Origin: an uncultured delta proteobacterium
GTDB taxonomy: Bacteria > Myxococcota_A > Polyangia > Polyangiales > Polyangiaceae
Length of the DNA stretch: 64,000 bases
NCBI GenBank assembly: GCA_963782055.1
Contig: CAWAIF010000002.1
Span: 352,001-416,000, forward strand
Direction: 5' to 3'
Both the position numbers and the translations under genes were made by a program. Shown here piece by piece: positions 1-64,000 of the stretch. The stretch's first letter is position 1, and every line of letters starts with the position of its first letter. Below the pieces are notes generated by a model that did not search any database, was not told the origin of the DNA, and saw only the letters and a list, made by a program, of their open reading frames with translations.

Positions 1-788
1 ACGGTGGCGGCGCAGCGCAGCAGGTCCTGATCGCCGCCCCACGGGTCGACGTGGGAGTCGGTGACGTTGCCGTGCGCGTCGAGCTTCATGTCGAACATGC
101 CCCACGCCTCCACCGGCTTGTTGAAGCGCCTGGCCTCGTCAAGGCACTGGTGAAACTCGGGGCGAAGGGCCTCGAGCGCGACGTAGGCGGAGGCGGTGTA
201 GGCGTCGCCGCGGTCGGGGTCGAAGTCCGGGCCGGAGCGCGGGACGAAGGACGCCGGGATGACCACGGTGTCCTTGCCGCCGGGGGGCGGGGCGAAGCGC
301 AGCTGCTTGGCCTCGTCGTGCATGCACGCGAGCACCTCGTGGGAGACGCCGCACGCGCCGTAGCTCTCCACCTTGGCCACGCGGCCATCCGGCCCGACGC
401 GCGCCACGATCGCCACGTGCCCGAACTGCCCCGGCGCGTGGATGAGACCGCGGTGGTAGCAGCTCCGGAACGCGGCGCGCGTGCGGTCCGCCGCCTGCTC
501 GGTGTTGCTGCGGCCCAGGCCGCCCGCGGCGATGGCGGGCTGGTCGGGGGGAGGTGCGTCCTGCGACGACGCGGGGGGCGGGGTCCAGTCGGGCAGGGGT
601 GGCAGCCACTCCTGGCCCAGCTCGCCCGGCGGCGGGCAGGAGGTGAAGCGGTCGATGCCGTCGGAGTGAATCTCGAAGTCGGCGATCTCGACGCTGGTGC
701 CCGGCCGCGACGGCGGCACTGGTGGCCGGTCACTCCCCCCGCACGAAAGCATCAGCACTGTGATGCAAGTAAGGATGACCGTCCGCAT
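1..788 (-). CDS. Lipoprotein with AgmX/PglI C-terminal-like (TonB-C-like) domains; runs off the window start
   Basis: Not in the ORF track. Read by hand from ATG at 788: MRTVILTCITVLMLSCGG (lipobox) ... RAAFRSCYHRGL...GHVAIVARVGPDGRV...LACM...LRFAPP, with a second similar repeat. The frame stays open to base 1. Confidence 0.65.
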   Translation of the reverse strand, partial: MRTVILTCITVLMLSCGGSDRPPVPPSRPGTSVEIADFEIHSDGIDRFTSCPPPGELGQEWLPPLPDWTPPPASSQDAPPPDQPAIAAGGLGRSNTEQAADRTRAAFRSCYHRGLIHAPGQFGHVAIVARVGPDGRVAKVESYGACGVSHEVLACMHDEAKQLRFAPPPGGKDTVVIPASFVPRSGPDFDPDRGDAYTASAYVALEALRPEFHQCLDEARRFNKPVEAWGMFDMKLDAHGNVTDSHVDPWGGDQDLLRCAAT

Positions 789-841
789 GCCTCCTTGGCC
801 CCGCCTATACTCCGCCCGTGGCACGCAACGCAAAGTCGGGG

Positions 842-2200
842 ATGTCGACGCCGCGGGAGACCCTCTTTTCCCACGCGTCGCGCGACGCGCAAGGGTCGGC
901 GAGGCCCCCCCTCGCCGAGCGGATGCGCCCGTCGCGCTTCGAGGACTTCGTCGGACAGGCGCATCTCGTCGCCGAGCGGCGCTTTTTGGCCGAGGCCATC
1001 AAGAACGACCGGGTGCCCTCCATGGTGCTCTGGGGCCCGCCGGGGTCGGGCAAGACCACCCTCGGGCGCATCATCGCCGAGCAGACGAAGGCGGTGTTCG
1101 TGCCCTTCTCCGCCGTGCTCGGCAGCCTGGCCGAGCTGCGCGGCATCGTGGCCGAGGCGCGGGAGCGGCGCGACTACCAGGGCTGCCGCACCATCGTCTT
1201 CGTCGACGAGATCCACAGGTTCAACAAGGCGCAGCAGGACGCCTTTCTTCCCCACGTCGAGGCGGGGACCATCACCCTCATCGGCGCCACCACCGAGAAC
1301 CCGTCCTTCGCGGTCAACGCCGCCCTCCTCTCCCGCTGCAAGGTCTTTCGCCTGGAGGCCCTGGCGCCCGCCGACCTGGTCCGGGTGCTGGCGCGGGCCC
1401 TGACCGACGAGGCGTCGGGCCTCGGTACGCTGGGTCTCTCGGCCGCCCCGGAGGCGCTGGAGGCCGTCGCCCAGGACGCCCGCGGGGACGCGCGGCGCGC
1501 CCTCAACACCCTGGAGCTGGTCGCCGAGCACGCCCGGAGCGAGGGGCGCGACGCCGTCGACCTGGAGGCGGTGCAGGCGGCGCACGCGCACGCCCCGCTC
1601 CTCTACGACAAGGCGGGCGAGGAGCACTACAACGTCGTCAGCGCCTTCATCAAATCGATGCGCGGCTCCGACCCCGACGCCGCGGTCTACTGGATGATGC
1701 GGATGCTGGAGGCCGGCGACGACCCGCTCTTCGTCGCGCGCCGCATGATCATCTTCGCCAGCGAGGACGTGGGCAACGCCGACGCCCGCGCGCTGCTCGT
1801 CGCCAATGCCGCCGACCAGGCCTTCCGGCGCCTGGGCATGCCGGAGGGCATCTACCCGCTCGCGCACGCGGCGCTGTACCTGGCGTGCGCGCCCAAGTCG
1901 AACGCGGTGAAGAACGCCTGGCAGCGGGCGCGCGCGGCCATCGAGGCGCGCGGGGCGCTCGGCGTGCCGATGAAGCTGCGCAACGCCGTCACGAGGCTGA
2001 TGAAGGAGGAGGGCTACGGCCAGGGCTACCGGTACGCCCACGACCACGAGGGCGGGGTGGTTGCCGGCGAGACTTACCTGCCCGACGAGCTCGCCGGGGA
2101 GAGGTTCTACGAGCCGACCGAGCGCGGCGAGGAGGCGCGGATGAAGGCCCGCGTGGAGGCGCTGCGCGCGGGGCGCGTGGGGACGCCGGAGAAGAAGTGA
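842..2200 (+). CDS. rarA: Replication-associated recombination protein A (RarA/MgsA AAA+ ATPase)
   Basis: PLAERMRP, GPPGSGKTT Walker A, VDEIHRFNKAQQD, GATTENPSF, SAFIKSMRGSDPDAA, GYRYAHD motifs. Confidence 0.95.
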   Translation: MSTPRETLFSHASRDAQGSARPPLAERMRPSRFEDFVGQAHLVAERRFLAEAIKNDRVPSMVLWGPPGSGKTTLGRIIAEQTKAVFVPFSAVLGSLAELRGIVAEARERRDYQGCRTIVFVDEIHRFNKAQQDAFLPHVEAGTITLIGATTENPSFAVNAALLSRCKVFRLEALAPADLVRVLARALTDEASGLGTLGLSAAPEALEAVAQDARGDARRALNTLELVAEHARSEGRDAVDLEAVQAAHAHAPLLYDKAGEEHYNVVSAFIKSMRGSDPDAAVYWMMRMLEAGDDPLFVARRMIIFASEDVGNADARALLVANAADQAFRRLGMPEGIYPLAHAALYLACAPKSNAVKNAWQRARAAIEARGALGVPMKLRNAVTRLMKEEGYGQGYRYAHDHEGGVVAGETYLPDELAGERFYEPTERGEEARMKARVEALRAGRVGTPEKK

Positions 2201-2204
2201 GGGG

Positions 2205-2516
2205 TCAGTCGAGGGCCGCCAGCGCGCCCTCCAGCTCGGAGAGGGCGTGTCCGTCCCCCTTCGTGCGCGCCGCGGTCACGCCGGCCTCCAGCCACGCACG
2301 CGCGTCCTCGGCGCGGCCCATCTTCTCCAGCATCTGCCCGCACATGAGGAACATGGGCACGTAGTCCGGCGTGCGGGCGCGCAGCGCCTCGAAGGTGCTC
2401 AGCGCGTCCTCGTAGCGCTCCAGGTTCCGGTACTCGAGGGCGAGGCCGTACCAGGCGAACGGGTCGTTGGAGCCGTCCTGGGTGATCTTCTCCAGGTATG
2501 CGAGTCGCTTGGACAT
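2205..2516 (-). CDS. Small TPR protein
   Basis: DPFAWYGLALEY ... PDYVPMFLMCGQML ... A..WLEAG TPR-like helices; directly downstream of hpt. Confidence 0.8.
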   Translation of the reverse strand: MSKRLAYLEKITQDGSNDPFAWYGLALEYRNLERYEDALSTFEALRARTPDYVPMFLMCGQMLEKMGRAEDARAWLEAGVTAARTKGDGHALSELEGALAALD

Positions 2517-2565
2517 GGTCAGTCTCCGTGCCCCTTCGGGCCGCCGGCCGGCCTGCGCCCGGACC

Positions 2566-3090
2566 TCACGCCCGCTCCACGATGCCGATGTACGGCAGGT
2601 TGCGGAAGCGCTCGGCGAAGTCCAGGCCGTAGCCGACGACGAACTTGTCCTCGATGGTGAAGCCCAGGTAGTCGATGGGCACCTCGACGCGCGCGCGCGC
2701 CGGCTTGTGCAGCAGGGCGCACACCTTCACGCTCCGCGGCTGCCGCGTGCGCAGCAGGTCGATGAGGTGGGCGATGGTCAGCCCGGTGTCGACGATGTCC
2801 TCCACGATGAGCACGTCCTCGTGCTCGATCGGGCGCGAGAGGTCCTGCGTGATCTGCACGACGCCGCTCGACTCCGTCCCCTCGCCGTAGGATCGCACGC
2901 CCAGGAAGTCGACGCGCAGGGGCAGGTCGATGGTTCGGGCGAGGTCGGCGGCGAAGACGAAGCTGCCCTTGAGCACGCAGATCAGCACCAGGCTGCGGTC
3001 GGCGTATTCCTGGGTGATCTTGGCGCCCAGCTCCTCCACGCGCTTGGCGATGGTCTCACGCGACAGCATGGTGACGATGCGCTCGGACAT
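2566..3090 (-). CDS. hpt: Hypoxanthine phosphoribosyltransferase
   Basis: [25 protein letters not shown]-binding motif, [15 protein letters not shown]. Confidence 0.97.
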
Positions 3091-3121
3091 GGCGCTGGAT
3101 TAGAGGCGCGGCGCGCTCGCG

Positions 3122-5458
3122 TCAACGTGCCACTGCGTCGCCGACGAACAGGCCGTCCCCGTCGGTGCCCACGACGACCTGCCCGACGACGTCGGTCCGG
3201 AGCACCGGTATGTTTTCGGCGCGCAGCGTCGTCAGCGTCACCGGGTTGGGGTGGCCGAAGCGATTCCGGATGCCGCAGGAGATGACGGCGAGCTCCGGCG
3301 CCACCGCGCGCACGAAGGCGGGGCTGCTGGACGTACGGCTGCCGTGGTGGCCCACCTTGAGCACGTCCGCGCGGAGGCGATCGGGATGGCGCAGCAGGTC
3401 GGCCTCCTCTTCGTGCTCGGCGTCGCCCACGAAGAGGAAGGCGCGCCGGCCGTACGAGATGCGCAGCACGAAGGAGTTGTCGTTCGGGCCGCGCTCCGGC
3501 GTGGGCCCGGGGCAGGGGGCCAGCACCTCGACGCGCGCGCCGCCGAGGAGATGCTGTCCGCAGAGCGCGGCGGGGCGCAGGACCGGGACGCGCGCGGCGC
3601 GCATGTGCTCGAGCAGCGCGGCGTAGCCGCCGCCGACGCCCTCACGCTCGCCCTGCCCGGTGTCCCAGAGCGCGCCGCTCCGGACGGCGCCCAGACCGGT
3701 GGCCAGTCCACCGAAGTGGTCGGGGTGCGGGTGTGAGAGCACCACGAGCGCCAGCCGATCGCGCCGGCGCGCGCGCAGCACCGGCGCCACGACGCGCGTC
3801 CCCACGTCGATCGGGCTGCCGACCAGACCGCCGCCGTCGATCATCATGGCCTCGCCGTCGGGCAGGTCCACGAGCGCGCCGTCGCCCTGACCCACGTCGA
3901 GGAAGGTGGCGCGCAGCACACCGCGCGGCGCGCCGGCCGCGCGCACCGGAAGCTCGAGCAGCAGCGTGGCGGCAAGCGCCAGCGCGACGAGCGCCACCCG
4001 CCGCCGCCCGCCGATGACGACCGCCGCGAACCCGAAGCAGAGCGCCGCCATCTGCCACGCCGAGGGCGGCGGGACGCCGACCTGCAGCCACGAGGTGTGC
4101 GCCGACACCCGCGCGACGGCCCGCACCAGCCACAGCGCGCCGGACGCCACGAGCGCCGAGCCGCGCTCCGCCGCGGGCCACGGGGAGAGCACGCCGTGCA
4201 GAAGACACACGGGCAGCGCCGCGGCGTCGCCCACCGGCACCGCCAGCAGGTTGGCGAGGGCACCGCCGGCGGGCAGCGTGGGCGAGAAGAGCGCCAGCAC
4301 GGGGGCGCACGGGATCGTGGCGGCGAGCGTGGTGCCCATGGCCCGCATCACGCCGCCCATCCACCGCGGCGCGCGGCGCGCCAGCGCCTCGCCGATGGGC
4401 GTGGAGAACACGATGAGCCCGGCGGTGGCGCACGCCGAGAGCACGAAGGACACGTCGAACAGCACCAGCGGGTCGAAGAGCGCCGCGCCGAGCAGGGACA
4501 GCCCGAAGGATCGGGGCGCGGTCCCCTTGCGACCGATGGCCTGCGCGGCGAGCGCGGCCGTCAGCATCCACGCCGCCCGCACGGCCGAGCCCGAGCCGCC
4601 CGCGAAGTCGGCGTAGAGCCACGCGAACGGTATCCCCACCAGCGCCGAGAGACGCCCCACGTCCAGCCGCGCGGCGAGCCACTCCACCCGCACCAGAAAG
4701 GCCCTGAGCGCGTGCAGCACGCCGAGCACCACCAGCACCAGGTGCATCCCCGACACCGCGAGCAGGTGAGCGAGGCCGCTCATCCGGAACGCCGCGTCGT
4801 CGCTCGCCGCCAGGTCCGTCTCGCCGAGGACGAGGGCGCGCGCCATCGGCGCGGTGTCCGCCGGGAACGTGGCGTCGATGCGCGCGCGGGTGTGAGCGCG
4901 TGCGCGATCGATCAGCCACGCGACCGAGGCGCCTCGCCGGACGTAGCGCACGTCGATCGCGCTGCCCGTCCGCAGCACGCCACGACGTGTCTCGCGCGGC
5001 CGGACGTCGCCCGTCTCCGGGTTCCACAGCCGCTCCGGCGGCGCGATCTGCACCACCACCTCCACCCTGTCGCCCCGGGCCAGATCGTGCGGGCCGCCGT
5101 AGAGCGTGACCAGACCCGACCAGGGCGGCGCGCCCGGGTCGCAGTCGAGGGTGGCCGCCGCGTTCCACCGCAGCACGCCGTGGGTGCGGACGGGCGACGA
5201 CGCGACGGTCGCCTCCCCGCTGCAGCGCGCCACGCGTGGCAGCGCGTGCAGCGCGCTCGTCCGCGCCTCCTCGTAGCGGGCGACGGCGGCATGCGAGCGT
5301 GCCCAGCCCGTCAGCATGGCGAGCAGGGCCAGCGCCGCCAGCCCAGGCCGCCGCACCAGCGGCGCGACCGCGGCGGCGAGGGCGAGGGTGGGCCAGGGCG
5401 CGACGAGCAGCGCGCCGCCTCCGACCAGTGACAGGGCCATGATCAGGACGCCATCCAC
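3122..5458 (-). CDS. comEC: DNA internalization competence protein ComEC/Rec2
   Basis: GLAHLLAVSGMH competence domain, FLDVGQGD, SHPHPDHFGG metallo-beta-lactamase motif, LKVGHHGSRTSS, NRFGHP. Confidence 0.93.
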   Translation of the reverse strand: MDGVLIMALSLVGGGALLVAPWPTLALAAAVAPLVRRPGLAALALLAMLTGWARSHAAVARYEEARTSALHALPRVARCSGEATVASSPVRTHGVLRWNAAATLDCDPGAPPWSGLVTLYGGPHDLARGDRVEVVVQIAPPERLWNPETGDVRPRETRRGVLRTGSAIDVRYVRRGASVAWLIDRARAHTRARIDATFPADTAPMARALVLGETDLAASDDAAFRMSGLAHLLAVSGMHLVLVVLGVLHALRAFLVRVEWLAARLDVGRLSALVGIPFAWLYADFAGGSGSAVRAAWMLTAALAAQAIGRKGTAPRSFGLSLLGAALFDPLVLFDVSFVLSACATAGLIVFSTPIGEALARRAPRWMGGVMRAMGTTLAATIPCAPVLALFSPTLPAGGALANLLAVPVGDAAALPVCLLHGVLSPWPAAERGSALVASGALWLVRAVARVSAHTSWLQVGVPPPSAWQMAALCFGFAAVVIGGRRRVALVALALAATLLLELPVRAAGAPRGVLRATFLDVGQGDGALVDLPDGEAMMIDGGGLVGSPIDVGTRVVAPVLRARRRDRLALVVLSHPHPDHFGGLATGLGAVRSGALWDTGQGEREGVGGGYAALLEHMRAARVPVLRPAALCGQHLLGGARVEVLAPCPGPTPERGPNDNSFVLRISYGRRAFLFVGDAEHEEEADLLRHPDRLRADVLKVGHHGSRTSSSPAFVRAVAPELAVISCGIRNRFGHPNPVTLTTLRAENIPVLRTDVVGQVVVGTDGDGLFVGDAVAR

Positions 5459-5658
5459 GCGGGCCAGATGAGCAGCACCCGTGCCCGCGCCAAGTGCGCG
5501 AAATCCTGGAGCTCACCCCCGTCCCCCCTGTCCCCCACCCCTGTCCCATGCCACCCCATCGAAACGGCAGATCATGGGCACGCTAACGATCGCGTCATTC
5601 GCCGTTCCGGCCTGTGGGGCGCTGCTGGGTGGGTCCGCCCTGCCCGGCGCCGCCCCGC

Positions 5659-5687
5659 TTGCGCCGGCGGCCGGGATTCTCTAGGTT
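5659..5687 (+). promoter_or_regulatory. Possible sigma70-type promoter of the 110-aa gene, bracketed by a 12-bp inverted repeat
   Basis: TTGCGC-N17-TAGGTT. TGTGGGGCGCTG (5613-5624) and CAGCGCCCCACA (5689-5700) are perfect reverse complements. Confidence 0.35.
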
Positions 5688-5717
5688 CCAGCGCCCCACA
5701 AGGACGAGGACGTACCG

Positions 5718-6050
5718 ATGGCTGACAAGACCAAGCTCGCCGACTTTCTCACGAGCAAGAAGATCGACCCCCGCCGCCTGATGGCGGTCTCCCACCGTCT
5801 GGAGACCCTCCGCCCGGAGGATCGCACCATCCGCCTGAACCGCCGCCGCGCCCGCGGTGGCGAGGGCGAGAACGCCCCGAAGGAGGAGCGCAAGCCGCGC
5901 ACCGGTCGCCCGGTGACGCAGCGCGCCATGGATGCCGCCCTCGGGGGCGGGACCCTCAGCGGGCCGACAAAGCAGCGGATCCTGCGCGCGGTGAACCACA
6001 TTCTGGAGCAGCGCAAGGCGGACAAGGTCGAGCTCAAGACCCTGTTCTGA
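5718..6050 (+). CDS. Small basic hypothetical protein, possibly an HTH-like DNA-binding protein
   Basis: GGAGG-like RBS (GACGAGGA), GC3-biased codons, Lys/Arg-rich; the ends resemble XRE-type helices. Confidence 0.7.
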   Translation: MADKTKLADFLTSKKIDPRRLMAVSHRLETLRPEDRTIRLNRRRARGGEGENAPKEERKPRTGRPVTQRAMDAALGGGTLSGPTKQRILRAVNHILEQRKADKVELKTLF

Positions 6051-6181
6051 TTGCCTTCCAGGCTCCCTGGGTCGCTTTCGGGGTCCGCGGCTGAACGCCT
6101 GGGGCTCCGGGGCACCTGATTGTGGTGGTGAGTGCAGCGATCATCGCCCCCTTCCTGGCCCAGGTGCCTGCCGGTCGCATC

Positions 6182-6799
6182 ATGAGCGACGAAGACCAGC
6201 TCATTGCGCGCGCGGGTCGCGGCGAGACGGCCGCCTTCAGCGTGCTCTACAACCGTCATCGCGGTGACGTGGCCCGCCTCGTCTACCGGATGCTCGGCGG
6301 GCCCGCGGAGGTGGACGACGTCGTCCAGGAGGTCTTCGTCCAGGTCTTCCGCAGCCTGAAGGACTTTCGCGGGCAGTCCAAGTTCTCCACGTGGCTGCAC
6401 CGCGTGACAGTGAACGTGGTGCTGATGCACCGCCGCGCGGCGCGTAGCCGCCCGACATACACCGAGGAGCTCCCCCCGGACCAGACGGCGGACCAGGACC
6501 GCACCCTGCCCGACGAGGACGCCGAGCGCCGGGCGCGCGTGCGCGCCTTCTCCCGCCTGCTCGATCGCCTCGCCGAGAAGAAGCGCGTGGTCTTCGTGCT
6601 GCACGAGCTGGAAGGCGTCAGCCCGCAGGAGATCTCCAAGATCGTCGGCGCGCCCGTGCTGACGGTGCGCACCCGCCTGTTCTACGCCCGCCGCGAGCTC
6701 GAGGCGATGATCGCCGAAGAGCCCTTGCTGGCGAGCATCCGCGGCACCTTCTCGAAGGAAGGCAAGCGGTCACGTGCCGACGCCGGAGGCGAGCCATGA
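6182..6799 (+). CDS. ECF RNA polymerase sigma factor (sigma70 family)
   Basis: DDVVQEVFVQVFRSLKDFRGQSKFSTWLHRV (region 2); VFVLHELEG..QEI..IVG.PV.TVRTRLFYARREL (region 4). An upstream GTG at 6122 is an alternative start. Confidence 0.92.
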   Translation: MSDEDQLIARAGRGETAAFSVLYNRHRGDVARLVYRMLGGPAEVDDVVQEVFVQVFRSLKDFRGQSKFSTWLHRVTVNVVLMHRRAARSRPTYTEELPPDQTADQDRTLPDEDAERRARVRAFSRLLDRLAEKKRVVFVLHELEGVSPQEISKIVGAPVLTVRTRLFYARRELEAMIAEEPLLASIRGTFSKEGKRSRADAGGEP

Positions 6800-8064
6800 G
6801 CGATCGCGAACTGCCTCCGAAGGAGCTGCTCGGTGACCGCGCCGGCGAGGCGCTGGCCATGCTGACGCGCGAGGCGCGCGCCGACGAAGGGCCGGAGCCT
6901 GACTGGGACGCCATCGACGAGAAGCTCTTCGCGCGCATCGAGAGCGAGAAGAAGCCCGGCGCTGCGGAGCACGTGGCGGAGCGTCGCGGGTCGCCGTGGG
7001 CGTGGGCCGGTCTCGCGGCAGCGGTCGCCGCGGCCGCGGCGATCGTCGTGGGCGTGCGCCCCCACGTGCAGCCGGCGCCGACCGCCGAGACGACAGCGTC
7101 CGTCCCGGCGAGCGCGGGCACCCTGGTCGGCCATGATGGCTCCACCATCGTGCGCATCGGCGGCGCCGTCGCGTCGGAGGGACACTCCATCGCCGCCGGC
7201 GATCGCGTCGAGGTCCGATCCGGCCGCGCTCTGTTCGAGCAGCAAGGCAAGGTGCGCTGGTCCGCCGAGAGCGGGACGCGTCTGGTCGTCGAGCACGCGG
7301 CCTCGCCCCTCGTGCTCTCGCTGGAGTCCGGCGCGGCGGAGGCGCAGGTCACCCCCGTCCCCGCGGGCGAGGCCTTCGCCGTCGACGTCACCGGCAGCCA
7401 CGGCCACACCGTGCGCATCGCCGTGCACGGCACCCACCTGCGCGTCGCGCTCGCCGGCGATCACGTGACGGTGGACCTGACCGAGGGCATCGTCTCGGTG
7501 GGCGAGCCCCCCCGGCGCGGCCCGACGTACGGCACGCTGGTCGTCGCCCCCGCCCACGTGGAGCTGGACACCACGGACGTGGCCGGGTCGCTGGTGATCG
7601 AGCACGTTCCGGCGAAGGTGCGACCCGCGCAGTCGCTCGTCGTGAGCGCGCCCCCCGCGACGGTGGCGCTGACTCCGCCCCCGCCCGCGGCGAAGGCGTC
7701 CACCGGCGCGGTGCCTCCCCCGGTCGTCGCCATGCACGTGGACCGCCCGCCGTCGCCCGCCGTCTCCGCGCACCCGGATCCCGCCGTCGCGCCGGAGGTG
7801 GTGGAGCGCAACCCCAACGCCTCCGCAGACCTCGCCGCCGCGGTGCAGGCCTGCATCCAGAGCGCGCCGCACTCTGCAGACATCCGCGTGACCATCTCCT
7901 CCAGGCTGCTGGTCACCGTGGGCGAAGACGGATTTGTGCAAAACGCACGGTTCGACCCGCCCCTCACCGCCGGCGAGCAGGACTGCGCGGCGCGCACCAT
8001 CTATCGCAAGACGCGCTTCACCAAGAGCGGCAGCGTCATCATCCCCGTCGAGGTGCAGGAGTAG
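6796..8064 (+). CDS. FecR-domain anti-sigma factor-like membrane protein
   Basis: ATGA overlap with the sigma gene; one TM helix; L.LESG...V, FAVDV, VHGTHLRV, VDLTEG.VSV FecR pattern; Pro-rich linker; C-terminal TonB-C-like domain. Confidence 0.8.
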   Translation: MSDRELPPKELLGDRAGEALAMLTREARADEGPEPDWDAIDEKLFARIESEKKPGAAEHVAERRGSPWAWAGLAAAVAAAAAIVVGVRPHVQPAPTAETTASVPASAGTLVGHDGSTIVRIGGAVASEGHSIAAGDRVEVRSGRALFEQQGKVRWSAESGTRLVVEHAASPLVLSLESGAAEAQVTPVPAGEAFAVDVTGSHGHTVRIAVHGTHLRVALAGDHVTVDLTEGIVSVGEPPRRGPTYGTLVVAPAHVELDTTDVAGSLVIEHVPAKVRPAQSLVVSAPPATVALTPPPPAAKASTGAVPPPVVAMHVDRPPSPAVSAHPDPAVAPEVVERNPNASADLAAAVQACIQSAPHSADIRVTISSRLLVTVGEDGFVQNARFDPPLTAGEQDCAARTIYRKTRFTKSGSVIIPVEVQE

Positions 8065-8112
8065 ACGCGGCGCGGTTCCGCCGGCGACCCTGCGTGGCGG
8101 CGGTCCTCGAGC

Positions 8113-8156
8113 TCAGCCGCGATCGGTTCAGCCGCGATCGGTTCAACCGCGATCGG
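8113..8156. repeat. Three tandem copies of a 15-bp unit containing the PilZ gene stop codon
   Basis: TCAGCCGCGATCGGT twice, then TCAACCGCGATCGG. Confidence 0.85.
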
Positions 8157-8526
8157 CTTCGGCGACCAGCTCGGTGATGACGTGCGTCTCCTTGGCGCCG
8201 AGCAGCCCGAACTGCACGCCCATGCCGCCCTCGCGCACCCACCGCACCACAGCCGGCAAGGCGAACGCGGAAGGCTCGCCGGGCACGTGGACGTGCACCA
8301 CGACCTCTGCCCCGAACGCCGCAGGTTGAGCCGTCAGGATGAACATCCCCCCGAGGGAGATGTCATGGCTCTCCCCCTGGAAGCGGGCGTCCTGGCCCTT
8401 GGGGGTGAACACGACGGGCTCGACGAACGGAACGCGGGAATGGCGGCGGAGGTCCACGGGAGTATCCCCGAAGTACCATCGAACCGATGGCCCACGCAAC
8501 GGGCCGCCCCCGTTGTGTGCCATCAT
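8143..8526 (-). CDS. PilZ domain protein (c-di-GMP receptor)
   Basis: RRHSR (RxxxR) and DISLGG (DxSxxG) motifs; VVRW...GMGVQF. The true start may be ~20 codons inside the ORF. Confidence 0.88.
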   Translation of the reverse strand: MMAHNGGGPLRGPSVRWYFGDTPVDLRRHSRVPFVEPVVFTPKGQDARFQGESHDISLGGMFILTAQPAAFGAEVVVHVHVPGEPSAFALPAVVRWVREGGMGVQFGLLGAKETHVITELVAEADRG

Positions 8527-8534
8527 GAGCGGCG

Positions 8535-9548
8535 ATGGCGCCCCGAGAGGACCCGGAGGACCGGGAAGACGGCGAGGACCCGGAGGACCGGGAGGAGCCG
8601 CCCCCGGCCGCGGGCAGCCGGGGTTCCCGGTGGCTGGCCGCCATCCCGGTCACCGTGGGGCTCCTGCTCGGGGCGCTGCTCCTGCCGCACATGTCCCCGC
8701 CGGAGGACGTCCCCCTCCCCCGGACGGACACGCGGGTGCTGGCGGCCACCGAGCGCGGGGACGACACTCGCGCCGCCCGCGCCGAGGCGACCGAGCTGCC
8801 GGCGGAGGTGCGCGCCCTCGGCGACGCCGTGCGCGCCTTCAACGTCGCGGAGGCCAAGGACGCGCGCGAGACCAACTGGCCCAAGCTCCGCGCCGAGGTC
8901 GACCGCACGCGGCGCATCGCGCTGGAGAAGGGCATCGACGCCATCGTCAGCCTGCGCGCGGTCCAGCTCGCCATCTTCCTGCGCGAGGTCCGGCGCTACG
9001 AGCAGACCGGCGAGATCAGCGCCGAGCTGGACGCGGTGGGCGGCGCGTTCGTGCGCCGCATGTCCATCGTCGGCTGGGTCGACGGCCGCCGCGTCGCCTT
9101 CGACGAGCACGCGCTGCGCGCCGCCTTCAAGCTCAAGTGGAACGCCGTCACGCGCTTCGAGCAGGTGCCCGAGCTCGCGCTCTCCCTGGACGAGACACGC
9201 GCGCTCTACGCCTTCTACCTCACGCACCCCCTCGTGCCGGACACCGCGCGCCTCACCTTCGCCGCCGCGCGCAAGACGGCGCGCACGCCCGCCGACTGCG
9301 CCGCCCTCGCCGAGGGTGAGCGCATCGCGCGCGAGGGATGGCGACTCGAGAAGGTCGAGCAGATCGGCAAGCAAGACCCGGCCTACCCCCTGCTCTTCGC
9401 GCGCGGCGTCGAGCAGTACCGCACCGGCAAGTTCGACCTCGCCGCGTCGACCTTCACCAGGTGGCTGGAGAGCCACCCCGACGGACCGTTCACCCTGCGG
9501 GCGCGCAACCACCTGCGTGCATCCCTCGCCGCGTCGCGGCCGAGGTGA
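8535..9548 (+). CDS. Hypothetical membrane-anchored protein with C-terminal TPR-like segment
   Basis: Acidic EDPEDREDG repeat, one TM helix, C-terminal DPAYP..FARGV..YR.G.F..A...F..WL..HPDG. Confidence 0.7.
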   Translation: MAPREDPEDREDGEDPEDREEPPPAAGSRGSRWLAAIPVTVGLLLGALLLPHMSPPEDVPLPRTDTRVLAATERGDDTRAARAEATELPAEVRALGDAVRAFNVAEAKDARETNWPKLRAEVDRTRRIALEKGIDAIVSLRAVQLAIFLREVRRYEQTGEISAELDAVGGAFVRRMSIVGWVDGRRVAFDEHALRAAFKLKWNAVTRFEQVPELALSLDETRALYAFYLTHPLVPDTARLTFAAARKTARTPADCAALAEGERIAREGWRLEKVEQIGKQDPAYPLLFARGVEQYRTGKFDLAASTFTRWLESHPDGPFTLRARNHLRASLAASRPR

Positions 9549-9554
9549 GCCGGC

Positions 9555-10019
9555 TCACGGCATCCGGATCACGCCGTGCTTGCGCCCGCCCTCGCAGTCA
9601 AAGTCGACGTAGCAGCAGGTGCCGGGCGTCTTCGCCCGCGCCGCGGTCGTCTCCTTCACGCTCAGCTTGGCCGACCTGTGGCCTGCCAGTGTCGTCATGC
9701 AATGCTCGAACGGCGCCGGAAGAGGCCACGGCGGCGGGTCGGTGGACGGCAGGAAGCACGACACCACGCGCTTGCAGCCGGACCTGTCCGGCGGACGCGG
9801 CTCCGGCGGTAGCGCGCGGGCGTCCACGCCCGAGTCACGCGGGGTCGCCGCGTCGCCTGCGTCGGCGTCGGGCCCGCCCGCGCTCCCAGCGGGCAGCATC
9901 GGCGCACGGACGAGGCCGTCGCTCCCGCTCGAGCCGGCGCACGCGGCAACCACCATCGCCAGAGCGACGAGGCCCGCGACTCCCACGTTTACGTTTTTTT
10001 TCAACGTGGTGTGATCCAC
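9555..10019 (-). CDS. Hypothetical lipoprotein
   Basis: LAMVVAAC lipobox, DAG linker, C-terminal CCY motif typical of myxobacterial secreted proteins. Confidence 0.6.
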   Translation of the reverse strand: MDHTTLKKNVNVGVAGLVALAMVVAACAGSSGSDGLVRAPMLPAGSAGGPDADAGDAATPRDSGVDARALPPEPRPPDRSGCKRVVSCFLPSTDPPPWPLPAPFEHCMTTLAGHRSAKLSVKETTAARAKTPGTCCYVDFDCEGGRKHGVIRMP

Positions 10020-10058
10020 GAGGCCGCGTTTCCCTCCATTCTGCGTGGAGACTACCGC

Positions 10059-10745
10059 ATGCGGATCCTATTGGTGGACGACAACATCGAGCTCGGCAAC
10101 CTGCTGCGCGAGTATTTTGCCACGCACGAGGCCGACCTCGAGGACGTGACCAACGGCGGGGACGCACTCACGCGGCTGGCCTCGGAGAGCTTCGACGCCG
10201 TGCTGCTGGACGTGATGCTCCCCGGCGACGATGGCTTCCAGGTGTGCCGGTCCATCCGCCGCGTCAGCGATGTCCCCATCGTCATGCTCACCGCGCGCGG
10301 CGACGACACCAATCGCATCGTGGGCCTGGACCTCGGCGCCGACGACTACCTCCCCAAGCCCTTCAACCCTCGCGAGCTGCTCTCCCGCGTGCGCGCCGTG
10401 CTGCGCCGCGCGCGCCCCGCCGCCGTGAAGGACGGCGGCCGCCTGCAGGTCGGCAATCTCGCCGTCGACGTGCCCGGGCAGCGCGTCAGCGTGGGCGGCG
10501 CGCCCGTCCACCTGACCTCCTTCGAGTTCCGCCTGCTCGTCGAGCTCGCGCGCCGCGCCGGGGAGACGATCGGGCGCGAAGATCTCGCGAGGCTGCTCCG
10601 CGGCGGCCAGTACAATCCCACCGTGGACCGCTCGCTCGACGTGCACGTCAGCCACCTGCGCAGCAAGCTCGGCGACGACGCCCGCGACCCGAAGCGCATC
10701 CGTACGGTGCGTGGCGTCGGCTACGTGCTCTTGAGGCCGTCGTGA
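10059..10745 (+). CDS. OmpR/CpxR-family response regulator
   Basis: ILLVDD, LLDVMLPG.DG, MLTARGD, GADDYLPKPF, winged-helix DRSLDVHVSHLRSKL...IRTVRGVGY. Confidence 0.95.
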   Translation: MRILLVDDNIELGNLLREYFATHEADLEDVTNGGDALTRLASESFDAVLLDVMLPGDDGFQVCRSIRRVSDVPIVMLTARGDDTNRIVGLDLGADDYLPKPFNPRELLSRVRAVLRRARPAAVKDGGRLQVGNLAVDVPGQRVSVGGAPVHLTSFEFRLLVELARRAGETIGREDLARLLRGGQYNPTVDRSLDVHVSHLRSKLGDDARDPKRIRTVRGVGYVLLRPS

Positions 10746-12028
10746 GCGGCGCGCCCGGGCCGGGTGCGCTCCGCCTCCAGACGCGGATCTTCCTGTGGTT
10801 CCTCGCCGCCATCCTCGCCGGGGCGATGGGCAGCATCGCCGCGTCGCTCCTGCGCACCGATCCCTCGGCGGGCCCCGCGCAGGTGATGGCGCGCACCATC
10901 GGCGCTCACCTCGCCGCGCGCTGGGACGACCCGCGCGCGACCGACGCCTACGTCGCCGAGATGCACTCCCTCACCGGCATCGACTTCCACCTGTACCGCG
11001 GCAAAGCCCACCTGCCGCACGTGGTGGGGCGCACGGTCCGGCGCGGCGCCGCGCTGGGCATCGCGCCCGGCGAGGGCGCGTTCATCCCCGTCGTGCGCGA
11101 CGGTCACGTGGTGGGTGCCGTCTCCTTCCCGCTCCCCGCACACCACCGCAACCGGCAGCTCGCCTTCCTCGTCGCTGCCTTGCTGGTGCTGGTCGTCGCC
11201 GCGCGGCGCGTCTCCGCCCGCGTCGTGCGCCCGCTCGAGCAGGTCGCCCACGCGGCCGCGCGCTTCGGCGGCGGGGACCTCGCCGCCCGCACCGAGGTGG
11301 ACCGGCGCGCCAGCCCGGAGGTCGTGGAGGTGGCGGGCGCCTTCGACGCCATGGCCGGTCGCGTCGAGCGGCTCATCAAGGATCAGCGCGAGCTGCTCGC
11401 CGCCGTCAGCCACGAGCTGCGCAGCCCGCTCGGGCGCGCCCGCGTGGCCCTCGAGCTGGCACGCGATCAGGCGCCGGAGGCGTCCGCGCTCGATCGGGTC
11501 GAGCGCCACCTCGGGGAGGTCAACGGCATCCTCGGTGATCTGCTGGCCGTGACCCGCGCCGGCCTCTCCGACCTGCGCAAGGAGCCGCTGGCGCTCACGA
11601 CGTGGCTGCGCGAGCGCTTTCCCACCGTGGAAGGCGTGGAGGTCGAGGTGCAGGGCGAGGAGGTCGAGGTGCAGGCGGATGCCTCCATGCTCGCGCGCGC
11701 CGTGCAGAACGTCCTGGAGAACGCCGTGCACCACGGCCACCCGGCGACGGAGGTGCTGCGCGTGCACGTGACGAAGAAGGACGGCGCCGCCCACGTCGTG
11801 GTGAGCGATCGCGGTCCGGGCTTCCCGGAGGAGCTCCTGCCGCGCGCCTTCGACCCCTTCGTCCGCGGGGACCCGGCGCGCACCACCACCGATGCGTCGA
11901 CCGGGCTCGGCCTCTCCATCGTGCGGCGCATCGCCGAGGCGCACGGGGGCTCGGCCTCCGCGCGCAACACGCGCGGGCCCGACGGCGAGGTCTGCGGCGC
12001 TGAAATCACCCTCGTCCTGCCGACGTAG
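10742..12028 (+). CDS. HAMP-domain sensor histidine kinase
   Basis: GTGA overlap with the regulator; two TMs; VSHELRSPL H-box; N box NVLENA; DRGPG; FDPFVRG; GLGLSIV. Confidence 0.93.
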   Translation: MSGAPGPGALRLQTRIFLWFLAAILAGAMGSIAASLLRTDPSAGPAQVMARTIGAHLAARWDDPRATDAYVAEMHSLTGIDFHLYRGKAHLPHVVGRTVRRGAALGIAPGEGAFIPVVRDGHVVGAVSFPLPAHHRNRQLAFLVAALLVLVVAARRVSARVVRPLEQVAHAAARFGGGDLAARTEVDRRASPEVVEVAGAFDAMAGRVERLIKDQRELLAAVSHELRSPLGRARVALELARDQAPEASALDRVERHLGEVNGILGDLLAVTRAGLSDLRKEPLALTTWLRERFPTVEGVEVEVQGEEVEVQADASMLARAVQNVLENAVHHGHPATEVLRVHVTKKDGAAHVVVSDRGPGFPEELLPRAFDPFVRGDPARTTTDASTGLGLSIVRRIAEAHGGSASARNTRGPDGEVCGAEITLVLPT

Positions 12029-12045
12029 GATCGTATCCTTCCTGC

Positions 12046-12672
12046 GTGCGGACCTTCCTGCGGATCCTCAAGTGGGTGGTGGCGGTGCTCGCCGTCGTCG
12101 GGGGGATCGTCTACGCGCTCTTCGACCCGTGGCGGGTCCCGAGCGACGACCCGCAGTTCGGCGTCTCCATCGAGCCCACCGTGAGCTCCGGCGATCTGGT
12201 CCTGGTCTCCCGCTTCTCCGGCGCGAGCGAGGGCGCGCTGGTCCGCTGCCCCGACCCCGACGCCCCCGGCCGCTGGGTCGTCGGGCGCGTCATGGCGACG
12301 GGCGGCGACACCATCCACATCGCCGGCGGCTCCGTGCAGGTCAACGGCAAGTCCCCCGACTCGCCCTACGGGTGCGACGGCATCACCGTCACCAACCCCG
12401 CGACCGAGGAGCAGGTCGACCTTGCCTGCAGCACTGAGGAGGTCGGGGGAATCGCCCACCCCGCCGTTCGCGCCACCGCCTCGCAGGACCGGGAGGTGAC
12501 CGCGCAGGTGGAGGACGGCAAGGTCTACCTGGTCAGCGACGACCGCTCCCTGCACCTCGATTCGAGGGATTTTGGCGCCATTTCCCCGGCCGGATGCCAC
12601 CGCATCGCCTACCGTCTCGTCGGCGCCGCCGGGTGGGGGGATGCCAAGAGAAGGCTGACCTTCGTCTGGTGA
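12046..12672 (+). CDS. S26 signal peptidase I-like protein, catalytic Lys apparently replaced
   Basis: SIEPTVSSGDLVLV (box B), VVGRVMATGGD (box D with G at the usual K), SDDR...DSRDFG (box E). Confidence 0.8.
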   Translation: MRTFLRILKWVVAVLAVVGGIVYALFDPWRVPSDDPQFGVSIEPTVSSGDLVLVSRFSGASEGALVRCPDPDAPGRWVVGRVMATGGDTIHIAGGSVQVNGKSPDSPYGCDGITVTNPATEEQVDLACSTEEVGGIAHPAVRATASQDREVTAQVEDGKVYLVSDDRSLHLDSRDFGAISPAGCHRIAYRLVGAAGWGDAKRRLTFVW

Positions 12673-12693
12673 GGCCCGTTCGCCGGGCTTTTT
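12673..12693 (+). terminator. Possible weak intrinsic terminator
   Basis: GGCCCG-ttcgc-CGGGCT stem followed by a T run, immediately after the stop codon. Confidence 0.4.
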
Positions 12694-12769
12694 GGTAGTC
12701 TCCCCGCTCGAGACCACCTCTCTACCGAGGACCCGCCCAGCCGCGGGCCGACGCCCCGAAGGGCAATGG

Positions 12770-13882
12770 ATGGACATCGAGATTGGCATCGTCTGCGGAC
12801 GCTGCGACACCTACAGCCCGATTCGCACGCCGGTCTGCCCTGCGTGCGGCAACGACCTCGCGCTCTGGAGGGACCAGGCGTCGCTGCGTTCGCGTGCCGC
12901 GGTCACCCCGCCATCGGCCGAGAAGATGTTCGAGGAGAAGCTTCAACCCCGGCGCCACACCCCCGCCGGCGTCCCCCCGGTCCGCATGACGGACCACCCG
13001 GAGAACCCTTTTGCGTCCCGCGATGCCCCTCCGGTATCGTCGGCGGCCCCGAGCGCTGCCGCGCCGTCCGCCGGGGGCGCACTTTCACTGGAGGAGCTCA
13101 TGGATCAGGCCAAGAACTTCGTTTGCCGTTCGTGCTCGACACCCGTGCCGATGGGCCACAAGTTCTGCGGCCGCTGCGGCGCCGCCGTCCCGCCGGAGAT
13201 CCTGAACGCCCGCACGCAGTTCTTCGGCCAGCTCCAGGTCCCCGGCAAGGCCAAGCTGATCCTCATCCGCGGCGAGGGCGTCGAGGGACTGAGCTACCAG
13301 CTCAACGCCGAGCAGCACATCGTCGGGCGCAACGGCCAGCTCGTCTTCCCCGATGACCCCTTCGTCTCGCCGAAGCACGCCAACCTCTTCTACCGCAACG
13401 GCAAGCTGGTCGTGCGCGACGAGGGCTCCCTCAACGGCGTCTTCATCCGCGTGCGCGGCACCGTCGACATCGAGCCGGGCGATCACTTCCTGGCCGGCGA
13501 GCAGCTGTTCCGCGTCGACTCGCCGCCCACGGGCACCGACGGCCCCGGCCCCGATGGCACCTACTTCTACTCCTCCCCCAAGCACCAGTTCCTCTTCCGC
13601 GTGACGCAGATCCTCCAGGGCGGCGTCGAGGGCATGAGCGTGCTCGCGCGCGGGAACGCGCTGCAGATCGGCCGCGAGGGCGGCGACCTCAACTTCCCGA
13701 CCGATCTCTACATGAGCGCCTCGCACTGCAAGATCGAGGAGGCCGCCGGCAAGCTGGCGCTCACCGATCTGAACAGCCGCAACGGGACCTACCTGCGCAT
13801 CCGCGCCGAGCGCGAGCTCGCCCACGGCGACTACCTCTTCATCGGCCGCAAGCTGCTCCGCGTGGAGATCACCGCCGCCTGA
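12770..13882 (+). CDS. Zinc-ribbon plus tandem FHA domain protein
   Basis: Two CxxC...CxxCG ribbons; FHA motifs VGR...SPKHA...SLNGVF and IGR...SASHC...SRNGTY. Confidence 0.9.
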   Translation: MDIEIGIVCGRCDTYSPIRTPVCPACGNDLALWRDQASLRSRAAVTPPSAEKMFEEKLQPRRHTPAGVPPVRMTDHPENPFASRDAPPVSSAAPSAAAPSAGGALSLEELMDQAKNFVCRSCSTPVPMGHKFCGRCGAAVPPEILNARTQFFGQLQVPGKAKLILIRGEGVEGLSYQLNAEQHIVGRNGQLVFPDDPFVSPKHANLFYRNGKLVVRDEGSLNGVFIRVRGTVDIEPGDHFLAGEQLFRVDSPPTGTDGPGPDGTYFYSSPKHQFLFRVTQILQGGVEGMSVLARGNALQIGREGGDLNFPTDLYMSASHCKIEEAAGKLALTDLNSRNGTYLRIRAERELAHGDYLFIGRKLLRVEITAA

Positions 13883-14492
13883 CCTTGCCCGGCCCCCCGC
13901 CGAGCGTCGCCCGCGCGATCGCCGCGAGCGTCTTGACGACGCCGGGCGGGATGCGGTCGAGCACCGCCTCCAGATCGAGCGACGCGCCCACGACGGGCAT
14001 CACCGCGTCGAACACCTCGCCGAAGCGCTCGTACTTGCGGCCGAGGGAGGTGACCTTGCGGCGCAGCGCGTCCGCCTTGTCCCCCTTCGCGTCCCCGAGC
14101 AGCGCCAGCGCGCGCCGCGTGAGCGCCTTCTTGTGGTCGATGACGACGCGCACCCGCGCGAGGTACGCGCCGATCACGACGTCGGGGTACTTGCCGCGCA
14201 GCGCGTAGACGTCGTGCCGCGCCCCCGCGCTGCGCTGCCGCTCCACGATCCCGGCGGCGTCGAGCGCGCGCAGGTTGACGAAGACGTTGCTCTTGGAGAC
14301 GCCCAGCTCCGCGCAGAGCGCGTCCATCGACTGCGGCGTGTCGGCCAGGTAGAGCGCCGCCACGACCTGCCCGCCGAGCCGGGTGATCCCCGGAAAGCTC
14401 GCCGACACCTCCGCGCCGACGCCCTCGAGCAGCGCCCGGCGCGCCTCGAGCACTCGCGGGTCCGCGTGCGTCCGGCCGGCCATCGTGGGCAT
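13869..14492 (-). CDS. GbsR/MarR-family transcriptional regulator
   Basis: GQVVAALYLADTPQSMDALCAELGVSKSNV..NLRAL...GIVER HTH; divergent from the DUF255 gene. Confidence 0.85.
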   Translation of the reverse strand: MPTMAGRTHADPRVLEARRALLEGVGAEVSASFPGITRLGGQVVAALYLADTPQSMDALCAELGVSKSNVFVNLRALDAAGIVERQRSAGARHDVYALRGKYPDVVIGAYLARVRVVIDHKKALTRRALALLGDAKGDKADALRRKVTSLGRKYERFGEVFDAVMPVVGASLDLEAVLDRIPPGVVKTLAAIARATLGGGPGKVRRR

Positions 14493-14538
14493 CTAAGCCT
14501 GGGCGCGCTCCGTTGCCAACCGTTAGCCTGGAGGGCCC

Positions 14539-16650
14539 ATGCCCAATCGACTCGCCCGCGAGGCCTCGCCCTACCTGCAGCAGCACGCCGACAACCCGGT
14601 GGACTGGTACGCCTGGGGGCAGGAGGCGCTCTCGCGCGCGGTCCGCGAGGACCGGCCGATCCTGCTGAGCATCGGCTACTCGGCGTGCCACTGGTGCCAC
14701 GTCATGGAGCGCGAGAGCTTCGAGGACGAGGCCATCGCCGCGCTGATGAACGAGCACTACGTCTGCATCAAGGTGGACCGCGAGGAGCGGCCGGACCTCG
14801 ACCAGATCTACCAGCTCGTCGTGCAGATCATGGGGCGCAACGGCGGCTGGCCGCTGACCGTCTTCCTCACGCCCGACCAGAAGCCCTTCTTCGCCGGCAC
14901 CTACTTCCCGCCGGCCGACCGCTACGGCATGCCCGGCTTCCCCAAGGTGCTCGCCGCGGTGGCGGAGGCCTACCGCGAGCGCCACGGCGAGGTCGCCGAG
15001 CAGGCCGGCGAGATCGTGCGGGCCATCGAGACCGTCACGCGCCCGCAGACCGCCGGGGCGGAGATCGGCCCGGAGATGCTCGCCGCCGCCGCCGAGCGCC
15101 TGGGCGCGCGCTTCGACGACGAGCACGGCGGCTTCGGCAGCCGGCCGAAGTTCCCGAGCACGATGGCCCTCGACGTGCTGCTGCGGCGAGGCGCCCTGGA
15201 CGGCGACGCGCGCGCCCTCGCCCGCGTGCGCCACGCCCTCGACGCCATGCGCGCCGGCGGCATCCACGACCAGCTCGGCGGCGGGTTCCACCGCTACTCC
15301 ACCGACGAGCGATGGCTGGTCCCGCACTTCGAGAAGATGCTCTACGACAACGCGCTCCTGCTGCGCCTCTACGTCGACGGCTGGCGTGTCACTGGCGACG
15401 AGCGCTACGAGGACACCGCGCGCGGGATCGTCGCGTACCTCGCCAGGGAGATGACCCACCCCGACGGCGGCTTCTTCGCCACCCAGGACGCCGACAGCGA
15501 GGGCGAGGAGGGGCGCTTCTTCGTGTGGGACGAGGCGGACGTGCGTGGCGCGCTCCCCGGCGACGACGAGGCCGTGCGCGTGGCGCTCGCCCGCTGGGGC
15601 ATCACGAAGGAAGGTAACTTCGAGGACACCGGCAAGACGGTCCTGTCCGCGACGCGCTCGTGCGCCGAGATCGCCACCGACCTCGGCATCACGGAGAGCG
15701 CCGGGCGCGCCGCCGCCGAGCGCGCCCGCGTCGGGATGCTCGCCCACCAGGAGGAGCGCCCCCACCCCTTCCGCGACGAGAAGGTGATGGCGAGCTGGAA
15801 CGGCCTGACCATCAGCGCCCTCGCCGACGCCGCCGGCGCGCTCAACGAGCCCTCGTGGCGCGCGATGGCGGAGCGCGCGTTCGCCCACGTCTGGTCGCGC
15901 CTGGTCGAGGAGAAGGATGGCCAGGCCCGCGCCCGGCGTCACCTGAAGGACGAGACCGTGAAGGGCCCGGGCTTCCTCGACGACCAGGCGTTCCTCGCGT
16001 CGGCGGCGCTGGACCTCTACGAGCTCACCGCCGACGTCGCGTACGTGGCTCGCGCGCGCGCCCTGGCCGACGGCCTGCTTGCGCACTTCGCCGGGGACGA
16101 CGGCGCCCTCTTCTTTGCCGCCGACGACGCCGAGCGCCTCATCGCCCGCACCCAGGACGCCTTCGATCACGCGGTGCCCAGCGCCACCTCCGTCGCCGCC
16201 GCGGTGCTGCTGCGCCTCGGCACCCTGTGCGGAGCCGGCTACACCGAGCGCGGCGAGGCGGTGGCACGACGGCTCGCGGGACCCGCCGCGAGCAACCCCG
16301 CCGGCTTCGCGAGCGCCCTGCTCGTCATCGACCGCCTGGTGCGCGGCGCCAGCGAGGTCGTCCTGGTCGGCACACCCGACGACACGCGCCCACTCGCGCG
16401 CGAAGCCTTCCGGGCCTACCTGCCAGACCGATCGATTGGGCACGTGGATCCTGCGCGATCCAGTTCTCGCGAAGCGGTGCCGGAGATCGCCCAGGACAAG
16501 CCGGTGGATCGCGCACCCACCGCCTACCTGTGCCGTGGAAGGGTCTGCTCCGCCGCCCTCACGACGCCGCAGGCGCTCCGGGAGGCGCTCCAGGAGGGCG
16601 AGTCACCCTCCCGCAACACCCCCGATCCGGCCAAAAACGCCTGGAAATGA
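14539..16650 (+). CDS. Thioredoxin-domain / six-hairpin glycosidase-like protein (YyaL, DUF255)
   Basis: [73 protein letters not shown]. Confidence 0.93.
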
Positions 16651-16859
16651 GCCGTGTCCTACCTTCGGCTTCACCGTCGCCGGATCGAGATGGATCCAGA
16701 GTGGGCACTTCACGATCCACTCCGCAGGGCGATGCGGAGAGCGCCCTCCATTGTCGCACCCCCCGCTTTCTCGGCGTTTTTGCTCCTCACTCCCCACGAG
16801 CCTCTCCACGACGAGGTGGCACGGCTCATGGATAAGGGAAGGTCAATGGGAGGCCGTCG

Positions 16860-17033
16860 ATGAAAACCGGATTCCGTCTGTTTCGCACGAAGCGTGGTGC
16901 GGTGCAGGTTGAATACGCCTTTCTCCTACTTTGGGTGATGGTGCCCACAGCGACGGTTCTCCTGGCGGGCGGTAAGCACATGTACGACCAGTACAAGACC
17001 ATCCGCGCACAGATTCTGCTGTCAACGCCCTGA
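16860..17033 (+). CDS. Flp-type (Tad) pilin-like protein, 57 aa
   Basis: Not in the ORF track. GGAGG RBS; MKTGFRLFRTKRG/AVQVEYAFLLLWVMVP.. has the G/xxxxEY Flp motif and a hydrophobic helix. Confidence 0.8.
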   Translation: MKTGFRLFRTKRGAVQVEYAFLLLWVMVPTATVLLAGGKHMYDQYKTIRAQILLSTP

Positions 17034-17084
17034 AGGCCGAGCAGCGAGAAACCACAACCCCCAAACAACCTGGAGGATACGGAC

Positions 17085-17252
17085 ATGAGCACGAAGAAGT
17101 TCTCGAAGCTGGTGAAGGACAAGCGCGGTGCAACGATGGTCGAGTACGCCATCCTGCTCTTCCTCATCCTCGTCGTCGCGGCCGTCGTCTACAAGAACGT
17201 CGGTACGAAGGTGAAGGACGCCGGTACGTCCGCCGCCAACGCGTTCAACTGA
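17085..17252 (+). CDS. flp: Flp family type IVc pilin, 55 aa
   Basis: Not in the ORF track. GGAGG RBS; MSTKKFSKLVKDKRG/ATMVEYAILLFLILVVAAVVYKNVG.. is a canonical Flp motif. Confidence 0.92.
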   Translation: MSTKKFSKLVKDKRGATMVEYAILLFLILVVAAVVYKNVGTKVKDAGTSAANAFN

Positions 17253-17266
17253 TCCTCAGGTGCCCA

Positions 17267-17298
17267 GGCGCCGCGTCCTCGGTTGGGGGCGCGGCGCC
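17267..17298 (+). terminator. Strong hairpin after the major pilin (terminator or mRNA stabiliser)
   Basis: GGCGCCGCGTCCTC-ggtt-GGGGGCGCGGCGCC, a 14-bp stem with G-U pairs; no U tract. Confidence 0.55.
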
Positions 17299-17341
17299 GG
17301 CGTGAAACAGGGCGACCACCGATCGTGATACAAGTCGGCGT

Positions 17342-17875
17342 ATGACCTATTTTCTCGTTGCGGCTGCCCTCGTGGCAGCCGTCGCGGCCGTCACCGACTG
17401 GAAGACGGGAGAGATCCCGAACTGGCTCACGCTCGGCGCCCTGTTCCTCGCCCCGATCGCCTACGGCGCCGTCGCCGCGGTGCACCACGCACCCGACATC
17501 GGCATGCAGGTGGTCTGGTCTCTGCTGGGCGCCATCGTTTGCGCCATCGTCCCGGGGCTGCTCTACCGGCAGGACGCCATCGGCGGCGGCGACGTGAAGC
17601 TACTGATTGCGCTCGGCGCGATTCTCCAGGCCCGCCTGGGACTCGAAGCCGAGATGTACTCATTTTTCGCGGCGGGTTTGATCGCCCCGGCGCGACTTGC
17701 TTACGAAGGGAAGCTGTTCAGGACCATCAAGAACACGTTGCTCTTGGCCCTGAACCCGCTCCTCCCGAAAAAGAAACGTCGGACCGTCGAACCGACGCTT
17801 CTTACCTGGTTTCGATTCGGACCTGCGATATTCTTAGGAACGGCGTTGGTGGCCTACATCCACTGGAGGCAGTGA
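17342..17875 (+). CDS. cpaA: Prepilin peptidase CpaA/TadV (A24 family)
   Basis: TDWKTGEIPNWLT, IGGGDVKLLIALGA, FGPAIFLG; follows the flp genes. Confidence 0.92.
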   Translation: MTYFLVAAALVAAVAAVTDWKTGEIPNWLTLGALFLAPIAYGAVAAVHHAPDIGMQVVWSLLGAIVCAIVPGLLYRQDAIGGGDVKLLIALGAILQARLGLEAEMYSFFAAGLIAPARLAYEGKLFRTIKNTLLLALNPLLPKKKRRTVEPTLLTWFRFGPAIFLGTALVAYIHWRQ

Positions 17876-17877
17876 GC

Positions 17878-18345
17878 ATGAACAAGCTGAGGAAGCCCGT
17901 GGCGCGAAGCACGAAGGGAGCGGTCCTCGCCGAGTTCATCATCGCCATCATCCCGATCTCCGCGATGTTCCTGTGCGTGTGCCAGATCGCGCGCCTGCAG
18001 ATCGCACGACTCGCCACGATGCACGCGGCTCAAGTGAGCGTGCGTGCGTGTGCGGTCATCGTCGATCCGGACCCCGGTCACGACCAGGGAGTCGACGGCA
18101 AGGACACCGACGTCGTCACCGCCGAGCGCCAGGTGCTCAAGCCGTTCGAGGGGAGCGAGTACGCCGCCGAGGACGCCACCTGCAAGCACTCCGGCGACGT
18201 GAACGGCGGGACGGATACGGTGACCATCAAGGCCACCTACACCTGCACGATCCCGCTCGCGCGGCACATCATCTGCCCGGGCGGGACCCGCAAACTCGAT
18301 GCCCAGGCGCAGTTCCCCCACCAAGGCGCGGAGTACGAGCTATGA
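17878..18345 (+). CDS. TadE-like pseudopilin
   Basis: STKG/AVLAEFIIAIIP..MFL..HAAQVSVR prepilin-like N-terminus. Confidence 0.85.
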   Translation: MNKLRKPVARSTKGAVLAEFIIAIIPISAMFLCVCQIARLQIARLATMHAAQVSVRACAVIVDPDPGHDQGVDGKDTDVVTAERQVLKPFEGSEYAAEDATCKHSGDVNGGTDTVTIKATYTCTIPLARHIICPGGTRKLDAQAQFPHQGAEYEL

Positions 18346-20018
18346 GCGCTGCCGTTGCACCGTCGGTCCTGTCCTTCCTCTTCGCCAAGGAGCGCGATCG
18401 AGCGAAGCGCACCGTGAACGACAACCGCGGCGCCATCATGGTGCTCGGCATCTTCATGGCGTGCGTGATGATCGGCTTCATGTGGATGCTGGTCGGCCTG
18501 GGCGACGCGATGATCTGGCGCGACCGCTCGCAGGAGGCAGCTGACGCGCTCGCCTACACGAGCGCCGCCGCCGACGCGAAGGCGATGAACTTCATCTCCT
18601 TCCTCAACCTCATCATGCTCCTCATCGCCGCCATCTATCTGGCGATGGCGCTCATCTACAACCTGCTCGACTTCACGCTCGTGCTCGTCGGTCGCACCGA
18701 CGACGGTCCCTGGCTGCGTCCGTCCTCCTGCGAGTACCGCGACGGCGTGAAGGACTTCGCGGCGATCGCCCTGGACGAGACGGGTATCGGCGAGGTGCTG
18801 CAGGCGATCGACTTCTGCGAGGTGGCCGATATCGCTCAGCCCCTGCACGACACGGTGGGCAAAGCACTGCGTGCCTACGAGAAGGACGTGATGTGGACCA
18901 TCCTCCCCTTGCTATCGAAGGCGGAGACCTTCGTCGCGATGGCCGGACCCTGGGTGGGCGCTGCGCTCGGGTCGATGGATGCCTACAAGTACACGGACTG
19001 GGGGAAGCATCGCTACGGCCTTCCCATCAGCTCCTCCATGGTTCCGGCGAGTGTCCTCCCCGCACCCGTCAAGAAGTGGTCCGCTGAGGATCGCAAGAAG
19101 CCGTACACCGGGCGCGACGGCCGTCAGGGCCTGCCGGTGGAGCCGAAGGAGATGGGCGAGCTTTGCAAGGTCGCCGCCGACGGCATCCTGGACACGACGC
19201 TGGGCTTCCTGAAGAAGATCCCCGGCATCGGCCTCATCGCCAAGCTCATGTTCGGCGGCATCGCCGACGCGATGGAGAAGGACTACTGCAAGAAGAACGC
19301 GAAGGGCATCTTCGGCAGCTTCGACGGCTGGGTGGCAGGCCTCGGTCATGCCCTCTCGGTGTGGGGCACCATCGCGGGCAAGGGGCCCAACCCGGACCAC
19401 GGCATCTATCACGTGGAGAAGAACGGGAAGTCCATCTGGGAGGACCCGGACGGCGTCGGCGGCCCGCACGAGGTCGTCGAGTACGCCGAGAACGGCAACG
19501 ACTGGATGCAGGTGTGGGGCGGCGTGCTCGGCGCCAACCGTCCGGAGCAGGCGCAGCGGAAGGTCGGCGCGGTCTACGCCCCGGCCCTCAACAGCCAGGC
19601 GCCCAGCGACACGACGGTGCAGGGCTTCCTCGCCAGCCTCACCACGAACTTCTCCTTCTACTTCGCGCAGTCGGAGTTTTATTACGACTGCGACAAGAAG
19701 TGGACGGACGAGGAGTGCAACAAGAACTCGCTCGCCAGCTACAACCTGAAGTGGCGCGCGCGCCTCCGCCGTGTCCACGGCATCTCCTGGGGCAAGGACA
19801 TGCTCGGGTGGTTCTGGAACACCAGCATGGGCGGCGACTTCGACAAGTGGGTCAAGGGCGGCGAGCAGGGTGACGTCAAGACCCTCTCCGAGAGCATCCA
19901 CGGGTTCGAGGGTGAGACGGCCGTCAACGGCGCCTACGACGCCGTCAAGGGCTTCGCCGGCCAGCAGGTCGGCGGCATGATCAACCCCGCCTCGGCGCTG
20001 CCGTCGGTCATCCACTGA
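18342..20018 (+). CDS. TadG-like pilus-associated protein (putative tip adhesin)
   Basis: DNRG/AIMVLGIF..., R...QEAADALAY.SA Tad-domain motif; large Cys-containing extracellular part; ATGA overlap with the upstream gene. Confidence 0.8.
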   Translation: MSAAVAPSVLSFLFAKERDRAKRTVNDNRGAIMVLGIFMACVMIGFMWMLVGLGDAMIWRDRSQEAADALAYTSAAADAKAMNFISFLNLIMLLIAAIYLAMALIYNLLDFTLVLVGRTDDGPWLRPSSCEYRDGVKDFAAIALDETGIGEVLQAIDFCEVADIAQPLHDTVGKALRAYEKDVMWTILPLLSKAETFVAMAGPWVGAALGSMDAYKYTDWGKHRYGLPISSSMVPASVLPAPVKKWSAEDRKKPYTGRDGRQGLPVEPKEMGELCKVAADGILDTTLGFLKKIPGIGLIAKLMFGGIADAMEKDYCKKNAKGIFGSFDGWVAGLGHALSVWGTIAGKGPNPDHGIYHVEKNGKSIWEDPDGVGGPHEVVEYAENGNDWMQVWGGVLGANRPEQAQRKVGAVYAPALNSQAPSDTTVQGFLASLTTNFSFYFAQSEFYYDCDKKWTDEECNKNSLASYNLKWRARLRRVHGISWGKDMLGWFWNTSMGGDFDKWVKGGEQGDVKTLSESIHGFEGETAVNGAYDAVKGFAGQQVGGMINPASALPSVIH

Positions 20019-20026
20019 GGCCCGCC

Positions 20027-20506
20027 ATGAACCCCAAGCACACCAGCAGCAAGTTTCTGGCAGCCCAGCGGAAGAAGGGAGGCGGCGTGGCCCTGGTCGA
20101 GGCCGGCATCCTCGCCCCCATCTTCGCGATGATGATGATGATGACCGTCTACCTCGGCGGCGTGTACCAGAAGAAGTACATCAGCACGATGAAGTCCCGC
20201 GACATGGCGTTCACCAAGGCCGCTGCCGGCTGCACGACCGGCGACTCCCAGCCCGGCTTCGGCGGGAGCGAGCCCAACGTGAGCGGCGGCGCCAACAACC
20301 CGTCCGGCAAGGCGATGGGCAGCGAGTCCGCGGCGACCTCCAACATGTTCTTCGCCACCGGCAAGGACACCGAGACGTGGGACTACGAGCCCACCTACAA
20401 GTTCAACGGCGGCGGCCCGAAGAGCGTGACTAGCTTGAGCTACGTCATGTGCAACGAGCCGCAGCGCGGGTACGCGTGGCCCATCAAGCTGGGGTGGAGC
20501 CCCTGA
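20027..20506 (+). CDS. TadE/TadF-like pseudopilin
   Basis: KKGGG/VALVEAGILAPIFAMMMMM prepilin-like motif; C-terminal CNE. Confidence 0.78.
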   Translation: MNPKHTSSKFLAAQRKKGGGVALVEAGILAPIFAMMMMMTVYLGGVYQKKYISTMKSRDMAFTKAAAGCTTGDSQPGFGGSEPNVSGGANNPSGKAMGSESAATSNMFFATGKDTETWDYEPTYKFNGGGPKSVTSLSYVMCNEPQRGYAWPIKLGWSP

Positions 20507-20530
20507 CACTGACAGGAGCGGAGACACACG

Positions 20531-21517
20531 ATGGTCATCTACCTATGGATCCTCAGCAAGCTGTCGAAGAAGACGCCCGGCGCAAGGCGCTTCTTCGGCA
20601 TGATGCGGGTGCTGGCCTACGTGACGGTGCTGTCGCTCGTGATGGGGGCGTTCACCATCCACAACGCGATGGCAGGCGCGAAGGACCAGAGCCTCCGGCT
20701 CGGCCGAGATCTGCAGGGTCTGTCTGACCTGCTCGCGGGCGGCAACGAGATCATGGTCAACAACCAGCCCATCTTCATCTCCGCCACCGAGACGACCGAC
20801 TCGGTGAGCACGGTGCTGGATCGCTTCGAGGCGCACTGCAACCACGACCCCGCGCTCTCCGAGATGCGCTGGAGCGACCTCGGCAACCTCAAGGGCACCG
20901 TCGCGAAGCCGAAGGACATCAATGGCGTCGGCGTGCTGCGCTCGGAGGACAAGCAGAAGGGCGACGGCGCCGTGGTCTGCTTCACCAACACAGGCGGCAG
21001 CCAGAAGGACCTGCTCAACGCCGTGGAGGCCTTCGGCCGCACCCGCGACCTCTCCTCCTTCGGCCAGCTCCGCTACGTGCACGTCAGCACCGACAAGGAC
21101 GGGGGCACGGTGGTGCGGGCGGTCTGGACGGAGGGCTCCTTCAACATCGGCAAGCTGATGCCGACGGCGGACGGCTCCGACTCCCCCGGCTCCGACTCCC
21201 CGGACGTCCCGCGCCCCGGCCACTCGGTGCGGCGCTTCACCGCCGAGGCGGTGGGCACGCCCTATCGCGCTCGGATCTACGAGACGAGCGAGTCGCCGGA
21301 GAAGCTGCTCGGCTGGTACGACACGGTGATGGCGCAGCGCGGGTGGCTGGTGGTCGACTCGCCGCTCCGCGACCAGAAGAAGGACCCCGCGAGCTGGTTC
21401 ACGCGCGGCGGCAAGATGACGATGGTCTCGCTGATGCGCGACGGCGACAAGACGCGCGTGGTGGTGGGCGACCTCGGCGCGCCGAGCGACCCGCCCAAGG
21501 CGAAGGTGCTTCCGTGA
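20531..21517 (+). CDS. Hypothetical membrane-anchored protein in the Tad cluster
   Basis: GGAG RBS, single TM helix, GC3-biased codons, co-oriented with the tad genes. Confidence 0.75.
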   Translation: MVIYLWILSKLSKKTPGARRFFGMMRVLAYVTVLSLVMGAFTIHNAMAGAKDQSLRLGRDLQGLSDLLAGGNEIMVNNQPIFISATETTDSVSTVLDRFEAHCNHDPALSEMRWSDLGNLKGTVAKPKDINGVGVLRSEDKQKGDGAVVCFTNTGGSQKDLLNAVEAFGRTRDLSSFGQLRYVHVSTDKDGGTVVRAVWTEGSFNIGKLMPTADGSDSPGSDSPDVPRPGHSVRRFTAEAVGTPYRARIYETSESPEKLLGWYDTVMAQRGWLVVDSPLRDQKKDPASWFTRGGKMTMVSLMRDGDKTRVVVGDLGAPSDPPKAKVLP

Positions 21518-21888
21518 CGGGAGCCCGCTGGGCGAGCGGCGCGGTGCTCGCGGCGGCGCTGCTGATGGCCGGTGGGGCTGCCTTCGGGCAGCAGGGTCCC
21601 ACGCCGATGCCCGGAGGTGGTGGGCACCACTCGGCTCCGCACCCGAAGGTGCCGAAGGGGCACTTCCCCATGACCCCGCCGACCTACTCGCACTACCTCG
21701 ACAAGTACATCGAGATGATCCGCACGCTCAGCGCGGGGCGCGGGCCGGAGATGAAGACGGCCATCGACAAGTGGGTCCTCGACGTGCGCGCGTGCGCTGG
21801 TCCGCTGCTCGCCCGCGGACGGCCGATCACCAAGCCGGAGGGGATGAAGTGCATCACGATTCCGGCGGACGTGCCGCAGAGCCACTGA
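21514..21888 (+). CDS. Hypothetical secreted protein
   Basis: GTGA overlap with the upstream gene; signal-peptide-like AVLAAALLMAGGAAFG. Confidence 0.6.
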   Translation: MTGARWASGAVLAAALLMAGGAAFGQQGPTPMPGGGGHHSAPHPKVPKGHFPMTPPTYSHYLDKYIEMIRTLSAGRGPEMKTAIDKWVLDVRACAGPLLARGRPITKPEGMKCITIPADVPQSH

Positions 21889-23095
21889 GCCGGTCGATCT
21901 CCAGCACCTTCATCGCGGTGGCCATGAGCTCGGTCTTGGCGAAGCGCCCGGCCTTGCCCGCCTGAAGGCGCGGCTGCACCGCGATGACCCGGCGCATGGC
22001 GTCGGCGATCCGTCGCGGGATGGCGAAGCGCTCGATGACCGGATCGAGGAAGTCCAGCGCGGCGCCGGTCTTGTCGCGGGAGCCCGCCATCGCCTCCTCC
22101 AGCGGCTCGCGCAGCAGGGCGGTGACCAGCACCACGTCATCCAGCGGGGCGTGCTTCACTGCGCGGTCCACGACGTCCAGGCGCCGCCAGAAGCGCTTCA
22201 CGCCCTGCGGATTGGACTCCTCGTCGTCCAGGAAGGCGGACAGCTCGGGCAGCAGGATCGCCATCAGGCCGCACTCCCAGAGGATCCACATGGACCGGTG
22301 GGCGGCGCCGCCGCGCAGCAGGCGCATGATCTCCTCGAAGACGCGGGGGCGGGCGGCCTTGGCGAGCTCATCGCGGTGGGCGACCATCGCGTCGTAGACC
22401 GGCGGCTCGATGCCCAGGTCCAGCCGGGCGGCGAACTTGATGGCCCGCAGCACGCGCACAGGGTCCTCGCGGAAGCGGACCGAGGGCGCCCCGATGGTGC
22501 GGATGGTCCGGCGGGCGATGTCGTCCATCCCCCCGCACCAGTCCAGCACCTGGCGGCGGTCCAGATCGTAAAAGAGGGCGTTGATGGTGAAGTCGCGCCG
22601 CAGGGCGTCCTCGTGGGCCTCGCCGAAGACGTTGTCGTTGCGGATGAGGAGGTCCTCGTCGAAGGTGTCCTCCAGATCCTGCGGGTTGCGGCGGAAGGTG
22701 GCGACCTCGATGATCTTGCCGTGGGAGAACTGGACCTGCACCAGCCGGAAGCGCCGGCCGATGATGCGCGAGTTGCGGAAGAGGGCGCGCACGTCCTCCG
22801 GGCGGGCGCTGGTCGCGACGTCGTAGTCCTTGGGCCGGCGGCCGAGGAGCAGGTCGCGCACGCAGCCGCCCACGAGGTAGGCCTGGAAGCCGCCGCTGTG
22901 CTCCAGGCGGCGCACGACCTTCGCGGCGTCGGCGTCGATCGAGGCCTCGTTCAGGAAGGCGTCGTGGCGGACCAGGCCGGTGCCGGCGTGGCGCTCGGCC
23001 ACCGAGCGGGGGGCCTCCGCCTCGTCTGGGGAGGCCTCTACCCGGAAGGAGGGCAGCTCCGGCGGAGCCGGCAGGTTGTCCTTGTTGCGAGGCAT
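21854..23095 (-). CDS. pcnB: Poly(A) polymerase I
   Basis: AYLVGGCVRDLLLG..PKDYDVAT, IIGRRFRLV (PAP-specific signature), EVATFR, RRDFTINALFY, EDPVRVLRA. Confidence 0.92.
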   Translation of the reverse strand: MPRNKDNLPAPPELPSFRVEASPDEAEAPRSVAERHAGTGLVRHDAFLNEASIDADAAKVVRRLEHSGGFQAYLVGGCVRDLLLGRRPKDYDVATSARPEDVRALFRNSRIIGRRFRLVQVQFSHGKIIEVATFRRNPQDLEDTFDEDLLIRNDNVFGEAHEDALRRDFTINALFYDLDRRQVLDWCGGMDDIARRTIRTIGAPSVRFREDPVRVLRAIKFAARLDLGIEPPVYDAMVAHRDELAKAARPRVFEEIMRLLRGGAAHRSMWILWECGLMAILLPELSAFLDDEESNPQGVKRFWRRLDVVDRAVKHAPLDDVVLVTALLREPLEEAMAGSRDKTGAALDFLDPVIERFAIPRRIADAMRRVIAVQPRLQAGKAGRFAKTELMATAMKVLEIDRLSGSAARPPES

Positions 23096-23209
23096 GAAAA
23101 GTTGCCGCGAGCGTTCGCGCCGGCGCGGCCCTCGCATGCTACCAATCGCGCCCGCGAACCGCAACGGCCGGAGGGACGCCGCTCCGTTTCACGAACCGTG
23201 CCGCGGGCG

Positions 23210-23307
23210 TTGACGCGCTCCGCCAGGTGATTAGCTTGCCCTCGCGGTCGAACGGATCGCCCGGGGCACCCCTGAACGCCCCGGGCACCGCTCTTCGGGG
23301 CTTTTTT
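23210..23307 (+). promoter_or_regulatory. Putative dnaK promoter and structured leader
   Basis: TTGACG-N16-TAGCTT (23210-23237); overlapping hairpins at 23259-23286 and 23278-23301, the second followed by T6. Confidence 0.4.
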
Positions 23308-23402
23308 GGACCGCGACTCTGCAGTATTTCCCGCGCAGGCTTCGCGCCGCGCGGCGACTGGCAAGCACTTTTCGGCAAGAGAACCAGAAGGACAGGACGA
23401 CC

Positions 23403-25313
<1,911 letters not shown>

Positions 25314-25314
25314 G

Positions 25315-26469
25315 TCAGGCGGTCGGGGCCTCGTCGCGGATGCGGCGGGCGATGAGCGTGACCGCGCCGAACAGGACGAGCCCGGCGATCACGTCGATGA
25401 CGTAGTGGTAGCGGAGGTAGACGCACGCCACCGGAATGGTCAGGACGATCGGCGCGAGCGCCCAGCCGAGCCGTGGCGCGCTGCGGGCGATGCCGCGCCA
25501 TAGCACCAGCGACAGCGCCGTGTGGAGGCTGGGGAAGCAGTCGCGCGGGACGCGCATGCGGTCCATGAGCTGCTCCTTCACGAAGCGCAGGTAGTATAGG
25601 TCCAGGCTCCGATCGAAGTGCATCGTGAAGACGGGTCCCTGCGCCGGGAAGAAGCTGTAGCCGACGTACCCGACGGCGAGGGTGAGCGCGACGGCGAACG
25701 CCAGGCGCGGAAAGCGTCGGGGGTCGAAGGCGTAGGCGACGCCCAGCGCCAGCGGCAGCAGCGGGACGTAGAAGACGTAACAGGCCGCCATCCACTCGGA
25801 GAGCGCGGGCGAGATGAGGTGCTCCATCCAGAGGTTGGGGTCGTGGCCGAAGAAGAGCCAGCGGTCGATGCGCATGAGCTCGGGGTCGACGTCGCGGACG
25901 AGCTGCACCGCGAGGACCGGCTGCATGGCGGAGTAGGCGTAGATGAGGAGCACCGGCGCGAGCCAGTCGCGGGCGGCGACACCCAGGACGCTCGCGCCGT
26001 CGCGCAGCAGCGGGCCCGGGCGCAGCCAACCGTCGTCGCGCAGGCGGCGCCCCACCATGAGCCACAGAAAGATCGGCACGATGACGGTGACGCCCATCCG
26101 GTACGCCTGGTCCTCGCCGAAGAGCACCCAGGTGGCGATGGTGCGCGGGTCGCCGTACTCGGCGGGGTGCTTGAAGCCGAGCGTCGCGAGCACGATGACC
26201 GGCGGCGCGGCGAAGGCGAAGGCCATGCGGCGGTGACGGACGCGGGCGTCGGCGTGCTCCTCCGGGAAGGGGGTGCGCCACCACTCCGCGGCGAGGCGCG
26301 CCGTGACGATGCCCAGCAGCATGAGCAGGACGTCCTGGCCAGGGAAGGGGGCGTTCGCCAGCTCGAATCGCCGCGCCGCGATCATGCGCAGGACGGCGTA
26401 CACCGCGAAGCCGAGGAGCACCTTCTCGGCCGGACGCGCGGCGTTCCACAGGCGGCGGAGTGAGCTCAC
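25315..26469 (-). CDS. PAP2-superfamily membrane protein (inositol-phosphorylceramide synthase / Aur1-like)
   Basis: Multiple TMs; FPAQGP, CFPSLHTA and LRYHYVID catalytic-type motifs. Confidence 0.82.
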   Translation of the reverse strand: MSSLRRLWNAARPAEKVLLGFAVYAVLRMIAARRFELANAPFPGQDVLLMLLGIVTARLAAEWWRTPFPEEHADARVRHRRMAFAFAAPPVIVLATLGFKHPAEYGDPRTIATWVLFGEDQAYRMGVTVIVPIFLWLMVGRRLRDDGWLRPGPLLRDGASVLGVAARDWLAPVLLIYAYSAMQPVLAVQLVRDVDPELMRIDRWLFFGHDPNLWMEHLISPALSEWMAACYVFYVPLLPLALGVAYAFDPRRFPRLAFAVALTLAVGYVGYSFFPAQGPVFTMHFDRSLDLYYLRFVKEQLMDRMRVPRDCFPSLHTALSLVLWRGIARSAPRLGWALAPIVLTIPVACVYLRYHYVIDVIAGLVLFGAVTLIARRIRDEAPTA

Positions 26470-26595
26470 CGGTCGGTCAAGTTACCACGACGGGCGGCAC
26501 GCGCGGCGCGCGCGGGCCCCCGCGGCAGAGCCATCCCGGGGCGGGCGCGATCGACGCCGCGGCGGGCGGCCGCTCGTGTACCTTCGAGCGGGGAA

Positions 26596-28773
26596 ATGGT
26601 GGTCCTGTTCGCCTCGACGCTGCTGCTGAGCGCGCTGCTCCTCTTCTGCGTCGAGCCGATGGTGGCCAAGATGATCCTGCCGCTCCTCGGCGGCGTGCCC
26701 GCCGTCTGGAACACGTGCATGGTCTTCTTCCAGGCGGCGCTCCTCGGCGGCTACGCCTTCGCCATGGGGACGCTGCGCGCGCTCGGGCCGCGCCGGCAGC
26801 CGCTCATGCACCTGCTCCTGCTGGCGGCGGCGCTGGTGGTGATGCCCATCGCGGTGGAGCCCGCCCTGGCCGCGCGCTTCGCGTCGCACGGCCCGGTGCT
26901 GCAGGCGCTCTGCATCCTGGGCGCGAGCGTCGCGCTGCCCTTCTTCGCCCTCTCCACGATGGCGCCCACCCTGCAGCGGTGGTTCTCCACCACCGGCGCC
27001 GAGGGCGCGCGCGACCCCTACTTCCTGTACGCCGCGAGCAACCTCGGGTCGCTGGCGGCGCTGGTCGCCTACCCCTTCGTCGTCGAGCCGCTGCTCGGCC
27101 TGCGCGCGCAGGCCCTCGCGGTGCGCGCCGGCTATGCGCTGCTCGTCGTGCTCACCATGGCGTGCGCGGTCGCCACGTGGCGCAGCCCGGTGCAGGCGGT
27201 GCAGGCGGAGGAGGAGGCCAGCGAGCCGCCCATCGCCAACCGGCGGCGCCTCCGCTGGGTGTTCCTGACGGCGGTCCCCTCCGCGTACCTGGTCGCGATG
27301 ACCGAGCACATCACGACGGATGTGGCCCCCACCCCGCTGCTCTGGACGCTGCCCCTCGCGGTCTACCTCCTGTCCTTCGTCCTGGTCTTCGCGCGCAAGC
27401 CACCGCTCTCCCACGCGCGCGTGGTGCGGCTGTACCCGCTCGGCGCGGCGGCGGTGGTCTACACGCTCCTCATCTCCGCCAACGACCCGGCGCCCTTCGT
27501 CGTGACGCTGCACCTCGTCACCTTCTTCGGCGCCGCGATGGTGTGCCACGGCGAGCTCGCGCGCGACCGACCCGGCCCCGGGCGGCTGACCGAGTTCTAC
27601 GTGTGGATGTCGGTGGGCGGGCTCGTGGGTGGCCTCGCGGTGGCGCTCGTCGCGCCGGCGCTCCTGGACCGGCCGGTGGAGTACCCGCTGGCGGTGGTGC
27701 TGGCGCTGCTGGCGCGGCCGATGACCGACCCGAAGGAGCGCGCGAAGGGCCTGCGGGCGAAGCGGCTGGACTACGTGTGGCCCGCCGGCGCGCTGGCGAT
27801 CACCTTCGCGTGCGCGGTCGCCGCGCGGCATCTGCCTCACGCGGCGGCCGTCGCCATCCCGCTCTTGCCGCTGCTCGTCGTGTACGGGTCGCTGGTGAGG
27901 CCGGCGCGCTTCGCGCTCTCGGTGGGGGCGATCCTGGCGGCCTCCGGCTTCTTCCCCAGCCCGTACGGTCACATCGTGCTGCGGCGTCGCAACTTCTTCG
28001 GCGAGCTCCTCGTCGCCCGGTCGCATGACGGGCAGTGGGTCCAGCTCACGCACGGCACCACCATCCACGGCGTGCAGTCGACCGACGCGCGGGGGCGGCG
28101 CGAGCCGCGCTCGTACTACACGCGCTCCGGTCCCATCGGCGACGTCTTCCGCCTCCACGCCGAGCACCCGGCGTCGCCGCGGGTGGCGATCATCGGACTG
28201 GGCGCGGGCACCCTCGCGGCGTACGCGCGGCCCGCGGAGGACTGGACATTTTACGAGATCAACCCCGCCGTCGTGCAGGTGGCGGAGGACACGCGCTACT
28301 TCACCTACCTCGCCGACGCCTTCCCCGGCGGGCGGGGGATGCACGTCGTCCTGGGGGACGCGCGCCTGGAGATCGCGCACGCGGCCGGCAACTACGGGCT
28401 GCTCGTCGTCGACGCATTCAGCTCCGACGCCATCCCGGTGCACCTGGTCACGGTGGAGGCGATGCGCCTGTACGCCTCCAGGATGGCGCCGGGCGGGCTC
28501 ATCGCGTGGCACGTCTCCAACCGGCACGTGGACCTGTTGCCGGTGCTGGCCGAGCTGGGGGCGAGCGCCGGCTGGGCGGTGATGGCTCGCCACGACACCG
28601 AGGCGCTGCCCGACGCCGCGAAGGCCTCGTCGCTCTGGGCGGTGATGGCGAAGGATGCGGCGACCCTCGCGCCCCTGCGCGCGGGCTCGCGCTGGGAGAC
28701 GGTGCCCCGCAAGCCGGGCTTCCGCCCGTGGACCGACGACCGCTCGGCGATCGTGAGCGCGCTCGTCTTCTGA
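26596..28773 (+). CDS. Fused membrane domain / spermidine-synthase-like SAM methyltransferase, copy 1
   Basis: GGVPAVWNTCMVFFQ, DPYFLYAASNLGS, CHGELA..RP....LTEFY, HGTTIHGVQ, IGLGAGTLA, YEINP, GDARL, DAFSSDAIPVHL, WTDDRS. Confidence 0.9.
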   Translation: MVVLFASTLLLSALLLFCVEPMVAKMILPLLGGVPAVWNTCMVFFQAALLGGYAFAMGTLRALGPRRQPLMHLLLLAAALVVMPIAVEPALAARFASHGPVLQALCILGASVALPFFALSTMAPTLQRWFSTTGAEGARDPYFLYAASNLGSLAALVAYPFVVEPLLGLRAQALAVRAGYALLVVLTMACAVATWRSPVQAVQAEEEASEPPIANRRRLRWVFLTAVPSAYLVAMTEHITTDVAPTPLLWTLPLAVYLLSFVLVFARKPPLSHARVVRLYPLGAAAVVYTLLISANDPAPFVVTLHLVTFFGAAMVCHGELARDRPGPGRLTEFYVWMSVGGLVGGLAVALVAPALLDRPVEYPLAVVLALLARPMTDPKERAKGLRAKRLDYVWPAGALAITFACAVAARHLPHAAAVAIPLLPLLVVYGSLVRPARFALSVGAILAASGFFPSPYGHIVLRRRNFFGELLVARSHDGQWVQLTHGTTIHGVQSTDARGRREPRSYYTRSGPIGDVFRLHAEHPASPRVAIIGLGAGTLAAYARPAEDWTFYEINPAVVQVAEDTRYFTYLADAFPGGRGMHVVLGDARLEIAHAAGNYGLLVVDAFSSDAIPVHLVTVEAMRLYASRMAPGGLIAWHVSNRHVDLLPVLAELGASAGWAVMARHDTEALPDAAKASSLWAVMAKDAATLAPLRAGSRWETVPRKPGFRPWTDDRSAIVSALVF

Positions 28774-28808
28774 CGCCGCGCGCCCGCTCGTGTACCGTTC
28801 GATCGCCG

Positions 28809-31014
28809 ATGGTCGCGCTCTTCGCCTCGACCCTCCTGGTCAGCGCCACGCTGCTCTTTTTCATCGAGCCCATGGTGGCGAAGATGCTGCTGCCGCTGCT
28901 GGGTGGGGTGCCCGCGGTCTGGAACACGTGCCTCGTGTTCTTCCAGGCGACGCTGCTCGCCGGCTACCTCTTCTCTCACGCGACGCTCCGGTGGCTCGGG
29001 CCGCGCAAGCAGGCGGTGGTGCAGGTGTTGCTCGTCGCCGGCGCGCTGGGGGTGCAGCCCATCGCCGTCGACGCGGCGCGCGCGGCGCGGCTGGAGCACC
29101 TCGGCCCGGTGGCGCAGGTGCTGCTGCTCCTGCTCGCCTCCGCAGGCCCGCCGTTCTTCGCGCTCTCCACGATGGCGCCCACGCTGCAGCGGTGGTTCTC
29201 CGCCACCCGGGCGCGCGGCGCGCGAGACCCGTACTTCCTGTATGCCGCGAGCAACCTGGGGTCCCTGGGCGCGCTGCTCGCCTACCCCCTGCTGGTCGAG
29301 CCCTTCCTCGGGCTGCCGGCGCAGTCGTCGCTGCTCCGCTGGGCGTACGTGCTGCTCTGCGGGCTCGTCGGCGCGTGCGCGGTGGCCACGTGGAAGCAGC
29401 GCGCGGAACAGGACACGGCGGGCGAGTCGTCCTCGAAGGCGCCGCCGGTGTCGTGGCGGCGTCGCGCGCGCTGGACGGTGCTCGCGATGGTGCCGTCGGC
29501 GTACCTGGTGGCGCTCACCGAGCACATCACGACCGACATCGCGCCGGCGCCGCTGCTCTGGGTGCTGCCGCTGGCGACCTACCTGGCGACCTTCGTCGTC
29601 GTGTTCGCGAGCAAGCCGCCGATAGCGCACGCGCGGGTGGTCCGGGTGCTGCCGATGGCGATGGTGCTCGTCACCTTCGTGGTGGCGTCGGGCGCGGCGG
29701 ATCCGGCGTTCATCGTGGTGCTGCTGCACCTCGCCGGCTTCTTCGTCGCCGGGCTCTTCTGCCACGGGGAGCTGGCGGCGGACAGGCCGGAGCCGGCGCG
29801 CCTCGCCGAGTTCTACGTCTGGATGTCGGTGGGCGGGCTGCTGGGCGGGCTCGCGGTGGCGATGGTCGCGCCGGCGCTCTTCCCGCGGCCCATCGAGCTG
29901 CCCCTCGCGGTGGTCGCGACGGTGCTGTGCGGGCGGTGGGGCACCACGACGGGGTCGAGCAAGCGTGACCGCGCCTTCGACGTGGCGCTGCCCGCCGGCA
30001 CGCTCGCCATCACCCTGGTGGTCGCGTGGGGTGCGCGGCGGACTGGCGCGGGCATGCGCTGGCAGCTCCTGCTCCCGGCGATCCCGCTCCTGCTCGCCTA
30101 CGGCGCGCGCGGTAGGCCGGGCCGGCTCGCCGCGAGCCTGGGCGCGGTGCTCGCCGGCGCGACGCTCTTTCCCAGCCCGGTGGGCGACGTGCTCGACCGC
30201 GAGCGGAACTTCTTCGGCGCGCTCGCGGTGGCGCACGACCCGAGCGGGCGCTTCGTCCAGATCATGCACGGCTACACCGATCACGGGCGGCAGTCGGTCG
30301 ACCCGGCGAAGCGTCGCGAGGCCTCCAGCTACTACACCGCGAGCAGCCCCATCGCCGACGTGCTCGGCCTGTATCGCAAGGCGGAGACGCCGCGGAAGGT
30401 CGCGGTCATCGGTCTGGGCGCCGGCGCGCTGGCGGTCTACGCGCGACCGGAGGACCACTGGACCTTCTTCGAGATCAACCCGGCGGTGGTGCGCATCGCG
30501 GAGAACCCGCGCTACTTCACCTTCCTCGCCGACGCCTTCCCTCGGGGGCCGGACATCGTGCTGGGGGACGCGCGGCTGGAGCTGGCGCGGCACGCGGGCG
30601 GCTTCGGGCTGCTGATCATCGACGCCTTCAACTCCGACGCCATCCCGGTGCACCTGGTCACCGTGGAGGCGGCGCGGCTCTACGCCTCGCGCATGGCGCC
30701 CGGGGGCATCATCGCCTGGCACATCTCCAACCGGACGCTGGACCTTCACCCGGTGCTCGCCGAGCTGGCGGCGGCGCTCGGGTGGGACGCGCTGCGGCGC
30801 GACGACCTGCTCCTGACGCGGAAGGAGAGGCTGGAGGGCAAGACGGCGTCGCAGTGGGTGGCGATGGCGAAGGACCCGCACACCCTGGAGGATTCTGCGT
30901 CGTCCGCCGGGGTCGACGTGGGAGCCGCTGCGGCGAAGGAAGGGCTTCCGGCCGTGGACCGACGCGCGGTCGTCGCTGGTCAGCGTGATCCGCTGGAAGG
31001 CGCAGGAGGAGTGA
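28809..31014 (+). CDS. Fused membrane domain / spermidine-synthase-like protein, copy 2; +1 frameshift near 30890
   Basis: Paralog of the upstream gene along its whole length. The homologous C-terminus (RKGFRPWTDARSSLVSVIRW) lies in another frame ending at 31014, while the uncorrected frame runs to 31061. Confidence 0.85.
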
Positions 31015-31050
31015 GCGCGGAGCCGCGTCGCGTCGACGGGCGGAGGCCCC

Positions 31051-31911
31051 TCAGGGCTTGACGAAGACGAGGACGAACACGTCCTCCTTGGCGCCCGGCG
31101 TGACCGACTCAATCCCGGGGTGCGCGGCCATCGCCCCGAGCTCCGCGGCCGGCTGCGTGATGTCCGGGCGCGCGTCCCAGTCGCGCGGGTCGCTCGAGGT
31201 GCGGATGAAGCGCCCCTCGCTCGCGAGCCGGAAGCCGACCGACTCGATCTCCCGGCGCGTGCTGCGCGACTCCTGCCGGTGCGCGACCTCCGGCGAGTCG
31301 AGCCCGGGGATCGCGCGATCGAGAACGACGTAGCGGCCGCCGTGCTTGAGGGCGAGGTGCGCGGCGTGGTCGATCGCCTGCCGGTCGATGCCGAGCGCGA
31401 CCAGGGTGCCGTACTCGGCGTCGAGGTAGACCATGTCCAGGTCGCGATCGCGGGGGTCGAGGGGGCTCTGGAAGTCACGCGTGCGGGCGACGACGTTGGC
31501 CATCGACGGTCGCGTCAGCCGCTCCTGCCACACCTGCTCGATCCACGGTGGCGTCCAGCGCGGCGCGTTCTGCGCGATCACCAGCCCGCTCGGGCCGACC
31601 GAGAGGGCGAGCAGCTCGGCGAAGTGGCCGGAGCCCGCCGCGAGGACGGCGACGCGCTGCCCCGGTCGCGCGTCCACGTAGGCGAGCATGTCCGCCGACT
31701 GGCGCGTCCTGTCCAGCGCACGGTCCGCGCTGGAACGACCGGGCTGCGCGAGGATCGCGTACACGTCCGGCCCGGGCTGCACCTCGCGGACGACGTGCGT
31801 GTTCTGAGGCACGCGAGGGCGCGCGGCGGGGAGCGTGGCGTTGGAGAGGTTCAGCGGCGGCGCGGTCGCGCATCCGATCAGCAGGGCGAGCAAGGGGTAG
31901 CGGAGCCACAT
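31051..31911 (-). CDS. Predicted SAM-dependent methyltransferase lipoprotein
   Basis: LLIGC lipobox; RS.AD..LD..R, RPGQRV..L.AGSGHF..LLA..VGP.G.V, LKHGGRYVVLD, FVLVFVKP. Confidence 0.8.
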   Translation of the reverse strand: MWLRYPLLALLIGCATAPPLNLSNATLPAARPRVPQNTHVVREVQPGPDVYAILAQPGRSSADRALDRTRQSADMLAYVDARPGQRVAVLAAGSGHFAELLALSVGPSGLVIAQNAPRWTPPWIEQVWQERLTRPSMANVVARTRDFQSPLDPRDRDLDMVYLDAEYGTLVALGIDRQAIDHAAHLALKHGGRYVVLDRAIPGLDSPEVAHRQESRSTRREIESVGFRLASEGRFIRTSSDPRDWDARPDITQPAAELGAMAAHPGIESVTPGAKEDVFVLVFVKP

Positions 31912-32003
31912 GGCATCGGGTGGATCAACTTCCGTGCCCGGCATCGCCGGGCGCGCGGCTCAGCCGCTCTCGACGTGGCCGCCGCCGCCGATACACTGGA
32001 GTC

Positions 32004-32285
32004 ATGCCCGTCAAACGCCTCCTCGACTCGGTGATCTTCGGTCTGGGCTCCTCGGCGGGCGCAAAGCTCCTCGACGAGCTGGAGGAGAAGCTCGTCGGCA
32101 AGGAAGAGACGGAGGAGCAGCGGGCCGAGCGCGAGAAGAAGGAGCGCAAGGAGCGGGAGCGCGCGGAGAAGCTCGCGGCGAAGGAGGCGAAGAAGGCCGT
32201 CGAGACGCGCAAGAAGGAGAAGGCGCGCGCCGAGGCGGAGGTGGACGAGGAGCTCGCCGCGCTGAAGAAGCGGATGAAGGGCTGA
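32004..32285 (+). CDS. Small coiled-coil hypothetical protein
   Basis: GGAG RBS; E/K-rich helix ending VDEELAALKKRM (PspA-like tail). Confidence 0.7.
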   Translation: MPVKRLLDSVIFGLGSSAGAKLLDELEEKLVGKEETEEQRAEREKKERKERERAEKLAAKEAKKAVETRKKEKARAEAEVDEELAALKKRMKG

Positions 32286-32300
32286 GCCTGCCGGCGCGCG

Positions 32301-32999
32301 TCAGCGCCCGCGTCGGCTCGCGCCGGTGACGGTGTCCGGGACGGTGGCGGTGGTCGTGGCGGTCGGGCGGGTCGTCGGCGGCGGGCGGGTCGTCGGCGGC
32401 GGGCGGGTCGTCGGCGGCGGGCGGGTCGTCGGCGGCGGCTTGGTGGTGATGGCGGTGGGGCGCGGCGGGGTGCTGGTGGGTCGGGTGGTGGCCGTGGCGC
32501 TCGCCGTCGCCGACACGGTCGGCACCGGCGGCGTCTCGTGCGTCGGCTCTGCGTGACGCGGCAGCGTGGGCTTCCACGCGGTGGTCGTGTGACACTCCTC
32601 GCACGTCGTCGGGAAGCGGTTCACGTGGTCGGGCGCGCCCTCGTACTCCTTGCGGTGGCACGCGACGCACGCCTTCGGCGTCCCGTGGAAGGTCGGGGGC
32701 TTCGCGCTGTGGCACTTGAAGCAATCCGCCTTGGCGTGGGCGCCGGTCAGCGGCCACGCGTGATCGAGGTGCGTGGGGTGCCAGCCGCTCTGCGCGTGGC
32801 ACACCCCGCACGTCGTCGGCTTCTTGCCCACGTGGTTGTGCGCGCCGCGGTAGTCCGTCATGTGGCACGAGGCGCACTGGGCGGCATCGCTCGGCTCCAC
32901 GCTCGGGTGGCTGCTCGCCTGCTGGGCGAAGCCGGCGATCCCGGCGGCGGCGAGGCCCGCGGCGAGCAGCGAGGCGCCGATGCGCAGGCGGAGGCTCAC
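32301..32999 (-). CDS. Secreted pentaheme cytochrome c with Pro/Thr-rich tail
   Basis: Signal peptide; five CxxCH motifs (CASCH, CGVCH, CFKCH, CVACH, CEECH); HAWPLTGAH; PPPTTR repeats. Confidence 0.88.
   Translation of the reverse strand: MSLRLRIGASLLAAGLAAAGIAGFAQQASSHPSVEPSDAAQCASCHMTDYRGAHNHVGKKPTTCGVCHAQSGWHPTHLDHAWPLTGAHAKADCFKCHSAKPPTFHGTPKACVACHRKEYEGAPDHVNRFPTTCEECHTTTAWKPTLPRHAEPTHETPPVPTVSATASATATTRPTSTPPRPTAITTKPPPTTRPPPTTRPPPTTRPPPTTRPTATTTATVPDTVTGASRRGR
32364..32438. repeat. 18-bp coding tandem repeat, about 4 copies (PPPTTR on the minus strand)
   Basis: GGGCGGGTCGTCGGCGGC repeated. Confidence 0.85.
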
Positions 33000-33000
33000 G

Positions 33001-34978
33001 TCAGAACCTCTCCTCGCGGAAGGTCATGCCGAGGCGCGCGCAGATGGGCCGCAGCTTCGCCGCGAGCCCGGGCGGTCCGCAGAAGAAGACGTCGACGGGC
33101 TCGCTCGGGTGCCAGCGGGCAACGTCCTTCAGCATGCCCTCCCAGTCCGGCGGGCCGATGTGCGTGTGCGTCCGCAGGCCGGTGATGAGGTCGCTGCGGC
33201 CGGCGGCGTGCATCACCTCCCGCGCCAGCTCGACGCCCAGCGCGGTGACGCCGGCGCCGCGGCCGTTCATGCAGAGGTGGACGTCCAGCAGGTTCTCCCG
33301 GTCCTCCTGCTCCAGCCGCGCGAGCAGCTCGCGGAACCACTCGAAGGAGTACTGGTCGCGGTTGAGCCAGAAGAAGTGGACCTTGCGCAGCGCGCTGGGC
33401 CGCCGGCTGTCGCCGTTGCGTCGCAGCACCAGGCTCTCCAGCACGCTGGCGAAGGGGGTGACGCCGATGCCGGCGCCGATGAGCACGGCGTTCTTGGCCT
33501 CGAAGATGTGCGCGCTGGGCGAGCCGTACGGCCCGTCGACGTACGCCACGAGACCCGCGCCGCCGCCGCGCTCCACCACCCGCCGGAGCGCGGCGCTCCA
33601 GTTGCCGAGCGAGCGGACGTGGACGGTGAGGGTATCGCGCTCCGGCGCGCTGCTGAGGGTGAAGGGGTGCCACTCGCGCCTGGCGATGGCGGGGATGCGC
33701 AGGAAGACGTAGTCGCCTGCGGCGAAGTCGAACCCCTGCGGCTTCTCCAGCTCCAGGCGCGTGACGCCGGAGCGCAGCGCCTCGCTCGCGACCACCGGCG
33801 TGGCGGGCGCGCGGCGGAAGAGGCGCAGCACGTGCTCCACGCCGAACCCGGCGATGGGCACGCCCGCCCAGAGGAGGAAGGACGGCGCGTGGGCGACGGC
33901 CAGGACGAACCACGCCACGTAGAGCAGGTGGGTGAAGTAAAAGAGCTCGAAGTGCCTGCTGCGGCGGATGAAGGAGAGGGAGAAGACCCACATCACCGCG
34001 AAGACGAGGAGGAGGGCGACCCCGGTACCGCCGCGCAGGCTCGCGACGAAGCCCCACACCGGCGACGACGCGTGGCCCGTCGCGTAGGCGACGACGAAGG
34101 CGGCCGCGTGCGCGACCGAGATGCCGAAGAGGCTGTGGCCGACGAGCCGGTGGAAGTCGATCGAGTCGTCGATGGGAATGACCTTGCCGAGCCACGAGGC
34201 GCGCACGCGCGTGAGCAGGCGCCGCATCATCGGCAAGAGGATGAGCGCGCCGTTCAGGTCGGCGCACTTGCCGAGGGCGCGGCCGAGGTGCGCGGCGGGG
34301 TCCGGGGCGAGGGTGGCGTCGGTGAGCATGGCCCACACGAAGACCGCGCCGTTGGCCAGCACCCACAGCGTGACGAAGAGGGCGGGCAGCCAGCCGTACT
34401 CCGAGGTTTGCGCGGCGATGCTCGTCTGTCCGGCGCGCGCGTCCAGCCACGCGAGGAGGTCCTCGTTGGGCGCGATCCAGAATCGCCTCGCTGCGGGTCA
34501 TCTTGTCGAGCAAGGCCGGGCGCTTGCGCACGACCGCCTCCAGCTCGTCGAAGGTGATGAAGCCGTCCTTGTTCTTGTCAGCCGCCCAGAAGAGGACCCG
34601 CGCGAGCTGCTCCGGCGGCTGCGTCGCGCGGGCGACGTCGCTCTCGCCGAGGCTGAGGGTGATCATCCGCAGCATCTCCTCCGGGGTGATGCGGCCGTCG
34701 CCGTCGTGGTCGTGCACGCGGAAGGCGAAGAGGAGCTTCTCGCGCTCGGTGCCGAACACGAGCTTGCGCACGCCCTCGAGGAACTCGGCCTTGTCGATGC
34801 TGCCGTCGCCGTTCTTGTCGAAGACGGCGAGCACGCGGCGCGCGAGGTAGTCGCTCCGGAGCCCCAGGGCCTTGCGCAGCTCCTGGAGGTCGATCCGGGC
34901 GTCGGCTCCGGCGTGGTGCGCGAAGGAGCGCTCGAGCATGGACAGGAGACGCCTGTCGACGTGGCTGGCGTCGCTCAT
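33001..34978 (-). CDS. EF-hand NADPH oxidase (NOX5/RBOH-like), split by a 1-nt insertion near 34481
   Basis: N-terminal EF-hands DKNGDGSIDKAEF, DHDGDGRITPEEM, DKNKDGFITFDEL. In the shifted frame: heme His pairs FHRLVG..VAH and FTHLLY..VAH; FAD motifs WHPFTLSS and VDGPYG; NADPH motifs GAGIGVTPFAS, FFWLNRD, FFCGP; terminal FREERF. Deleting one base gives a continuous ~658-aa ORF. Confidence 0.9.
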
Positions 34979-34979
34979 C

Positions 34980-35507
34980 TCAGAAGCTGGAGTCTTTCGC
35001 GCTCACGCAGTCGCTGACGTCGGTCTGGCCCGCGAGCCAGGAGGTGATGCAGCGGTCCTGCGGATCGCCATCCTGCCATAGGGTGTTGCCCTTGTGATGC
35101 TCGGCGCCGCGAGCTTTACGAACCAGGGTGAGGCGATCTGGCTCTGCGCCTCCCTGATTGACCACGTTGGTCATCACCTCCGGCTCCAGGCCGACGACCG
35201 AGGCATAGTCCTCGTCGTACTCGGCCTCCGTGGTCTGGCCTTGCGAGACGGGTTTGTCGCTGGGGTCCAGGCGCAGGCCGATGTTGCCGTAGAGGCGGAG
35301 GTTGCGCTGGGCCGACCCGTGGCAGTCCAGCGTGCCGCAGCGCTTGACGAGCAGGTCAGCGACGGGCGGGAAGGTGGCGCGGTCGGGGAGGGCCTCCGTC
35401 GTGCGGGAGTCGACCGGCGGCGCCGAGCAGGAGAGGGCGACGCCGGTGGCGAGCACCGCCAGCAGGACGCCCAGCCGGGGGAGCGTCAGCATGCTCGCGT
35501 GCTTCAT
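34980..35507 (-). CDS. Lipoprotein with atypical heme-c-like motif CGTLDCH
   Basis: ALSC lipobox; CX4CHG followed by RNLRLYG; K.RG..HHKG; coupled to both neighbours. Confidence 0.75.
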   Translation of the reverse strand: MKHASMLTLPRLGVLLAVLATGVALSCSAPPVDSRTTEALPDRATFPPVADLLVKRCGTLDCHGSAQRNLRLYGNIGLRLDPSDKPVSQGQTTEAEYDEDYASVVGLEPEVMTNVVNQGGAEPDRLTLVRKARGAEHHKGNTLWQDGDPQDRCITSWLAGQTDVSDCVSAKDSSF

Positions 35508-36004
35508 GGGGCCACCCCACCGGGCGGAATGTAAACGTGGCCGGGCGACGCGGGGCCGGCCGGGTCGAAGTGGCAGGCAGCGCACGCGCCGTTGCGTCCG
35601 ACGTCGGCGGTCATGCTGGTGGTGACCCCGCCGTAGGTCACCGCGACCTTCATCGGGTAGACCGGCTGGTACTCGTGCGGCAGCACGTAGAAGTTGCCCG
35701 CCTGGTTGGTCGTCGCGTCGAAGGAGTTGCCCTGGCTGTCGGTGAGCGTCACCGTCGCGCCGTTGGCCGCCTGCAGGTCGTTCGCGTTGACGTAGACCGT
35801 CCCGGCCACGCTGAAGCCCGGCGGATTGCCGACGCTCCCGTCGTGGCAGAGCAGGCACGGCTGGCCCGGCCGGTGGAGCGGCCCGTGAGGCACGCCCGGC
35901 GCCTCTCCGCCCAGGGCCGAGATGGCATCGTCGCGCACCGGATCGCACGAGCCGGCGAGCGCCAGCGCGCAGAGGGCCAGGCCGAGCGCCGTGACCGTTC
36001 TCAT
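35504..36004 (-). CDS. Diheme cytochrome c-like lipoprotein with internal beta-sandwich (carboxypeptidase-regulatory-like)
   Basis: LAGSC lipobox; HRPGQPCLLCH and CAACH; AGTVY...TNQAGNFY. Confidence 0.8.
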   Translation of the reverse strand: MRTVTALGLALCALALAGSCDPVRDDAISALGGEAPGVPHGPLHRPGQPCLLCHDGSVGNPPGFSVAGTVYVNANDLQAANGATVTLTDSQGNSFDATTNQAGNFYVLPHEYQPVYPMKVAVTYGGVTTSMTADVGRNGACAACHFDPAGPASPGHVYIPPGGVAP

Positions 36005-37329
36005 AGCGCCGCCTCCAGCGAGATGGACCCGACCATCGACAGGCGCTGCGTGAGGTAGATGTCGTCGAGGTACTGCGTGGAGGTGAGGTTGAAGTCGACG
36101 CCCAGCATCCACGCGTGAGGATCGTCGCTGCGGCCGAGACCGGTGCGGAAGCTGGCGCCGCCGGTGAAGTTGAGCAGCGGACCCAGCTCGCGGTTACCGG
36201 TGCGCAGGGCGGGGTAATCGAACCCTGGCCGCATCACGTACGCGCGCTGCCAGAAGTTCACCGGCGTCTGGCCGTAGAAGCGGAGGTGCGGGCCGAGCTC
36301 CAGGCGGCGCGTGAGGTCGAACAGCCACCGGGCGTCGGTGGTCGTCGCCTTGAGGCCCCACGTGTCGACGTAGGCGCGCTGGTCGAGGCGCAGCGTGGAG
36401 GTGTGGAAACGGTGCGCCCAGCGCATGGAGACGGCGTAGCGGTCGCGGGTGTCCGGGAGCTGCTCGAGGGCGCGCTCGGAGAGACGCAGGCGGGTGACGT
36501 CGGCGACGGACGCGCCGCGCGGCACCACCACGCCGGGCGCGAAGAGCGGCACGTAGCGGTAGGGCTTTGACGGGTCGCCGTACTCGATCATCACGTCGGC
36601 CACGACCGAGAGCACCGTCGCGCGGTCCACCACCAGCGTCATGCCGCCCTTGATGGCGTCGCGGTCCAGGACGCGCGCGAAGACGGAGAAGGGCGTGCCC
36701 GAGCGGCCGGCGATGTCGTGGAGGTGGCTGTAGCCGAGGAGCAGGGTGAGGTTCTTCTCGAAGAGATCCTGCGTGACGGTCGCGCCGCCCATGACCGACG
36801 TGTAGTCCGGCTCGAAGGACAGCGCGGTGTTGGCGGCGACGCCGAAGGTGTGCGGCTTGAACGCGGCGTCCAGCGTGCCCGCGTGCCGCACCTCGACGAA
36901 GGGGGGAGAGGCGGTCGACACGACGTCAGCGGACGCAGCGGACACGACGTCGACCAGGTAGCGGCCGTTGACGCTCCAGCCGGCGACGGCGTTGGTGAGG
37001 CCCCCGGCGATGGATGGCGTCAGGACGTAGACGTTGTCGGAGTCGAGGTAGCCGGCCACGTCCATGGACGCGGTGACGTCCACGGCGTGCTCGACGACCG
37101 ACGTCGCCTTGGCGGTGCGCTCCTCCGGGCTGCCCAGGTGCAGCTCGGCGCGCGGGTGGCCGCCGGGGTCGGTGCTGGAGGGCGACTGCGCGCGCGCGGT
37201 CCCCCTGTGGAGCAGGCACGCGAGGACGGCGAGCAGGACGAGGGCGGAGCGCGCTGCCCCGGGGCTGAGCCGGCTACCTCTTCGGGCCGTCGGCCCGCGC
37301 TCCGCGCGCGACCTCAGTTGCAGCCACAC
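36001..37329 (-). CDS. DUF3570-like outer-membrane beta-barrel protein
   Basis: YLDSDNVYVLTP, YLVDVVSAASADVV, FEPDYTS, KPYRYV, EQLPDTR.R, R.YVDTWG; overlaps the DUF4266 gene. GTG start at 37329 is inferred. Confidence 0.8.
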   Translation of the reverse strand: MWLQLRSRAERGPTARRGSRLSPGAARSALVLLAVLACLLHRGTARAQSPSSTDPGGHPRAELHLGSPEERTAKATSVVEHAVDVTASMDVAGYLDSDNVYVLTPSIAGGLTNAVAGWSVNGRYLVDVVSAASADVVSTASPPFVEVRHAGTLDAAFKPHTFGVAANTALSFEPDYTSVMGGATVTQDLFEKNLTLLLGYSHLHDIAGRSGTPFSVFARVLDRDAIKGGMTLVVDRATVLSVVADVMIEYGDPSKPYRYVPLFAPGVVVPRGASVADVTRLRLSERALEQLPDTRDRYAVSMRWAHRFHTSTLRLDQRAYVDTWGLKATTTDARWLFDLTRRLELGPHLRFYGQTPVNFWQRAYVMRPGFDYPALRTGNRELGPLLNFTGGASFRTGLGRSDDPHAWMLGVDFNLTSTQYLDDIYLTQRLSMVGSISLEAAL

Positions 37330-37529
37330 CCACCCCCGGCCTCGAAGCCCCCGCCCGTCGCGCCCTCCTGCACGGCGCGCACGTGCGCCTCGCTCGGGCC
37401 GGCCATGTCGGACGTCGTCATCGACGGATGAGCCAGCCGGCCGCGCTCGTAGGGCGCGACACCGGCACAGCCGGTCGTTGCCAGCACCATGAGAACGATG
37501 AGCATCCACCATGCGATCGAGCGAGCCAT
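37314..37529 (-). CDS. DUF4266-like small lipoprotein
   Basis: TGCAGVAPYERGRLAHPSM ... EGATGG..GGGCGCN, characteristic of DUF4266. Confidence 0.85.
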   Translation of the reverse strand: MARSIAWWMLIVLMVLATTGCAGVAPYERGRLAHPSMTTSDMAGPSEAHVRAVQEGATGGGFEAGGGCGCN

Positions 37530-37565
37530 GCCGCATGAGGAAGTGCCCCATGGCCAGCTGAAGCA

Positions 37566-37581
37566 GGCGAACGCCGTGCCA
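37566..37581 (-). promoter_or_regulatory. Putative sigma54 promoter for the DUF4266-NOX operon
   Basis: Minus strand TGGCACGGCGTTCGC (GG-N10-GC), about 37 nt upstream of the start codon. Confidence 0.5.
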
Positions 37582-37666
37582 CTTTTGCGATGGGATGCCT
37601 GGAACGGGGGGGAGTTGGGTACTTCTTTCATCGTAGCTCCTGATTTCGTTGCGCCGACCACCCTCG

Positions 37667-38410
37667 ATGTTCTTGCCAACTGTTGTAGAGCTGGCGCGCC
37701 GTTTGCGGCCGCTGGTGCTATCTTGCGCATGCGCCGCCTTCGCGCTCGCAGCTCGACCGGTGATGGCCGCCGGCGGCGACCTCCCCGCAGGGAGCCCGGC
37801 CGTGGGAAACGACGAGCCGCCGTCGTCGCCGCCGAAGAAGAAGCCGGCGACGGTGGACTGGGAGCTGGCGGGAAACGCCGGGTACCTCTCGGCGCCCATC
37901 CGCGGGGGGACCACGCCGTTCGGCTTCGGGTTCGGCGCGCGCTTCGGGATGATCGTCACCGGCGCCTACTTCGGCGTGAACGTGGTCGACTACCTCGGCG
38001 GCACCGACGTGACGCTCTCCGACAGCGCGCTGCTGTTCGGCGGTGAGATCGGCTACGGCGTGGTGCTCCACGAGTTCGAGAGCTTCCACGGCACGCTGGT
38101 GCTGCGGCCGCTCGTCGGCGTGGGCAACGCGGCGGTCTCGCACACCGACCCCGCCACCGTCCAGAACGCCAAGCCCGACGTCGTCACCACCGCGAGCGGC
38201 CGCACAGTGACGCGCGGTGCCCCCTCCGACACGACCACCGTCGACAACGTCTACGTGCGACCGGCGCTCGCGCTCATGCTGGTCACCGGCTGGCACTTCG
38301 CCGCGCTGGAGGGCAGCGCGCTCGTCATCCCGGGCATCAGCTACGGCGGGGCCGACCCGACGAGCTGGATCTCCTACGGCGGCCAGCTCCAGCTCGGTCT
38401 GCGCTTCTGA
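37667..38410 (+). CDS. Putative small outer-membrane beta-barrel protein
   Basis: Signal-like N-terminus; alternating Gly/aromatic strands (GFGFGARFG, GGEIGYG, LRPLVGVG); C-terminal LGLRF. Confidence 0.7.
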   Translation: MFLPTVVELARRLRPLVLSCACAAFALAARPVMAAGGDLPAGSPAVGNDEPPSSPPKKKPATVDWELAGNAGYLSAPIRGGTTPFGFGFGARFGMIVTGAYFGVNVVDYLGGTDVTLSDSALLFGGEIGYGVVLHEFESFHGTLVLRPLVGVGNAAVSHTDPATVQNAKPDVVTTASGRTVTRGAPSDTTTVDNVYVRPALALMLVTGWHFAALEGSALVIPGISYGGADPTSWISYGGQLQLGLRF

Positions 38411-38451
38411 CGGACGTTGATCCGCCGCACGGCCGGGATTACTATCCCGGT

Positions 38452-39009
38452 ATGTATAGTTCTTCGCGCCTCGGGCTCGTGATCGCGTCGGGGACGGTGG
38501 CGGTGGTGATGACCGCGGCGTGCGGCTCCTCGCCGGCGGTGAGCGCCACCCTCGCCGACGCGTCCTTCGCCACCTCCGGAGGCAACCTCTTCAACTGCAC
38601 CACGCCCTCCCGCCCGGCGACGGCACGGTCGGTTTCGACCGACGGCATGGAGTGCTCGCCGAAGCGCGCGGCCGACGGCAGCTTCACCACGACCCCGGTA
38701 ACCGAGATCTTCAAGATCGGGTGCGGCGACGGCCATGGCGCGTTCTTGACCCTCACGTGCGCCGGCGACGGCAAGACGCGGGTCGTGAGCGGCACGGCCA
38801 CACTTTCCCTCCTGGGGAGCTGCGACACGCCGAAGCAGCCACCGACGAGCGGCCAGACCTTCACCTTCACCGACCTGGCCCCCGGGGACACGCAGTCCCA
38901 GCCGCTGTCCGACTGCGCCGCGTTCTCCAACTTCTGCACGGTCTCCGACCCGTGCGCCTTCAACGAGCTGAAGGCCAGCGTCAGCATCACCAACCCCTCG
39001 CAGCCCTGA
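38452..39009 (+). CDS. Cys-containing hypothetical lipoprotein
   Basis: MTAACG lipobox; Thr/Ser-rich; paired cysteines. Confidence 0.65.
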   Translation: MYSSSRLGLVIASGTVAVVMTAACGSSPAVSATLADASFATSGGNLFNCTTPSRPATARSVSTDGMECSPKRAADGSFTTTPVTEIFKIGCGDGHGAFLTLTCAGDGKTRVVSGTATLSLLGSCDTPKQPPTSGQTFTFTDLAPGDTQSQPLSDCAAFSNFCTVSDPCAFNELKASVSITNPSQP

Positions 39010-39066
39010 GCCGCCCCCACACAAAGCCTCCCCGCATTTCGCTCGCTGGCGCATGATCGGCTCACC

Positions 39067-39645
39067 ATGCTGCCGCACCTCTATGCACTCCTGCTGCACC
39101 CCGGGATCCCGCTGGCGGAGAAGGTCTTCCGCACGGCGGTCGTCTACGTCTTCCTCCTGGTGAGCCTGCGGCTCGCCGGCAAGCGCGAGCTGGGACAGCT
39201 CAACGCCTTCGACCTCGTCGTCCTGCTGCTGCTCGCGAGCACGCTGCAGAACGCCATCATCGGGCCGGACAACTCCGTCGTCGGTGGCGTCGTGGGGGCG
39301 ACGACGCTGCTCGTCGTCAACTACGCGATGGTGCGCTTCCTCTACCGCCACCAGAAGCTGGAGCACCTCATCGAGGGCGACGCCGACGTCCTCATTCACC
39401 GCGGCCACGTCATCGACAAGAACCTGGCGCGCGAGCTCATCACCCGCGACGAGCTGGAGGCGGCGGCGCGCCGGCAGGGCATCGCCCGCCTCGAGCTGGT
39501 GGAGGAGGCGCGCATCGAGGTGGGGGGCGCGCTCACCTTCTGCGAGTGGACGCCCACCGAGGACCAGCGCCACCACGCCGAGCTGATGAACCGCCTGGCG
39601 CGGATGGAGTCACTGCTGACGAAGCTGGCGACCGAGCGCCCCTGA
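39067..39645 (+). CDS. DUF421 / YetF family membrane protein
   Basis: LRLAGKRELGQLNAFDLVVLL, IEG..VLI..G, A.IE.GG.L. Confidence 0.9.
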   Translation: MLPHLYALLLHPGIPLAEKVFRTAVVYVFLLVSLRLAGKRELGQLNAFDLVVLLLLASTLQNAIIGPDNSVVGGVVGATTLLVVNYAMVRFLYRHQKLEHLIEGDADVLIHRGHVIDKNLARELITRDELEAAARRQGIARLELVEEARIEVGGALTFCEWTPTEDQRHHAELMNRLARMESLLTKLATERP

Positions 39646-39747
39646 GTCCCAGGCGGCGCGTCGCTTCCTGCTCGTCCTGGCGCCGTGGTCGCCTGCAAAG
39701 GGCGTGGGGCCGTTGGCCGGCGCCACGTGCAACGCTATCATGAGAGG

Positions 39748-40299
39748 ATGAACGCTCGCGTCTTGCTTGGCTTGTGGCTGGTGTTCAACATGGGCTGCTC
39801 CGGCGACAGCTTCTCCGGCAAGGATGGCGGTGGCGGCGACGCGTCGATCGCCGACGGCGGGCAGGACGACGGAGGCGGTGGCGACGTCGCCGACTCGGGT
39901 GACGGTGGCGTCATCGACGCCGGGCCGCGCGCGATCCCGTGTGGCGGCCAGAGCGAGTGCGGCGGACAGGACCGCGTGTGCTGCGCCAATCCGGACTGGA
40001 GCAAGACCAGCTGCGTCGCCGCTCAGGACACGACGCATTGCGCGGGCTACCTGACCTGCGTCGACAGCCGGGATTGCCCCGTGCAGGGTCACGTTTGCTG
40101 CGCCAAGGTCACCGCTCCCACGCCGAACGCGGTCACAGTGGATTCCACGAGCTGCGTCCCAGCCAGCAAGTGCGTTGTACCGGACGTGGTTCTCTGCGGG
40201 GCCGGCGCCAACCCGAACAACAAGGACTGCCCGACGCCGACGACCTGCAAGCCCAACACCGACGGCGGCCCGCCCTGGGTGGGCGTCTGCAGCCTCTGA
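39748..40299 (+). CDS. Cys-rich lipoprotein
   Basis: NMGCSG lipobox, DGG linker, VCC and C.DS.DC...VCC motifs. Confidence 0.7.
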   Translation: MNARVLLGLWLVFNMGCSGDSFSGKDGGGGDASIADGGQDDGGGGDVADSGDGGVIDAGPRAIPCGGQSECGGQDRVCCANPDWSKTSCVAAQDTTHCAGYLTCVDSRDCPVQGHVCCAKVTAPTPNAVTVDSTSCVPASKCVVPDVVLCGAGANPNNKDCPTPTTCKPNTDGGPPWVGVCSL

Positions 40300-40329
40300 C
40301 GCCTTCTTCTCGGTCGCTGGTGGCGCGGC

Positions 40330-40890
40330 CTACTTGCAGCCGTCCCCGGTGCACGCGCATCCCCCGCCCGAGCAGTCGGTGAAGGAGCACGTCGCGCCGC
40401 TCCCGCAGCTCAGCGAGCAGCCACCCTGCGAGCAGGAGACCGCGCACGTGGACCCCGAAGCGCAGGCGGTGAAGCAGCCGCCGCCGGAGCAGCGGACCGT
40501 GCAGTTGCCGTCCTTCGGGCAGGAGGTGTTGCAGCCACCCCCCGAGCAGTCCACCTCGCACGGGCCGGGCCCGCAGTAGCCGACGCACTTGCCGCCCGAG
40601 CAGCCGAGCGTGCACTCCCCGGTCGGCGCGCAGACCAGCGCGCAGTTGCCGCCGGAGCAGTCCATGTCGCAGGGGGCGCTGGCGCACTGCGAGCTGCATC
40701 CGCCGTTGGAGCAGTCGCACGCGCCGGGGTCGCAGGCGGTCGGCGTGCGCGCGGGGCCGCCGTCGGGCAGCGTGTCGGGCACCGTGGGGCCACCGTTCGG
40801 CCCGCTGGTGTCGCCACCTCCGCCGCAGGCGGCGGCGGCCGCCACGCCCACGGCGAGCGCGACGAGGCTGGAGAGGAGGCGCGCCTTCAT
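40330..40890 (-). CDS. Cys-rich repeat lipoprotein (CSGGxC repeats)
   Basis: AAACGG lipobox; regular CxxxCSGGxCxxxC repeats. Confidence 0.75.
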   Translation of the reverse strand: MKARLLSSLVALAVGVAAAAACGGGGDTSGPNGGPTVPDTLPDGGPARTPTACDPGACDCSNGGCSSQCASAPCDMDCSGGNCALVCAPTGECTLGCSGGKCVGYCGPGPCEVDCSGGGCNTSCPKDGNCTVRCSGGGCFTACASGSTCAVSCSQGGCSLSCGSGATCSFTDCSGGGCACTGDGCK

Positions 40891-40967
40891 CGCCCGCGAG
40901 CGTACCACGGGGACAGGCGGGCGCCGTGGTCCGGGTCGCCCTCGCCTGGTACGCTCGACGCGACGTC

Positions 40968-42221
40968 ATGCAGCCCCTCGCCTACCGCCGCGCGCTAGAA
41001 GCCGCGGCCAAGGTCGCGCTGGTGCTCGGCGCCGCCGGGTGCGACGCGGAGGCCACGGCACCCGAGCCCGACGCCTCGCCGCCACCCTCGTGCGTGATCG
41101 ACGACGCGTGGAAGGACGTCGGCTTCGACGCCTCGGCCGACGTCTTCGTGTCGCCGCCTCCCGGCGTCGCGGTCGACGACGCGGGCTGGGGGTGCTGCCT
41201 GGCCGCGGTCTACCCGCGAGTGGAGCTGGACGGCGGCGTGGCCAAGCTGGACGACGCCGGCGATCCGGACCTGATGGCGTGCTGTCGGGTCATCGAGCTC
41301 GGCTCGAAGGATCACGAGGACCCCAACGCCACGCGCTGGCTCGTCGACCTGCTCGCCTGCTGCGACGCGACCGGCGATCCGGTGAGCACCTGCGACCTCT
41401 GGGGGCCGCCTCCGCCGCCGTCGACGCGCCCGTCCCGGCGGCGCCGTCGCGCCCTGCGGGTGGACCTGCGCCGCACCGCGCGCCGGCTCGCCCCGGCGAT
41501 CCCTGCGGCCCGGTCCGCGCGCCTTCGCGACGCCGCGGTGCGGACGTGGCGCGGACGCATGTTCCACGAGCACGTCTCCTCCGCGGTCTTCGTGGCGCTC
41601 GCCGCGCAGATGCGCGGCGCGGGCTTCGCCGAGAGCCAGGTGCGCGCCTGCGCGGGCTTCGCGCGGGAGGAGCGGCGTCACGGCGTGCTCTGCGGCGCCG
41701 TCGTCGAGGCCCTGGGCGCCGACGCGATCCACGAGGGCGCCGCCCCACCGCCCGTCCCCCGCCACGGCGGCGTCTCGGCGCGCGAGGCCGTCGTGATGAA
41801 CCTGCTGAGCATCGGGTGCATGAGCGAGACGGTGGCCGTCGCCCTCATCGCGGCGGAGCGTGAGCAGATGCCCGCCGGACCGCTGCGGGATCTGCTCACG
41901 CGCATCTGGGCCGACGAGATCGGCCACGCGCGCTTCGGCTGGCGGGTGGTGGCCTCCGAGCTCGCGGGGATGGACGGCGCCGCCCGCGGTCGCGTCGCCG
42001 CGTATTTGCCGCACGCGTTCGAGCACCTGCTCTTGCACGAGCTGGCGCACCTGCGACCCGGCAGCCCCATCGCGGGGGGAGAGGCGCTGGGCGTGTGCGA
42101 CGGCGGGGCGGCGCGCCGGCTGTTCCTGGACGTGGTCGGCCGGGTGATCGTCCCCGCCCTGGAGTCCGCAGGGATGCCCGCGCGGCGCGCGTGGAAGCAG
42201 GCGCTCGCGCAGGTGGCGTAG
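40968..42221 (+). CDS. Ferritin-like diiron domain protein with N-terminal Cys-rich lipoprotein-like segment
   Basis: WRGRMFHEHVS, EERRHG, CMSETVA, ADEIGHARFGW (two ExxH); N-terminal AAGC..CC..CC..CC..WGPPPPP. Confidence 0.8.
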   Translation: MQPLAYRRALEAAAKVALVLGAAGCDAEATAPEPDASPPPSCVIDDAWKDVGFDASADVFVSPPPGVAVDDAGWGCCLAAVYPRVELDGGVAKLDDAGDPDLMACCRVIELGSKDHEDPNATRWLVDLLACCDATGDPVSTCDLWGPPPPPSTRPSRRRRRALRVDLRRTARRLAPAIPAARSARLRDAAVRTWRGRMFHEHVSSAVFVALAAQMRGAGFAESQVRACAGFAREERRHGVLCGAVVEALGADAIHEGAAPPPVPRHGGVSAREAVVMNLLSIGCMSETVAVALIAAEREQMPAGPLRDLLTRIWADEIGHARFGWRVVASELAGMDGAARGRVAAYLPHAFEHLLLHELAHLRPGSPIAGGEALGVCDGGAARRLFLDVVGRVIVPALESAGMPARRAWKQALAQVA

Positions 42222-42323
42222 ATAGACGAGCGCCAGCCACGCGCGCCGCGCCTATCTGCCCCGGCGCGCCGCTTTTACGCCGGAAAGTGGTCCTCGCCGG
42301 CGGCGGCGCCCTAGCCTGAATCC

Positions 42324-43289
42324 ATGCGCGCGTTTCTCCTCGACGACGGCGTGATCCGCCAGACGAGCGATGTCGGCGAGATACGCGCCGCCGCGGAGGC
42401 GAAGCGGCGAATGTGGGTCGACCTGGAGACGCAGACTCCGGAGGCCGAGGCGCTCCTCTCCGAGGTCTTCGCGCTGCACCCCGTCACGGTCGAGGACGTG
42501 TGGACCGACCGGCCCGGTCCGAAGGTGGACGAGTTCCCCGACTACCTCTACGTCTGCGCCCACGCCCTGCGACGCGAGGGCGACGAGCTGGTCCCCTGCG
42601 AGCTGGATCTGGTGGTGGGCGCGACCTTCGTCCTCACGCACGACCCGACGGGGATGACGACCGGCCCGGTGCGCGAGGACCTCGCGCGCTCGCCTCGCCT
42701 TCTGGCGCGCGGAACGGCGTGGGTCGCCCACGCCGTGCTCGACAAGCTCGTCGACGCGTACCTCCCGATCATCGACGCCTTCGACGACGAGGTCGGCACG
42801 CTGGAGGACGACGTCCTGGCCAAGTCCGGGACGCCGGAGGGTGGCCCGGTGCTCGGGCGGATCCTCTCGCTGAAGCGATCCCTGCAGGCGCTGCGTCGCG
42901 TCTCGGTGCACCAGCGCGAGCTGCTGCTGCGGCTCTCCCGCGGCGAGTTCGACACCTTCCCCACCGAGCTGCTCCCGTACCTGCGAGACGTCCACGACCA
43001 CTTCGTGCGGGTCGGCGACCTCGCCGAGAGCTACCGCGATCTGGTGACGAGCGCGCTGGACGCGTTCCTGAGCGTGCAGTCCAACCGGATGAACGACGTG
43101 ATGAAGACGCTCACCTTGATCTCCACGGTGATGCTGCCGCTGACCTTCGTTGCCGGTCTCTACGGCATGAACTTCGAGCACATGCCGGAGCTCCACTGGG
43201 AGCTGGGGTACCCCTTCGCGCTCGGGTTGATGGCGCTGATCGCGCTGGGAGCCTTCTTCTGGTTCCGGCACAAGCGCTGGATCGGCTGA
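42324..43289 (+). CDS. corA: Magnesium/cobalt transporter CorA
   Basis: LHPVTVED, PKVDEF, MNDVMKTLT, AGLYGMNFEHMPELHW..GY. Confidence 0.95.
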   Translation: MRAFLLDDGVIRQTSDVGEIRAAAEAKRRMWVDLETQTPEAEALLSEVFALHPVTVEDVWTDRPGPKVDEFPDYLYVCAHALRREGDELVPCELDLVVGATFVLTHDPTGMTTGPVREDLARSPRLLARGTAWVAHAVLDKLVDAYLPIIDAFDDEVGTLEDDVLAKSGTPEGGPVLGRILSLKRSLQALRRVSVHQRELLLRLSRGEFDTFPTELLPYLRDVHDHFVRVGDLAESYRDLVTSALDAFLSVQSNRMNDVMKTLTLISTVMLPLTFVAGLYGMNFEHMPELHWELGYPFALGLMALIALGAFFWFRHKRWIG

Positions 43290-43310
43290 CGCGCAACGCG
43301 CGGCGCGCTG

Positions 43311-44366
43311 CTACGCGCGCGCCCCGGGCATCTCCTTGATGTAGACGTCGCGCTTCGGGTACGGGATCTCGATGCCGGCGCGCGCGAACTCCTTGTAGAC
43401 GCGGCAGTTGAGGCGGTCGACCAGGATGCCGCGCTTGTGCGGCTCCTGCAGCCAAACGAGCAGCTCGAAGTCCAGGCCGGAGTCGCCGAAGTCCCGGAAG
43501 CGCACCTCCGGCAGCGGCTCCTTGCACACGTCCTCCACGCCCTCGGCCGCGCCCTGCAGCACCTTGCGGACCACGTCGATGTCGGAGCCGTAGGCGCACG
43601 ACACCTTGACCCGGACGCGCTGCTTGACCGACGGTCCGCCCGCCTCGTTGACGATCTTGGAGCCGCCGATGACGGCGTTCGGGACGGTGATCTCGATGTC
43701 GTCCATCGTCAGGATGCGCGTCGAGCGGATGCCGATGCGCGTCACCTGCCCACGCAGCTCGCCGTCCAGGACGATCCAGTCCCCCACCTTGTACGGCGCA
43801 TCGGCCAGGATGAAGATGCCGGAGAAGAAGTTCGCCAGCGTGTCCTTGGCGGCGAAGCCCACCGCGATGCCGACGATGCCGGCGGAGGCGAGCCACGCGG
43901 TGACGTCGATGTGCCAGGCGAGGAAGGTGAAGTAGACCGCGGCGCCCACCACGGCGATGCGGCTCACCATCTCGAACGCGGCCAGGGTGCGCGGCTGCAC
44001 CACCGACGACTCGTGCGCGCGCCGGCTGAGCGTCTCCAGCACCGCGGTCGCGACCTTGAAGGCGCCCGAGGTCCAGACGAAGACCGCGATGGTCTTGAGC
44101 ACGGCCTCCGTCACGTTCATCGGCTTGGCGGGGAGGGCCAGGGTGCCCGCCGCCCAGTCGAGCCCGACGAGCATGACGCTGACGAAGACCGGACGCCGCA
44201 GGGCGGCGACGATGCGATCATCCAGGTCGGAGACGGTCTTGCGGGCCAGCGCCATGAAGGTGGCGCGGATGAAGAGCTCGGCGAGGTACGCCGCCAGCAC
44301 GGACCCGACCGCGATGGCCGCCGCGCGCACCGCGCGCTGCTCCAGGAGGTGGTGCAGGAATTCCAC
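43311..44366 (-). CDS. Small-conductance mechanosensitive channel (MscS family)
   Basis: GIAVGFAAKDTLANFFSG, PYKVGDWI, IGIRSTRI, VPNA, GIEIPYP. Confidence 0.93.
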   Translation of the reverse strand: MEFLHHLLEQRAVRAAAIAVGSVLAAYLAELFIRATFMALARKTVSDLDDRIVAALRRPVFVSVMLVGLDWAAGTLALPAKPMNVTEAVLKTIAVFVWTSGAFKVATAVLETLSRRAHESSVVQPRTLAAFEMVSRIAVVGAAVYFTFLAWHIDVTAWLASAGIVGIAVGFAAKDTLANFFSGIFILADAPYKVGDWIVLDGELRGQVTRIGIRSTRILTMDDIEITVPNAVIGGSKIVNEAGGPSVKQRVRVKVSCAYGSDIDVVRKVLQGAAEGVEDVCKEPLPEVRFRDFGDSGLDFELLVWLQEPHKRGILVDRLNCRVYKEFARAGIEIPYPKRDVYIKEMPGARA

Positions 44367-44455
44367 GGCGGCAACCTACCATGCAGGCGCCTGCGGGGTC
44401 AGCTCGCGCCGGGCACAGAGAGCCGGCGCCGCGGAGAGGCGGCGAACCGTGAGAT

Positions 44456-44497
44456 AAAGTCATTGACACTCTAAAAAGAGTACCTAGACTTTTTCTT
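44456..44497 (+). promoter_or_regulatory. Sigma70-type promoter overlapped by palindromic operator(s)
   Basis: AT-rich island: TTGACA (44463-68)-N16-TAGACT (44485-90); AGT-N7-ACT and AGT-N6-ACT boxes; AAAGTC...ACTC / GAGT...GACTTT inverted symmetry. Confidence 0.7.
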
Positions 44498-45682
44498 GTG
44501 GACGCGACCGATTCCCCGCTCTTCAATCTCGCCGCTCGGGTGACCCGCGCCGCGGTGCCGGAGGACCTCTTCGGGCCCCTCGCGGGGGAGGCCGGCGCCC
44601 GCCGGCGCGCGCTCGCGTCGCAGTACAGGCGGCTCGCCGCGCGGCTTCACCCGGATCGGTACCGCGATCCCGCCTGCGCCCGGGTGGCGAGGGAGGCGTT
44701 CCTCAGGCTGGCGGAGCTGCTGAGCGCGGCGGAGGCCAAGCTCGGCGCCGGCACCTACGGCGACAGGACCGCCGCCCCATCGCCCGTCGTCCTGTGCGCC
44801 GGCTCGCGGAGCTACCGCGTGGGGCCGCGCGTCGCGCGGGGCGACCTGTGCGACGTCTACGCGAGCCACGGAAGTGCCGGCGCGCCCCTCGTTCTCAAGG
44901 TGCTCGGCCGCCCGAGCGACGCCGACCTCGCCCTGAACGAGTCCCGCGTTCTCGGCCGCCTCGCCCCGGCCGGCACGCCGGACCGCCGGTTTCACCGTTA
45001 CCTCCCGCGCCTCGTGGACTCCTTCGTGCTGCGCGGCGCGTCCGGGGGGGAGCGGCGCGTCAACGTGCTGCCGCACTTCGCCGATCACGTCTCGCTGGAG
45101 GAGGTGCTCGCGGCGCACCCCGCCGGCCTCGACCTCCGCGACGTCGCGTGGATGCTCAAGCGCCTGCTCGCCGGGCTCGGCTTCGTCCATCGCCGTGGCT
45201 TCGTGCACGGCGCGGTGGTGCCGCCGCACGTGCTCGTCCACCCCGTGGAACACGGCGCGCGCCTCGTCGACTTCTGCTACGCGGTGGACACCGGGACGCG
45301 CATCGCCGCGCTCAGCCCGGCGTGGCGCGCCTTCTACCCGCCGGAGGTCACGGCGAAGCAGCCTGCCACCCCCGCCACCGACATCGCCATGGCCGCGGCG
45401 TGTGCGGTGGCCCTGCTCGGCGGTGACGTGACGGCGCGCACCGTGCCCTCGCGCGTCCCCGCGCCGCTCGCCACCTTCCTCCGCTGCTGCCTCGCGCCGA
45501 GCCCGGCGCGCCGCCCGGACGACGCGTGGCAGCTCCACGAAGAGCTCGACGAGCTGCTCCTGCGCCTCGTCGGCGAGCCCCGCTACAGACCGCTCGCGAT
45601 GCCCTCGCGAGCCCGAAAGGAGACCGAGCCATGGGAAGCAGCCGATGGAGTGACGACTTTTACCGCGACCGCGAGCACCTGA
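44498..45682 (+). CDS. J-domain-like / protein-kinase-like fusion, probable pseudokinase
   Basis: YRRLAARLHPDR J-like motif; VLKV, NE..VL, GLGFVHRRGFVHGAVVPPHVLV, LVDFCY, YPPEV, TDI kinase-fold motifs. Confidence 0.82.
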   Translation: MDATDSPLFNLAARVTRAAVPEDLFGPLAGEAGARRRALASQYRRLAARLHPDRYRDPACARVAREAFLRLAELLSAAEAKLGAGTYGDRTAAPSPVVLCAGSRSYRVGPRVARGDLCDVYASHGSAGAPLVLKVLGRPSDADLALNESRVLGRLAPAGTPDRRFHRYLPRLVDSFVLRGASGGERRVNVLPHFADHVSLEEVLAAHPAGLDLRDVAWMLKRLLAGLGFVHRRGFVHGAVVPPHVLVHPVEHGARLVDFCYAVDTGTRIAALSPAWRAFYPPEVTAKQPATPATDIAMAAACAVALLGGDVTARTVPSRVPAPLATFLRCCLAPSPARRPDDAWQLHEELDELLLRLVGEPRYRPLAMPSRARKETEPWEAADGVTTFTATAST

Positions 45683-46623
45683 GGAAGAGGACGGGCGCGC
45701 CGGCCTTCGCCCACGACCACGCGGTGCGCACCGGCAAGGCCCGCCGCGCGGTGCACCCCAAGATGGACCCGCGCAACGTCACGCGCGAGTCGCGCGACTC
45801 CGCCGCGCACCCGCAGTCGGTGGCGGTGGGCGTCGTCTTCGACGTGACCGGCTCGATGGGCGGCATCCCGGTCATGCTGCAGAAGAAGCTGCCGCAGCTC
45901 CTCGGGCTGCTGCTCCGCAAGGGCTACGTCACCGACCCGCAGATCCTCTTCGGCGCGGTGGGAGACTTCTTCGCCGACAGCGTGCCGCTGCAGATCGGCC
46001 AGTTCGAGAGCGGCATCGAGATGGACGACGACCTCGGCCGCCTGTACCTGGAGGGCGGTGGCGGCGGCTCGTACGAGGAGAGCTACCAGGACGCCCTGTA
46101 CTTCTTCGCGCGGCACACGGTGATCGACTGCTTCGAGAAGCGCAAGAAGAAGGGCTACCTCTTCGTCATCGGCGACGAGATGCCGTACGGCGTGGCCACG
46201 CGGAAGGAGCTCCGGCGCGTGGTCGGCGACGACGTGCCGGAGGACCTCTCTGTCGAGGACGTCATCCGGGAGGCGCGCGCCCGCTACCACGTCTTCTTCG
46301 TCATCCCGCGCGGCGCGAGCCACGGCGCCGACCCCGCGCTCCGCAAGCGCTGGACCGAGCTGCTCGGCGCCGAGAACGTCCTGATGCTCGACGACCCTGG
46401 CGCCGTCTGCGAGACCATCGGCGTGGCGATCGGCCTGGTGGAGGGCACGGTCATGCGCGACGGCATCGACGCCGACCTCGCCGACACCGGCGCGGACGAC
46501 GCCACCGCGCTCGCGGTGATCTCGGCGCTGGACCCGCTGGCCCGCAAGACGGCGCTCGCGCGTGTGGGGACGGGCTCCATCCCGGAGCGGCCCGCCGGCT
46601 CCTCCCGCGTCGAGCGGCTCTGA
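45631..46623 (+). CDS. vWA-like (MIDAS) domain protein
   Basis: AAAGGAG RBS; VVFDVTGSMG MIDAS-like motif, LQIGQFES, LEGGGGG..ESY, YLFVIGDE. Confidence 0.82.
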   Translation: MGSSRWSDDFYRDREHLRKRTGAPAFAHDHAVRTGKARRAVHPKMDPRNVTRESRDSAAHPQSVAVGVVFDVTGSMGGIPVMLQKKLPQLLGLLLRKGYVTDPQILFGAVGDFFADSVPLQIGQFESGIEMDDDLGRLYLEGGGGGSYEESYQDALYFFARHTVIDCFEKRKKKGYLFVIGDEMPYGVATRKELRRVVGDDVPEDLSVEDVIREARARYHVFFVIPRGASHGADPALRKRWTELLGAENVLMLDDPGAVCETIGVAIGLVEGTVMRDGIDADLADTGADDATALAVISALDPLARKTALARVGTGSIPERPAGSSRVERL

Positions 46624-46642
46624 GCGCCGGAGTGGTGGCGCG

Positions 46643-48063
46643 ATGGTGAAGGTCACGCTGGTCGCCGGGCTCGGCTTCGGCGACGAGGGCAAGGGCACGA
46701 CGGTCGACTACCTCGCCCGGCGCGAGCCGGCGTCGCTCGTCGTCCGCTACAACGGGGGCGCGCAGGCCGCGCACAACGTGGTGGCGGGCGGCGTGCACCA
46801 CACCTTCTCGCAGCTCGGGAGCGGGACCTTCGCCGGCGCCGCGACGCTCCTCTCGCGGCACGTGCTGATCAACCCGGTGGCGCTGCTCGCGGAGGCGGCG
46901 CACCTCCGCGCGCTCGGCGTCGCGCGCCCGCTCTCCCGCGTCTTCGTCGAGGGCGAGGCGCTCGTCACCACGCCGTTCCACGTCGCCGCCAACCGCCTGC
47001 GGGAGAGCGCCCGCAGCCGCCGCCACGGGAGCTGCGGGATGGGCATCGGCGAGACCACCCAGGACGCGATCGAGGCGCCGGAGCAGGCGCTGCGCGTCGC
47101 CGACCTGGCGCGGCCCGGCGTGGCCCGCGCCAAGCTCCACGCGGTGCGCGCCCGCAAGCTGGCCCTCACCAGAGACCTGCGCCCCACCCTGCCGGCGACG
47201 CCGGCGGTCGGGCGGGAGCTCGCCCTCATCGAGGACGAGCGGAGCGTCGCGCTGTGCCTCGAGCGCTTCGCCGCGTTCCGCCGCGGCGTGCACGTCGTCG
47301 ACGTCTCGCTCCTGGGCGAGGCGCTGCGCGGCGACGCTCACGTCGTGTTCGAGGGCGCCCAGGGTGTGCTGCTCGACCAGGACTACGGCTTCCAGCCGCA
47401 CACCACCTGGACCGACATCACCTTCGCCAACGCGCGAGAGCTCCTCGCCCGCGCGGGCTTCGCCGGTCCGGTCGAGCGGCTCGGCGTGCTGCGCGGATAC
47501 ATGACCCGCCACGGCGCCGGCCCCTTCGTCACCGGGGACCCCGCCATGGCCCGCCTCTCCGCCCACGATCACAACGCGACCGGCGAGTGGCAGGGCGGCC
47601 TGCGCAGCGGCGCCCTCGACCTCGTCGCTGTCGCCTACGCCGTGGAGGTGCTGGGGGGATCGACGGCCTGGTGGTGACCAACCTGGACCGCCTCTCCCTG
47701 TTGCCCGCGGTCTCGCTCGCCGTGGCGTACGAGGGGCCCGTCCACCCGCAGCTCTTCCAGATGAACGGCGGCCGCGCCACGGCCATCCGCGTGCGCCGGC
47801 CGTGCGATCTGGATCACCAGGCGCGGCTCGCCCGCGCCCTCTTCGATCTCGCCCCGGTGATGGAGAAACGCGACGCGTGGGAGCCCCCGCTGCGCTTCGC
47901 CGAGGAGATCGCCGCCCGCCTGGGCGCGCCGCTCCGTGTCGCGTCCTTCGGTCCGTCCGCCGAGGACAAGCGGCCGGGGCTCACTCCGGGCCGCCCCTCG
48001 CGTGCCCGGCGAAGAAGCGCGCGTACAGCGCCAGGTACGCCGCCTGCAACGCCGCCGCGATGA
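46643..48063 (+). CDS. Adenylosuccinate synthetase paralog (PurA-like); frameshift in G run 47653-47658
   Basis: GLGFGDEGKG, RYNGGAQAAH, GSCGMGIG, FEGAQGVLLD, YMTRHGAGPF, R.GALD; after the shift GIDGLVVTNLDRL...SFGP. Confidence 0.87.
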
Positions 48064-49186
48064 AGAAGGGTGCCCGCAGCATACCGGCGTGCAGCATCAG
48101 CGCGGCGACGAGCGGGCCCACTGCCCGCGGGATCTGGATGGAGACGTTCTGCACGCTCGCCGCGAGGCCGCGCCTGTCGCGCGTGAGGCCGATGACCAGC
48201 GCCTGCCGCACGCCGGCGGTGCCCTGGTTGAAGCCGGCGCGCACCGCGTAGAGCCCCGCGGCGACGGCGAAGGCGGGGACCAGCGGCACCAGCACGAGCA
48301 GGACCAGCCCCACGCCGCGCATCACCACGACGGGCCGGATGAGGCCGTAGGTGCGCGCCAGGCGCGCGGCGACCAGCGACCCCAGCGCCCCGAAGACGAA
48401 GCTCGCCGCCAGCGCCGGGCCGATGGACCCAGGACCGTGACCGAAGCGCAGCGCCATCCAGTACGCGATGAGCGGCGCGATCATCCCGATGCCGAGCCCG
48501 TTGAGCGTGTTGACGATCACCAGCCGCGCGAGGAGTCGGTTCTCGGTGCTCCTCTCCGCCGCCGCGCCGTCCGCGGCCGACCCTGGCGGCGCGCCTCCGG
48601 GCTCGGCGAGGCTGGCCACGAGGGCAAAGGCGGCGACGGACCCGGCGAGGGAGAGCGCGAAGAGGGGACGGTAGGCGAGGACTGGCCCGAGGGGACGGAT
48701 GAGGAAGTGCACGCCGCCGGCGATGACGGCGCCCGAGGCCATCCCGACGAAGCCGATGGCGATGTTGGTGCTGAAGACGATCCCCCGGCGGGCCGGCGCG
48801 ACCGCCTGCGCGAGCCACGCCTGCTCCAGCGGACTGAAGGGCCCCGCGCTCCCGTTGGCGCCGCGCCCGAAGCCCCCGATGACGGCCCCGGCGACCAGGG
48901 CGGGCGGCCAGGCGGTGACCAGCGCGAGCAGCGCCGCGCCGGCCTGCAGAGCCTCGTAGACGAGCAGGAAGCGGCGGCGGCCTCGCCGGTCGCTGAGGGG
49001 CCCCACGACCATGGTGAGCACGGCCCCGACGAGCAACGCGGCCGAGAGGGTGGCGCCGATCGCCGGGGCCGACCAGCCGAGCGCGCGCAGGTAGAGCGCG
49101 AACGCGGCCACGAGCGCGCCCTGCCCCACGCTGCGCGCCGCGCGCGCGGCCATGAGGCGCCTGACGGGCTTCGGCCAGGGATCCAC
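47981..49186 (-). CDS. MFS transporter
   Basis: About 12 hydrophobic segments; GPLSDRRGRRRFL MFS motif A; SAGPFSPLEQAWL. Confidence 0.9.
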   Translation of the reverse strand: MDPWPKPVRRLMAARAARSVGQGALVAAFALYLRALGWSAPAIGATLSAALLVGAVLTMVVGPLSDRRGRRRFLLVYEALQAGAALLALVTAWPPALVAGAVIGGFGRGANGSAGPFSPLEQAWLAQAVAPARRGIVFSTNIAIGFVGMASGAVIAGGVHFLIRPLGPVLAYRPLFALSLAGSVAAFALVASLAEPGGAPPGSAADGAAAERSTENRLLARLVIVNTLNGLGIGMIAPLIAYWMALRFGHGPGSIGPALAASFVFGALGSLVAARLARTYGLIRPVVVMRGVGLVLLVLVPLVPAFAVAAGLYAVRAGFNQGTAGVRQALVIGLTRDRRGLAASVQNVSIQIPRAVGPLVAALMLHAGMLRAPFFIAAALQAAYLALYARFFAGHARGGPE

Positions 49187-49248
49187 GCCGAGGACTTAGC
49201 CGGCGTGGGTGCCGGCCGCGAGTCCGATCGTCCGTCGAGGGCTCCGCC

Positions 49249-50277
49249 TCAGTGGTGGTGGTGTCCCCCGCCGCCGAAGTGAACGTGCTCGTGCACGTCG
49301 AGGTGAACGTGTCCCGGCTCGTGCACCACCACACCCGGCGCGCCGACGACGATACCGGGCGCACCGACGACGACGCCCGGCGCGCCGACGACGACGCCGT
49401 GACCGTGGTGATGCCCGTGCAGCACGACCACGCCGTCCTCGTCCCACACCGGCTGGGCGACCACGAACACGTGGACGCGCGGCGCCTTGTGGCCCACGAC
49501 GACCACCTTGCCCGGCACCCAGCCGACGAGGCACGCGTGCGTCGCGCCGTGGACGTTCACCGCCACCGTGACGTGCACCGGGTCGACGCGCGTCCTGACG
49601 TGACCTACGACGAACCTGCCCTTCGGCGCGGGCGTGAGGACGACCACCTCCGGGTCGTGGCCCTCGAAGGCGAGCGTGATCTTGCGGTCGCCGGGGTCCA
49701 CGACGTGGTAGTCGGCGTCGAGCACGTACGCGCGCACCTCCCCGGTCTCCCGGTTGGCGACGACCTCCACCCGGTCCGGCCCGACCACCTGCACGACGCC
49801 GCCGTTCGGTCCCACCGTCTTGTCCTCGGGGATCGTCGTCTGCAGCTTCGCCGTCTCGACGAGGTCCTGCGTCCCCCCGCGGGGCACGTCGATGGCGCCG
49901 TCGATCGGCTTGCCGTCGGCGACGAGCGCATAGGTCACGTGGTTGAGATCCGCGTCCAGCTTCGGCCCGGTGGCGGTGAGCACGCCGGTCTTCTCGTTGT
50001 AAGTCGCCGGCACAGTCTTGGTCTTGCCGTCCTGCTCGAAGCTGACCTGACCCACCACGCCGGGCATGGGCTTGCCGTCCTCGCCGTGAAGGAGCGCGGA
50101 GACGCTGCCATCGGCGCCGATGATCCACGCGCCGGTGCCGTGATCATACTGCGTGGTGATCGCCGCAGCCGACTTCTCGATCTGGTCGGCGGTCACCATG
50201 GCCTTCTTGCAGCCGGTGCCGGCCAGCGAAGCGAGACCGATGAACCCGACCAGCGCCAGGGAGCGGAGCACGCGCAT
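49249..50277 (-). CDS. Lipoprotein with His-rich, GAPGVVV-repeat C-terminus
   Basis: GGAGG RBS; LAGTGC lipobox; GPNGG motif; tail HGHHHGHG(VVVGAPG)3..HVHLDVHEHVHFGGGGHHHH. Confidence 0.75.
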   Translation of the reverse strand: MRVLRSLALVGFIGLASLAGTGCKKAMVTADQIEKSAAAITTQYDHGTGAWIIGADGSVSALLHGEDGKPMPGVVGQVSFEQDGKTKTVPATYNEKTGVLTATGPKLDADLNHVTYALVADGKPIDGAIDVPRGGTQDLVETAKLQTTIPEDKTVGPNGGVVQVVGPDRVEVVANRETGEVRAYVLDADYHVVDPGDRKITLAFEGHDPEVVVLTPAPKGRFVVGHVRTRVDPVHVTVAVNVHGATHACLVGWVPGKVVVVGHKAPRVHVFVVAQPVWDEDGVVVLHGHHHGHGVVVGAPGVVVGAPGIVVGAPGVVVHEPGHVHLDVHEHVHFGGGGHHHH

Positions 50278-50411
50278 GAATCACCTCCGGGGAAGATGCT
50301 ACCCCGTGTTGGACACGAAGCCCCGCACGCGCATTCAGCGGACCTCCGCGCACATCGTCGCACGCTGCTGCAGAGGGGAACCTCGCGCGTCGGCGGTTGT
50401 CCCCATTTTCC

Positions 50412-50894
50412 ATGGGTATCGCGGCTCGACGTGCCCTGCTGCGCCACGGCCTCTCTCTTGCACTGCTGACCAGTAGCTGCGCCGTGGCCCCGCCGCCGCC
50501 AGCCCACCTGGCGCCGTCCGCGCTCGTCGGCGCTCCGGCGATCGCGCCTCACGCCGTCGATGATGGCTGCGACGACGCGGTCGCGCCGCCGGTGAGCGCC
50601 GTCCTCCACCTCTCCGCGACGCAGACGACGCGCGCCCTGCGCCCGGCGTTCCACGCGGTGTGCGCGTGCACCCGGCCGGGGGAGGAGGTACGCGTCGTGG
50701 CGACCATCTCGCCGGAGGAAGGCCGGACCGTCGCGACGGTCGAAGACGCCCCCGCCATCGACGCGTGCGTCAAGGGCATGCCCTCGGGCCGCTTCGATCC
50801 GCTCGTGGTGGGTAGCGACTGCGTCGGCTGCGGCCGGCCGGGCGAGACGCGGATCCGCTTCCCCTTCCGGTTCGTCCACGGCGCACGACCCTGA
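50412..50894 (+). CDS. Hypothetical lipoprotein
   Basis: LLTSSC lipobox; several cysteines; C-terminal IRFPFRF as in AgmX/TonB-C-like domains. Confidence 0.55.
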   Translation: MGIAARRALLRHGLSLALLTSSCAVAPPPPAHLAPSALVGAPAIAPHAVDDGCDDAVAPPVSAVLHLSATQTTRALRPAFHAVCACTRPGEEVRVVATISPEEGRTVATVEDAPAIDACVKGMPSGRFDPLVVGSDCVGCGRPGETRIRFPFRFVHGARP

Positions 50895-50927
50895 GCACGA
50901 CCGGGCCGTTCGGATTACCATCGGGGC

Positions 50928-51500
50928 ATGGCGAACCCGAACGCTGGCACCTACGACGTGATCGCGCTCCTCGGCCCGGACGGCGCGGGCAAGTCCACCC
51001 TCCTCCAGGACCTCGTGACCGCGCTCGCTGACCCGTCCGCCGCGCCGCGCGCCATCCAGGTCGCCGGGCACTCCGCCAACGTCCTGGACATCCAGGGTCA
51101 GCAACGCGTCTGCCAGGTCGCCGACTTCGCCGACGCCGAGACCGAGGCCGCGCTCCTCGGCTCGACGCGCTTCGCCGGGGCGATCCTCGTGGTGTCGAGC
51201 GCCGACTCGCTGATGCCCGGTCACAGGGCCAGCCTGGAGCGGGCCAGGCAGCTCGGCGTCCCGCTCCTCGCCGTCGCGCTCACGCACTGCGATCAGGTCG
51301 CTGACGAGGAGCTGCAGGACCTGGTGGAGATGGAGATCCGCGAGCTGGCGTCCAAGTACGGCTACCCTGGCGACACCCTGCCCATCGTCCACACCCGTGG
51401 CGCTGGTCGCGCGGAGCGCCCGCGCGAGGGCCGCGAGCCCACGCCGCGACAGTCGGGGAGCGTTGACGGCCTGCTGTCCGTCCTGCTCGGACGCGGGTAG
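50928..51500 (+). CDS. Stand-alone degenerate EF-Tu-like G domain
   Basis: GPDGAGKST P-loop; GAILVVS..D..MP..R.....ARQLGVP...V.L..CD.V.DEEL.DLVEMEIREL.SKYGYPGD..PIV closely matches EF-Tu domain I; domains II and III absent. Confidence 0.85.
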   Translation: MANPNAGTYDVIALLGPDGAGKSTLLQDLVTALADPSAAPRAIQVAGHSANVLDIQGQQRVCQVADFADAETEAALLGSTRFAGAILVVSSADSLMPGHRASLERARQLGVPLLAVALTHCDQVADEELQDLVEMEIRELASKYGYPGDTLPIVHTRGAGRAERPREGREPTPRQSGSVDGLLSVLLGRG

Positions 51501-51512
51501 CGTACGGCGTCC

Positions 51513-52901
51513 ATGACCGAGCCCCACGAGACGCTGCGCGACGGCCGCTACGTCGTCCTCGGCACGCTCGGCCTCGGCTCGCAGGGAAAGACGCTCGACG
51601 CGGTCGACAAGCGGGAGGGGCGCCCGGTGGCGATCAAGCGCTTCGACCTGGCGCACGCGCGCGCGTGGAAGGACGTGGAGCTCGCCGAGCGCGAGGCCCG
51701 CGTGCTCGGCTCGCTCTCCCACCCGATGCTGCCGCGCTACATCGAGCACTTCGAGGAGGGCGGCGCCCTGTACCTGGTGATGGAGAAGATCGAGGGCGAG
51801 TCGCTCGCCTCGCTGCGGAAGAAGGGCCGCCTGAGCGACCAGGACGCTCTGCGCCTCCTGCACGACGCCGCCGAGGTGCTGGATTACCTCCACGGGCGCG
51901 CCCCGCCCGTCTTCCACCGCGACCTGAAGCCGGCCAACGTCATCCGCCGCCCGGACGGCTCCTTCGCCTTCGTCGACTTCGGCGCGGTGCGCGAGCGCAT
52001 GCGGCCGGAGGGGGGCAGCACCGTCGTCGGCACCTTCGGCTACATGGCGCCGGAGCAGTTCCAGGGGCGCGCCGGCCCCGGGTCCGATGTCTACGCGGTC
52101 GGCGCCACCGTGCTGTCGATGCTCACGGGGGAGGAGCCGGAGTCGCTCCCCCACCGCGGCCTGGCGATCGAGGTGGGCGCCGCGCTCGGCGGTCGCGCGA
52201 ACCCGCGACTTCGGCACATCCTGGAGCGCATGCTGGAGCCCGACCCCGACCGTCGCGCGACGCGCATCGGTCCGCTGCTCGCCGAGAGCGGGCGGACCCC
52301 GGCCTCCAGACCCCGGCCCGCGCGCGCGCAACCGACGCCGGACCTCGGCGATCTCGGCCGGCAGATCCGCGATCAGGTGGAGCGCAAGATCCGCAGCGAG
52401 GTCGACCGCGCCACCACCCGCGCCGAGCGTCACGCCGCCCGCCGCGCGCGTCACGCCAGACGGCGCGCGGAGCACGCGCAGCGCCGGGCCCGGCGGAGGC
52501 GTGAACATCCGGTGCCCTTCTTCGTGCGCTTCATCGTGTGGGTGGCGCTCACCGTCACCCAGCTCGTGGTGGCGCTCGCGGTGGGCGCGGTCGTCCCGCT
52601 CCTCTTGCTCCTTTTGTCCCTCTTCATCGGGGCGCCGATGCGGCGCGCCGCGAAGAAGGTGTATGGCGCCAACCGCCGCGCCGTCGGCGCCATCGGCCGG
52701 GCGCGGTCGACGGTGACCGGCCAGGCGCCGGAGGAAGAGGAAGCCGACCAGGGTGCCGCGCACGAGGCGATGGACGTCCGCGTCGGCGCGGAGGACGAGC
52801 GCATCCGCGTGAGCGCCGCAGCCGACGAGCGGGAGGCCGAGGAGGACGAGGAGGCGGAGGCCGGCGAGCCGCCGCGCCGCGCGCGCGTCCAGCGGCGCTA
52901 G
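51513..52901 (+). CDS. Hanks-type Ser/Thr protein kinase with C-terminal membrane segment
   Basis: LGLGSQG.T, VAIK, HRDLKPANV, VDFG, GTFGYMAPEQ, SDVYAVG; long hydrophobic stretch near the C-terminus. Confidence 0.93.
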   Translation: MTEPHETLRDGRYVVLGTLGLGSQGKTLDAVDKREGRPVAIKRFDLAHARAWKDVELAEREARVLGSLSHPMLPRYIEHFEEGGALYLVMEKIEGESLASLRKKGRLSDQDALRLLHDAAEVLDYLHGRAPPVFHRDLKPANVIRRPDGSFAFVDFGAVRERMRPEGGSTVVGTFGYMAPEQFQGRAGPGSDVYAVGATVLSMLTGEEPESLPHRGLAIEVGAALGGRANPRLRHILERMLEPDPDRRATRIGPLLAESGRTPASRPRPARAQPTPDLGDLGRQIRDQVERKIRSEVDRATTRAERHAARRARHARRRAEHAQRRARRRREHPVPFFVRFIVWVALTVTQLVVALAVGAVVPLLLLLLSLFIGAPMRRAAKKVYGANRRAVGAIGRARSTVTGQAPEEEEADQGAAHEAMDVRVGAEDERIRVSAAADEREAEEDEEAEAGEPPRRARVQRR

Positions 52902-53001
52902 CGCGTCACCATCGCGTGAACCGCGGCCGGTCGGTTCCCCCGCGGCCACCCGCCGCCAGCACGACTTCGTGCAGGGTGGACCGCGCCCCGAGGCGTGCCC
53001 T

Positions 53002-54564
53002 TCAGAGCAAGCAGCCCGTCGCCCACTTCAGGGCGTTGATGGTCAGCTTCATCGTGTTGGCGTCGTTCACCCAGGTCGTGTTGGCCGAGTAGTTCGCCGC
53101 GTGGGTGACGTACACGAGCCGGCCACCCGGGCTCGATCGCACCACCACGCCCGCGCCGCCGCAGAACGTGTTGTTCGCGATGGCCGTGCCGCTGTTCATG
53201 ATGGTGCCGATGGAGCACCCCATGCTGCTGGTGGTGGTGAAGGAGCTCGGCAGCCCGGTCCAGATCGGGTGGGCGACGGTGTTGGTGAAGGTGAGCGCGC
53301 CCGTGCTGCCGCTCGTGTACTGGTAGAGGTTGATGCTCTTGAGCGTCTGCCAGCGGCCGTTGTAGGGGTGGTAGCCCGCCCAGTCGGTGAAGACCACGCC
53401 GATGCCCTGCGCCTGCGCGTCGACGATCGCCTGCTGCCCGGCGGTGGGCATGTCGACGGAGTAGTCGTCGCCCACCATGAGCATGATGACGCGAAAGTTG
53501 GTGGCGGCCGGGGTGCCGGCGTAGGCGCTGGCGCCGTTGTCCACCATCGTCCCGCTCAGACCTGCGGCGTTGATCGCCGTCAAGAACGCCTGGTTGGTCG
53601 CCGTGTGCGTGTCGCTCAGGACGAGCACCGTGTTGCTGCACGTGGTGCAGGCGCCGTTGGCGCAGTACGGCGTGCCGCCGCTGCAGGTGGTGCTGCAGTT
53701 GCCGCAGTGGTCGCGGTCGAAGTCGGTGTCCACGCACTGGTTGCCGCACTTGGTGAGGCCCTGAGAGCACTGGAACTGGCACGCGCCGGCGGCGCAGACG
53801 AGCCCCTGGCCGCACACGTTCCCGCACGACCCGCAGTTGGCGTTGTCGGTGTCGGTCTTCGCGCAGTACGGCGCCCCGCCGTCGCCGTCGCAGAGCACCT
53901 CGTTCGGCCCGCAGTTGGCGACGCAGCTGCCGCCGGAGCACACCAGTCCGTTGGTGCACGCGTTCCCGCACGACCCGCAGTTGGCGCTGTCGGTCTGGGT
54001 GGCGGCGCACACCGGCGGGCCGCCGTCGCCCGGGCACAGCGTCTCCCCCGCGCCGCACGTGTCCTCGCACGTGCCCCCGGTGCACACCTTGCCCGGGTCG
54101 CACACGCTGCCGCAGCCGCCGCAGTTGTCGTGGTCGTTCTGGGGCGACACGCACAGCGCCTCGCCCGCGTCCCCCACACAGAGCGTCTGCGCCGCGGCGC
54201 ACTGCGCGGTGCACTTGCCTTGCTCGCACACCTCGCCGGCGTTGCACGCCTTGCCGCAGGCGCCGCAGTTCTTGCGATCGACGTCGACATCGAAGCACGA
54301 CTGCCCGCACTGCGTGGAGCCGCCGGCGCACTGGAGCGCGCAGTTACTCTGTGAGCAGACCTCCCCCGTGTCGCACGCGTTGCCGCAAGCGCCGCAGTTC
54401 GCCGGGTCGGCCGCCGTCTCCGCGCACTGATCGCCGCAGAGCGTCTCCCCAGCCACGCACGTCTTTGGCGCCGGCGTCGTGTCGCTGCTGGAGCAGCCAG
54501 CCATGGCGGCCGCGACGATCGCCCCGCCGGCGGTGGTCGCCTTGATCCAATCCCCGAGCCTCAT
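53002..54564 (-). CDS. Cys-rich repeat lipoprotein (MXAN_6577 / Stig1-like repeats)
   Basis: GGAGG RBS; AMAGC lipobox; six D..NCG.CG..C..G.VC..G.C repeats plus a C-terminal globular domain. Confidence 0.88.
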   Translation of the reverse strand: MRLGDWIKATTAGGAIVAAAMAGCSSSDTTPAPKTCVAGETLCGDQCAETAADPANCGACGNACDTGEVCSQSNCALQCAGGSTQCGQSCFDVDVDRKNCGACGKACNAGEVCEQGKCTAQCAAAQTLCVGDAGEALCVSPQNDHDNCGGCGSVCDPGKVCTGGTCEDTCGAGETLCPGDGGPPVCAATQTDSANCGSCGNACTNGLVCSGGSCVANCGPNEVLCDGDGGAPYCAKTDTDNANCGSCGNVCGQGLVCAAGACQFQCSQGLTKCGNQCVDTDFDRDHCGNCSTTCSGGTPYCANGACTTCSNTVLVLSDTHTATNQAFLTAINAAGLSGTMVDNGASAYAGTPAATNFRVIMLMVGDDYSVDMPTAGQQAIVDAQAQGIGVVFTDWAGYHPYNGRWQTLKSINLYQYTSGSTGALTFTNTVAHPIWTGLPSSFTTTSSMGCSIGTIMNSGTAIANNTFCGGAGVVVRSSPGGRLVYVTHAANYSANTTWVNDANTMKLTINALKWATGCLL

Positions 54565-54657
54565 CGAGCCTCCGCGATCAGTCTACCTGAGCCGGGCGCC
54601 AGCGTCCCACCGCTCTGCCGGGTCGCCACGTCCGCCGCAGCGTTTCCTCGAGGGGCG

Positions 54658-54673
54658 GGGCACGCGTCTTGCT
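54658..54673 (+). promoter_or_regulatory. Putative sigma54 promoter
   Basis: GGGCACGCGTCTTGCT (GG-N10-GC with TTGC), just upstream of ATG 54686. Confidence 0.5.
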
Positions 54674-54685
54674 CGTCATGCGCAC

Positions 54686-55327
54686 ATGCAATCCGTGGAA
54701 CCCGAGCGCGCCTCTGCCACACGTACCCACCAGGAAGAGCGCATCGACGAGGCGCTGGACGAGTCCTTCCCGGCCAGCGACCCGCCCTACTTCTCGCTCG
54801 GCGTGAAGGCTCCGGCCGAGCCGCCGCCGCCTCCAGCCGAGAAGCGGACGGCGGCGCCGATGGTCGAGCCGCGGCGCTACGCCTTCGGTGCCACCGCGGC
54901 GATCGTCACGAGCGTGAGCCTCATCGTCGGCCTCGCCGCCGCCTCGGCGTCGCGCACCGCGATCGTCACTGGCCTCCTCATCATCGCGCTGGCCGACAAC
55001 ATCACCGACTCGCTGAGCGTGCACATGTACCAGGAGTCGGAGAAGCTGGAGTCCACCGCCGCCTTCCGCGTCACGCTCACCAACTTCGGCGCGCGCCTCT
55101 TCGTGGCGAGCAGCTTCGTCGCGCTCGTGCTCACGCTGAGCATCCCGGCGGCGTCCATCGTGGCCGTCACGTGGGGCGCCGTGCTGCTCTCCCTCGTCAC
55201 CTATGACGTGGCGCGCACCCGCGGTCTGAGCCCGGCGCGCGAGATCGCCAAGCACCTGGCGGTGGCCACGCTGGTGATCGCCGTCGGGCGGACCATCGGC
55301 TGGCTCCTCGCGCCCGGCGCCGCCTGA
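54686..55327 (+). CDS. VIT1/CCC1-like membrane protein with N-terminal DEALDESFPASDPP motif
   Basis: FGATAAIVTS..LIVGL, LIIALADNITDSLS.HMYQESE, EIAKHL; about five TMs. Confidence 0.65.
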   Translation: MQSVEPERASATRTHQEERIDEALDESFPASDPPYFSLGVKAPAEPPPPPAEKRTAAPMVEPRRYAFGATAAIVTSVSLIVGLAAASASRTAIVTGLLIIALADNITDSLSVHMYQESEKLESTAAFRVTLTNFGARLFVASSFVALVLTLSIPAASIVAVTWGAVLLSLVTYDVARTRGLSPAREIAKHLAVATLVIAVGRTIGWLLAPGAA

Positions 55328-55754
55328 CGCGTGCCATCGCCAAGGAAGCATGGGGGAGTGAGGGCGGCGCGAAGGGTCAGGATGAGAGAGAGAGAGCGGG
55401 CGCTCTCTGTCGGGAGAGCTTCCCCAGCGCGCCCGGCAGGATTCGACGACGCCCGCACGGGCCAGGACACGACAGAGGCGCGACGCGTGCCATCGCCAAG
55501 GAAGCATGGGGGAGTGAGGGCGGCGCGAAGGGTCAGGATGAGAGAGAGAGCGGGCGCTCTCTGTCGGGAGAGCTTCCCCAGCGCGCCCGGCAGGATTCGA
55601 CGACGCCCGCACGGGCCAGCACACGACAGAGGCGCGACGCGTGCCATCGCGAAGGAAGCAGGGGGGAGTGAGGGCGGCGCGAAGGGTCAGGATGAGAGAG
55701 AGAGCGGGCGCTCTCTGTCGGGAGAGCTTCCCCAGCGCGCCCGGCAGGATTCGA
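55326..55754 (-). repeat. tRNA-linked tandem repeat: units of 156 bp and 154 bp plus a partial third unit that merges into tRNA-Arg
   Basis: Units start at 55326, 55482 and 55636 and are near-identical. Each carries the last 19 nt of the tRNA (55428-46, 55582-600, 55736-54) and a (GA)n tract of variable length. Confidence 0.95.
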
Positions 55755-55809
55755 ACCTGCGACCTACGGCTCCGGAGGCCGTCGCTCTATCCAGCTGAGC
55801 TACGGGCGC
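55736..55809 (-). tRNA. tRNA-Arg(CCG), CCA not encoded
   Basis: GCGCCCG-TA-GCTC AGCTGGATA GAGC-G-ACGGC CT CCG GA GCCGT-AGGTC-GCAGG TTCGAAT CCTGC-CGGGCGC-G forms a full cloverleaf. Confidence 0.97.
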
Positions 55810-55853
55810 GAGAGCAGGAGAGGTAGCGCAGGGGCGTGTCGGGGTAAAGAGGA

Positions 55854-55996
55854 CAGGATTCGCGCATCGGTGCACGGAGTCCAGGAAGTGGACGGAGTGC
55901 AGCGAGGCCCACGAAGCGCACGGCGGAGCCGTGCTCCGTGCACCTGCGACCTACGGCTCAGGAGGCCGTCGCTCTATCCAGCTGAGCTACGGGCCG
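55854..55996 (-). pseudogene. Interrupted tRNA-Arg copy with anticodon CCT and a palindromic insertion in the T-loop
   Basis: 55942-55994 matches the tRNA 5' part except for one anticodon base. About 80 bp bounded by GGTGCACGGAG/CTCCGTGCACC follow, then CGAATCCTG (55854-62). No 3' acceptor strand. Confidence 0.8.
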
Positions 55997-56057
55997 GACC
56001 CCTGCGGACCGACGCCGGGGAAGCTGGACCCCACCAATCCCGTACGTTCAGACCGCC

Positions 56058-56855
56058 ATGCCGCGTTTCCTGCCCATCGCCGCCCTCGCCCTCTTCGCCC
56101 CCGCCTGCCTGCTGATGCAGCCCCCGGCGGAGTCGACGACCTCCGCGAGCCCCCACCACCCGACGGCGAGGCCCCCCTACCACGACCCAGCGTTCGACCA
56201 CCCCGCCTCCGAGCTGGAGCCCTTCATCGCCAAAAACACCAAGGGGTTCACCAAGCAGGGGCCGCTCGTCAAGGGCACCCTGGAGGACTTTCAGCCGGTG
56301 GCGGTGACCCTCCAGCGCGGGCACTGCTACCGCATGGTGCTCCGCCTGGCCGACGACGCGACCATCTCCAATCGCGCGCGCAAGGGCATCGCCTTCATCT
56401 ACCGCAACGGGGACCGCGGCATGGAGGTCCACGGGGGCCCCGGCATGCACGGCCCCACCGGCGGCGTCGCCTCCGGCGGCTGCCCGCAGCAGACCGCGCA
56501 CGCCACCTTCGACATGATCGCCAACTGGGGCAGCGCCCTGGACAAGTCGCACCTCCACGACCTGGGCACGGGCGCCTTCACCTTGCAGCTTTACTCCAAG
56601 CCCATCTCCAAGCAGGAGCTCGCCGCGCGGAAGGCGGACGAGGAGCGGCAAATCGCCGAGTCGGAGGCGTTCGAGCGCCAGGAGCGGCAGAAGAAGCACG
56701 ACAGGATGGTGCGCGGTTGCCGCGTCTGCGAGGACAAGTACACCGAGTGTCTCGCCGACTGGCGTCGCGGCGCCTCGAAGGAGCAGTGCCGGGAGGACCG
56801 CGACAGCTGCGTGTTCTCCGAGGCGGGGCTGCCTAGCGCCGCGGATTGCCGGTAG
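56058..56855 (+). CDS. Hypothetical lipoprotein
   Basis: LFAPAC lipobox; L.RGHCY motif; C-terminal helical Cys pattern. Confidence 0.72.
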   Translation: MPRFLPIAALALFAPACLLMQPPAESTTSASPHHPTARPPYHDPAFDHPASELEPFIAKNTKGFTKQGPLVKGTLEDFQPVAVTLQRGHCYRMVLRLADDATISNRARKGIAFIYRNGDRGMEVHGGPGMHGPTGGVASGGCPQQTAHATFDMIANWGSALDKSHLHDLGTGAFTLQLYSKPISKQELAARKADEERQIAESEAFERQERQKKHDRMVRGCRVCEDKYTECLADWRRGASKEQCREDRDSCVFSEAGLPSAADCR

Positions 56856-56867
56856 ACTCGGGGCCCG

Positions 56868-57503
56868 ATGCGCGCCTCCTTCTCTCTCGCAGCCGGCGGC
56901 CTCACCGTCCTCGTCGCGTGCGGCGGCGTCACCGTGGGCCCTTCTTCGACCGACGCCGGGCAGGACGGCTCCCCCACGCTGCGAGAGCCGAAGACCCACC
57001 GCGCGCAGGGGAACGCGTGCACGACCCCGCGCGGGCCGGGGACAATCAACGGCACGCCTCCCCCCGGCGCGCCCTGCTCCAAGGACGCCGACTGCACCGC
57101 CGGCCAGAACGGGCGGTGCGAGACCCTGCCCATCGAGCAGTCCAACCCCCCAGGGCAGCGCGTGTGCTCCTACGATCAGTGCACCGCCGACGCGGACTGC
57201 GGCGCGAGCAGCGTGTGCGATTGCCGCAACCCGGCCAACTACGACGCCAACACCTGCTTCCACGGCGACTGCCGCGTCGACGCCGACTGCGGCGCGGGCG
57301 GGTGGTGCTCGCCCTCCGGCACCACCGTCGACTCCGGCTGCACGACGGGCATCGACCCAGGCCAGTTCGGCTTCTTCTGCCACACCGCCGCCGACGAGTG
57401 CACCGACGACGCCGACTGCCCGGGCGTCACGCCGCCGGAGCGGTGCATGTTCAGCCCCACGGCGAACCACTGGGTCTGCCAGCAGCAGTTCTGCACCGGC
57501 TGA
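56868..57503 (+). CDS. Cys-rich lipoprotein
   Basis: LVACGG lipobox; repeated C..DADC motifs. Confidence 0.78.
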   Translation: MRASFSLAAGGLTVLVACGGVTVGPSSTDAGQDGSPTLREPKTHRAQGNACTTPRGPGTINGTPPPGAPCSKDADCTAGQNGRCETLPIEQSNPPGQRVCSYDQCTADADCGASSVCDCRNPANYDANTCFHGDCRVDADCGAGGWCSPSGTTVDSGCTTGIDPGQFGFFCHTAADECTDDADCPGVTPPERCMFSPTANHWVCQQQFCTG

Positions 57504-57521
57504 TCGCGCCGGCCTCGGGCG

Positions 57522-58691
<1,170 letters not shown>

Positions 58692-58768
58692 GCGATTATT
58701 CTTTCCGACGCACGGGTGGTCAAGTCTCGTTGATCGCGCCCCGCATCCCTCGTAGCCTGCGAGCCCCC

Positions 58769-59686
58769 ATGAGTCACCGCAAGTACATGACCATTCTCAA
58801 GCTGAACGAGGCGGAACTCAGGAGTCGCCGCGCGTTCTTCGAGGTCGCCGACGAGGATCTGGCACGCCTGGCCGCCCTCCGCGATCATGCGGAGAAGTGG
58901 ACCCACGAAATTGTGGAGGGCTTCTATCAGCTTCTTCTGGGCCACCCGGAGACTCGCAAGTTCTTCCCCGACGAGGCCACCGTCCGGCGCGTCAAGGCCA
59001 CCCAGCGGGAATACTTCCTAGAGCTGTTCGCCGGTCGCTGCGATCTCGCCTACGTGGAAGACCGACTGCGCGTCGGCACCGCCCACCAGCGCATCGGCAT
59101 GCCGCCGAAGTGGTACCTGGGCGCCTACCGCCGCTACCTGCAGCTCCTTCACGAGCGGCTCCATCGCGATCTTCCCCCCGAAAAGGCCGCCGCGGCGTAC
59201 GAGTCGGTCCTCAAGCTCGTCTCCTTCGACGAGTCGCTCGCCATCGACACCTATATCGCCGCCAATCAGGAGTCGATCGAGCGCCACCAGACCGCCATCC
59301 GCGAGCTCTCCACGCCGGTCATCCGCGTGCACGAAGGCGTGCTTCTGCTCCCGCTCGTCGGCGCCATCGACAGCCTGCGCGCGCAGCAGATCATGGAGAG
59401 CGTGCTCACGCGCGTGACCGAGGACCAGGCGCGCTGCATCATCATCGACATCGCCGGCGTAGCCGTGGTGGACACGCGCGTGGCCGACCATCTGGTCAAG
59501 ACGACGTCCGCCGTGAAGCTGCTCGGCGCGCAGACCATCCTGACGGGCATCAGCGCCCAGGTCGCGCGGACGATCGTGCAGCTCGGCGTCGACATCTCGG
59601 CGATGCACACCCTGAGCCGCCTGGCGGAGGGCATCGAGCTGGCGCTGTCCCTGGTCGGCAAGAAGATCGAAGCGAAGGAGCGATGA
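58769..59686 (+). CDS. rsbR: Globin-coupled STAS stressosome protein (RsbR)
   Basis: Protoglobin motifs FYQLL..HPE, RVGTAHQRIGMPPKWYLGAY; STAS motifs ELSTPVI, LPLVGAIDS.RA, IDIAGV..VDT.VA, LLGA...LTGI. Confidence 0.9.
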   Translation: MSHRKYMTILKLNEAELRSRRAFFEVADEDLARLAALRDHAEKWTHEIVEGFYQLLLGHPETRKFFPDEATVRRVKATQREYFLELFAGRCDLAYVEDRLRVGTAHQRIGMPPKWYLGAYRRYLQLLHERLHRDLPPEKAAAAYESVLKLVSFDESLAIDTYIAANQESIERHQTAIRELSTPVIRVHEGVLLLPLVGAIDSLRAQQIMESVLTRVTEDQARCIIIDIAGVAVVDTRVADHLVKTTSAVKLLGAQTILTGISAQVARTIVQLGVDISAMHTLSRLAEGIELALSLVGKKIEAKER

Positions 59687-60057
59687 TGCTCGGCGCCATC
59701 CCCATCCTGCGCGTCGGAAGCACGCTGCTCGCCACCGTGCACGTCGAGCTGCACGACGACGTGGCCAACGCCTTCCAGGCGGACGTGCTCAGCACGATCG
59801 AGAAGACCGCGTCCACGGGACTCGTCATCGACATCAGCGGCCTGGAGACGGTGGACAGCTACGTCGCTCGCGTCCTCGCAGAGACAGGGCACATGGCGAG
59901 CCTGATGGGCACCATCACCGTGCTCGTCGGCATGCGCCCGGAGGTCGCGGCGACCCTCATCCGCATGGGGTACGTGATGGACGGCATCCGTACCGCCCTC
60001 AATCTCGAGGACGGCCTGGCCATGCTCGGCCAGCGCCTCGTGACCGTGCAGAAGTAG
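59683..60057 (+). CDS. rsbS: Stressosome STAS protein RsbS
   Basis: IPILRV, GLVIDISGLETVDSY, LMG..TVLVGMRPEVA.TL..MG, TALNLEDG. Confidence 0.9.
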   Translation: MMLGAIPILRVGSTLLATVHVELHDDVANAFQADVLSTIEKTASTGLVIDISGLETVDSYVARVLAETGHMASLMGTITVLVGMRPEVAATLIRMGYVMDGIRTALNLEDGLAMLGQRLVTVQK

Positions 60058-60067
60058 GAGAGGGGTC

Positions 60068-60484
60068 GTGCCGGTCGACGTCCTTCGCCGCGAAGAGCTG
60101 AAGATCGACTGCGAGGACGACGTCATCGTCGTCCGGCGCAGGGCGAAGGCGCTCGCCCAGGAGCGCAAGTTCGACACGTTCGCCACCGCCGCGCTGACGA
60201 CGGCCACCTCCGAGCTGACGCGCAACGTCTGGATGCACGCTCGCAAGGGCCGCGCGGTGCTGGAGGAGGTGACCGACGGCTCGCGCATGGGCATCCGCAT
60301 CGAGTTTCGCGACGAGGGACCGGGGATCCCCGACATCGAGCGCGTCCTGAAGGGCGGCTACTCCACCGCGCGCTCGATGGGCCTGGGCCTCTCGGGCAGC
60401 AAGCGGCTCGTCGACGATTTCTCCATCGAGTCCGTTGTTGGCCAGGGCACCGTGATTACGATCACCAAGTGGAAGCCGTTCTGA
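60068..60484 (+). CDS. rsbT: Ser/Thr kinase / anti-sigma factor RsbT
   Basis: TATSELTRN, DEGPGIPDI, GYST..SMGLGLSGSKRLVDDF.IES..G.GT.ITITKW. Confidence 0.92.
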   Translation: MPVDVLRREELKIDCEDDVIVVRRRAKALAQERKFDTFATAALTTATSELTRNVWMHARKGRAVLEEVTDGSRMGIRIEFRDEGPGIPDIERVLKGGYSTARSMGLGLSGSKRLVDDFSIESVVGQGTVITITKWKPF

Positions 60485-61485
60485 TCGACGGGTGGCTGGG
60501 GGGCGCCGAGGCCATCCCCGTCCTCGACGAGGCGTCCGTCTCGGTGGTTCGCGAGGGGGTCCGGCGCGCGGGGGTGTCGCTCGGCCTCTCGGAGACAGTC
60601 GTCGGCAGCATCGTGACGGCGGCGAGCGAGCTCGCCCACAACCAGCTCGTCCACGCGCGTGACGGCGTGGTGGCGGTCCGCGTGGTGGACCGCGACGGCG
60701 TGCCCGGGCTGGAGGTGGTGGCGGCGGACGTCGGCCGGGGCATCCAGGACCCGGAGGCCGCCCTGCGCGGGGGTGGCGGCTCGCGCACCGGGCTCGGGAT
60801 CGGTCTGGTGGGGGTCAGAGCCCTGTGCGACGAGCTGGACATGGACGTGCGGCTGGGGGAGGGAAGCTGCGTGTGGGCGCGCAAGTTCGCCGAGCCGGTC
60901 CCGCGGCGCCGGGAGGTCGGGATCTTCGGTCGTCCGCACCCCGCCGAGGACGTCTCGGGCGACCACGCCGCGTTCGTCCGGCGCCGCGACGTGCTCTCGG
61001 TGGCGCTGGCCGACGGCCTGGGCCACGGGCCGCACGCGCGAAAGGCCTCCGAGGCGACGATCGAGTGCTTCCGGGCGGGCCCGGAGCGCTCGCTGGACGC
61101 GCTGCTCGCGGGCTGCCACGACGCGGCGTTGGGTACGCGTGGCGCCGTCATGTCGGTCGCGCGCCTCGAGGAGCCGTCGGGCAAGATGGAGACGGCGTCC
61201 ATCGGCAACGTCACGGTGCACGTGAGCGGCCCGGACGTGGCGCACCGGTTCGGCGGCACCTCCGCCGTGCTCGGGATGCGCGGGCAAGCGCGCGCGGCCC
61301 GCGTGGAGCAGCAGGTGCTGTCACCGTGGGAGGTGCTCTTGGTCTTCAGCGACGGCATCACCTCACGCGCCAGCGTGGAGCAGGACCACGCCCTGTTGCG
61401 CGAGCACCCGGTGGTCGTGGCGCAGGCGGTGGTGCAGCGCTTCGCCCGGGGGGACGACGACGTGCTGGTGCTGGCCGTCCGCTGA
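60469..61485 (+). CDS. RsbT-like ATPase fused to a SpoIIE/PP2C phosphatase (RsbX-like)
   Basis: ASELAHN, D.GRGI, GLGIGL; VSGD, ALADGLGHG, TRGAV, FSDGI, DDDVLVL. Confidence 0.88.
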   Translation: MEAVLIDGWLGGAEAIPVLDEASVSVVREGVRRAGVSLGLSETVVGSIVTAASELAHNQLVHARDGVVAVRVVDRDGVPGLEVVAADVGRGIQDPEAALRGGGGSRTGLGIGLVGVRALCDELDMDVRLGEGSCVWARKFAEPVPRRREVGIFGRPHPAEDVSGDHAAFVRRRDVLSVALADGLGHGPHARKASEATIECFRAGPERSLDALLAGCHDAALGTRGAVMSVARLEEPSGKMETASIGNVTVHVSGPDVAHRFGGTSAVLGMRGQARAARVEQQVLSPWEVLLVFSDGITSRASVEQDHALLREHPVVVAQAVVQRFARGDDDVLVLAVR

Positions 61486-61505
61486 GGCGAACGTTCGGTC
61501 GCGGC

Positions 61506-62216
61506 TCAGTCGCCGAAGGCGACGGTCTTGCGGGCGCCGTCGCTGCCGGCCTCCACCACGCGGGCGCGATACAGCATCTTGCCGCCCTTGGCGGTGACCT
61601 CGCCGGCGATGTCGCCCCAGGCGAAGCCGTCGCGCTGCGTCAGCGTCATGACCGCCTCCTTGCCGCCGACGTGGACATGGAAGCTGGTGCGGGTGGCCTT
61701 GACGGTCGACCCGCCGAAGTCCACGTCCACCGGCTCGCTGTCGATGAGCCCGTCGTTCTGGTCGACCGCGGGGATCGTCCTCTGGAGCATGGCCTCGTAG
61801 GCCGCCGGCGTGGAGGCGTGCTCGACGCCGTCCTTCACGCGCGTCACGTCGGTGATCTCGTCGCCCTCCGTCCGGACGCGGAAGGTCTCGGTGCGCGCGC
61901 CGTCCTGGAGAGAGACCTCCACGACGGTGGCGTCGCCGTCGCGGGCGATGACCTTCTGGTTGAGCACGAGCGGCTTCTTCCGGCCGCGGGTGGCGACCTC
62001 GGTGACGACCCAGTCGCCGACCTTGCGCGTGTCGGCGGGGACGGCGGAGGCCGCGGCGACGTCGCGCGACGCGGCCGCCTCCGCGACGGAGTCGAAGGCA
62101 GGCGCCAGGATGTGCGACGCCAGCGGCGCCTGCGCCACGGCCGCGGGACGCCGGGCCGACGCACAGCCGGCGAGGGAGAGCGAGATCACGGCGAGGGAGA
62201 GGAGCGTGCGCTTCAT
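61506..62216 (-). CDS. Hypothetical lipoprotein
   Basis: MKRTLLSLAVISLSLAGC lipobox; RKVGDWV followed by beta-rich sequence. Confidence 0.72.
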   Translation of the reverse strand: MKRTLLSLAVISLSLAGCASARRPAAVAQAPLASHILAPAFDSVAEAAASRDVAAASAVPADTRKVGDWVVTEVATRGRKKPLVLNQKVIARDGDATVVEVSLQDGARTETFRVRTEGDEITDVTRVKDGVEHASTPAAYEAMLQRTIPAVDQNDGLIDSEPVDVDFGGSTVKATRTSFHVHVGGKEAVMTLTQRDGFAWGDIAGEVTAKGGKMLYRARVVEAGSDGARKTVAFGD

Positions 62217-62310
62217 GCTCTCCGCCATCGCAGAGTCGGCACGGGCGGGCCAAGTTTCCGCCTGCGACGGCTCGACGGGCGGGGCCGGGTCCGCTAGAAA
62301 CTCCCTCGCC

Positions 62311-63267
62311 GTGCGCCTCACCCGCTTCGCCCGCTACTCCTGGGCCGTGCTGGCCTACACCCTCGCGGTGATCCTGTGGGGCGCCTACGTCCGCGCCAGC
62401 TTCTCCGGGGACGGCTGCGGAGCGCACTGGCCACTGTGCCAGGGCGTGGTCGTGCCGCACGCGCCGCACGTCAAGACGCTGGTGGAGCTCAGTCACCGCG
62501 CGTCCAGCGGGCTCATCCTGGGCTTCACCCTGGTGATGATGGTCTGGTCCTTCTTCGCGTATCCCCGCGGGAGCCAGGTCCGCCGCTTCGCGACGCTGTC
62601 CTTCGTCTTCACGATGAGCGAGGCGGTCATCGGCGCGGTCCTCGTGCTCTACCGCCTCGTCTCGCACGACAAGTCGATGATGCGCGCGCTGTCGATGGCG
62701 ATGCACCTCGTCAACACCTTCGTGCTGCTCGCGTGCCTGGTGCTCACCGCATTCCTCGCGTCGGGCGCCGCCGCGCTGCGCCTGCGGCGGCAGGGGTGGG
62801 TCTCGGCGCTGCTCGGCCTCGCGCTCGCGGGCATGCTGCTGCTCGGCACCAGCGGCGCGGTCACCGCCCTCGGCGACACGCTCTTCCCGTCGCGCTCCCT
62901 GGCGGAGGGCATGGCGCAGGACCTCTCGCTCACCGCGCACGTGTTCGTTCGCCTGCGCGTCCTTCACCCCTTCATCGCCGTCGCGGTGGGCGTGCTCTTG
63001 CTCGGCCTGGCGACCTTCGTCCCGACGGTGCGTCCCTCGCCGCGTGTGCGGCTCTTCGCCCGCGCGCTGACGATCGCCTTCTTCACGCAGGTCGGCCTGG
63101 GCGTCCTCAACATGGTGCTGCTCGCGCCCATCTGGTTGCAGCTCACGCACCTGCTGGTGGCCGACGCGGTGTGGCTCGCGCTGGTGCTGCTGTCGGCGTC
63201 TGCGCTGGCGGACGAGCAGCCGCAGGCCGCGCCCGCCGCCACCTCGGCCGCGCCTTCCCATTCGTGA
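62311..63267 (+). CDS. ctaA: Heme A synthase family protein (COX15/CtaA)
   Basis: GAYVR...SGDGCG.HWPLCQG, ELSHR, MHL, LRVLHP, QLTHLL; about eight TMs. Confidence 0.88.
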   Translation: MRLTRFARYSWAVLAYTLAVILWGAYVRASFSGDGCGAHWPLCQGVVVPHAPHVKTLVELSHRASSGLILGFTLVMMVWSFFAYPRGSQVRRFATLSFVFTMSEAVIGAVLVLYRLVSHDKSMMRALSMAMHLVNTFVLLACLVLTAFLASGAAALRLRRQGWVSALLGLALAGMLLLGTSGAVTALGDTLFPSRSLAEGMAQDLSLTAHVFVRLRVLHPFIAVAVGVLLLGLATFVPTVRPSPRVRLFARALTIAFFTQVGLGVLNMVLLAPIWLQLTHLLVADAVWLALVLLSASALADEQPQAAPAATSAAPSHS

Positions 63268-63302
63268 CGAGGACGCGCATCCTTCCGGGCGGAGGACGAG
63301 CA

Positions 63303-63911
63303 ATGCGAGGCAAGACGGCGTGGCTTCTCGCGTGGATGGTCTGCGGGTCGGCGTGCGGCGGCACCGTCTTCTCGCCCAGCGACGGCGGCACGAAGGACGC
63401 GGGCGGCAGTGACGGCGGCGCCTCCCCCGATGGCGCCACCGGCGCGTCGTGCGGCGGCACGTCCGCGGCGTGCCCGGCCGGGCAGTACTGCGACGTGGGC
63501 GGCATCTGCTCCTTCTTGGTGGAGCACCGGGGGACGTGCACGCCGCGCCCCTCCGGCTGCTCGCTCCTGTATGCGCCGACATGCGCGTGTGACGGCAAGG
63601 TCTACGAGAGCCCGTGCGTGGCGCACGCCGCGGGTGTGGACATCGATGACAAGGGCGGATGCTCCAGCGGCCCGGACGGCTACGTCAGCTGCGGCTCGGG
63701 CTACTGCGACACGAAGGTGTCCTACTGCGAGCGGATCACCAACGACGCCGTCGACCCGAATCACCCGGTCCTGTACCAGTACGCATGCCAGCCGCTCCCG
63801 CCGTCGTGCCAGGGCAAGCAGGACTGCGCGTGCTTCCCGTCGCAGACGCCGTGCGTCGACGCGTGCCAGGCCGTCGCCCCGGGCTTCGTGCTCACGTGCC
63901 CGGGCGGCTGA
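63303..63911 (+). CDS. Cys-rich lipoprotein with Kazal-like motif
   Basis: GSACGG lipobox; C...YAPTCACDGKVYESPC.A..AG Kazal-like motif; ends CPGG. Confidence 0.8.
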   Translation: MRGKTAWLLAWMVCGSACGGTVFSPSDGGTKDAGGSDGGASPDGATGASCGGTSAACPAGQYCDVGGICSFLVEHRGTCTPRPSGCSLLYAPTCACDGKVYESPCVAHAAGVDIDDKGGCSSGPDGYVSCGSGYCDTKVSYCERITNDAVDPNHPVLYQYACQPLPPSCQGKQDCACFPSQTPCVDACQAVAPGFVLTCPGG

Positions 63912-63926
63912 CCGCCGCGCCGCCCG

Positions 63927-64000
63927 TCACCCCATCATCTCGAGGAACGGCCCGGCGCCGATGAGCGAGGTGCCGCCGTCGACGAGGAGCGTGGCGCCCG
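63927..64000 (-). CDS. C-terminal end of a probable SDR-family oxidoreductase (partial)
   Basis: GATLLVDGG followed by a stop at 63927-63929. Confidence 0.55.
   Translation of the reverse strand, partial: GATLLVDGGTSLIGAGPFLEMMG

Follow-up and report, generated by a model that had tools for sequence, protein, structure and literature searches.

We identified, in the window analysed here (the whole 64,000-nucleotide stretch of DNA), a NOX5-like NADPH oxidase gene followed directly by a multiheme cytochrome gene, and we put at about 70% the probability that this pair acts as a Ca2+-gated reductase, taking electrons from NADPH to a periplasmic cytochrome whose arm is tipped with a flavin. The NOX probably exports electrons to the multiheme cytochrome instead of making superoxide, because its O2-binding residue is lost and a cytochrome partner with a likely flavin site is conserved. 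Judged from sequence comparison, the locus is two independent modules that adjoin each other: module A, a four-gene cassette, and module B, the NOX-cytochrome pair. Their features are as follows.

37763..38410, plus strand: divergent gene for an unannotated protein; adjoins the cassette in loci L110, L112 and L053
37567..37581, minus strand: sigma54-like GG-N10-GC site lying 38 nt upstream of the first ATG, one mismatch to the consensus
37314..37529, minus strand: cassette gene 1, DUF4266 lipoprotein (71 aa, ends GCGCN; PF14086, E 8e-14)
36001..37329, minus strand: cassette gene 2, DUF3570 outer-membrane beta-barrel (PF12094, E 5e-20; start codon uncertain)
36907..36951, minus strand: two tandem flavinylation-like motifs in DUF3570 (D-V-V-S-A-A-S and D-V-V-S-T-A-S; [S/T]GA[S/T] variants)
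35504..36004, minus strand: cassette gene 3, diheme c-type cytochrome lipoprotein (2 CxxCH; lipobox-like LAGSC)
34980..35507, minus strand: cassette gene 4, CX4CH lipoprotein (CX4CH kept in 40/40 homologues; conserved distal HKG)
34481..34978, minus strand: NOX5-like gene, N-terminal half, EF-hand domain with three canonical Ca2+ loops (Pfam EF-hands)
34480..34484 (about 34482), minus strand: one-base frameshift in the NOX gene, one base longer than each of seven relatives compared
33001..34479, minus strand: NOX5-like gene, membrane and dehydrogenase half (four heme His, HPFT, GIGVTPF, LITGL, FCGP and EERF present)
34096..34110, minus strand: HAAAF, the outer-heme His ligand and then Phe, where O2-reducing NOX have His (csNOX5 H317, NOX2 H119)
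34069..34080, minus strand: clade-specific Gly-His in outer loop C, following the outer-heme ligand by 11-12 residues
32301..32999, minus strand: pentaheme cytochrome c (N-terminal signal/anchor, 5 CxxCH, 95-residue Pro/Thr-rich tail)
32316..32336, minus strand: D-T-V-T-G-A-S at the pentaheme C-terminus, matching the ApbE flavinylation motif

The six genes lie in series on the minus strand with gaps of -16, -4, -4, +1 and +1 nt, which bears out the tight packing reported in a preliminary description of this DNA; the first gap, between the DUF4266 and DUF3570 genes, holds if DUF3570 starts at GTG 37329. The heme motifs counted there were likewise found (gene 3 has two CxxCH, gene 4 a single CX4CH and gene 6 five CxxCH), and Pfam recovered every domain it had named, namely DUF4266, DUF3570, EF-hand (E 2e-24), Ferric_reduct, FAD_binding_8 and NAD_binding_6, together with Cytochrome_C7. 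None of the six genes had an NCBIfam match that passed the cut-off, and a match to XopAW, far below cut-off and reflecting EF-hand similarity, was rejected.

The same description had taken the EF-hand NOX for a single gene. All of its domains are there, with EF-hand loops at 34784-34819, 34676-34711 and 34544-34579 and the four heme-ligating His residues of TM3 and TM5 placed by alignment, but the reading frame is split by the one-base frameshift, which had been missed. In intact relatives the EF-hands, ferric-reductase and FAD/NADPH domains form one chain, and one such relative (L013) aligns over its full length with human NOX5 (E 6e-118). In the window the EF-hand half and the membrane/dehydrogenase half occupy different reading frames, and codon-position GC switches frame at the junction. 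The shift is easily overlooked because the EF-hand frame continues for 660 codons past the junction without a stop. It is either an assembly error or a recent lesion; a search of sequencing runs gave none of RNA and one of DNA (0.06 share), whose contigs do not cover the shift.

A multiheme cytochrome gene stands directly 3' of NOX at 63 of the 100 genome loci that could be decided and at 37 of the 56 such metagenome loci (100/156 non-redundant loci over the two sets together), and its start falls -17 to +5 nt from the NOX stop in all 60 cases measured. We read module B as a mobile, conserved pair of genes belonging to Polyangia-type Myxococcota. In a tree of the genome set, built after the trait columns had been dropped, the 61 linked NOX form one clade without an unlinked member (SH-aLRT 94). 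The HAAAF site was placed by alignment to 5o0t and human NOX5. The His that it lacks (His119/His317), described as the NOX-defining O2-site residue, occurs in 0/61 linked versus 30/37 unlinked NOX of the genome set and in 0/33 versus 15/19 of the metagenome set (overall 0/94 versus 45/56), and the Asn that follows it in 0/61 versus 26/37; 7/37 and 4/19 unlinked NOX are likewise without the His. The Gly-His at +11/+12 is invariant in linked NOX (61/61 and 33/33, thus 94/94) and absent at the same position from unlinked NOX (0/56, including 0/19 in the metagenome set, which was scored after the pattern had been defined); the His, cytochrome and Gly-His counts are not independent because the pattern is one evolutionary event. 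The Gly-His faces the periplasm. Two sister NOX (L069 and L071) have Ala at the O2-site His and no cytochrome; they lie beside apbE and the gene of a small protein with RTRSS or RTRTS at its end. Another NOX, that of locus L053, has Thr at this position and also no cytochrome.

The tail of the pentaheme cytochrome, which includes an 18-nt tandem repeat (32352-32438), likely carries an ApbE-type flavin attachment site, with the motif defined as in PMC11334425. A terminal D-x-x-[T/S]-x-x-S was found in 56/66 long-tailed homologues (35/41 and 21/25) against a background of 55/6168 genome ORFs (0.9%) and 0/19 other Pro/Thr-tailed proteins. In the genome set, the exact [S/T]GA[S/T] appears in only 11 of the 41 tails, many of which read TRPS or THPS, and the arm motif is missing from 6/47 complete pentahemes and all 12 octahemes. 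In L301, L325 and L334, whose NOX share 70-77% mutual identity, apbE has a 4-nt overlap with the cytochrome stop, and this adjacency was seen in only these three distinct loci; the window locus has no apbE, and two apbE genes lie elsewhere in its genome, on contig C3. ApbE is present in 46 of the 48 genomes with the pair, and both genomes without it carry the eight-heme form that lacks the motif; it is also present in 10/17 genomes with only unlinked NOX and is common in this order anyway.

Four distal His residues are well conserved in the pentaheme (46, 46, 43 and 40 of 46) for five hemes. A His at position 74, found in 25/46, could provide the fifth distal ligand instead of the NOX loop His. 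Among unlinked cytochrome homologues an upstream His is present in L277-L281; this pattern gives weak support to the missing-ligand idea, since L284-L286 are without it. Outside the pair, members of the cytochrome family are found in multiheme clusters that also encode an NAD(P)/4Fe-4S flavoprotein. The AF2 pentaheme model, built without hemes, was poor (pLDDT 57), the matches among solved structures were generic multihemes, and modelling the pentaheme domain and four hemes in complex with the NOX membrane domain gave no verdict, its score of 0.19 lying below the mark of 0.32.

By analogy with NOX5, Ca2+ on the EF-hands would trigger hydride transfer from cytoplasmic NADPH to FAD, and electrons would then traverse the inner membrane via the two b-hemes, whose ligands are seen. 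The outer heme, without the His/Asn pocket that positions O2, would pass its electron to the membrane-tethered periplasmic cytochrome, for which the invariant outer-loop His may form the docking site and perhaps also supply the sixth ligand that one c-heme lacks. From the c-hemes, electrons may reach an FMN attached by ApbE at the tip of the long Pro/Thr arm, which would carry them to a more remote acceptor outside the cytoplasm, for example Fe(III) or a redox protein of the envelope. We regard as doubtful, though possible, the fullest form of this proposal, in which a NOX5 branch was rewired into a calcium-gated exporter, its O2 site giving way to a His that coordinates, across the subunit interface, a heme of the partner cytochrome, and that partner is a heme-plus-covalent-flavin hybrid with an arm of roughly 70-130 residues that delivers electrons across the periplasm, in this genome perhaps as far as the neighbouring flavinylated DUF3570 barrel.

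Module A is, by gene comparison, a common multi-copy envelope cassette: three copies occur in the window's genome, and both the diheme and CX4CH genes adjoin DUF3570 in 40/46 loci. The barrel proposed for DUF3570 was upheld by its model (about 16 strands, AF2 pLDDT 91), whose best structural matches are porin-like outer-membrane barrels. Its tandem motifs, conserved across 45 homologues, are putative flavinylation sites by likeness to Chlorobium DUF3570 sites that have been shown to be flavinylated (PMC8238504). Both hemes of the diheme lipoprotein are conserved among homologues, and its middle domain is carboxypeptidase-regulatory-like (a weak PF13620 match, below cut-off). The CX4CH lipoprotein is probably a monoheme protein; its nearest named Atlas cluster is PSCyt1 (score 0.93, 62% of members). 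The gene after the cassette differs in every orthologue examined; in L225 it is a thioredoxin gene.

The preliminary description had joined all six genes into one conduit, from NOX through the pentaheme and the diheme and CX4CH lipoproteins to a flavinylated DUF3570 barrel. The step from NOX to a c-type cytochrome survives, given the conserved pair and the lost O2-pocket His, but the part leading to the barrel is not supported. Synteny had been set beforehand as the point on which the conduit could fail, and NOX orthologues were found not to lie next to DUF3570 genes: counting the cytochrome-linked NOX loci that have 1.2 kb or more of upstream DNA, the cassette precedes 0/49 and 0/16 others (0/65). 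The closest relative (L300, NOX core 87% identical) has an sdh operon where the window has the cassette, and L097 has a lone diheme-like gene upstream, 33% identical. Congeners with both modules have their closest cassette copy off the NOX contig, or none, family f17 has NOX in 14/31 genomes with no close DUF3570 homologue in the 31 searched, and the changing neighbour after the cassette also speaks against a single system. A one-system conduit is therefore very improbable, even though the DUF3570 protein is a barrel, ApbE-type motifs occur in both modules, the L053 NOX also adjoins a full cassette (divergently), and the CX4CH-NOX gap is 1 nt. Because of that gap, co-transcription of these two genes is likely here, and the modules are probably fused into one transcript by a recent, lineage-specific event. 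End-to-end joining of the cassette and NOX contigs of genome G002 was rejected, as the contig ends do not overlap.

It is unlikely that the pair is instead a Ca2+-gated ROS generator, in which NOX would reduce O2 directly or via the cytochrome and its flavin, and the cytochrome would buffer, scavenge or relocate superoxide. The NOX5 ancestry, the intact EF-hands (three canonical loops in 55/58 linked NOX), the pocket Arg (54/61) and the TM4 TG or SG motif (61/61), both retained in the window, suit such an enzyme, and reduced flavin reacts with O2. Moreover, SpNOX makes superoxide without the O2-pocket residues, and Dictyostelium NoxC contributes to ROS without His119. This reading is nevertheless disfavoured by the O2-site His being absent from every linked NOX, by the invariant His gained in the outer loop and by translation strictly coupled to that of a wire with five to eight hemes, which goes beyond scavenging needs. 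A separate question is whether the window NOX has recently become a pseudogene, which would leave the locus itself inactive, or owes its shift to an assembly error; we place the first somewhat short of even odds. NOX is the sole shifted gene among 89 tested in a genome that is not frameshift-rich (a genome-wide error pattern was rejected on this count), and a NOX match is absent from two congeners, so that NOX is dispensable; on the other hand, there is no further lesion, the catalytic motifs are all intact, the NOX core differs from that of L300 by 126 synonymous and 67 non-synonymous codon differences, and few-contig assemblies of relatives show scattered NOX shifts in other places.

Read as a calcium-gated cytochrome reductase, the pair can be compared with known systems. 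It shares with NOX5 (human, PDB 6sz5/8u7y; Cylindrospermum csNOX5, PDB 5o0t/5o0x) the single chain of EF-hand, six-helix two-heme and FAD/NADPH domains, the heme His, the Arg256 equivalent, HPFT, GIGVTPF, ITGL, FCG and the terminal ExF. It differs in having Phe at the His317 equivalent and Ala at the next Asn, an invariant outer-loop Gly-His, an obligate downstream multiheme cytochrome gene, and three canonical EF loops (found by pattern) as against the four EF-hands of metazoan NOX5. MsrQ/MsrP and SpNOX are also ferric-reductase-domain systems in which the outer heme lies exposed and can directly reduce a protein of the periplasm, and SpNOX reduces cytochrome c directly in vitro (PMC11031084, PMC5676040); however, both lack EF-hands and a dedicated multiheme partner, and MsrQ has no fused dehydrogenase, whereas the window protein descends from the NOX5 branch. 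In MsrQ-like flavinylation systems (Meheust et al. 2021, PMC8238504) a membrane protein of family PF01794, in many cases with an added NAD-binding domain, feeds an ApbE-flavinylated extracytosolic protein, and cytochrome and flavin carriers interchange. Here, by contrast, the acceptor is predicted to combine heme and flavin and lacks an FMN_bind match in Pfam, the donor is predicted to be Ca2+-gated, and apbE is usually elsewhere in the genome. Module A resembles the DUF3570/DUF4266/thioredoxin/ApbE(/DsbD) clusters of the same paper in pairing a DUF4266 protein with terminal CXC and a DUF3570 protein with two tandem flavinylation-like motifs, but the window has diheme and CX4CH lipoproteins instead, its motifs read SAAS/STAS, and a Pfam scan of the 19 proteins of the surrounding region found no apbE, thioredoxin-like or dsbD gene. 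An MtrCAB-type porin-cytochrome conduit, in which a large barrel encloses a multiheme cytochrome and the two genes stay linked, is not matched: the barrel has about 16 strands, and barrel and pentaheme are unlinked in relatives.

A literature search, with subscription journals mostly outside it, found no paper on a NOX-multiheme cytochrome pair; the gene-cluster table of PMC8238504, also outside it, could list such clusters. PMC11031084 describes SpNOX and CsNOX as enzymes of unknown function that may use acceptors besides O2; for the physiological acceptor of bacterial NOX, this clade supplies a genetically coupled candidate. It also offers three single-residue tests, at the lost O2-site His, the new loop His and the tail Thr. 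Superoxide production is the defining trait of the NOX family, from which the rewiring, if true, would depart. The NOX would have reverted to a protein reductase with EF-hand control kept, contrary to the statement that no EF-hand ferric reductases were seen (PMC3591440), and calcium signalling would be tied to envelope electron export in predatory myxobacteria.

Upstream of the cassette, the sigma54-like motif of the preliminary description is present, scored against the sigma54 consensus, but it is not conserved. As a sigma54 candidate it is unconfirmed, because 47/1500 random upstream regions of the same genome match as well or better and 0/34 other DUF4266 upstream regions do; no sigma70 site was found when looked for. 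The divergent gene beyond it is without a Pfam or NCBIfam match. Its product looks like a small outer-membrane barrel, and in the three loci listed above it accompanies the cassette subfamily of the window.

The earlier observation of a six-gene locus in the window is confirmed in part. The genes are present on the minus strand and tightly packed (gaps of -16, -4, -4, +1 and +1 nt), and Pfam bears out the domain calls, namely DUF4266, DUF3570, EF-hands, Ferric_reduct, FAD_binding_8, NAD_binding_6 and Cytochrome_C7. The DUF3570 product, proposed to be a barrel, is predicted to adopt a beta-barrel fold with about 16 strands (pLDDT 91), with outer-membrane barrels as its best structural matches. 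The sigma54-like site described ahead of the genes exists with one mismatch, but 47 of 1500 upstream regions drawn at random match as well or better, and no match was found in 34 other DUF4266 upstream regions.

The conserved core of this locus is the EF-hand NOX5-like gene (NOX) and the multiheme cytochrome gene directly downstream; NOX genes with such a neighbour are called linked, those without it unlinked. Since the genome and metagenome sets are both best-scoring matches, their proportions lean to close relatives: the cytochrome lies directly 3' of NOX in 63 of 110 non-redundant genome loci (absent in 37, cut off in 10) and in 37 of 63 further metagenome loci left after 18 near-duplicates were dropped (absent in 19, cut off in 7). 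It starts -17 to +5 nt from the NOX stop in 60/60 loci measured. Linked cytochromes of the genome set carry five hemes in 49 cases and eight in 12, and two are truncated; 47/60 have a lipobox pattern, and those of the window's genus have a non-lipobox signal. In a quick-search tree with a cyanobacterial root, from which the trait columns and three short rows were left out, 61 linked NOX and five undecidable ones form one clade with zero unlinked members (SH-aLRT 94). The NOX-cytochrome core is real and open to clear single-residue tests. Among the papers listed in literature searches, none deals with a NOX-multiheme pair. At L296:8935-9340, a reduced two-heme cytochrome without the terminal motif lies 3' of a NOX with the Gly-His pair described below.

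Scanned column by column, the NOX alignment revealed a Gly-His pair in outer loop C that is invariant among linked NOX (61/61) at +11/+12 relative to the outer-heme ligand; the 37 unlinked NOX include one near match at a different offset. The metagenome set, fetched afterwards, gave 33/33 linked against 0/19 unlinked. The histidine of the O2 site (csNOX5 H317, NOX2 His119) is distributed in the opposite way, being found in 0/61 linked and 30/37 unlinked NOX of the genome set and in 0/33 and 15/19 of the metagenome set (six linked rows do not cover the site). A nearby Asn splits alike (0/61 versus 26/37). In a protein search of wider scope, the best 150 matches comprised 92 with only the O2-site His, 8 with only Gly-His, none with both, 23 with neither (some mis-anchored) and 27 that were unparsable. 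For its five hemes, the pentaheme protein has four distal His that are well conserved. The residue pattern suggests that the cytochrome docks at the loop His, which may also serve as a ligand of one heme. Heme ligation across subunits has a precedent in NrfH/NrfA.

These residues bear on whether the NOX is a source of reactive oxygen species (ROS). When the window NOX is aligned with csNOX5 and human NOX5, Phe falls at the His317 position and the Arg256 equivalent is kept. According to PMC8129163, Arg256, His313 and His317 form the O2 cavity and H317R makes oxidation at least five-fold slower, and the O2-site His is taken, in PMC3591440 and PMC9421330, as separating NOX from ferric reductases. 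The window NOX is a NOX5 homologue, but lacks the residue expected at the His119 position of superoxide-producing NOX. Against this argument, SpNOX makes superoxide without these residues, as described in PMC11031084 and PMC5676040, and the TG motif and the pocket Arg are retained. On balance we consider a ROS source unlikely. A small NOX clade (L017, L060, L062, L064) has Arg in place of the O2-site His, and in most of its members the pocket Arg is changed too; neither a cytochrome gene nor apbE lies close by.

The preliminary description also tentatively joined all six closely packed genes into one trans-envelope electron conduit. This is not supported, since the DUF4266-DUF3570-diheme-CX4CH cassette is absent upstream of the other linked NOX with enough upstream DNA, and we regard it as very improbable. 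The 7.58 Mb genome (3 contigs) holds three cassettes, only one of which, that in the window, precedes a NOX. The comparison covers 91 further non-redundant NOX loci of the genome set for which 1.2 kb or more of upstream DNA is available, 49 of them linked. In these, a full cassette adjoins NOX in one unlinked, divergent case (L053), and one linked locus (L097) has a lone diheme-like gene. The metagenome set has 16 linked loci with that much upstream DNA, and none of them carries the cassette (0/16); in one unlinked metagenome locus (L322), a CX4CH gene lies at a distance of 6 kb. The match to L300, the closest relative of the window NOX, is confined to NOX and cytochrome (83% DNA identity over 2.4 kb), an sdh operon lying upstream, and upstream neighbours vary among congeners. 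Because of these other neighbours and the rarity of the cassette beside NOX, the junction in the window is judged to be recent. A close DUF3570 homologue occurs in 66/251 genomes of the order, and both lipoprotein genes adjoin DUF3570 in 40/46 loci. NOX is present in 69/401 genomes of the order and 5/401 of the phylum sample, its closest titled relatives being mostly from Polyangiaceae and other Myxococcota MAGs, which suggests the same affiliation for the window's genome. DUF3570/DUF4266 clusters as such are already published, in PMC8238504, and are also mentioned in bioRxiv 10.1101/2023.06.07.544157. A second NOX adjoining a DUF3570 cassette, divergently, lies at L225:1813-8230 (genome G401); here the cassette is followed by a thioredoxin-like gene, and a PepSY-TM gene runs convergently towards NOX.

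A Pro/Thr tail of 95 residues leads to the terminal D-T-V-T-G-A-S of the pentaheme cytochrome. The motif D-x-x-[T/S]-x-x-S lies within the last 32 residues of 35/41 long-tailed homologues versus 55/6168 genome ORFs; it occurs in 21/25 long tails of the metagenome set and in 0/19 other Pro/Thr-tailed proteins. The ApbE target is a [S/T]GA[S/T]-like motif, according to PMC11334425. In L301, L325 and L334, which may be one lineage, apbE and the cytochrome stop overlap by 4 nt, and the exact motif is present in each of the three tails. ApbE was found in 56/65 genomes searched, comprising 46/48 with the pair versus 10/17 with only unlinked NOX; the two pair-bearing genomes without it have octahemes without the motif, and the window's genome has two apbE genes. 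In addition, the sister NOX of L069 and L071, which lost the His independently of any cytochrome, adjoin apbE and the gene of a small anchored protein whose last residues are RTRSS or RTRTS, and the same kind of protein lies between an MsrQ-like gene and apbE in the window's genome:

L069:2226-5601 and L071:2091-5440, EF-hand NOX whose O2 site has Ala, apbE and a convergent anchored protein of about 110-130 aa
Contig C3 of the window's genome, 1909145-1911923 (L248), MsrQ-like flavinylation cluster with a small protein ending RVRTRSS, apbE and a ferric-reductase membrane protein

The L069/L071 loci may represent a variant of the system with a flavin acceptor, mirroring the cytochrome/flavin interchange described in PMC8238504.

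The most likely reading (probability about 0.7) is that Ca2+ would gate electron flow from NADPH via FAD and two b-hemes, that electrons would pass to the c-hemes of the cytochrome, and that these would reduce FMN on a flexible arm, from which electrons would go on to an extracytoplasmic acceptor. The gene order, motifs and residue changes are read directly from the loci, and for the pair we infer calcium gating, the direction of flow, direct contact and flavinylation. Such a pair would work like MsrQ and MsrQ-like flavinylation systems, but on a NOX5 chassis. Homologues of the cytochrome at loci that lack NOX are clustered with an NAD(P)/4Fe-4S flavoprotein, a probable barrel and cytochromes of 10, 20 and 29 hemes, a setting consistent with recruitment of the cytochrome from a system for envelope electron transfer. 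The multiheme clusters noted include:

L277-L283 and L285, conserved cluster of NAD(P)/4Fe-4S flavoprotein, membrane protein, 8-, 10-, 20- and 29-heme cytochromes and probable barrels; a candidate conduit of the porin-cytochrome type in Myxococcota
Contig C3 of the window's genome, 3619135-3627250, cluster of 5-, 10-, 26-, 13- and 3-heme cytochromes, which could act as acceptors further downstream

The window NOX gene is broken at about 34482, its EF-hand and catalytic halves occupying different frames, and at the junction it has one extra base relative to every one of seven relatives. Its catalytic motifs are all preserved, and its differences from L300 are more often synonymous than non-synonymous. 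Of 89 genes tested against relatives' proteins, the NOX alone is shifted, which shows that errors are not common across the assembly. We lean somewhat towards an assembly error.

Elsewhere in the window, positions 26596-31061 hold two tandem, similar membrane proteins of 725-750 aa with no Pfam match, whose C-terminal halves we take to resemble spermidine synthase. A gene run of lower GC (about 66-68%) at 17085-21517 presumably resembles Flp/Tad pilus genes (pilin, prepilin peptidase, TadE/G-like). On the minus strand at 55322-55646, TGGCACGCGTC occurs three times, about 155 nt apart, and is possibly a repeat; the last two occurrences share a 15-mer.
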